Source: Caecitellus pseudoparvulus
Taxonomy: Eukaryota > Protista > Bigyra: Bicosoecida
Length of the DNA stretch: 35,798 bases
Reading direction: 5' to 3'
NCBI GenBank assembly: GCA_965644315.1
Contig: CBFFRQ010000142.1
Coordinates: forward strand, 1 to 35,798
The notes under the pieces are model-generated. The model made no database searches and had not been told where the DNA came from. It worked only from the letters and a program-made list of their open reading frames with translations. This document shows positions 1 through 35,798 of this stretch, piece by piece. How positions within the stretch are numbered: position 1 is the stretch's first letter; every line of letters begins with the position of its first letter. The position numbers were made by a program, and so were the translations under genes.

Positions 1-358
1 CCTGGCCGATGCGCCATCCTGGTCAGAGCAAGGCCAGCAGGTGGCCGCTGCAGCGGAAGCAGGCGTATTGGCGTCGGAGGTCATGGAGGCGGTGCAAGCT
101 GCCATGGGTGCAGATGTGTTCCTGACGGCGTACAACGGCGAGCGGCGGGCCAGGGCGGCGGCGAATGAGCGGCAGGTGAAGCAGGTGGCGCAAGAGGCAG
201 TGGTGAACCCGGCAGCAGCTGCAGGGTGTCGGAGGGGGAGGGCGCACGTGAAGAAGCGCCACGTGGCGAAGCGCATGGACAAGCTGAAGGTGCTGCGAGG
301 CGGTGGTGGGAAGGGCAGGAAGCGGGGAGGGAGGAGTGAGAGGCGTCAGAGGGGTTGA
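1..358 (+). pseudogene. UTP20: UTP20-like C-terminal fragment, unit 1 (partial)
   Basis: LASEVMEAVQAAMGADVFLTAYN...EAVVNPAAAA plus basic tail resembles the UTP20 C-terminus (recognised by eye). Confidence 0.6.
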
Positions 359-540
359 TGTGTGGAGGGGTGTGCAATGCATGTGTGGGAGCGAGGGGAC
401 GTTGAAATGGTGATGAGGTGTGCTGTGTGGTGTGTGGAGGAGGGACGTGTATGCTGGTATGGAGGTGTGGCGGGTGTGCTGGCCTGATGTGGGGACCAGG
501 TTTGCCACGTGATGCATTAGTCTGTGCTTGGGGCCTGGGA

Positions 541-1942
541 TCAAATCAAGTCTTTCAGGCTCGAAAACATAGCTGCTTGCTGCCGCACAGTGTCTGGGAT
601 CCTGCGATGCCCAGTGAGGCCCAGCAGCTCACGCACGGTGTCTGTGTAGCCATTGGCGCATGCCCATCGGAAGGCGGCCTCAGGTCCACCCTCATCCGCC
701 GCATGCACATCCACCTCCCGCGCCCCAGTCAGGCCCAGCAGCTCACGCACGATATCTGTGTGGCCACTGTGGCATGCCCATAGAAAGGCGGCCTCAGGTC
801 CATCCTCATCCGCCGCATGCACATCCACCTCTCGCGCCCCAGTCAGGCCCAGCAGCTCACGTACGGTGTGTGTGTGGCCATTGCGGCATGCCCATCGGAA
901 GGCGGCCTCAGGTCCTTCATCATCCGCCGCATGCACATCCACCTCTCGCGCCCCAGTCAGGCCCAGCAGCTCACGCACGATGTCTGTGTGGCCATTGGCG
1001 CATGCCCATCGGAAGGCGGCCTCAGGTCCATCCTCATCCTCCGCATGCACATCCACCTCCGGCGCCCCAGTCAGAGCCAGCAGCTCACGCACGATGTCTA
1101 TGTGGCCATTGTCGCATGCCTCTCGGAAGGCGGCCTCAGGTCCATCCCCAGCCGCCGCGTGCACATCCACTTCCCGCGCCCCAGTCAGGCCCAGCAGCTC
1201 ACGCACGACATCTGTGTGGCCATTGTCGCATGCCTCTCGGAAGGCGGCCTCAGGTCCAGCCCCATCCGCCGCGTGCACATCCACCTCCCGCGCCCCAGTC
1301 AAGCCCAGCAGCTCACGCACGACATCTGTGTGGCCACTGTAGCATGCCCATCGGAAGGCGGCCTCAGGTCCAGCCCCATCCGCCGCATGCACATCCACCT
1401 CCCGCGCCCCGCTCAGGCCCAGCAGCTCACGCACGATGTCTGTGTGGCCCCAGCGGCATGCCCCTCGGAAGCCAGCCTCAGGTCCACCCCATGCCGCCGC
1501 ATGCACGTCCACCTCCCGCGCCCCAGTCAGGCCCAGCAGCTCACGCACGATGTCTGTGTGGCCATTGGCGCATGCCTCTCGGAAGGCGGCCTCAGGTCCA
1601 CCCTCATCCGCCGCATGCACATCCACCTCCCGCGCCCCAGTCAGGCCCAGCAGCTCACGCACGATGTCTGTGTGACCATTGTCGCATGCCACTCGGAAGG
1701 CGGCCTCAGGTCCAGCCCCATCCGCCACATGCACATCCACCTCCCGCGCCCCAGTCAGGCCCAGCAGCTCACGCACAGTGTCTATGTGGCCATTGTCGCA
1801 TGCCCATCGGAAGCCAGCCTCAGGTCGATCCCCATCCGCCGCGTGCACATCCACTTCCCGCGCCCCAGTCAGGCCCAGCAGCTCACGCACGATGTCTGTG
1901 TGACCATTGTCGCATGCCACTCGGAAGGCGGCCTCAGGTCCA
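541..1942 (-). CDS. Host ankyrin-repeat gene A, 3' part (12 repeats + RRIPD...LKDLI tail)
   Basis: Joined to 7761-11209 it gives 4851 nt, a 1616-aa ORF, with junction AADGA|GPEAAF. Confidence 0.88.
600..1942 (-). repeat. 114-bp tandem ankyrin-coding repeats (12 units)
   Basis: Unit GPEAAFRxACxxGHTDIVRELLGLTGAREVDVHAAxxx with exact 114-bp period. Confidence 0.95.
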
Positions 1943-2119
1943 CCGAGGTTGCCGGCACCCCAGCCGGCAACCATGTTTCCCGGCAGGAGGGGCGGCGGGC
2001 AGTCCCACGCTAGTGGCACAATTGTCCCCCGCCGCCCCAACGCAGAGTAGACGACGGCAGGACCGGGCATGACAAAACCAGTCATTAGCCGGCCTCGTCA
2101 CTCTCTTTCCTTTTTTTTC
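1942..2119 (+). repeat. Ngaro terminal repeat A1 (~178 bp)
   Basis: Runs from ACCGAGGTTGCCGGC to CTCTCTTTCC-T-tract. Recurs at 7423, 19945, 25424 and 30906. Confidence 0.95.
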
Positions 2120-2122
2120 GAG

Positions 2123-4205
2123 ATGGCATCGGATGATCCAGCTTCCAGCGACACGGAGGGCGGAAGCTGGGAGGACATCCACGACAAAATGATGTCTGTC
2201 AACTCCGCCAAGCAAGCCAAGGCGCTCATAACGGAGCAGGAGTTCGAGTACTGGCTGAAGTGGGCGGATTCTGAGGATTTTGGTAAGATGGAGGCCGCTT
2301 GGCGCCTCCGGGAGGTGCCCGAGGGATTCCGGGCAGATCGCATGCGATCCCTCATTGCGGGCAGAGCTTTCCGCCTCCCCGCTGACGGTGCCCCTCATCG
2401 CGCAGGCGGCTCACCACGGGGGCACGGCACGAAGCGAACCCGTCCGCGCGGTGCGAGCAGTGGCACGCCCTACGGCCCGCACCTACCCCCGCGCCCGACC
2501 CAGCCGGACGCAGTCGCAGGCGACCTCCCGCAAGATCCCGCCACAGTGCTTACGTGGTTCCTGCAGAGGGGAGCGACGGTGCCGAGCGAGGACGTCGCCG
2601 TGCAGCTGCAGTTCTACGTGGGCTTGGCAACGGAGGAGACATCGCCGTACGCCCTCTCCGCTTGGCCTCCACGGCGCTTCGCCGCATGGTGCAGACTCAA
2701 CGGTATTCCCCCCGACCTCACCCCCGACGACATCGTGATGCATTTGCAGCGGGTCCTGGAGGCCGCGCTGGCGGGCGACGACGACTTTGGCGACGACGAT
2801 GCCGGCGCCCCGTTCTTTCCCGTTTTCCCGGGCACCACACCGGATGCCGCCCGGTTACAGCCCCGTGCGGCGGCCCCGGGTCACCCCCCGGCCTCCAAGA
2901 GGCACAGGGCGGCCTATAGCCCGCAGCCCCCCTCCCCCGTGGGGCGGCGGAGCCTCGCCGGCAGTCCACCCCGAAGGCGGGTCGGCTGTTTTCGGTCACA
3001 TGGGGGAGAACAGCGGTCGGTCGTCGCCAGCCGACGAGGTACTGGTCACTGTAGGCGCGCTGCGGGTCATTGGGCCGACCGCACACCCCTCGTCGGCGGT
3101 GGCCCGGGACCGCCTGTCAGCCTTGGGGGCAGTTTTCGCTGCGGGGACCACAGACGCCTTGACCACGGTGGCTGTCGAGATGGCTGAGGCTGCTGCACGA
3201 GAGGTGCCCGCAGCAACGGGCCCAGTGCCGTCAGGTACGTTCCTGTCCCGCCAGCTCCCCCCCCACTCGCCCCGCGTGCCCGCTCCCGGCGACCCGTCCT
3301 GGCTCACAGCCCCCGGCGATGAGGTAGCCCCGCCGTCCGCGTCGGTCATGATGGACGACGCTATGGACGTAGTGACTGCTGTACGCCTGGTGCAAGGGAG
3401 GGTGGAAGTTACAGTTGACCCAACCCATCTAGTGGCAGTAACTGGGGCGGGTGCCCTGTCGGCATGCCACATGCTGGGCAACCGTGGGGGCGCTTGGTGG
3501 CTTGCTGCGATGACCAGGGACTTGCTGACGGCGCCTTCCGACGACCTCCACCGCTCCCTCCGAGCGTTCTGGTGGAAGTGGGCGTCCGAGGTGCCCGCCC
3601 TGGCAGACCAGCGGGGCCTGTGCCGAGCCATGGCGTGCGCACTCCTGATCACAATCGCAGTGCGGGCCGTGGCGCAGACCGCCGCTGCGTTGCCCGAAGG
3701 CCAGCGCAGGCGATGGGCCCAGCTGACGTGGGCCTCCTGGGTGGCCACGTTCCGCACTAACGCCACCATTGTCATGATGGCGTCGGCGACGGGGCAAGCA
3801 CTGGTGGCCAGCTCGCTGGCGCGCGAGGCATGGGCGGCCGGGGCCGCCGCCACACCGATGCCAGGTGCGGGGGGCGGCCCGGCGCAAACCCCCGCTCGTG
3901 GCCCTCCCGCGGGGCTGTACCGGCAGGACGACCCGAGCACATTCGTGTGGTGCCCCGGGTGCGTCGGATCCGACCGGCGGCGCCGGTCGCTGGCATCCTG
4001 CCCACGCCTGGCCCAGCATGTGGCCCACCTGCGCCGGACCCACACAGTCGGAGGTAAGCCCGCAGAACTTACCCAGGCGCAGGCAGTGGCCATGCTGGTG
4101 CGCCAGTGGGAGCGGAAGGTGGCATCCAAGGGACGTGACTTCCAGCGGCGCATGCAGCCCCGCGCTGTCACCACGGCCATGGTGGAGGCAGCTCTCAGCC
4201 TCTAG
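2123..4205 (+). CDS. Ngaro ORF1, putative Gag-like protein with C-terminal CxxC...HxxxxH motif; apparent frameshift in C-runs near 2884-2940
   Basis: ATG (MASDD) lies just after A1. Two overlapping ORFs (2069-3187, 2787-4205) are a single ORF in copy 2. Gag-like call is by position only. Confidence 0.75.
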
Positions 4206-6423
4206 GAGGTGGGCCGGAGCGCGGTGGTGAGAGCGACCACGGGGTACCGGGCCGTGCCCGTGGAGTGGAGGGCTGCCGCCCCGCTCTCGACAGACCACCG
4301 CGCCATGGCCGTGCTCATCGAATCAATGGTCCAGCAGCTGCATGGGGACCGTTGTTGGACTCCACCGGGGCTCTTCGAGGACATCTTGCGTGGGGGCTTG
4401 GACTGGGGCCCCCACCCCGTGGTCTCATACTGGGGTTGCCAGGAGGCCCACGCTGACGTGTGTCCCGCATGCGGCGAGACCACTTCCAGATTACGGCAGC
4501 TTGAGCGGTGCGCAGCCATGCGACTGCTCACCGTGGTCACGCTGCGCGGGTGGGACCCCGCTTGGCTGCTGTTCCGCCGCCCCCCGGCAGCGGCATCCCC
4601 GTCCTCGGCATACGTGCTGCAGCCGCACGACGAGCGGGCGGTGGCAGCGGCCTATGACGCCTTCGCGGCTGCGCGCGTGCTGCAGCCGGTCACCCCCCAG
4701 CAGCTGCAGCAGCACCGAAAGATGGGGGGCCAGCCGCTTCTGCCTTCGTTGTCACGACATGGGCCCCCCAGCCGGGCGTCAGCGACGAAGCTCTGCGACA
4801 GTGGGCTGCTGCGAACCCAGGCGAGGCGGTGCAGGCCGCCAGCTCTTCCCGCGCGCCCGCCCGCCCGAGCCGCCTGTTCCGGGCCAAGCAGCGGGTGGTG
4901 TACGATCTGGCAGCCGTCAACCAGGCCTCAGTGAGCCCCCCATTCCACTACCCCACGCTGGAGAGCTGGGCGCTGCGCCTCCCGCCGAACTCGGACTGTG
5001 TTGTCCTGGACGTGGAAGCAGGGTACACGGCCATCCCCATCGCTCCGTCGGGCGCCGGACTGTTCACCATGCTCGCCCAGGGCAGGCCAGCCTTCCGCAT
5101 GCTTCGGATGGCCTTCGGGTACAGCCCGGCCGGGGCCATTTTCTGCTTTTTTTCTGGACTTCTGGGCGCCAAGATCGAAGCGGCGTTCCCAGCAGGGCAT
5201 GTGGTTGTGTACGTAGACGACGTCGGGCTTGGGGGAGCTACGTTGGGGCCACGGCCATCGATCGTGCCCAAGATAACTCAACTGTTCGAGGACGTGGGCT
5301 TCCGGGTGTCGCGCAAGAAGACGCAAGGGCCACAGCGCGTCGTTCAGTACTTGGGGATGGTGGTCAGGTGTGCCCCGTGTGGGGTGTACCTTGAGTGTCC
5401 TCAAGCCAAACGAACTCAGCTGCGGTGGCAGCTGGCCGCGGTCCTTAATCGCCTCGGCGCTTGCTCCACCATCCCCAAGCGCGTTTTCGCCGCGGTCACA
5501 GGGCGCTTGCACGGCCTGTCGGCCGTGGTGCCCCACGCAAAACAAACGCTGTCGCTCTTGTACGACACCATGCGCACACACAAGTACCGCGTCGGCCCCC
5601 CGGCGCTCTCGTGCCTGTCCCCCCGGCGTCGCACGGGGCCCTGCGGACCCTCCTTGAGGCCCTCGGTGGGCCGTTATCGACGGGCCCGATGCGCCCGCTC
5701 TCCCCACTGTCAAGCAGGTGGCGCGCCGCCCTCTTTGGCTCGTGCGACGCGTCGGGGGAAGGCGGGCTGGGGGCAACAGTGTCGAGGTGGGCAGGGCCAG
5801 GAGAACGCACAGACTCCGCTTGGTACGCGTCCATGCGCATCCCCGGCACAGCCCCGGGCGAGGAGCTCGTGGGAGCCTCCACGATGCTGGAGCTGTACGC
5901 AATCGCCTTGGCTATGGCAATGGCGCGGCATGTTTTTCCCGAGCCGGGGCCGCTGCTGCTATGCCTAGCTGCGGACAGCCAGGCAGCGGTGGCGCTGGCG
6001 CGACGAGGGTACAGCAAGCACAGCCGTGAACTCACGCGCGTCTGCGGGGTCCTCGAGCGGGTTTCCCGCGTTTTGGACGTCCACTTGGCGCCTCGGTGGA
6101 TCCCGAGGAGCCTGAATTGGCGGGCGGACGCCCTCAGCCACCCCGAAAGGGTGGATAGCAGCACACCGGCAGCGCTCGGCCTCCCGCCAGGGCAACCAGC
6201 CGAGCTGGAGGTATCAGCAGGGGGAAGCAGCGCCGCTGAGCGGTGGCATGATGTGTCCCTAGACGTAGGGCCGTCGGGAAAGGCCGGGGCGGGCACCGCG
6301 TGGATTCACTCAGCTCAACTCTCCGTCGCCCTGCACAGACACACTCTGGATAAGGAAGCAGACCTTCTGGCAGATGATCAGGGCCATCCCCGCGTCCCCG
6401 ATCAGCAGGATTCACCAACATAG
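4206..6423 (+). CDS. Ngaro ORF2, reverse transcriptase + RNase H; apparent homopolymer frameshifts near 4724 and 5596
   Basis: RT motifs KQRVVYDLAAVN, LDVEAGY, MAFGYSPAG, YVDD (5210-5221), QYLGM. RNase H motifs CDAS, MLELYAI, ADSQAA, NWRADALS. Start uncertain: readthrough from 4206 or ATG 4305. Confidence 0.92.
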
Positions 6424-7531
6424 GCTGGCAAAGGGGACGGTGGTCAAGTACGTTCGCGCGGTTGCTGGCCTGATCAGGGCCGCTCCAGCACCCCGGGACA
6501 GGGCGCGGACCATGGTGGGCATCTTAACGGGCGGCGTGGCCGCAGGCAGATGGGCCCCCCATCGGGCGAAGCAGATCCTGGCGCAATGGGTCGGTGGTTT
6601 TAGGTATCTGGGCCTGCCAATCCCGTCGCTAGCCCCGCTGGGGCTCACAGTCGGCAGCATCTGCCGGGCAATCCGCCGGCTCCACCGAGGGAGAGGGGAG
6701 CAACACCGCCGCCCTATCAGCAAAGAACAAGTCATGGAGGCCATGAAGCGGGCATGGGACGGGCCACACCTCGGGAGGCATGCCCCAACTGCCGCCGCAG
6801 CTATCTACATCGGCTTTCATGGCATGTGCAGGCCGGGAGAGCTCCGGGGCCTGCGATGGGAGGAGTTGCACTTCGGGCGGGCGGGCCCCCTGCAGTGGGT
6901 GGAGGCCAGGGTCACGGATAAAACGCACCTGAGTGCAAACCGCCACATCCAGGTGGTGCGCCAGGCCGAGTGGGCGGGGGCCTTCGACCGCCTCCGGGAG
7001 CAGGCCCGGGACAAGCGGGGAAGCCTGCTCCCAAGGTGGGCGTGGCTCAGCCTGCAAGGCATCCTGAAGGCTGTAGCGGGCGTGTCCTTGGCCCACCTGA
7101 GACCCGGGGGCAATATGTTCTGGACAGGCCGGGCCCCCGACGTCTTGGTGGAGCACGCGGCGGGCTGGGCGGCTGGCTCCCCCACCCGGGCACGATACTA
7201 CACCCAGGGGGGAGGGGGCGAGGCTGTGGCACGAGGCCATGACACCCAGGGGAGGAAGCAAGCATTGAAAAGTATTGGCGGGTGCCGCAAGGAGGCGTCC
7301 CCTCCCCCAAGAGATGCAGCGAGCCCTGGTGGCCGCTGGCATAGAGGGGGGAGGGGACGGCCTCGAGGCGGGCCCAGTTCAATGCATTTCGATTGCCACG
7401 CACAACGCACCAACACGAGGGAACCGAGGTTGCCGGCACCCCAGCCGGCAACCATGTTTCCCGGCAGGAGGGGCGGCGGGCAGTCCCACGCTAGTGGCAC
7501 AATTGTCCCCCGCCGCCCCAACGCAGAGTAG
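6374..7531 (+). CDS. Ngaro ORF3, tyrosine recombinase
   Basis: GFHGMCRPGEL (Arg I), DKT (Lys), AHLRPGG (Arg II), AGW, RYY (Tyr). Overlaps the ORF2 end by 50 nt. True stop may be near 7242 (see copy 3). Confidence 0.9.
   Translation: MIRAIPASPISRIHQHRLAKGTVVKYVRAVAGLIRAAPAPRDRARTMVGILTGGVAAGRWAPHRAKQILAQWVGGFRYLGLPIPSLAPLGLTVGSICRAIRRLHRGRGEQHRRPISKEQVMEAMKRAWDGPHLGRHAPTAAAAIYIGFHGMCRPGELRGLRWEELHFGRAGPLQWVEARVTDKTHLSANRHIQVVRQAEWAGAFDRLREQARDKRGSLLPRWAWLSLQGILKAVAGVSLAHLRPGGNMFWTGRAPDVLVEHAAGWAAGSPTRARYYTQGGGGEAVARGHDTQGRKQALKSIGGCRKEASPPPRDAASPGGRWHRGGRGRPRGGPSSMHFDCHAQRTNTREPRLPAPQPATMFPGRRGGGQSHASGTIVPRRPNAE
7274..7423 (+). repeat. Ngaro repeat B1 (150 bp)
   Basis: ATTGGCGGGTGCC...CACGAGGGAA. 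Matches 7611-7760, 25275-25424 and 30757-30906. Confidence 0.95.
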
Positions 7532-7601
7532 ACGACGGCAGGACCGGGCATGACAAAACCAGTCATTAGCCGGCCTCGTCACTCTCTTTCCTTTTTTTTT
7601 C
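7423..7601 (+). repeat. Ngaro repeat A2
   Basis: Direct copy of A1 abutting B1, followed by the short linker TTTTTCTCG and then B2. Confidence 0.95.
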
Positions 7602-7610
7602 TTTTTCTCG

Positions 7611-7760
7611 ATTGGCGGGTGCCGCAAGGAGGCGTCCCCTCCCCCAAGAGATGCAGCGAGCCCTGGTGGCCGCTGGCATAGAGGGGGGAGGGGACGGCCT
7701 CGAGGCGGGCCCAGTTCAATGCATTTCGATTGCCACGCACAACGCACCAACACGAGGGAA
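7611..7760 (+). repeat. Ngaro terminal repeat B2
   Basis: Direct copy of B1. Host ankyrin sequence resumes at 7761. Confidence 0.95.
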
Positions 7761-9242
7761 GCCCCATCCGCCGCATGCACATCCACCTCCCGCGCCCCGC
7801 TCAGGCCCAGCAGCTCACGCACGATGTCTGTGTGGCCCCAGCGGCATGCCCCTCGGAAGCCAGCCTCAGGTCCACCCCATGCCGCCGCATGCACGTCCAC
7901 CTCCCGCGCCCCAGTCAGGCCCAGCAGCTCACGCACGATGTCTGTGTGGCCATTGTCGCATGCCTCTCGGAAGGCGGCCTCAGGTCCATCCCCATCCGCC
8001 GCATGCACATCCACCTCCCGCGCCCCGCTCAGGCCCAGCAGCTCACGCACGATGTCTGTGTGGCCATTAGCGCATGCCCATCGGAAGGCGGCCTCAGGTC
8101 CACCCCATGCCGCCACATGCACATCCACCTCCCGCGCCCCAGTGAGAGTCAGCAGCTCACGCACGATGTCTTTGTGGCCATTGGCGCATGCCCATCGGAA
8201 GGCGGCCTCAGGTCCATCCCTATCCGCCACATGCACATCCACCTCCCGCGCCCCAGTCAGGCCCAACAGCTCACGCACAGTGTCTATGTGGCCATTGTCG
8301 CATGCCCATCGGAAGCCAGCCTCAGGTCGATCCCCATCCGCCGCGTGCACATCCACTTCCCGCGCCCCAGTCAGGCCCAGCAGCTCACGCACGACATCTG
8401 TGTGGCCATTAGCGCATGCCTCTCGGAAGGCGGCCTCAGGTCCACCCCATGCCGCCACATGCACATCCACCTCCCGCGCCCCAGTCAGGCCCAGCAGCTC
8501 ACGCACGATGTCTGTGTGGCCATTCTCGCATGCCCATCGGAAGGCGGCCTCAGGTCCATCCCCAGCCGCCGCGTGCACATCCACCTCCCGCGCCCCAGTG
8601 AGGCCCAACAGCTCACGCACGATGTCTGTGTGGCCCATGCGGCATGCCTGTCGGAAGCCAGCCTCAGGTCGATCCCGTGCCGCCGCGTGCACATCCACCT
8701 CCCGCGCCCCAGTCAGGCCCAGCAGCTCACGCACGATGTCTGTGTGGCCACTGTAGCATGCCCATCGGAAGGCGGCCTCAGGTCCATCCCTATCCGCCAC
8801 ATGCACATCCACCTCCCGCGCCCCGCTCAGCCCCAGCAGCTCGCGCACGATGTCTGTGTGGCCTCTGGAGCATGCCTCTCGGAAGCCAGCCTCAGGTCCA
8901 CCCCATGCCGCCACGTGCACATCCACCTCCCGCGCCCCAGTGAGAGTCAGCAGCTCACGCACGATGTCTGTGTGGCCATTCTCGCATGCCTCTCGGAAGG
9001 CGGCCTCAGGTCCACCCCATGCCGCCACATGCACATCCACCTCCCGCGCCCCAGTCAGGCCCAACAGCTCACGCACGATGTCTGTGTGGCCCCAGCGGCA
9101 TGCCCATCGGAAGCCAGCCTCAGGCCCATCCTCATCTGCCGCGTGCACATCCACCTCCCGCGCCCCAGTCAGGCCCAGCAGCTCACGCACGATGTCTGTG
9201 TGGCCATAGCGGCATGCGACTCGGAAAGCGGCCTCAGGGCCC
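7761..9242 (-). repeat. 114-bp tandem ankyrin-coding repeats (13 units)
   Basis: 13 x 114 = 1482 bp, same consensus. Confidence 0.95.
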
Positions 9243-11209
9243 TGTTTGCAAACCCCAAACCAGATCTGGACATTTCCTTCCGCATGTACATCTACTGCCT
9301 CATCCCCCGTCAAAGACAGCAGCTCACGCACTCTCGCAAGCTCCCCATCCTTGCACGCTGCAACAAACGCTGTGGTGTTCTCCTCGCTGAACTTCACTTG
9401 CTTGGCAGCAACCTCCGACTCTGTAGCCGGTACAGCCTCTGCGTCAGCTGTCTCCGCCTGACCTGCCGCAAGAGCTGCCTGTCCCCCATCAAGCACACCC
9501 CGCACCGCACTCTCCACACCTTCCAGATGATCCACTCCACCCCCACTTCCTTCACACGCCTTCGCATATGCACCCATGCAGCAACCACTCCCTCCCCGCG
9601 CCAACACCTCCAACGCGCCCGACAATGCATGTTCGCCACCTTCGCCGCTGCCGACGAAACTTGACACAGCGCCCGATCCGCCACCCATCGCACCACCGTC
9701 CACACCAAGCACCTCACGCAGCACACTCAACACACCACCACCCTCGTCGTCACGGCTGCCGCCATAAGATCGATCTTTCCCCCACACACCGCCACATGCA
9801 CTCAACACCACCTCACACTCACCCCCATCCAGTGCGCCCACCAGATCACTCACACTGCCACTCCCCACACCCACCACCACGAAGCTCCCCACACCAACAC
9901 CACTCAGACTCACTCCACACGCCTCAGCCACGGCACACACACCCAGCACCCTCACAGCCACACGCTGCTTCACCTCCAGCCCAACATCGCCCCACGCTTC
10001 ATCCTCCAGGAACACCCTCAGCGGCCACCCCGCCTCACACTGCACCTGCACCGTCACCATGCTCCTCTGGCCGAGTGGCTCATCAGCTCGACCCGCTGTA
10101 CAACTGTGAGCCAGTGCTGCTCTGCGTGGTGTCTGTGCCATCCGCGGCAGTCCATGGGCGATGCGAGCCGCTTCGCCACGCTTCACGGCCCCAACACTCG
10201 TGGCAAGTGCTGTCGCACCCGCCTCCACATTCGCTGTCCACTGCTCCACATCCACAGCTCCACCCACATCCTCATCCACGATCTCGCTCCGTCCACTGTA
10301 CACACTCACGTCATTGCCGTTCAGACACTCCAAGCCGCCCGACAAGTCCAACCCACCCACAGCCCTCACCTTCCGACCACTCATCACCGGCGCACACCCC
10401 AACAGCCCACGCAGCTCCTCCACCGCACTCGCTGCACACTCCAAGTGCTCCGCAGCACTCTCACTCGCCAGATCGCCTGCCGCCTCGCCTCGCAGCCACT
10501 CAGCTTGCTGACGCATGCCAGCCAGAGCCGCATCCACCGCTGCTTCGCCACCAGCATCATGTGTGACTGGGCCACCCTCACCAGCCACATCCACATCGGC
10601 CCTCTCGAAGCCTTGCCACCATCGCGTCAGATCAGCCAGCGCACCCTCCACGTTCACACCGGCCCGCACACTGCCCCAAGCACCCACAATGGCGCCCCAC
10701 AGTGCGTCGCCCTCCGGCACTGCATCCACATCCACACCAGACACCGCTGTATGAAGCACATCCACCGCGGTGAAGCACCGGAACGACAGGTACTGCAGCG
10801 CAGCACACACGCCACCTCGCTCACGCTGCCCCGCCAACAGCCCAGCCTGCTCCAACAGCGCACTCCCTGCATCACGCAGGGCCGCCTCCAGCTCCACCAG
10901 GCTCATGGCCGATGGGGTGTCACTTGCAGCCGGCGCTTCGCCACGCCCAATGGCTGCCAGTCCTCGCAGTGCTGGGCCGTGGTCCATGACGCTGCCCGGC
11001 AGGCACTTCATCTTGCGCAAGCATGCCGCCACCGCCTCAGCTTGCGTGCTGTCGATGCCTGCAGTGGGTGGTGCACTGCCCTCCATAGCTTGTCCTGTTG
11101 CTGCTGCCTGTGGCGTGGGGCACGGCGCTGTGTGCCGTGCAGTGTTGGCGACATGCTTTGTCGCAAGTGCTGGCGAAAGCGAGGTGCCATGCCCACACCC
11201 ACGCACCAT
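7761..11209 (-). CDS. Host ankyrin-repeat gene A, 5' part (N-terminal domains, cap repeat, 13 repeats); interrupted by Ngaro
   Basis: Open frame, paralogous to 13385-15622. Alternative start MEGSA at 11086. Confidence 0.88.
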
Positions 11210-11821
11210 GGCGATGGACGGCAGGGGGTCTAGTCAGGCGTAGCTGTGCTGTAAAGCCGACTCCTGCGGGGTGATGGCAGTGGGCAGTTGCATTGGTGTG
11301 GCGGGGAGGCGCTGTCGCAGCTGACGTGTGCGAGGGAGCAACTTCCGCACTTGCACCAGTGCACGCTCACCTGTGGCGGCCAAGACTGGAGACAAGGCAG
11401 AAGACACGCTGATGTCCGGATGCCCAATGAACCCACAAGTAAGAGTGGGAAATGGATGAGGAGCAATTTGGTGCAAGACATGGGAAGGGTGCCCCGCTCC
11501 GCTCGATGCGGTGCCCATCATCTCAGCAAGAAAGGTGCGGAACAAGCTATCTGGACATCCGCAAGATCCCCGTTCGAGTGCTGACGGGAGCTGCGTCAAG
11601 GCGCGGAGTGCGATAGAGGGGGTCGACTCGTGCGCTCCGAGCAGCGCTGTCCATACACTGCACTGGGCGGGGCAAAACCGCCCGCTCTGCTGTGCCCGCA
11701 CTTTTGCGTGTAAGGGTTGCGGCCTTGTCGTGTCTGGCAGTGTGACTCCGTCACACTTCCTTGCCCACACGATATTCATTGGCGTGGTGGCGACTGCTCT
11801 CTCATACGCCACAACAAAGCC

Positions 11822-12282
11822 ATGGCGCTGTCCAGCGCCTCCATGGGGGCACCCGTCTTCCAGCTGGTGCCCCTTGCAGGTGGTACACTGGCTGTTTCAG
11901 GCGGTGGCAGCTCCAAGACTGGCATTGAGAATGCTCTGGTGCGCAGGCGGGCATTCGACGGCTGCGAGTGGCGTGCAAATTCCGCAACCGCCGCTGCTGT
12001 GCTCCACAGACCATGGTGCACGTGGAGAACACCGGCGCCAACAAAGTGGAGCTGGCGAAAGGCACTGCCTTCCTCTCGGGCAGCACCTTCATCACGCACG
12101 TGGCAGTGTCGGAGGACGTGCGTGCCGGCGCAGCCGACGTGGCAACCACTTTTACACCTACCTCGGCGACTTTCGCAGGGTAAGCGCGTGGCAGGGGCGG
12201 CTGGAGACAGCATCGTCGTGTTCAACCGCGACGGCGAGAGTGGCAGGTACGGGAGCCGGCAGCCAGGTGGCTGGGCGCCGCC
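11822..12282 (+). pseudogene. Unidentified coding-like fragment (MALSSASMGAPVFQLV.../MVHVENTGANKVEL...); copy at 16232-16695
   Basis: Protein-like segments in different frames, ATG in gccATGg context, possible GC-AG intron near 11964-12009. Confidence 0.3.
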
Positions 12283-13200
12283 CTGAACACCGTGGCAGTG
12301 GTGAGCGTGGGGAGCTGCCCCCTGCCGCCTGGCGTGGCGGCGTGGCTGGCTGGGGATGAGCGCCTGTTCGCCCTGGCCCGGGCAGCCTGTGTGCAGCTGG
12401 TGGACGGAGCGCTGAGCAGGGAGCAGGGCACGGCTCTGGCGCCGGTGCTGCTGTTCACGGTGGTGGGGGTGTACGCCACAACGCCGCCCAGCTCCCGCAA
12501 CACCATCCCGCCCCACCTCGCCCAGCGCACTGCTCGCTTGGCCGGCAAGTGCACCCTGCTCGTGGGTGGCGTGGAGGTGGTAGGCGGCAAGGCGGTGCAG
12601 CGTGACAGCCCGCCCTCCACACACACCGCCCACAACGACGGAGTTGCGCGGGACCCGCTGTTCTGGCTGCTGCAGCGCCTCAGCAACACGGCAGTGCAGC
12701 AGGGCGGGCCGGCGGCCACCACGGGCCTGAACGTGTTCGGGGCCATGGCTGGGCAGGTGCCACAGGCGGACCTGCAGCGCTACGTGGTGCCAGTGGCGCG
12801 GACAGTGTTCCGCACTGTGCAGGCGGCAGAGCACGTGGCCAGCGACCCCCGCCTGGCCGACGCGCCATCCTGGTCAGAGCAAGCTCAGCAGGCGGCCGCT
12901 GCAGCGGAGGCAGGTGGCTTGGCATCGGAGGTCATGGAGGCGGTGCAGGCTGCCATGGGCGCAGATGTGTTCCTGACGGCGTACAACGGCGAGCGGCGAG
13001 TCAGGGCAGCGGCGAAGGAGCGGCGGGCGAAGCAGGTGGTGCAGTAGGCGGTGGTGAACCCGGCAGCAGCTGCCGCACGCCCGAGTCGGAAGTCACAGGC
13101 GAAGAATCGCCACGTGGCGATGCGCATGGACATGGTGAAGGTGCTGCGGAGGCGGTGGTGGGAAGGGCAAGAAGCGTGCGAGGGAGGCGCCAGAGGGGTT
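12283..13200 (+). pseudogene. UTP20: UTP20-like C-terminal fragment, unit 2; premature TAG at 13045
   Basis: AACVQL..LSREQG..VLLF, LFWLLQRLS, NVFGAMA..LQRYVVPVARTVFR, LASEVMEAVQ..FLTAYN, AVVNP. TAG here where the sister copies have GAG. Confidence 0.65.
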
Positions 13201-13384
13201 GATGTGTGGAGGGGAGTGCAATGCAGGTGTGGGAGCGGGGGGGCGTTGAAGTGGTGGTGAGGTGTGCTGTGTGGTGTGTGGAGGAGGGACGTGTATGCTG
13301 GTATGGAGGTGTGGCGGGTGTGCTGGCCTGATGTGGGGACCAGGTTTGCCACATGGTGCATTAGTCTGTGCTTGGGGCCTGGGG

Positions 13385-15622
13385 CTAAATCAAGTCTTTC
13401 AGGCTCGAAAACTTAGCTGCTTGCTGCCGCACAGTGTCTGGGATTCTGCGAACGTCAATCAGGCCCAACAGCTCACGCACGATGTCTGTGTGGCCCCAGC
13501 GGCATGCTCCTCGGAAGCCAGCCTCAGGTCCATCCTCATCCGCCGCATGCACATCCACCTCCCGCGCCCCAGTCAGGCCCAGCAGCTCACGCACGATGTC
13601 TGTGCGGCCCCTGGCGCATGCCACTCGGAAAGCGGCCTCAGGGCCCTGTTTGTGAAACCTAGGCCTCACCTCAACTCTTCCTTCCACATGCACATCCACT
13701 GCCTCATCCCCCGTCAATGCAAGCAGCTCACGCACTCTCGCAAGCTCCCCATCCTCGCACGCTGCTACAAACGCTGTGGTGTTCTCCTCGCTGAACTTCA
13801 CTTGCTCGGCAGCAACCTCCGACTCTGTAGCCGGTACAGCCTCTGCGTCAGCTGTCTCCGCCTGCCCTGCCGCATCAGCTGCATGCTCCTCATCGAGCAC
13901 ACCCCGCACAGCACTTTCCACACCTGACAGGCGCCCCACTCCACCCCCACTTCCCTCACATGCCATCGCATATGCACCCATGCAGCAACCACTCCCTCCC
14001 CTCCCCAACACCTCCAACGCGCTCGTCAGTTCAAGCTTTACACCTTCACCACTGCCCACGAAAAGTGACCCAACGCCCGGTCCGCCACCCAACGCACTAC
14101 CTCCTACACCAAGCACCTCACGCAGCACACTCAACACACCACCACCCTCATCGTCACCGCTGCCGCCATCAGAGCCACCTGTGCCCCTCACACCGCCACA
14201 CGCAGTCAGCACCACCTCACACCCGCCCCTATTCAGCGCCCCCACCAGATCACCCACACTGCCACTCCCCACACCCACCACCACGAAGCTCCCCACACAC
14301 ACGCCACTCACATCCACCCCACATGCCTCCGCCACCGCACACACACCCAGCACCCTCACAGCCACGCGCTGCTTCACATCCTGCCCAACATCGCCCCACG
14401 CTTCATCCTCCAGGAACGCCCTCAGCGGCCACCCCGCCTCACACTGCACCTGCACTGTGACACTGCTCCTCTCGCCAACCGGCTCATCAGCTCTGCCAGC
14501 TGAAGTACTGTGTGCTAGTGCTGCTCTGCGTGGTGTCTGTGCCATCCGAGGCAGGCCATGCGCGATGCGAGTCGCTTCGCCACGCTTCACGGCGCCAACA
14601 CTCGTGGCAAGCGCCCTCGCACCCGCCTCCACACTCCCTGCCCACTGCCCCACATCCACAGCTCCACCCACATCTTCATCCACGATCTCAACCCGTCCAC
14701 TGTACACACTCACATCCTTGCCGTTCAGGCACTCCAAGCCGCCCGACAAGTCCAACCCACCCACAGCCTTCACCTTCCGACCACTCATCACCGGCGCACA
14801 CCCCAGCAGCTCACGCAGCTCCTCCACTGCACTCGCAGCACTCTCCAAGTGCTCCGCAGCACTCTCACTCCTCAGCTCGCCTGCCGCCTCGCCTCGCAGC
14901 CAACCAGCCTGCTGCCGCATGCCAGCCAGAGCCGCATCCGCCGCTGCCTCGCCACCGGCATCATGTGTGACTGGGCCGCCCTCACCAGCTTCATCTACAT
15001 CTGCCCCCTCGAAGCCCTGCCACCATCGCGTCAGGTCAGCCAGCGCACCCTCCACGTTCACACCGGCCCGCACACTGCCCCAAGCACCCACAATGGCGCC
15101 CCACAGTGCATCAACCCCCGGCACTGCATCGGCACTCAAACCAGATGCCGCCTGATGAAGCACATCCACCGCGGTAAAACACCGGAACGACAGGTACTGC
15201 AGCGCAGCACACACACCACCTCGCTCACGCTGCCCCGCCAACAGCCCAGCCTGCTCCAGCAGCGCACTCCCCGCATCACGCAGTGTAGCTTCCAGCTCCA
15301 CCAGGCTCATGGCCGATGGGGTGTCATGACCTGCAGCAGGCGCTTCGCCACGCCCAATGGCTGCCAGTCCTCGCAGTGCTGGGCCGTGGGCCATGACGCT
15401 GCCCGGCAAGCACTTCATCTTGCGCAAGCATGCCGCCACAACCTCAGCCTGTGCGTCGTCGATGCCTGCAGTGGGCGCTGCACTGCCCTCCATGGCTTGT
15501 CCTGTTGTTGCTGCCTGTGGCGTAGGGGAGGGACAGGGCGCACTGTGCCGTGGTGTGTGTGGGACACGCTTTGTCGCAAGTGCTGGCGAAAGCGAGGCGC
15601 CATGCCCACATCCACGCACCAT
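13385..15622 (-). CDS. Host ankyrin-repeat gene B (intact, 745 aa, cap + 2 repeats)
   Basis: Uninterrupted intronless ORF, colinear with gene A. Alternative start at 15493. Confidence 0.88.
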   Translation of the reverse strand: MVRGCGHGASLSPALATKRVPHTPRHSAPCPSPTPQAATTGQAMEGSAAPTAGIDDAQAEVVAACLRKMKCLPGSVMAHGPALRGLAAIGRGEAPAAGHDTPSAMSLVELEATLRDAGSALLEQAGLLAGQRERGGVCAALQYLSFRCFTAVDVLHQAASGLSADAVPGVDALWGAIVGAWGSVRAGVNVEGALADLTRWWQGFEGADVDEAGEGGPVTHDAGGEAAADAALAGMRQQAGWLRGEAAGELRSESAAEHLESAASAVEELRELLGCAPVMSGRKVKAVGGLDLSGGLECLNGKDVSVYSGRVEIVDEDVGGAVDVGQWAGSVEAGARALATSVGAVKRGEATRIAHGLPRMAQTPRRAALAHSTSAGRADEPVGERSSVTVQVQCEAGWPLRAFLEDEAWGDVGQDVKQRVAVRVLGVCAVAEACGVDVSGVCVGSFVVVGVGSGSVGDLVGALNRGGCEVVLTACGGVRGTGGSDGGSGDDEGGGVLSVLREVLGVGGSALGGGPGVGSLFVGSGEGVKLELTSALEVLGRGGSGCCMGAYAMACEGSGGGVGRLSGVESAVRGVLDEEHAADAAGQAETADAEAVPATESEVAAEQVKFSEENTTAFVAACEDGELARVRELLALTGDEAVDVHVEGRVEVRPRFHKQGPEAAFRVACARGRTDIVRELLGLTGAREVDVHAADEDGPEAGFRGACRWGHTDIVRELLGLIDVRRIPDTVRQQAAKFSSLKDLI

Positions 15623-16695
15623 GGCAATGGATGGCAGGGGGTCTAGTCAGGCGTAGCTGTGCTGTAAAGCCGACTCCTGCGGGGTGATGGCAGTGGACGC
15701 GTGTGTTGGTGCTGTGGGAAGGCGCTGTCGCAGCTGACGTGCGAGGGTGCAACTTCCGCACTTGCACCAGTGCACGCTCACCTGTGGCGGCCAGAAGTGG
15801 AGACAAGGCACAATGCACGCTGATGTGCAAATGTCCCGTGGCATCACAGGTGTTTGGGATATAAAAGAGGTGCATTTCGGTGGCAGGCATCTCAAAATGT
15901 GTGCAGGTCCGCTCGATACGGTGCGCATCATCTCAGCAAGAAAGGTGCGGAACTAGCTATCTGGACATCCGCAAGATCCCCGTTCGAGTGCTGACGGGAG
16001 CTGCGCCAAGGCGCGGAGTGCGATAGAGGGGGTCGACTCGTGCGCTCCGAGAAGCGCTGTCCGTGCACGGCACTGGGCAGGGCAAAACCGCCCGCTTTGC
16101 TGTGCCCGCACTTTTGCGTGTAAGGGTTGCGGCCTTGTCGTGTCTGGCAGTGTGGCTCCGTCACCCTTCCTTGCCCACACGATATTCATTGGCGTGGTGG
16201 CGATTGCTCTGCCCCAAGCCACAACAAAGCCATGGCGCTGTCCAGCGCCTCCATGGGGGCACCCGTCTTCCAGCTGGTGCCCCTCGCAGGTGGTACTCTG
16301 GCTGTTTCAGGTGGTGGCAGCTCCAAGACTGGCATTGAGAATGCCCTGGTGCGCAGGCGGGCATTCGACGGCTGCGAGTGGCGTGCAAATTCCGCAACCG
16401 CCGCTGCTGTGCTCCCCAGACCATGGTGCACGTGGAGAACACCGGCGCCAACAAAGTGGAGCTGGCGAAAGGCACTGCCTTCCTCTCGGGCAGCACCTTC
16501 ATCACGCACGTGGCAGTGTCGGAGGACGTGCGTGCCAGCGCAGCCGACGTGGCAACCACTTTTGCACCTTCCTCGGCGACTTTCGCAGGGCAAGCGTGTG
16601 GCAGGGGCGGCTGGAGACAGCATCGTCGTGTTCAACCGCGACGGCGAGAGTGGCAGGTACGGGAGCCGGCGGCAGCCAGGTGGTTGGGCGCCGTC

Positions 16696-17600
16696 CTGAA
16701 CACTGTGGCAGTGGCGAGCGTGGGGAGCTGCCCCCCACCACCTGGCGTGGCGGCGTGGCTGGCTGGGTATGAGCGCCTGTTCGCCCTGGCCCGGGCAGCC
16801 TGTGTGCAGCTGGCGGACAGGACGCTGAGCAGGGAGCAGGGCACGGCTCTGGCGCCGGTGCGGCTGTTCACGGCGGTGGGGCTGTACGCCACGACGCTGC
16901 CCAGCTCCCGCAACACCAACCCGCCCCACCTCGCCGAGCGCAGTGCTCGCTTGGCCGGCAAGTGCACCCTGCTCGTGGGTGGCATGGAGGTGGTGGGCGG
17001 CAAGGCGGTGCAGCGTGACAGCCCGCCCTCCACACACACCGCCCATGACGACGGCGGTGGTGCGCGTGACCCGCTGTTCTGGCTGCTGCAGCGCCCCAGC
17101 AACACGGCAGTGCAGCAGGGCGGGCCGGCGGCCCCCACGGGCCTGAACGTGTTCGGGGCCATGGCTGATCAGGTGCCGCAGGCGGACCTGCAGCAGTACG
17201 TGGTGCCGGTGGCACGGGCAGTGTTCCGCACTGTGCAGGCGGCAGAGCACGTGGCCAGCGACCCCCGCCTGGCCGACGCGCCATCCTGGTCAGAGGAAGG
17301 CACAGCAGGCGGCCACTGCAGCAGAGGCAGGTCCCTTGGCGTGGGAGGTCATGGAGGTGGTGCAGGCTGCCATGGGTGCAGATGCGTTCCTGACGGCGTA
17401 CAACGGCGAGCGGCGAGTCAGGGCAGCGGCGAAGGAGCGGCGGGCGAAGCAGGTGGCGCAGGAGGCGGTGATGAACCCGGCAGCAGCTGCCGCACGCCGC
17501 AGTCGGAAGGCACAGGCGAAGAAGCGCCATGTGGCGAAGCGCATGGACAAGCTGAAGGTGCTGCGAGGCGGTGGTGGGAAGGGCTGGAAGCGGGTATGGG
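16696..17600 (+). pseudogene. UTP20: UTP20-like C-terminal fragment, unit 3; frameshift near 17298
   Basis: Same motifs, split between ORFs 16378-17634 and 17336-17797. Confidence 0.65.
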
Positions 17601-17806
17601 AGGCGTTGGTGCGGTGCGGAGGGGAGTACAGTGAAGGTGAGGGGGGGGGGGGGTGCGTGGGAATGGTGATGAGGTGTGATGCGGTGTGGTGTGTGCGGTG
17701 GGTTGTGGTGCGGTATGGGCAGAGGTGGAGGTGGGGCAGGTGTGCTGGTCTGAGGTGCGTGTCAGGTTTGCCACATGGTGCATTAGTCTGTGCTTGAAGC
17801 TTGGGA

Positions 17807-19945
17807 TCAAATCAACTCCTTCAAGCTCTCAAACTTGGCGGCTTGCTGTCTCACGCTGTCCGGGATTCTGCGATGCCCAGTGAGGCCCAGCAGCTCACGC
17901 ACGACATCTGTGTGGCCATTGACGCATGCCCATCGGAAGCCAGCCTCAGGTTCACCCCGATCCGCCGCATGCACATCCACCTCCCGCGCCCCAGTGAGAG
18001 CCAGCAGCTCACGCACGATGTCTGTGTGGCCACGCTCGCATGCCCATCGGAAGGCGGCCTCAGCTCTACCCCGATCCGCCGCATGCACATCCACCTCCCG
18101 CGCCCCAGTCAGGCCCAGCAGCTCACGCACGATGTCTGTGCGGCCCCTGGCGCATGCCCATCGGAAGCCAGCCTCAGGCCCATCCCCATCCGCCGCATGC
18201 ACATCCACCTCCCGCGCCCCATTCAGGCCCAGCAGCTCACGCACGATGTCTGTGCGGCCATTGGCGCATGCCCATCGGAAGCCAGCCTCAGGCCCATACC
18301 TATCCGCCGCATGCACATCCACCTCCCGTGCGCCGCTCAGGCCCAGCAGCTCACGCACGATGTCTGTGCGGCCCCTGGCGCATGCCACTCGGAAAGCGGC
18401 CTCAGGGCCTTCTCTATAGAATCTAGGCCTCACCTCAACATTTCCTTCCACATGCACATCCACTGCCTCATCCCCCGTCAATGCCAGCAACTCGCGCACT
18501 CTCGCAAGCTCCCCATCCTTGCACGCTTCCACAAACGCTGTGGTGTTCTCCTCGCTGAACTTCACTTGCTCGGCAGCAACCTCCGACTCTGTAGCCGGTA
18601 CAGCCTCTGCGTCAGCTGTCTCCGCTTGACCTGCCGCACCAGCTGCCTGCTCACCATCAAGCACACCCCGCACCGCACTTTCCACACCTTCCAGACGCCC
18701 CACTCTACCCCCGCTTCCCTCACACGCCATCGCATATGCACCCATGCAGCAACCACTCCCTCCTCGCCCCAACACCTCCAGCGCGCCCGACAGTGCACGC
18801 TCATCACCTTCACCACTGCTCACAAAGCTTGACCCAACGCCCGAATCGCCACCCAACGCATCACCTCCCACACCAAGCACCTCATGCAGCACATTCAGCA
18901 CACAACCACCCTCACAGCTGCCACCATCTGCGCCACCTGTACCCCACACACTGCCACATGCACTCAACACCACCTCACACCCACCCCCATCCAGTGCGCC
19001 CACCAGATCACCCACACTGCCACTCCCCACACCCACCACAACGAAGCTCCCCACACCCACACCAGCCAGACTCACTCCACATGCCTCCGCCACAGCACAC
19101 ACACCCAGCACCCTCACAGCCACGCGCTGCTTCACCTCCAGTCCAACATCGCCCCACCCTTCATCCTCCAGGAACACTCTTAACGGCCACCCCGCCTCAC
19201 ACTGCACCTGCACCGTCACCATGCTCCTCTGACCGAGTGGCTCATCAGCTCGGCCAGCTGAAGTACTGTGTGCCAGTGCTGCTCTGCGTGGAGTCTGTGC
19301 CATCCGCGGCAGTCCATGGGCGATGCGAGCCGCTTCGCCACGCTTCACAGCGCCAACACTCGTGGCAAGGGCTGTTGCACCCGCCTCCACACTCCCTGCC
19401 CACTGCTCTACATCCCCAGCTCCACCCACATCCTCATCCACGATCTCAACCCGTCCACTGTACACACTCACATCCTTGCCATTCAGGCACTCCAAGCCGC
19501 CCGACAAGTCCAGCCCACCTACAGCCCTCACCTTCCGGCCACTCATCACCGGCGCACACCCCAACAGCCCACGCAGCTCCTCCACCGCACTCGCTGCACA
19601 CTCCAAGTGCTCCACAGCACTCTCACTCCTCAGCTCGCCTGCCGCCTCGCCTCGCAACCACTCAGCCTGCTGACGCATGCCAGCCAGAGCCGCATCCGCC
19701 GCTGCCTCGCCACCAGCATCATGTGTGACGGGGTCACCCTCACCAGCCACATCCACATCCACCCCCTCAAAGCCTTGCCACCATCGCGTCAGATCAGCCA
19801 GCGCACCCTCCACATTCACACCGGCCCGCACACTGCCCCAAGCACCCACAATGGCGCCCCACAGTGCGTCGCCCTCCGGCACTGCATCGGCACCCACACC
19901 AGACACCGCCTGATGCAGCACATCCACCGCGGTGAAGCACCGGAA
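17807..19945 (-). CDS. Host ankyrin-repeat gene C, 3' part (cap + 5 repeats); interrupted by the Ngaro concatemer, 5' part outside window
   Basis: Homology to genes A and B stops at FRCFTAVD, exactly at the Ngaro junction. Confidence 0.85.
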   Translation of the reverse strand, partial: FRCFTAVDVLHQAVSGVGADAVPEGDALWGAIVGAWGSVRAGVNVEGALADLTRWWQGFEGVDVDVAGEGDPVTHDAGGEAAADAALAGMRQQAEWLRGEAAGELRSESAVEHLECAASAVEELRGLLGCAPVMSGRKVRAVGGLDLSGGLECLNGKDVSVYSGRVEIVDEDVGGAGDVEQWAGSVEAGATALATSVGAVKRGEAARIAHGLPRMAQTPRRAALAHSTSAGRADEPLGQRSMVTVQVQCEAGWPLRVFLEDEGWGDVGLEVKQRVAVRVLGVCAVAEACGVSLAGVGVGSFVVVGVGSGSVGDLVGALDGGGCEVVLSACGSVWGTGGADGGSCEGGCVLNVLHEVLGVGGDALGGDSGVGSSFVSSGEGDERALSGALEVLGRGGSGCCMGAYAMACEGSGGRVGRLEGVESAVRGVLDGEQAAGAAGQAETADAEAVPATESEVAAEQVKFSEENTTAFVEACKDGELARVRELLALTGDEAVDVHVEGNVEVRPRFYREGPEAAFRVACARGRTDIVRELLGLSGAREVDVHAADRYGPEAGFRWACANGRTDIVRELLGLNGAREVDVHAADGDGPEAGFRWACARGRTDIVRELLGLTGAREVDVHAADRGRAEAAFRWACERGHTDIVRELLALTGAREVDVHAADRGEPEAGFRWACVNGHTDVVRELLGLTGHRRIPDSVRQQAAKFESLKELI

Positions 19946-20125
19946 CCGAGGTTGCCGGCACCCCAGCCGGCAACCATGTTTCCCGGCAGGAGGGGCGGCG
20001 GGCAGTCCCACGCTAGTGGCACAATTGTCCCCCGCCGCCCCAACGCAGAGTAGACGACGGCAGGACCGGGCATGACAAAACCAGTCATTAGCCGGCCTCG
20101 TCACTCTCTTTCCTTTTTTTTCGAG

Positions 20126-22207
20126 ATGGCATCGGATGATCCAGCTTCCAGCGACACGGAGGGCGGAAGCTGGGAGGACATCCACGACAAAATGATGTCT
20201 GTCAACTCCGCCAAGCAAGCCAAGGCGCTCATAACGGAGCAGGAGTTCGAGTACTGGCTGAAGTGGGCGGATTCTGAGGATTTTGGTAAGATGGAGGCCG
20301 CTTGGCGCCTCCGGGAGGTGCCCGAGGGATTCCGGGCAGATCGCATGCGATCCCTCATTGCGGGCAGAGCTTTCCGCCTCCCCGCTGACGGTGCCCCTCA
20401 TCGCGCAGGCGGCTCACCACGGGGGCACGGCACGAAGCGAACCCGTCCGCGCGGTGCGAGCAGTGGCACGCCCTACGGCCCGCACCTACCCCCGCGCCCG
20501 ACCCAGCCGGACGCAGTCGCAGGCGACCTCCCGCAAGATCCCGCCACAGTGCTTACGTGGTTCCTGCAGAGGGGAGCGACGGTGCCGAGCGAGGACGTCG
20601 CCGTGCAGCTGCAGTTCTACGTGGGCTTGGCAACGGAGGAGACATCGCCGTACGCCCTCTCCGCTTGGCCTCCACGGCGCTTCGCCGCATGGTGCAGACT
20701 CAACGGTATTCCCCCCGACCTCACCCCCGACGACATCGTGATGCATTTGCAGCGGGTCCTGGAGGCCGCGCTGGCGGGCGACGACGACTTTGGCGACGAC
20801 GATGCCGGCGCCCCGTTCTTTCCCGTTTTCCCGGGCACCACACCGGATGCCGCCCGGTTACAGCCCCGTGCGGCGGCCCCGGGTCACCCCCGGCCTCCAA
20901 GAGGCACAGGGCGGCCTATAGCCCGCAGCCCCCCTCCCCCGTGGGGCGGCGGAGCCTCGCCGGCAGTCCACCCCGAAGGCGGGTCGGCTGTTTTCGGTCA
21001 CATGGGGGAGAACAGCGGTCGGTCGTCGCCAGCCGACGAGGTACTGGTCACTGTAGGCGCGCTGCGGGTCATTGGGCCGACCGCACACCCCTCGTCGGCG
21101 GTGGCCCGGGACCGCCTGTCAGCCTTGGGGGCAGTTTTCGCTGCGGGGACCACAGACGCCTTGACCACGGTGGCTGTCGAGATGGCTGAGGCTGCTGCAC
21201 GAGAGGTGCCCGCAGCAACGGGCCCAGTGCCGTCAGGTACGTTCCTGTCCCGCCAGCTCCCCCCCCACTCGCCCCGCGTGCCCGCTCCCGGCGACCCGTC
21301 CTGGCTCACAGCCCCCGGCGATGAGGTAGCCCCGCCGTCCGCGTCGGTCATGATGGACGACGCTATGGACGTAGTGACTGCTGTACGCCTGGTGCAAGGG
21401 AGGGTGGAAGTTACAGTTGACCCAACCCATCTAGTGGCAGTAACTGGGGCGGGTGCCCTGTCGGCATGCCACATGCTGGGCAACCGTGGGGGCGCTTGGT
21501 GGCTTGCTGCGATGACCAGGGACTTGCTGACGGCGCCTTCCGACGACCTCCACCGCTCCCTCCGAGCGTTCTGGTGGAAGTGGGCGTCCGAGGTGCCCGC
21601 CCTGGCAGACCAGCGGGGCCTGTGCCGAGCCATGGCGTGCGCACTCCTGATCACAATCGCAGTGCGGGCCGTGGCGCAGACCGCCGCTGCGTTGCCCGAA
21701 GGCCAGCGCAGGCGATGGGCCCAGCTGACGTGGGCCTCCTGGGTGGCCACGTTCCGCACTAACGCCACCATTGTCATGATGGCGTCGGCGACGGGGCAAG
21801 CACTGGTGGCCAGCTCGCTGGCGCGCGAGGCATGGGCGGCCGGGGCCGCCGCCACACCGATGCCAGGTGCGGGGGGCGGCCCGGCGCAAACCCCCGCTCG
21901 TGGCCCTCCCGCGGGGCTGTACCGGCAGGACGACCCGAGCACATTCGTGTGGTGCCCCGGGTGCGTCGGATCCGACCGGCGGCGCCGGTCGCTGGCATCC
22001 TGCCCACGCCTGGCCCAGCATGTGGCCCACCTGCGCCGGACCCACACAGTCGGAGGTAAGCCCGCAGAACTTACCCAGGCGCAGGCAGTGGCCATGCTGG
22101 TGCGCCAGTGGGAGCGGAAGGTGGCATCCAAGGGACGTGACTTCCAGCGGCGCATGCAGCCCCGCGCTGTCACCACGGCCATGGTGGAGGCAGCTCTCAG
22201 CCTCTAG
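20126..22207 (+). CDS. Ngaro ORF1 (uninterrupted, 693 aa from MASDD)
   Basis: Single open frame 20072-22207. Confidence 0.8.
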   Translation: MASDDPASSDTEGGSWEDIHDKMMSVNSAKQAKALITEQEFEYWLKWADSEDFGKMEAAWRLREVPEGFRADRMRSLIAGRAFRLPADGAPHRAGGSPRGHGTKRTRPRGASSGTPYGPHLPPRPTQPDAVAGDLPQDPATVLTWFLQRGATVPSEDVAVQLQFYVGLATEETSPYALSAWPPRRFAAWCRLNGIPPDLTPDDIVMHLQRVLEAALAGDDDFGDDDAGAPFFPVFPGTTPDAARLQPRAAAPGHPRPPRGTGRPIARSPPPPWGGGASPAVHPEGGSAVFGHMGENSGRSSPADEVLVTVGALRVIGPTAHPSSAVARDRLSALGAVFAAGTTDALTTVAVEMAEAAAREVPAATGPVPSGTFLSRQLPPHSPRVPAPGDPSWLTAPGDEVAPPSASVMMDDAMDVVTAVRLVQGRVEVTVDPTHLVAVTGAGALSACHMLGNRGGAWWLAAMTRDLLTAPSDDLHRSLRAFWWKWASEVPALADQRGLCRAMACALLITIAVRAVAQTAAALPEGQRRRWAQLTWASWVATFRTNATIVMMASATGQALVASSLAREAWAAGAAATPMPGAGGGPAQTPARGPPAGLYRQDDPSTFVWCPGCVGSDRRRRSLASCPRLAQHVAHLRRTHTVGGKPAELTQAQAVAMLVRQWERKVASKGRDFQRRMQPRAVTTAMVEAALSL

Positions 22208-24424
22208 GAGGTGGGCCGGAGCGCGGTGGTGAGAGCGACCACGGGGTACCGGGCCGTGCCCGTGGAGTGGAGGGCTGCCGCCCCGCTCTCGACAGACCAC
22301 CGCGCCATGGCCGTGCTCATCGAATCAATGGTCCAGCAGCTGCATGGGGACCGTTGTTGGACTCCACCGGGGCTCTTCGAGGACATCTTGCGTGGGGGCT
22401 TGGACTGGGGCCCCCACCCCGTGGTCTCATACTGGGGTTGCCAGGAGGCCCACGCTGACGTGTGTCCCGCATGCGGCGAGACCACTTCCAGATTACGGCA
22501 GCTTGAGCGGTGCGCAGCCATGCGACTGCTCACCGTGGTCACGCTGCGCGGGTGGGACCCCGCTTGGCTGCTGTTGCGGCGCCCCCGGCAGCGGCATCCC
22601 CGTCCTCGGCATACGTGCTGCAGCCGCACGACGAGCGGGCGGGGGCAGCGGCCTATGACGCCTTCGCGGCTGCGCGCGTGCTGCAGCCGGTCACCCCCAG
22701 CAGCTGCAGCAGCACCGAAAGATGGGGGGGCCAGCCGCTTCTGCCTTCGTTGTCACGACATGGGCCCCCCAGCCGGGCGTCAGCGACGAAGCTCTGCGAC
22801 AGTGGGCTGCTGCGAACCCAGGCGAGGCGGTGCAGGCCGCCAGCTCTTCCCGCGCGCCCGCCCGCCCGAGCCGCCTGTTCCGGGCCAAGCAGCGGGTGGT
22901 GTACGATCTGGCAGCCGTCAACCAGGCCTCAGTGAGCCCCCCATTCCACTACCCCACGCTGGAGAGCTGGGCGCTGCGCCTCCCGCCGAACTCGGACTGT
23001 GTTGTCCTGGACGTGGAAGCAGGGTACACGGCCATCCCCATCGCTCCGTCGGGCGCCGGACTGTTCACCATGCTCGCCCAGGGCAGGCCAGCCTTCCGCA
23101 TGCTTCGGATGGCCTTCGGGTACAGCCCGGCCGGGGCCATTTTCTGCTTTTTTTCTGGACTTCTGGGCGCCAAGATCGAAGCGGCGTTCCCAGCAGGGCA
23201 TGTGGTTGTGTACGTAGACGACGTCGGGCTTGGGGGAGCTACGTTGGGGCCACGGCCATCGATCGTGCCCAAGATAACTCAACTGTTCGAGGACGTGGGC
23301 TTCCGGGTGTCGCGCAAGAAGACGCAAGGGCCACAGCGCGTCGTTCAGTACTTGGGGATGGTGGTCAGGTGTGCCCCGTGTGGGGTGTACCTTGAGTGTC
23401 CTCAAGCCAAACGAACTCAGCTGCGGTGGCAGCTGGCCGCGGTCCTTAATCGCCTCGGCGCTTGCTCCACCATCCCCAAGCGCGTTTTCGCCGCGGTCAC
23501 AGGGCGCTTGCACGGCCTGTCGGCCGTGGTGCCCCACGCAAAACAAACGCTGTCGCTCTTGTACGACACCATGCGCACACACAAGTACCGCGTCGGCCCC
23601 CCGGCGCTCTCGTGCCTGTCCCCCCGGCGTCGCACGGGGCCCTGCGGACCCTCCTTGAGGCCCTCGGTGGGCCGTTATCGACGGGCCCGATGCGCCCGCT
23701 CTCCCCACTGTCAAGCAGGTGGCGCGCCGCCCTCTTTGGCTCGTGCGACGCGTCGGGGGAAGGCGGGCTGGGGGCAACAGTGTCGAGGTGGGCAGGGCCA
23801 GGAGAACGCACAGACTCCGCTTGGTACGCGTCCATGCGCATCCCCGGCACAGCCCCGGGCGAGGAGCTCGTGGGAGCCTCCACGATGCTGGAGCTGTACG
23901 CAATCGCCTTGGCTATGGCAATGGCGCGGCATGTTTTTCCCGAGCCGGGGCCGCTGCTGCTATGCCTAGCTGCGGACAGCCAGGCAGCGGTGGCGCTGGC
24001 GCGACGAGGGTACAGCAAGCACAGCCGTGAACTCACGCGCGTCTGCGGGGTCCTCGAGCGGGTTTCCCGCGTTTTGGACGTCCACTTGGCGCCTCGGTGG
24101 ATCCCGAGGAGCCTGAATTGGCGGGCGGACGCCCTCAGCCACCCCGAAAGGGTGGATAGCAGCACACCGGCAGCGCTCGGCCTCCCGCCAGGGCAACCAG
24201 CCGAGCTGGAGGTATCAGCAGGGGGAAGCAGCGCCGCTGAGCGGTGGCATGATGTGTCCCTAGACGTAGGGCCGTCGGGAAAGGCCGGGGCGGGCACCGC
24301 GTGGATTCACTCAGCTCAACTCTCCGTCGCCCTGCACAGACACACTCTGGATAAGGAAGCAGACCTTCTGGCAGATGATCAGGGCCATCCCCGCGTCCCC
24401 GATCAGCAGGATTCACCAACATAG
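22208..24424 (+). CDS. Ngaro ORF2 RT/RNase H, copy 2 (apparent frameshifts)
   Basis: Same motifs as copy 1, spread over ORFs 22211, 22510, 22722 and 23462. Confidence 0.88.
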
Positions 24425-25532
24425 GCTGGCAAAGGGGACGGTGGTCAAGTACGTTCGCGCGGTTGCTGGCCTGATCAGGGCCGCTCCAGCACCCCGGGAC
24501 AGGGCGCGGACCATGGTGGGCATCTTAACGGGCGGCGTGGCCGCAGGCAGATGGGCCCCCCATCGGGCGAAGCAGATCCTGGCGCAATGGGTCGGTGGTT
24601 TTAGGTATCTGGGCCTGCCAATCCCGTCGCTAGCCCCGCTGGGGCTCACAGTCGGCAGCATCTGCCGGGCAATCCGCCGGCTCCACCGAGGGAGAGGGGA
24701 GCAACACCGCCGCCCTATCAGCAAAGAACAAGTCATGGAGGCCATGAAGCGGGCATGGGACGGGCCACACCTCGGGAGGCATGCCCCAACTGCCGCCGCA
24801 GCTATCTACATCGGCTTTCATGGCATGTGCAGGCCGGGAGAGCTCCGGGGCCTGCGATGGGAGGAGTTGCACTTCGGGCGGGCGGGCCCCCTGCAGTGGG
24901 TGGAGGCCAGGGTCACGGATAAAACGCACCTGAGTGCAAACCGCCACATCCAGGTGGTGCGCCAGGCCGAGTGGGCGGGGGCCTTCGACCGCCTCCGGGA
25001 GCAGGCCCGGGACAAGCGGGGAAGCCTGCTCCCAAGGTGGGCGTGGCTCAGCCTGCAAGGCATCCTGAAGGCTGTAGCGGGCGTGTCCTTGGCCCACCTG
25101 AGACCCGGGGGCAATATGTTCTGGACAGGCCGGGCCCCCGACGTCTTGGTGGAGCACGCGGCGGGCTGGGCGGCTGGCTCCCCCACCCGGGCACGATACT
25201 ACACCCAGGGGGGAGGGGGCGAGGCTGTGGCACGAGGCCATGACACCCAGGGGAGGAAGCAAGCATTGAAAAGTATTGGCGGGTGCCGCAAGGAGGCGTC
25301 CCCTCCCCCAAGAGATGCAGCGAGCCCTGGTGGCCGCTGGCATAGAGGGGGGAGGGGACGGCCTCGAGGCGGGCCCAGTTCAATGCATTTCGATTGCCAC
25401 GCACAACGCACCAACACGAGGGAACCGAGGTTGCCGGCACCCCAGCCGGCAACCATGTTTCCCGGCAGGAGGGGCGGCGGGCAGTCCCACGCTAGTGGCA
25501 CAATTGTCCCCCGCCGCCCCAACGCAGAGTAG
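24375..25532 (+). CDS. Ngaro ORF3 tyrosine recombinase, copy 2
   Basis: Same 385-aa translation as copy 1. Confidence 0.88.
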   Translation: MIRAIPASPISRIHQHRLAKGTVVKYVRAVAGLIRAAPAPRDRARTMVGILTGGVAAGRWAPHRAKQILAQWVGGFRYLGLPIPSLAPLGLTVGSICRAIRRLHRGRGEQHRRPISKEQVMEAMKRAWDGPHLGRHAPTAAAAIYIGFHGMCRPGELRGLRWEELHFGRAGPLQWVEARVTDKTHLSANRHIQVVRQAEWAGAFDRLREQARDKRGSLLPRWAWLSLQGILKAVAGVSLAHLRPGGNMFWTGRAPDVLVEHAAGWAAGSPTRARYYTQGGGGEAVARGHDTQGRKQALKSIGGCRKEASPPPRDAASPGGRWHRGGRGRPRGGPSSMHFDCHAQRTNTREPRLPAPQPATMFPGRRGGGQSHASGTIVPRRPNAE

Positions 25533-25604
25533 ACGACGGCAGGACCGGGCATGACAAAACCAGTCATTAGCCGGCCTCGTCACTCTCTTTCCTTTTTTTT
25601 CGAG

Positions 25605-27687
25605 ATGGCATCGGATGATCCAGCTTCCAGCGACACGGAGGGCGGAAGCTGGGAGGACATCCACGACAAAATGATGTCTGTCAACTCCGCCAAGCAAGCC
25701 AAGGCGCTCATAACGGAGCAGGAGTTCGAGTACTGGCTGAAGTGGGCGGATTCTGAGGATTTTGGTAAGATGGAGGCCGCTTGGCGCCTCCGGGAGGTGC
25801 CCGAGGGATTCCGGGCAGATCGCATGCGATCCCTCATTGCGGGCAGAGCTTTCCGCCTCCCCGCTGACGGTGCCCCTCATCGCGCAGGCGGCTCACCACG
25901 GGGGCACGGCACGAAGCGAACCCGTCCGCGCGGTGCGAGCAGTGGCACGCCCTACGGCCCGCACCTACCCCCGCGCCCGACCCAGCCGGACGCAGTCGCA
26001 GGCGACCTCCCGCAAGATCCCGCCACAGTGCTTACGTGGTTCCTGCAGAGGGGAGCGACGGTGCCGAGCGAGGACGTCGCCGTGCAGCTGCAGTTCTACG
26101 TGGGCTTGGCAACGGAGGAGACATCGCCGTACGCCCTCTCCGCTTGGCCTCCACGGCGCTTCGCCGCATGGTGCAGACTCAACGGTATTCCCCCCGACCT
26201 CACCCCCGACGACATCGTGATGCATTTGCAGCGGGTCCTGGAGGCCGCGCTGGCGGGCGACGACGACTTTGGCGACGACGATGCCGGCGCCCCGTTCTTT
26301 CCCGTTTTCCCGGGCACCACACCGGATGCCGCCCGGTTACAGCCCCGTGCGGCGGCCCCGGGTCACCCCCCGGCCTCCAAGAGGCACAGGGCGGCCTATA
26401 GCCCGCAGCCCCCCTCCCCCGTGGGGCGGCGGAGCCTCGCCGGCAGTCCACCCCGAAGGCGGGTCGGCTGTTTTCGGTCACATGGGGGAGAACAGCGGTC
26501 GGTCGTCGCCAGCCGACGAGGTACTGGTCACTGTAGGCGCGCTGCGGGTCATTGGGCCGACCGCACACCCCTCGTCGGCGGTGGCCCGGGACCGCCTGTC
26601 AGCCTTGGGGGCAGTTTTCGCTGCGGGGACCACAGACGCCTTGACCACGGTGGCTGTCGAGATGGCTGAGGCTGCTGCACGAGAGGTGCCCGCAGCAACG
26701 GGCCCAGTGCCGTCAGGTACGTTCCTGTCCCGCCAGCTCCCCCCCCACTCGCCCCGCGTGCCCGCTCCCGGCGACCCGTCCTGGCTCACAGCCCCCGGCG
26801 ATGAGGTAGCCCCGCCGTCCGCGTCGGTCATGATGGACGACGCTATGGACGTAGTGACTGCTGTACGCCTGGTGCAAGGGAGGGTGGAAGTTACAGTTGA
26901 CCCAACCCATCTAGTGGCAGTAACTGGGGCGGGTGCCCTGTCGGCATGCCACATGCTGGGCAACCGTGGGGGCGCTTGGTGGCTTGCTGCGATGACCAGG
27001 GACTTGCTGACGGCGCCTTCCGACGACCTCCACCGCTCCCTCCGAGCGTTCTGGTGGAAGTGGGCGTCCGAGGTGCCCGCCCTGGCAGACCAGCGGGGCC
27101 TGTGCCGAGCCATGGCGTGCGCACTCCTGATCACAATCGCAGTGCGGGCCGTGGCGCAGACCGCCGCTGCGTTGCCCGAAGGCCAGCGCAGGCGATGGGC
27201 CCAGCTGACGTGGGCCTCCTGGGTGGCCACGTTCCGCACTAACGCCACCATTGTCATGATGGCGTCGGCGACGGGGCAAGCACTGGTGGCCAGCTCGCTG
27301 GCGCGCGAGGCATGGGCGGCCGGGGCCGCCGCCACACCGATGCCAGGTGCGGGGGGCGGCCCGGCGCAAACCCCCGCTCGTGGCCCTCCCGCGGGGCTGT
27401 ACCGGCAGGACGACCCGAGCACATTCGTGTGGTGCCCCGGGTGCGTCGGATCCGACCGGCGGCGCCGGTCGCTGGCATCCTGCCCACGCCTGGCCCAGCA
27501 TGTGGCCCACCTGCGCCGGACCCACACAGTCGGAGGTAAGCCCGCAGAACTTACCCAGGCGCAGGCAGTGGCCATGCTGGTGCGCCAGTGGGAGCGGAAG
27601 GTGGCATCCAAGGGACGTGACTTCCAGCGGCGCATGCAGCCCCGCGCTGTCACCACGGCCATGGTGGAGGCAGCTCTCAGCCTCTAG
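25605..27687 (+). CDS. Ngaro ORF1, copy 3 (apparent frameshift)
   Basis: ORFs 25551-26669 and 26269-27687. Confidence 0.75.
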
Positions 27688-29905
27688 GAGGTGGGCCGGA
27701 GCGCGGTGGTGAGAGCGACCACGGGGTACCGGGCCGTGCCCGTGGAGTGGAGGGCTGCCGCCCCGCTCTCGACAGACCACCGCGCCATGGCCGTGCTCAT
27801 CGAATCAATGGTCCAGCAGCTGCATGGGGACCGTTGTTGGACTCCACCGGGGCTCTTCGAGGACATCTTGCGTGGGGGCTTGGACTGGGGCCCCCACCCC
27901 GTGGTCTCATACTGGGGTTGCCAGGAGGCCCACGCTGACGTGTGTCCCGCATGCGGCGAGACCACTTCCAGATTACGGCAGCTTGAGCGGTGCGCAGCCA
28001 TGCGACTGCTCACCGTGGTCACGCTGCGCGGGTGGGACCCCGCTTGGCTGCTGTTCCGCCGCCCCCCGGCAGCGGCATCCCCGTCCTCGGCATACGTGCT
28101 GCAGCCGCACGACGAGCGGGCGGGGGCAGCGGCCTATGACGCCTTCGCGGCTGCGCGCGTGCTGCAGCCGGTCACCCCCAGCAGCTGCAGCAGCACCGAA
28201 AGATGGGGGGGCCAGCCGCTTCTGCCTTCGTTGTCACGACATGGGCCCCCCAGCCGGGCGTCAGCGACGAAGCTCTGCGACAGTGGGCTGCTGCGAACCC
28301 AGGCGAGGCGGTGCAGGCCGCCAGCTCTTCCCGCGCGCCCGCCCGCCCGAGCCGCCTGTTCCGGGCCAAGCAGCGGGTGGTGTACGATCTGGCAGCCGTC
28401 AACCAGGCCTCAGTGAGCCCCCCATTCCACTACCCCACGCTGGAGAGCTGGGCGCTGCGCCTCCCGCCGAACTCGGACTGTGTTGTCCTGGACGTGGAAG
28501 CAGGGTACACGGCCATCCCCATCGCTCCGTCGGGCGCCGGACTGTTCACCATGCTCGCCCAGGGCAGGCCAGCCTTCCGCATGCTTCGGATGGCCTTCGG
28601 GTACAGCCCGGCCGGGGCCATTTTCTGCTTTTTTTCTGGACTTCTGGGCGCCAAGATCGAAGCGGCGTTCCCAGCAGGGCATGTGGTTGTGTACGTAGAC
28701 GACGTCGGGCTTGGGGGAGCTACGTTGGGGCCACGGCCATCGATCGTGCCCAAGATAACTCAACTGTTCGAGGACGTGGGCTTCCGGGTGTCGCGCAAGA
28801 AGACGCAAGGGCCACAGCGCGTCGTTCAGTACTTGGGGATGGTGGTCAGGTGTGCCCCGTGTGGGGTGTACCTTGAGTGTCCTCAAGCCAAACGAACTCA
28901 GCTGCGGTGGCAGCTGGCCGCGGTCCTTAATCGCCTCGGCGCTTGCTCCACCATCCCCAAGCGCGTTTTCGCCGCGGTCACAGGGCGCTTGCACGGCCTG
29001 TCGGCCGTGGTGCCCCACGCAAAACAAACGCTGTCGCTCTTGTACGACACCATGCGCACACACAAGTACCGCGTCGGCCCCCCGGCGCTCTCGTGCCTGT
29101 CCCCCCGGCGTCGCACGGGGCCCTGCGGACCCTCCTTGAGGCCCTCGGTGGGCCGTTATCGACGGGCCCGATGCGCCCGCTCTCCCCACTGTCAAGCAGG
29201 TGGCGCGCCGCCCTCTTTGGCTCGTGCGACGCGTCGGGGGAAGGCGGGCTGGGGGCAACAGTGTCGAGGTGGGCAGGGCCAGGAGAACGCACAGACTCCG
29301 CTTGGTACGCGTCCATGCGCATCCCCGGCACAGCCCCGGGCGAGGAGCTCGTGGGAGCCTCCACGATGCTGGAGCTGTACGCAATCGCCTTGGCTATGGC
29401 AATGGCGCGGCATGTTTTTCCCGAGCCGGGGCCGCTGCTGCTATGCCTAGCTGCGGACAGCCAGGCAGCGGTGGCGCTGGCGCGACGAGGGTACAGCAAG
29501 CACAGCCGTGAACTCACGCGCGTCTGCGGGGTCCTCGAGCGGGTTTCCCGCGTTTTGGACGTCCACTTGGCGCCTCGGTGGATCCCGAGGAGCCTGAATT
29601 GGCGGGCGGACGCCCTCAGCCACCCCGAAAGGGTGGATAGCAGCACACCGGCAGCGCTCGGCCTCCCGCCAGGGCAACCAGCCGAGCTGGAGGTATCAGC
29701 AGGGGGAAGCAGCGCCGCTGAGCGGTGGCATGATGTGTCCCTAGACGTAGGGCCGTCGGGAAAGGCCGGGGCGGGCACCGCGTGGATTCACTCAGCTCAA
29801 CTCTCCGTCGCCCTGCACAGACACACTCTGGATAAGGAAGCAGACCTTCTGGCAGATGATCAGGGCCATCCCCGCGTCCCCGATCAGCAGGATTCACCAA
29901 CATAG
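27688..29905 (+). CDS. Ngaro ORF2 RT/RNase H, copy 3 (apparent frameshifts)
   Basis: ORFs 27691, 28203 and 28943 carry the RT and RNase H motifs. Confidence 0.88.
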
Positions 29906-30725
29906 GCTGGCAAAGGGGACGGTGGTCAAGTACGTTCGCGCGGTTGCTGGCCTGATCAGGGCCGCTCCAGCACCCCGGGACAGGGCGCGGACCATGGTGG
30001 GCATCTTAACGGGCGGCGTGGCCGCAGGCAGATGGGCCCCCCATCGGGCGAAGCAGATCCTGGCGCAATGGGTCGGTGGTTTTAGGTATCTGGGCCTGCC
30101 AATCCCGTCGCTAGCCCCGCTGGGGCTCACAGTCGGCAGCATCTGCCGGGCAATCCGCCGGCTCCACCGAGGGAGAGGGGAGCAACACCGCCGCCCTATC
30201 AGCAAAGAACAAGTCATGGAGGCCATGAAGCGGGCATGGGACGGGCCACACCTCGGGAGGCATGCCCCAACTGCCGCCGCAGCTATCTACATCGGCTTTC
30301 ATGGCATGTGCAGGCCGGGAGAGCTCCGGGGCCTGCGATGGGAGGAGTTGCACTTCGGGCGGGCGGGCCCCCTGCAGTGGGTGGAGGCCAGGGTCACGGA
30401 TAAAACGCACCTGAGTGCAAACCGCCACATCCAGGTGGTGCGCCAGGCCGAGTGGGCGGGGGCCTTCGACCGCCTCCGGGAGCAGGCCCGGGACAAGCGG
30501 GGAAGCCTGCTCCCAAGGTGGGCGTGGCTCAGCCTGCAAGGCATCCTGAAGGCTGTAGCGGGCGTGTCCTTGGCCCACCTGAGACCCGGGGGCAATATGT
30601 TCTGGACAGGCCGGGCCCCCGACGTCTTGGTGGAGCACGCGGCGGGCTGGGCGGCTGGCTCCCCCACCCGGGCACGATACTACACCCAGGGGGGGAGGGG
30701 GCGAGGCTGTGGCACGAGGCCATGA
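29856..30725 (+). CDS. Ngaro ORF3 tyrosine recombinase, copy 3 (289 aa)
   Basis: One extra G in the run after RYYTQ ends the ORF just before repeat B. Confidence 0.88.
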   Translation: MIRAIPASPISRIHQHRLAKGTVVKYVRAVAGLIRAAPAPRDRARTMVGILTGGVAAGRWAPHRAKQILAQWVGGFRYLGLPIPSLAPLGLTVGSICRAIRRLHRGRGEQHRRPISKEQVMEAMKRAWDGPHLGRHAPTAAAAIYIGFHGMCRPGELRGLRWEELHFGRAGPLQWVEARVTDKTHLSANRHIQVVRQAEWAGAFDRLREQARDKRGSLLPRWAWLSLQGILKAVAGVSLAHLRPGGNMFWTGRAPDVLVEHAAGWAAGSPTRARYYTQGGRGRGCGTRP

Positions 30726-31085
30726 CACCCAGGGGAGGAAGCAAGCATTGAAAAGTATTGGCGGGTGCCGCAAGGAGGCGTCCCCTCCCCCAAGAGATGC
30801 AGCGAGCCCTGGTGGCCGCTGGCATAGAGGGGGGAGGGGACGGCCTCGAGGCGGGCCCAGTTCAATGCATTTCGATTGCCACGCACAACGCACCAACACG
30901 AGGGAACCGAGGTTGCCGGCACCCCAGCCGGCAACCATGTTTCCCGGCAGGAGGGGCGGCGGGCAGTCCCACGCTAGTGGCACAATTGTCCCCCGCCGCC
31001 CCAACGCAGAGTAGACGACGGCAGGACCGGGCATGACAAAACCAGTCATTAGCCGGCCTCGTCACTCTCTTTCCTTTTTTTCGAG

Positions 31086-33167
31086 ATGGCATCGGATGAT
31101 CCAGCTTCCAGCGACACGGAGGGCGGAAGCTGGGAGGACATCCACGACAAAATGATGTCTGTCAACTCCGCCAAGCAAGCCAAGGCGCTCATAACGGAGC
31201 AGGAGTTCGAGTACTGGCTGAAGTGGGCGGATTCTGAGGATTTTGGTAAGATGGAGGCCGCTTGGCGCCTCCGGGAGGTGCCCGAGGGATTCCGGGCAGA
31301 TCGCATGCGATCCCTCATTGCGGGCAGAGCTTTCCGCCTCCCCGCTGACGGTGCCCCTCATCGCGCAGGCGGCTCACCACGGGGGCACGGCACGAAGCGA
31401 ACCCGTCCGCGCGGTGCGAGCAGTGGCACGCCCTACGGCCCGCACCTACCCCCGCGCCCGACCCAGCCGGACGCAGTCGCAGGCGACCTCCCGCAAGATC
31501 CCGCCACAGTGCTTACGTGGTTCCTGCAGAGGGGAGCGACGGTGCCGAGCGAGGACGTCGCCGTGCAGCTGCAGTTCTACGTGGGCTTGGCAACGGAGGA
31601 GACATCGCCGTACGCCCTCTCCGCTTGGCCTCCACGGCGCTTCGCCGCATGGTGCAGACTCAACGGTATTCCCCCCGACCTCACCCCCGACGACATCGTG
31701 ATGCATTTGCAGCGGGTCCTGGAGGCCGCGCTGGCGGGCGACGACGACTTTGGCGACGACGATGCCGGCGCCCCGTTCTTTCCCGTTTTCCCGGGCACCA
31801 CACCGGATGCCGCCCGGTTACAGCCCCGTGCGGCGGCCCCGGGTCACCCCCCGGCCTCCAAGAGGCACAGGGCGGCCTATAGCCCGCAGCCCCCCTCCCC
31901 CGTGGGGCGGCGGAGCCTCGCCGGCAGTCCACCCCGAAGGCGGGTCGGCTGTTTTCGGTCACATGGGGGAGAACAGCGGTCGGTCGTCGCCAGCCGACGA
32001 GGTACTGGTCACTGTAGGCGCGCTGCGGGTCATTGGGCCGACCGCACACCCCTCGTCGGCGGTGGCCCGGGACCGCCTGTCAGCCTTGGGGGCAGTTTTC
32101 GCTGCGGGGACCACAGACGCCTTGACCACGGTGGCTGTCGAGATGGCTGAGGCTGCTGCACGAGAGGTGCCCGCAGCAACGGGCCCAGTGCCGTCAGGTA
32201 CGTTCCTGTCCCGCCAGCTCCCCCCCCACTCGCCCCGCGTGCCCGCTCCCGGCGACCCGTCCTGGCTCACAGCCCCCGGCGATGAGGTAGCCCCGCCGTC
32301 CGCGTCGGTCATGATGGACGACGCTATGGACGTAGTGACTGCTGTACGCCTGGTGCAAGGGAGGGTGGAAGTTACAGTTGACCCAACCCATCTAGTGGCA
32401 GTAACTGGGGCGGGTGCCCTGTCGGCATGCCACATGCTGGGCAACCGTGGGGGCGCTTGGTGGCTTGCTGCGATGACCAGGGACTTGCTGACGGCGCCTT
32501 CCGACGACCTCCACCGCTCCCTCCGAGCGTTCTGGTGGAAGTGGGCGTCCGAGGTGCCCGCCCTGGCAGACCAGCGGGGCCTGTGCCGAGCCATGGCGTG
32601 CGCACTCCTGATCACAATCGCAGTGCGGGCCGTGGCGCAGACCGCCGCTGCGTTGCCCGAAGGCCAGCGCAGGCGATGGGCCCAGCTGACGTGGGCCTCC
32701 TGGGTGGCCACGTTCCGCACTAACGCCACCATTGTCATGATGGCGTCGGCGACGGGGCAAGCACTGGTGGCCAGCTCGCTGGCGCGCGAGGCATGGGCGG
32801 CCGGGGCCGCCGCCACACCGATGCCAGGTGCGGGGGCGGCCCGGCGCAAACCCCCGCTCGTGGCCCTCCCGCGGGGCTGTACCGGCAGGACGACCCGAGC
32901 ACATTCGTGTGGTGCCCCGGGTGCGTCGGATCCGACCGGCGGCGCCGGTCGCTGGCATCCTGCCCACGCCTGGCCCAGCATGTGGCCCACCTGCGCCGGA
33001 CCCACACAGTCGGAGGTAAGCCCGCAGAACTTACCCAGGCGCAGGCAGTGGCCATGCTGGTGCGCCAGTGGGAGCGGAAGGTGGCATCCAAGGGACGTGA
33101 CTTCCAGCGGCGCATGCAGCCCCGCGCTGTCACCACGGCCATGGTGGAGGCAGCTCTCAGCCTCTAG
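31086..33167 (+). CDS. Ngaro ORF1, copy 4 (two apparent frameshifts)
   Basis: ORFs 31086, 31750 and 32793. Confidence 0.75.
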
Positions 33168-35386
33168 GAGGTGGGCCGGAGCGCGGTGGTGAGAGCGACC
33201 ACGGGGTACCGGGCCGTGCCCGTGGAGTGGAGGGCTGCCGCCCCGCTCTCGACAGACCACCGCGCCATGGCCGTGCTCATCGAATCAATGGTCCAGCAGC
33301 TGCATGGGGACCGTTGTTGGACTCCACCGGGGCTCTTCGAGGACATCTTGCGTGGGGGCTTGGACTGGGGCCCCCACCCCGTGGTCTCATACTGGGGTTG
33401 CCAGGAGGCCCACGCTGACGTGTGTCCCGCATGCGGCGAGACCACTTCCAGATTACGGCAGCTTGAGCGGTGCGCAGCCATGCGACTGCTCACCGTGGTC
33501 ACGCTGCGCGGGTGGGACCCCGCTTGGCTGCTGTTCCGCCGCCCCCCGGCAGCGGCATCCCCGTCCTCGGCATACGTGCTGCAGCCGCACGACGAGCGGG
33601 CGGTGGCAGCGGCCTATGACGCCTTCGCGGCTGCGCGCGTGCTGCAGCCGGTCACCCCCCAGCAGCTGCAGCAGCACCGAAAGATGGGGGGCCAGCCGCT
33701 TCTGCCTTCGTTGTCACGACATGGGCCCCCCAGCCGGGCGTCAGCGACGAAGCTCTGCGACAGTGGGCTGCTGCGAACCCAGGCGAGGCGGTGCAGGCCG
33801 CCAGCTCTTCCCGCGCGCCCGCCCGCCCGAGCCGCCTGTTCCGGGCCAAGCAGCGGGTGGTGTACGATCTGGCAGCCGTCAACCAGGCCTCAGTGAGCCC
33901 CCCATTCCACTACCCCACGCTGGAGAGCTGGGCGCTGCGCCTCCCGCCGAACTCGGACTGTGTTGTCCTGGACGTGGAAGCAGGGTACACGGCCATCCCC
34001 ATCGCTCCGTCGGGCGCCGGACTGTTCACCATGCTCGCCCAGGGCAGGCCAGCCTTCCGCATGCTTCGGATGGCCTTCGGGTACAGCCCGGCCGGGGCCA
34101 TTTTCTGCTTTTTTTCTGGACTTCTGGGCGCCAAGATCGAAGCGGCGTTCCCAGCAGGGCATGTGGTTGTGTACGTAGACGACGTCGGGCTTGGGGGAGC
34201 TACGTTGGGGCCACGGCCATCGATCGTGCCCAAGATAACTCAACTGTTCGAGGACGTGGGCTTCCGGGTGTCGCGCAAGAAGACGCAAGGGCCACAGCGC
34301 GTCGTTCAGTACTTGGGGATGGTGGTCAGGTGTGCCCCGTGTGGGGTGTACCTTGAGTGTCCTCAAGCCAAACGAACTCAGCTGCGGTGGCAGCTGGCCG
34401 CGGTCCTTAATCGCCTCGGCGCTTGCTCCACCATCCCCAAGCGCGTTTTCGCCGCGGTCACAGGGCGCTTGCACGGCCTGTCGGCCGTGGTGCCCCACGC
34501 AAAACAAACGCTGTCGCTCTTGTACGACACCATGCGCACACACAAGTACCGCGTCGGCCCCCCCGGCGCTCTCGTGCCTGTCCCCCCGGCGTCGCACGGG
34601 GCCCTGCGGACCCTCCTTGAGGCCCTCGGTGGGCCGTTATCGACGGGCCCGATGCGCCCGCTCTCCCCACTGTCAAGCAGGTGGCGCGCCGCCCTCTTTG
34701 GCTCGTGCGACGCGTCGGGGGAAGGCGGGCTGGGGGCAACAGTGTCGAGGTGGGCAGGGCCAGGAGAACGCACAGACTCCGCTTGGTACGCGTCCATGCG
34801 CATCCCCGGCACAGCCCCGGGCGAGGAGCTCGTGGGAGCCTCCACGATGCTGGAGCTGTACGCAATCGCCTTGGCTATGGCAATGGCGCGGCATGTTTTT
34901 CCCGAGCCGGGGCCGCTGCTGCTATGCCTAGCTGCGGACAGCCAGGCAGCGGTGGCGCTGGCGCGACGAGGGTACAGCAAGCACAGCCGTGAACTCACGC
35001 GCGTCTGCGGGGTCCTCGAGCGGGTTTCCCGCGTTTTGGACGTCCACTTGGCGCCTCGGTGGATCCCGAGGAGCCTGAATTGGCGGGCGGACGCCCTCAG
35101 CCACCCCGAAAGGGTGGATAGCAGCACACCGGCAGCGCTCGGCCTCCCGCCAGGGCAACCAGCCGAGCTGGAGGTATCAGCAGGGGGAAGCAGCGCCGCT
35201 GAGCGGTGGCATGATGTGTCCCTAGACGTAGGGCCGTCGGGAAAGGCCGGGGCGGGCACCGCGTGGATTCACTCAGCTCAACTCTCCGTCGCCCTGCACA
35301 GACACACTCTGGATAAGGAAGCAGACCTTCTGGCAGATGATCAGGGCCATCCCCGCGTCCCCGATCAGCAGGATTCACCAACATAG
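33168..35386 (+). CDS. Ngaro ORF2, copy 4; RT and RNase H fused in one frame
   Basis: ORF 33791-35386 contains both YVDD and the RNase H motifs. Confidence 0.92.
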
Positions 35387-35798
35387 GCTGGCAAAGGGGA
35401 CGGTGGTCAAGTACGTTCGCGCGGTTGCTGGCCTGATCAGGGCCGCTCCAGCACCCCGGGACAGGGCGCGGACCATGGTGGGCATCTTAACGGGCGGCGT
35501 GGCCGCAGGCAGATGGGCCCCCCATCGGGCGAAGCAGATCCTGGCGCAATGGGTCGGTGGTTTTAGGTATCTGGGCCTGCCAATCCCGTCGCTAGCCCCG
35601 CTGGGGCTCACAGTCGGCAGCATCTGCCGGGCAATCCGCCGGCTCCACCGAGGGAGAGGGGAGCAACACCGCCGCCCTATCAGCAAAGAACAAGTCATGG
35701 AGGCCATGAAGCGGGCATGGGACGGGCCACACCTCGGGAGGCATGCCCCAACTGCCGCCGCAGCTATCTACATCGGCTTTCATGGCATGTGCAGGCCG
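35337..35798 (+). CDS. Ngaro ORF3 tyrosine recombinase, copy 4, partial
   Basis: Begins MIRAIP and runs off the window at GMCRP. Confidence 0.88.
   Translation, partial: MIRAIPASPISRIHQHRLAKGTVVKYVRAVAGLIRAAPAPRDRARTMVGILTGGVAAGRWAPHRAKQILAQWVGGFRYLGLPIPSLAPLGLTVGSICRAIRRLHRGRGEQHRRPISKEQVMEAMKRAWDGPHLGRHAPTAAAAIYIGFHGMCRP

Follow-up and report, generated by a model that had tools for sequence, protein, structure and literature searches.

Hypervariable ankyrin arrays joined to a kinase-like module in the flagellate Caecitellus pseudoparvulus: a candidate family of recognition proteins

Introduction

Diversified receptor repertoires of a related logic are known in plants, animals and lampreys. 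Repertoires that consist of near-identical repeats with diversified contact residues are known among fungal NLRs, and almost none is known for free-living protists. In fungal NLRs with ANK, TPR or WD repeats, such as those of the Podospora loci het-d and het-e, the tandem repeats are nearly identical, their number differs between paralogues and alleles, the genes form large clusters with birth-and-death turnover, and about five positions per ankyrin repeat, on the inner helix and the beta-hairpin, are positively selected (Dyrka et al. 2014, PMC4986451). Alternative repeat types can also be found on a common upstream module in these proteins.

Ankyrin arrays are joined to kinase or pseudokinase folds in several proteins of the TKL/RIPK/IRAK neighbourhood, including RNase L, RIPK4/ANKK1, TNNI3K and ILK. 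RNase L is composed of an ankyrin sensor, a pseudokinase and an RNase, and the ankyrins act as the ligand sensor of this antiviral protein. MLKL, which has no repeat sensor, consists of a four-helix bundle, a brace and a pseudokinase. The ankyrin scaffold has also been used by protein engineers in DARPin libraries, where a fixed framework between capping repeats holds the randomised positions.

Here we describe a gene family from a contig of 35,798 nucleotides (CBFFRQ010000142.1, assembly GCA_965644315.1; hereafter the window) of Caecitellus pseudoparvulus, a small, GC-rich marine stramenopile. The family shares with the fungal NLRs each of the properties listed above, its upstream module being followed by either ANK or Sel1/TPR repeats. 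A parallel with fungal repeat domains of high internal conservation (PMC4986451), drawn in a first-pass annotation of the sequence, is well founded: we found near-identical repeats, variation in repeat number and omega >1 at a few sites of the binding face, the placement on that face being by homology. Unlike the fungal proteins, these have no NACHT/NB-ARC NOD and no P-loop, and instead contain a helical domain and a kinase fold without the usual motifs; the repeat is 38 aa long rather than 33, and the host is a stramenopile flagellate rather than a fungus. We found no paper describing the family in the literature.

Results and Discussion

Arrangement of the ankyrin repeats

Tandem Repeats Finder located arrays with a 114-nt unit and 87-90% matches at positions 610-1942, 7762-9238 and 17876-18406 of the window, and minus-strand translation of these arrays gives units of 38 aa. 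There are 12 units in 541-1941, 13 in 7760-9241, 2 in 13418-13645 and 5 in 17840-18409, and the totals of 25 and 32 repeats given in the first-pass annotation are recovered by this count (12 + 13, plus 2 + 5). The units were identified as ankyrins by Pfam (clan Ank: PF12796, PF00023), with Ank_2 matches at E 1e-51 and 2e-55 (170.7 and 182.7 bits; cut-off 27.3) and an Ank score of 123 bits for the tandem units (cut-off 21.1), and their sequence matches in the PDB were ankyrin proteins and DARPins. The unit is 38 aa throughout, compared to 33 residues in the canonical ankyrin repeat; in alignments, four of the five additional residues follow helix 2 and the fifth lies in the turn. The proposal of 38-aa ankyrin repeats with a fixed scaffold is borne out. 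This scaffold had moreover been called nearly invariant at the DNA level; it is indeed fixed, but the wording was somewhat generous for a mean pairwise DNA identity of 87% (range 66-100%, 25 units).

Because positions 1942-7759 are a retrotransposon, the interval 541-9400 represents one interrupted gene and no continuous array, and all 25 repeats flagged there belong to this gene, here named AB (7760-11209 plus 541-1941, minus strand). The N-terminal module of AB lies at 9362-11209 (minus strand), with a likely start Met at 11086. It is followed by a degenerate N-terminal capping repeat (FVAACKDGELARVRELL...; 9242-9361, minus strand), in which a variable insert precedes the first GPEAAF unit; hmmsearch detected this repeat, and a first, weaker unit of this kind in each paralogue. 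The upstream half of the array (7760-9241, minus strand) has 13 internal repeats, B1-B13, as defined by Tandem Repeats Finder, Pfam and translation. The downstream half (541-1941, minus strand) has 11 internal repeats and a C-capping repeat (574-1941), and ends in the conserved tail RRIPDTVRQQAAMFSSLKDLI and a stop codon at 541-543. A cassette of two repeats is duplicated within AB, B12-B13 being 99-100% identical to A4-A5.

Two of the three genes in the window are broken, and the only uninterrupted one is paralogue C (13385-15622, minus strand). It encodes 745 aa, with the N-terminal module, the cap, one internal repeat and one C-capping repeat. Paralogue D (17807-19944, minus strand) has five repeats and retains the N-terminal module from about residue 133.

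Five hypervariable sites per repeat

Among 29 internal repeats 18 positions are invariant, and an entropy of at least 1.67 bits is reached only at positions 8, 11, 12, 37 and 38. Variation had been said to be concentrated in FR[x]AC[xx]G and in the loop before GPE, and all the variants listed for these segments are present: W, E, V, G and Q as the x of FR[x]AC, each of the ten pairs at xx, and the triplets of the loop. Those 5 of the 38 sites hold 59% of all non-consensus residues (binomial P 5e-37). By the NG86 method, dN/dS was 2.9-3.3 at the five variable codons and 0.28-0.29 elsewhere, values that in tandem repeats are confounded by recombination and gene conversion; the variation is thus neither even nor mostly synonymous. 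In repeat pairs with near-identical scaffolds (synonymous pS <0.05), dN at the hypervariable sites was 0.515, compared to a scaffold dS of 0.030. The same five positions proved hypervariable when 38 other ORFs of the genome, with 331 repeats, were surveyed: entropy was 2.9-3.3 bits there and did not exceed 1.8 bits at any other position. In metagenomic relatives (70 repeats), they again belong to the most variable positions. Diversifying selection probably acts on these five residues of each repeat.

By homology to consensus ankyrin, three of the hypervariable sites, spaced i, i+3, i+4, share a face of helix 1, the other two map to the beta-turn, and all five would line the concave ankyrin binding groove. 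In an alignment to the engineered consensus ankyrin OR265, positions 37, 38, 11 and 12 fall on the DxxG and xxGH positions. These are reported (Binz et al. 2003) to be positions 2, 3, 13 and 14 of the DARPin library, which are randomised there, so the suggested likeness to DARPins at helix 1 and the beta-turn appears to hold for four of the five sites. The fixed framework between capping repeats is likewise shared. The natural repeats differ from the libraries in that the helix-2/loop segment is five residues longer, variation extends to position 10, and positions 5 and 33 of the library are conserved; in addition, the arrays, which can have 27 repeats or more, are attached to a signalling-like module. 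The family can be regarded as a natural experiment that asks where in the ankyrin repeat diversification is tolerated and where it is rewarded; its outcome largely agrees with the choices of protein engineers.

Such a pattern might also arise if the ankyrins were structural or scaffolding parts with no role in recognition, their exposed residues drifting while concerted evolution homogenised the rest. In its favour, repeat proteins are under the weakest constraint at their surface residues, contrasts between sites can be exaggerated by gene conversion, and many copies are broken by transposons. Neutral drift would however give an omega of ∼1, against 3-4.5 here, and leaves unexplained why, in pairs homogenised recently, the hypervariable dN is 17 times as high as the scaffold dS. 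Conservation is retained at other exposed positions, for example 3, 16, 19, 20 and 28, the helix-1 sites have the spacing given above, and each hypervariable site accepts 16-19 residue types in the 331 repeats, including the interface-typical W, R and Y. We therefore consider drift improbable, and diversifying selection on a binding surface remains the preferred reading.

The focus of the variation, together with the reverse-transcriptase elements inside and beside family genes, could suggest that the diversity comes from targeted mutagenesis, either DGR-like or by another route that requires reverse transcriptase. At codons 12 and 38, the third base is mostly a fixed T while bases 1 and 2 vary, which would fit such a process. 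The changes are not adenine-specific, however, as G, A and T positions all vary; the site-12 codons TGG, ATG, AAG and GAG require third-base changes; no invariant template repeat was seen; and the retrotransposon insertions interrupt the genes and do not sit beside them in any fixed order. Targeted mutagenesis thus seems extremely unlikely.

Near-identical tandem repeats with few variable residues also have the look of TALE arrays, and a TALE-RVD-like code, in which a small alphabet of variable residues would let each repeat specify a single nucleotide or residue, had been put forward. The alphabet is large, with 181 distinct triplets at positions 8, 11 and 12 and 296 distinct five-site sets among the 331 repeats; the repeats fold as an ankyrin solenoid, whose groove binds proteins; and intact genes can have as few as 2 repeats. 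A one-repeat-one-letter code was rejected on these three grounds, and we give it hardly any credence.

A kinase-like fold without kinase motifs

The N-terminal ∼600 aa of the modelled gene C include a helical domain (residues ∼13-231) and a kinase-like fold (∼228-520), followed by a Gly/acidic linker of low confidence in the model. The AF2 model of this module had a pLDDT of 80 and a pTM of 0.80. When residues 228-520 of the predicted model were compared using VIA-align, IRAK4 gave a Z of 13.7 over 225 aligned residues (rmsd 3.6 A), and other top scores were those of a rice RLK (13.6), RIPK2 (13.4) and the rat MLKL pseudokinase (13.0). A Z of at least 8 was obtained for 229 PDB chains, the best 50 of which were all protein kinases or pseudokinases. 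The best 50 Foldseek matches were almost all kinases or kinase-like proteins; RNase L, TNNI3K and RIPK1/2 were among the fold matches, and full-length MLKL (4btf) was listed at E 0.034.

The predicted bilobal kinase fold is accompanied by none of the motifs of an active kinase. A motif search found no VAIK Lys, HRD Asp, DFG Asp or Walker A motif, and there was no kinase Pfam match at E up to 10 in 10 family members. An alignment of 17 sequences has a single Asp, D363, and neither Lys nor Asn among its invariant residues. Read from the order of secondary-structure elements, D363 would lie in the putative alpha-D region, outside the catalytic cleft, and 'ACG' would occupy the expected place of DFG. 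Because the VAIK, HRD and DFG residues are missing, and in view of the secondary-structure order, the domain is presumably a pseudokinase that acts as a switch or scaffold. Membership of the NLR or STAND proteins was considered and rejected: no protein of the window has a Pfam NTPase match or a GxxxxGK[ST] motif, and residues 228-520 are kinase-like.

Modelled alone, the helical domain had a pLDDT of 85 and a best Z of 6.8, to a helical hairpin; Foldseek E values were at least 0.55 and Atlas TM scores at most 0.35, with no match to the MLKL four-helix bundle or another fold. The order of a helical N-terminal region and a pseudokinase-like fold is shared with MLKL. An executioner role for the helical domain is a guess, because no fold match was found. 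Compared to RNase L and the other kinase-ankyrin proteins, the family has no detectable sequence similarity to any kinase, its hypervariable ankyrins stand at the C terminus and differ in number, and it has an extra N-terminal helical domain and no nuclease or death domain.

A crude hydrophobicity scan found no N-terminal signal-like or transmembrane stretch: no 20-aa window had more than 10 strongly hydrophobic residues, and the most hydrophobic one falls inside the kinase-like fold. The proteins appear to be cytosolic. Variant surface antigens and effectors typically form large, tandem and fast-diversifying families, and secreted or surface-exposed proteins serving antigenic variation or as effectors would account for the diversity. 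This is very unlikely given the hydrophobicity scan, the typically cytosolic location of ankyrin and kinase-like folds, and the life of the organism, presumably a free-living bacterivore.

Family size and relatives

The genome has 71 copies of the N-terminal module, the majority of which are open, and this corresponds to a family of ∼70 genes with arrays of 2 to at least 27 repeats. The module is under purifying selection (omega 0.37). Only 19 relatives of the module were found among 1.84 billion (1.84e9) representative proteins, and on sequence grounds the family is lineage-restricted. In some members Sel1 repeats take the place of the ankyrins: the module is fused to 9 Sel1 repeats in one protein (P0006) and to a Sel1 array in an ORF of 1917 aa (on C154). 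The sensor is not always coupled to the module, because ankyrin-only genes with the same repeat are also present.

A candidate receptor repertoire

The best explanation for these data is probably an immune-like repertoire of non-self or allorecognition receptors of non-NLR type, in which a hypervariable ankyrin sensor is combined with a helical/pseudokinase module. Each protein would have three parts: a helical domain of ∼230 aa, a kinase fold of ∼290 aa without catalytic motifs, and 2 to at least 27 ankyrin repeats. Unequal crossing-over and the duplication of cassettes would drive the evolution of the arrays, keeping the scaffold homogeneous and changing the number of repeats. Because the five sites line the binding groove by homology, the array can be read as a diversified putative ligand sensor, and the N-terminal module may transmit or execute the response to its binding. 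Non-self or allorecognition would then follow an NLR-like logic in proteins that lack a NOD domain; we infer ligand binding, signalling and the immune role alike.

If true, the receptors could recognise viral or bacterial proteins and lead to defence or cell death. Cafeteria-like flagellates include known hosts of giant viruses and virophages. The members of the family are concrete candidates for the proteins with which a heterotrophic flagellate detects viruses, prey or other cells of its own species. Evolutionary logic is shared with the fungal receptors, and the helical domain and the motif-less kinase fold stand where those have the NOD, which suggests convergent invention of modular receptors.

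Allorecognition, mating or kin discrimination, rather than pathogen sensing, is suggested by the evolutionary signature that the family has in common with fungal incompatibility NLRs: high internal conservation, variation in repeat number and positive selection on the binding face (PMC4986451). Against such a function, ∼70 paralogues are many for a compatibility system, and the window has no partner locus. To our knowledge, no cell fusion or sexual cycle has been described for the organism, which also disfavours it. We consider this function rather unlikely, if deserving of some weight. The variable-site data (entropy and dN/dS) do not separate allorecognition from pathogen sensing.

Retrotransposons in the cluster

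The 5.8-kb element within the AB array (1942-7759, plus strand) is Ngaro/DIRS-like. It has a reverse-transcriptase ORF at 4829-5968 (RVT_1, E 6e-8) and split direct repeats (1942-2019 = 7423-7500; 7274-7423 = 7611-7760), and inspection of the junctions of 1942-7759 showed no target-site duplication, as in Ngaro/DIRS elements. The split-repeat architecture fits the description of Ngaro elements (PMC8547959). The 3' ORFs had no integrase or recombinase match in Pfam, NCBIfam or PDB sequences, and a weak match to RNase H (E 0.008). The junctions of the insertion in AB are exact to within an ambiguity of 1 nt and lie in frame, and at least 17 other copies match the element at 99.9% identity. AB has been split very recently by this element, and this copy of the gene is probably dead.

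A wider proposal, possible rather than probable on the present sequence data, is that the family represents undescribed eukaryotic innate-immune or non-self receptors without a NOD domain, built of ankyrin/Sel1 sensors, a pseudokinase switch and a novel helical output, and that a Ngaro-type element may insert preferentially into it. In paralogue D, the 5' part of the gene has been removed at 19945 by a head-to-tail concatemer of the same retrotransposon (19945-35798, plus strand), which has a period of ∼5.48 kb, is 99.8-99.9% identical and extends to the end of the contig.

Focused variation in the ankyrin repeats

Tandem Repeats Finder reported three 114-nt tandem arrays (610-1942, 7762-9238, and 17876-18406), and minus-strand translation resolves into 38-amino acid units whose first residues are GPEAAF, with 12 + 13 + 2 + 5 = 32 units in the window. 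Their identity as ankyrin repeats is established by Pfam matches with very high scores. Translation recovered both counts given in the first-pass annotation, 25 repeats in the flagged interval and 32 in the window, together with every residue variant listed there. Of the 38 positions in a unit, 18 are invariant across the 29 internal units and entropy exceeds 1.6 bits solely at positions 8, 11, 12, 37, and 38, and these five sites hold 59% of the non-consensus residues of the window repeats (P 5e-37). The earlier observation of a fixed scaffold with focused variation is thereby confirmed, far beyond chance. Nei-Gojobori dN/dS was 2.9-3.3 for the variable codons versus 0.28-0.29 for the remaining codons, hence the variation is not mostly synonymous; pairwise estimates of this kind, here and below, take no account of the recombination that is widespread in such arrays, and they should be read as strong indications, not as formal tests. 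As an explanation, neutral drift of exposed residues fares worse, leaving unexplained both an ω well above 1 and the conservation of other exposed positions.

In 360 repeats, the third base of codons 12 and 38 is T in 62% and 83% of cases, respectively, despite the GC-rich genome, and bases 1 and 2 vary. Typical codons at these sites are AAT, GAT, GGT, and CAT (for example in 7760-9241). The third base seems to be frozen from an ancestral unit, which is compatible with very recent non-synonymous diversification.

The same pattern across the genome

The genome (30.6 Mb, 215 contigs, ∼66% GC) yielded 1435 first-look candidates with a four-repeat query and 2589 with a single-repeat query. A replication sample of 331 canonical repeats from 38 ORFs was drawn entirely from outside the window, leaving aside distant paralogues (39-66% identity) and small contigs bearing other copies of the retrotransposon described below. 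The genome-wide survey suggested by the first-pass annotation bore out the pattern: each of the same five positions held 16-19 residue types, at an entropy of 2.9-3.3 bits, and all others stayed at or below 1.8 bits. In the 126 repeat pairs with scaffold pS <0.05, hypervariable dN was 0.515 versus a scaffold dS of 0.030, a denominator that is biased downward by this selection of pairs. Metagenomic relatives carry the same 38-amino acid repeat, with sites 8, 11, 12, 37, and 38 among the most variable.

A TALE-RVD-like code, as raised in the first-pass annotation, was rejected because the 331 repeats display 296 distinct five-site codes. DGR-like mutagenesis was likewise rejected, as the base changes are not adenine-specific.

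Two loci (L036, C144:20001-24000, and L049, C163:32001-35793) contain ankyrin-only ORFs with 8 and at least 18 hypervariable 38-amino acid units, in which a short conserved N-terminus (MAT...QWxAAC...LW.IL) precedes the repeats and the N-terminal module discussed below is absent.

One disrupted gene and its paralogues

The flagged repeats (gene AB, minus strand) lie in two ORFs. The repeats of ORF 7379-11209 end at ...VDVHAADGA and are followed by retrotransposon sequence; ORF 541-2085 starts in retrotransposon sequence and its repeats begin at GPEAAFRVAC. When 7760 is placed directly next to 1941, the DNA again reads as a regular repeat boundary: nothing is duplicated or missing, and a single A is ambiguous. 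Gene AB is thus a single gene, in which the N-terminal module and a cap precede 24 internal repeats and a C-cap follows them. The 25 repeats of the first-pass annotation are therefore real, but not a continuous array, as one gene is broken by the element at the exact junction 7760/1941. The disruption is very recent, and the gene is probably non-functional. Paralogue D (17807-19944, minus) is truncated by a concatemer of the same element at about residue 133 of the N-terminal module, and paralogue C (13385-15622, minus; 745 amino acids, two repeats) is the sole intact gene of the three.

Paralogues have between 2 and 27 repeats. Within gene AB, repeats B12-B13 of the upstream half equal A4-A5 of the downstream half at 99-100%, and B8-B9 match A1-A2 at 95-97%; these are cassette duplications within the array. 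Mean repeat identity within the array (87%) is about equal to that between paralogues (∼90%), and together these observations are in keeping with unequal crossing-over and concerted evolution.

The N-capping repeat contains a variable insert directly before the first GPEAAF unit (all minus strand): EGNVQIWFGVCKQ in gene AB (9242-9300), EGRVEVRPRFHKQ in paralogue C (13646-13700), and EGNVEVRPRFYRE in paralogue D (18410-18470). After the last repeat, all paralogues share a conserved C-terminal tail, RRIPD[TS]VRQQAA[MK]F[SE]SLK[DE]LI, followed by a stop codon (544-573, 13388-13417, and 17810-17839, minus). The tail also turns up at the ends of dozens of genes across the genome, and it could serve as a targeting or interaction motif.

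Placement of the variable sites

Across helix 1, the Pfam Ank profile and the 38-amino acid repeat align residue by residue. Aligned with OR265, an engineered consensus protein, the repeat has D36-x37-x38-G1 at the DxxG turn and x11-x12-G13-H14 at the xxGH end of helix 1. Repeat sites 37, 38, 11, and 12 are thus what we take to be DARPin library positions 2, 3, 13, and 14, in a numbering that is reportedly that of Binz et al. 2003. On the OR265 alignment, four of the five hypervariable sites thus fall on positions of the DARPin library; an alignment to Kidins220 displaces the turn by one residue, which makes the turn mapping uncertain by ±1. Site 8 precedes 11 and 12 by one helical turn and, with this i, i+3, i+4 spacing, shares their face of the helix. 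By homology only, the five variable sites would lie on one surface.

Repeats that are highly conserved internally yet diversified at their contact sites are already known from fungal NLRs, and the parallel drawn in the first-pass annotation stood up: positively selected ankyrin sites of fungal NLRs lie on the inner-helix and hairpin surface (PMC4986451), the same surface that is assigned here by homology.

The N-terminal module

The proteins of this family begin with an N-terminal module of ∼600 amino acids (residue numbers from paralogue C), which had no match in Pfam. A search of the genome for the module gave 71 matches, mostly in open frames of 600-1900 amino acids. When 1.84 billion representative proteins were scanned exhaustively with HMMER, only 19 relatives emerged, all of them strong; a 5.8-billion set gave 11, each from a metagenome or Logan assembly of eukaryotic DNA. 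The relatives' contigs (Logan, ENA) hold several genes each and are genomic. Paralogues of the module are under purifying selection (ω 0.37), and it is therefore real coding sequence.

An AlphaFold2 model from a 17-sequence alignment reached pLDDT 80 and pTM 0.80. Residues 228-520 of the model resemble protein kinases: 229 representative chains matched at Z ≥8, and the best 50 of the 229 were all kinases or pseudokinases. The top fold matches were IRAK4 (Z 13.7), a rice RLK (13.6), RIPK2 (13.4), and the MLKL pseudokinase (13.0), each with ∼225 residues aligned at ∼3.6 Å. The best 50 Foldseek matches were nearly all kinases or kinase-like, none with E ≤0.001. Kinase Pfam models matched none of 10 members even at E 10, and searches for VAIK, HRD, DFG, and Walker A motifs found none of them. 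The invariant residues of the 17-sequence alignment include no catalytic-type Lys or Asn, and D363 is the sole invariant Asp; reading the order of the predicted fold, D363 would lie outside the catalytic positions and ACG would take the expected place of DFG. A kinase fold without these motifs or catalytic residues is therefore a likely pseudokinase.

Residues 13-231 form a helical domain, which reached pLDDT 85 when modelled alone. Searches of the PDB (Foldseek, VIA wide) and the ESM Atlas (shape, features) gave no convincing fold match for it, and an MLKL-like four-helix bundle is unsupported.

The module is also joined to other repeats. In the database relative P0006, the module is followed first by one or two ankyrin units and after these by nine Sel1 repeats (E 2e-80), and a 1917-amino acid open frame of this genome (C154:18701-24352, minus) joins the module to a long Sel1 (TPR-like) array. 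Use of the module with ankyrin or Sel1 arrays resembles the combinatorial use of repeat sensors in fungal NLRs.

A candidate recognition repertoire

From this architecture and evolutionary signature, both shown here, we infer binding, signalling, and a biological role by analogy. The best-supported reading is that the family would be a diversified ligand-recognition repertoire, for pathogen sensing or allorecognition, in which the ankyrin groove would serve as sensor and the pseudokinase and helical domains as switch or output. It ranks above a TALE-like code, DGR-like mutagenesis, and neutral drift, all three of which fare worse.

Full-text searches found no paper describing this ankyrin family with its N-terminal module, and papers on the Cafeteria genome and virophage leave ankyrin unmentioned. 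In the C. burkhardae transcriptome, a generic ankyrin InterPro domain is enriched among genes up-regulated in stationary phase (PMC7852580); this evidence is indirect, and it would bear on the family only if the species is correctly assigned.

Window layout and the retrotransposon

The window is a complete contig of 35.8 kb (C142). Self-comparison revealed two layers of repetition: a gene-bearing unit of ∼4.4 kb, in tandem at ∼90% identity with one minus-strand gene per unit, and a plus-strand element of 5.5-5.8 kb. The 2.2-kb spacers (11210-13384 and 15623-17806) are co-duplicated with the family genes at ∼90% identity and contain long ORFs on both strands that lack Pfam matches. One of these (352 amino acids, 11776-12834, minus) was taken as spurious, being R/H/P/A-rich, without a Pfam match, and interrupted by stops in several paralogous copies.

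One copy of the element occupies 1942-7759. Further copies, joined head to tail in a concatemer, start at 19945 and continue to the end of the contig (99.8-99.9% identity); as the contig ends within the concatemer, 19945-35798 is its minimum extent. The element carries a reverse-transcriptase ORF (RVT_1, E 6e-8) and split direct repeats, and the junction of both its ends recurs internally. This is the Ngaro/DIRS type of architecture, as reported for Cafeteria (PMC8547959); together with the GC content, the element would fit a Cafeteria-like bicosoecid. Searches of its 3' ORFs against Pfam, NCBIfam, and PDB sequences detected no tyrosine recombinase. ORFs 2787-4205 and 4209-4934 (plus) share a frame with a single stop codon between them, and the reverse-transcriptase ORF (4829-5968, plus) lies in a different frame, a layout that points to read-through and then either a frameshift or a separate ORF. 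The concatemer has a period of ∼5.48 kb, successive units have a terminal repeat in common, and its junction sequence is identical to the copy of the junction inside the element (7400-7445).

The genome contains at least 17 full-length copies that are nearly identical. By a tally from coordinates, 9 of ∼20 copies lie in or within ∼2 kb of family genes, far above expectation for a family that makes up ∼1% of the genome: 1942-7759 and 19945-35798 in the window, C79:7983-13800, C79:16198-22037, C21:14445-20271, C72:45254-51075, C71:55609-61429, C22:47053-52926, and C158:3402-3799. At least five copies interrupt coding sequence, in the ankyrin array and at residues ∼69, 133, 140, and 472 of the N-terminal module; one lies 16 nt beyond the 3' end of a family gene and three are in intergenic spacers of family clusters. 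This distribution suggests that the element has a target preference, or that the family is a tolerated landing zone.

Follow-up and report, generated by a model that had tools for sequence, protein, structure and literature searches.

The stretch of DNA analysed here (35 798 nt, referred to below as the window) carries three tandem copies of one gene on its minus strand: A (11209 to 541), B (15622-13385) and C (19944-17807). A 2.17-kb spacer lies ahead of each copy (about 90% identity between spacers), and gene and spacer together form a tandem unit of 4.5 kb. The spacer at 11210..13384, to which no strand is assigned, has been repeated along with the gene and is 90% identical to 15623-17806 and 89% identical to 1-540. 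Interrupted reading frames occur on the plus strand of the spacer at 11929-13260 and 16378-17634; searches of Pfam and the PDB with these frames gave no match, and a suspected likeness to a ribosome-biogenesis protein was dropped when comparison gave it no support. Gene B (13385..15622, minus strand) is an uninterrupted copy encoding 745 aa, with two repeats beyond a divergent first one and an N-terminal region 87% identical to that of A. In gene A, translation places an Ala/Glu-rich linker and the first, divergent ankyrin repeat at 9245..9541 (minus strand), after which come 25 near-identical ankyrin repeats of 38 residues each, the first 13 at 7760..9244 (minus strand; Pfam Ank_2, E 1.8e-54, and repeat table), the rest of the repeats and the stop codon lying at 541..1941 (minus strand), in frame with the portion before an inserted retrotransposon. 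When this element is removed, gene A reads as a single frame of 1616 codons that includes all 25 repeats and is free of internal stops. Sequence comparison shows gene C (17807..19944, minus strand) to contain five repeats and to be cut within its helical bundle by an array of retrotransposons, so that its first ~145 codons lie outside the window.

The element in the ankyrin array of gene A occupies 1942..7759 on the plus strand (5.8 kb), lacks a target duplication and combines a reverse transcriptase (RVT_1, E 6e-8) with split repeats in the order A1-ORFs-B1A2B2, which is the layout of Ngaro retrotransposons. Recombinase-like motifs were seen by eye in 6374-7531, a region in which Pfam gave no tyrosine recombinase match. 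Gene C is cut by at least three head-to-tail copies (19945..35798, plus strand) that are 99.8-99.9% identical to the gene A element, and this identity among the four copies indicates that the insertions are recent. Both insertion sites fall within copies of the ankyrin-pseudokinase gene family, one holding a single element and the other an array sharing an A repeat. The Ngaro retrotransposons of Cafeteria burkhardae (PMC8547959) are about 6 kb long, GC-rich, arranged A1-ORFs-B1A2B2 and equipped with a reverse transcriptase; the window elements resemble them in approximate size, GC-richness, layout and reverse transcriptase but differ in lying inside host genes and in forming a head-to-tail array. 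DNA near-identical to the window is present in marine metagenomes and in coded isolate runs, and the host is probably a GC-rich marine protist. Four sequencing runs contain thousands of short contig pieces of variants spread over the whole window, which give neither copy number nor expression but are consistent with many gene copies.

The earlier note had described the encoded proteins as fused to variable ankyrins, and this is borne out by a C-terminal Ank_2 array of 25, 2 and 5 repeats in genes A, B and C, respectively. Mean identity among 26 internal repeats is 88% at the nucleotide and 82% at the protein level, and only five of the 38 repeat positions are strongly variable, giving 22 different codes. 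With near-identical repeats, few hypervariable positions and a variable repeat number, the array fits the sensors built from repeats of high internal conservation. Four of the five variable positions correspond to sites at the turn and helix end that are randomised when ankyrin binders are designed. The helical domain has a dN/dS of 0.18-0.40 between copies, and the kinase domain one of 0.26-0.37. At the five variable positions the pairwise value is 5.5, compared with 0.36 elsewhere, for sites picked after seeing the data; a minimal-change count gives 1.5-1.6, compared with 0.42 elsewhere, on three synonymous changes. Because the sites were chosen afterwards and the synonymous changes number three, diversifying selection at these positions is suggestive only. 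In fungi, near-identical repeats with few hypervariable sites, variable number and adjacent transposons mark NLR sensors; proteins that lack an ATPase seldom have repeats of this kind, which are enriched with NLR-type ATPases (PMC13449251).

Residues are numbered below as in P0015 (515 residues, window 11044 to 9500). The N-terminal region of the protein had no Pfam match, gave nothing below E 0.23 in a PDB sequence/profile search and no usable match in the ESM Atlas; another PDB profile search matched ankyrins only, because the alignment used contained ankyrins. A profile built from 13 sequences recovered 19 proteins among 1.84 billion representatives, all with E below 1e-30 and with nothing from there up to 1e-3, and the bundle-pseudokinase proteins therefore form a small, closed family, with members 32-87% identical to the query. 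Thirteen of the 19 relatives span nearly the whole profile, the other six being 92-377 residues long. Ank_2 was matched by 13 of the 19 (alignment A4), two of which also match Sel1. In P0012 and P0021, Sel1 repeats stand in place of most ankyrin repeats (nine stretches in P0012, one weak stretch after an Ala/Glu-rich stretch in P0021), which suggests that the sensor end is exchangeable. P0022 stops after the kinase part. In P0024 (1608 residues) the bundle-pseudokinase pair is C-terminal, behind 1100 residues without a Pfam match, and there is no ankyrin array. In a tree of 18 rows, from which the six short fragments were left out, the window copies cluster with P0005-P0007, and P0022 and P0024, the only rows without ankyrins, pair apart, P0024 on a long branch. 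A word-index search added one relative, P0039, a partial protein labelled Symbiodinium sp. KB8; since the KB8 assembly also contains mavirus-like genes (PMC10120064), the label may not be that of the true host. Scans of metagenome_contigs and viral_contigs found no relatives. The family is real, conserved and unannotated.

These data bear on whether the locus is merely a decaying or passively amplified segment, in which unselected unequal crossing-over would make the repeats vary and the dead kinase would be a mere leftover. Two of the three copies are indeed interrupted by young retrotransposons, and the spacer has been amplified together with the gene. However, the bundle and kinase are under purifying selection between copies (dN/dS below 0.4), gene B is intact, and relatives keep open frames and conserved motifs down to 32% identity, so that we regard passive amplification as improbable.

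The structure model predicts an N-terminal helical bundle of six helices in gene A (residues 1-149; 10598..11044, minus strand) and, just before the kinase fold, a two-helix hairpin (residues 164-214; 10403..10555, minus strand) at the place where MLKL has its brace. An MLKL-like layout had been proposed in the earlier note, and the order of bundle, two helices and pseudokinase was indeed seen in the models; the 4HB/HeLo match for the N-terminus that had been put forward as a check was not obtained. No MLKL, HeLo, RPW8, KEN or HEPN entry was among the matches listed for the bundle, nor any MLKL brace among those listed for the hairpin, and the bundle is possibly a new domain. An alternative that we consider a serious though minority one is that bundle and pseudokinase form a single rigid binding unit, an ILK-type scaffold or adaptor without a killing domain, which would deliver the targets held by the ankyrins to one fixed partner, be it an active kinase, a ligase or a membrane complex; such a protein may still serve defence. 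It would fit a bundle that matches no pore-forming domain, a joint bundle and kinase model that is more ordered (pTM 0.83) than that of the bundle by itself (0.64), two domains that were not found separately among full-length matches, and the position of the bundle deep within P0024, which would leave a membrane helix at its N-terminus no freedom to act. On the other hand, a housekeeping scaffold would not be expected to occur as many tandem copies, nor to carry repeats that are near-identical yet variable, a kind that is rare and enriched with NLR-type ATPases (PMC13449251).

The middle domain of gene A (residues 215-501; 9542..10402, minus strand) was modelled, from an alignment of 13 rows, as a bilobal structure with a beta-sheet N-lobe containing alpha-C and a helical C-lobe, i.e. 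a protein-kinase-like (ePK) fold; a disordered or unrelated fold, named beforehand as the outcome that would speak against a dead kinase, did not appear. The MLKL pseudokinase is nominally the best structural match (ranks 1, 2, 5, 6, 7 and 9), tied within 1 Z with FGFR, ALK and EphA2. Identity to kinases in the structural matches is 6-14% and all Foldseek E-values exceed 0.001; neither the 13-row nor a 21-row alignment matched a kinase family in Pfam; and in hhalign the kinase part, set against 75 cyanobacterial Ser/Thr kinases, reached a score of 14.0, within the range of 20 column shuffles (11.4-18.8), a weak test given so narrow a template family. Low identity, the Foldseek values, the shuffle-level comparison with one bacterial kinase family and the 13-row alignment are what would be expected if the kinase fold were a modelling artefact and the middle domain something else, a reading to which we give very little weight.

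All seven motifs listed in the earlier note for gene A occur in the order given there, and its dead-kinase call agrees with the structure models and the family alignment. Its assignment of GAVKR to the VAIK motif of beta-3 is rejected on the same two grounds. The register, including which strand is beta-3, was set by eye from secondary structure and motif spacing, with the canonical kinase motifs, some of them as given in PMC4718504, for reference. The hinge (333-342) is the best-conserved stretch, with Trp340 in 21 of 22 sequences. In the inferred register, the HRD positions after alpha-E read Leu-variable-Gly (Asp in one of 20 rows), 20 of 21 rows have Ser in place of the catalytic-loop Asn, and the DFG positions read Ala-Cys-Ser/Gly (Asp in none of 20 rows). 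A beta-3 Lys is not conserved, Lys being present in at most six of 21 rows at every position from 236 to 258, and the family alignment contains no glycine-rich loop. P0029 and P0039, the latter outside the 20-row count, have retained Asp at the position inferred for the catalytic loop, their other catalytic residues being missing. A conserved extra helix (residues 398-407, window 9824-9853) lies between predicted beta-7 and beta-8. Judged from this alignment, all three catalytic residues are lost, a greater loss than in MLKL, from which we infer a kinase fold without catalysis and probably without nucleotide binding. Complete loss of catalytic residues with retention of the fold would also suit a decoy, in which the dead kinase would lure viral or bacterial proteins that target kinases, with the ankyrins as adaptor. 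Plant kinase-fusion resistance proteins offer a precedent, and a decoy role has reportedly been proposed for tandem kinase-pseudokinase proteins among them. It is, however, the repeat array that varies fast and not the kinase (dN/dS 0.26-0.37), and we consider this explanation unlikely.

The analysis shows the three-part order, the loss of the catalytic residues across the family and the conservation of the first two parts, as well as variation in repeat number and at five repeat positions. We propose, with a probability of roughly one half, that this tandem family, in which a helical bundle, a predicted kinase fold stripped of its catalytic residues and an array of variable ankyrins are united, encodes single-chain non-self receptors; the variable repeats suggest an immune or cell-death function by analogy. 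In such a receptor a foreign protein would be the ligand of the ankyrin array, and shuffling of the repeats would reset its specificity. The role that the ATPase has in an NLR would fall to the pseudokinase, which is predicted not to bind ATP and would serve as a conformational latch or a dimerisation module, and ligand binding would free the N-terminal bundle as output. The weakest step is the last, that this output damages membranes and kills the infected cell in the manner of MLKL, which we think possible but doubtful; the pseudokinase is supported, whereas an MLKL-type executioner role is unproven. More speculative still is the picture of a unicellular marine eukaryote with an expanding array of self-contained necroptosis-style receptors, each joining hypervariable ankyrins to an MLKL-like latch and a killer bundle in which neither an NLR ATPase nor an upstream kinase takes part; protists would then have a diversifying defence that works through cell death and is directed at giant viruses or bacteria.

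Little is understood of the ways in which protists detect and withstand infection. Searches by sequence miss this family, and a survey that covered 67 protists found no necroptosis homologues by sequence (PMC7539657). Searches of the open-access literature listed no bundle-pseudokinase-ankyrin family from protists. If the receptor reading is correct, a pseudokinase can do the work of the NLR ATPase in a receptor that consists of one chain and has a sensor open to reshuffling, and the intact gene B makes the idea directly testable. Even without a killing bundle, the locus would represent a pseudokinase family that is both unannotated and very divergent, and whose helical domain may be new.

Among known systems, MLKL and the fungal HELL-kinase proteins are among the nearest, and wheat Pm13 is said to be a plant MLKL-like protein. 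MLKL shares the order helical bundle, two helices, pseudokinase, and similar lengths, its kinase starting at residue ~191 and that of the window protein, in the model, at ~214. The window protein differs in that six helices precede the hairpin and its bundle is unmatched to 4HB/HeLo, and in having the extra helix between beta-7 and beta-8 and a C-terminal repeat array absent from MLKL. It also lacks the conserved beta-3 Lys that MLKL, which binds ATP without cations, retains (PMC4718504). RIPK4, ANKK1 and ILK likewise fuse a kinase or pseudokinase to ankyrin repeats, but are not known to have an N-terminal bundle; their repeats are fixed and their genes single-copy, and RIPK4 is an active kinase. 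ILK, like the window family, has Ser at the catalytic-loop Asn (PMC4718504). RNase L, according to the same paper, is one chain with an ankyrin sensor, a pseudokinase and a third domain that serves innate defence, but it binds ATP, has a nuclease domain unmatched in the window protein, and runs in the reverse order, ANK-pseudokinase-nuclease, the ankyrins of the window protein being C-terminal. The window family is further set apart by its five variable repeat positions. RNase L ankyrins are not known to be hypervariable. Fungal NLRs with repeats of high internal conservation (HNWD, NACHT-ANK and the all-in-one HeLo-NLRs; PMC13449251 and PMC12881547) share an N-terminal helical domain, a switch at the centre and transposons close by, and their C-terminal repeats are likewise nearly identical, hypervariable at few positions and variable in number. 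Unlike theirs, the centre of the window protein is a kinase fold and not a NACHT or NB-ARC ATPase, no such Pfam family being found in the window proteins or the alignments of relatives, which places it apart from STAND NLRs. We do not file the family as a member of MLKL, the fungal HeLo-NLRs or RNase L, because it has no STAND ATPase and no beta-3 Lys, its bundle is unmatched and its ankyrins are C-terminal; if our reading is right, it would nevertheless work like MLKL, the all-in-one fungal HeLo-NLRs (PMC12881547) and RNase L.
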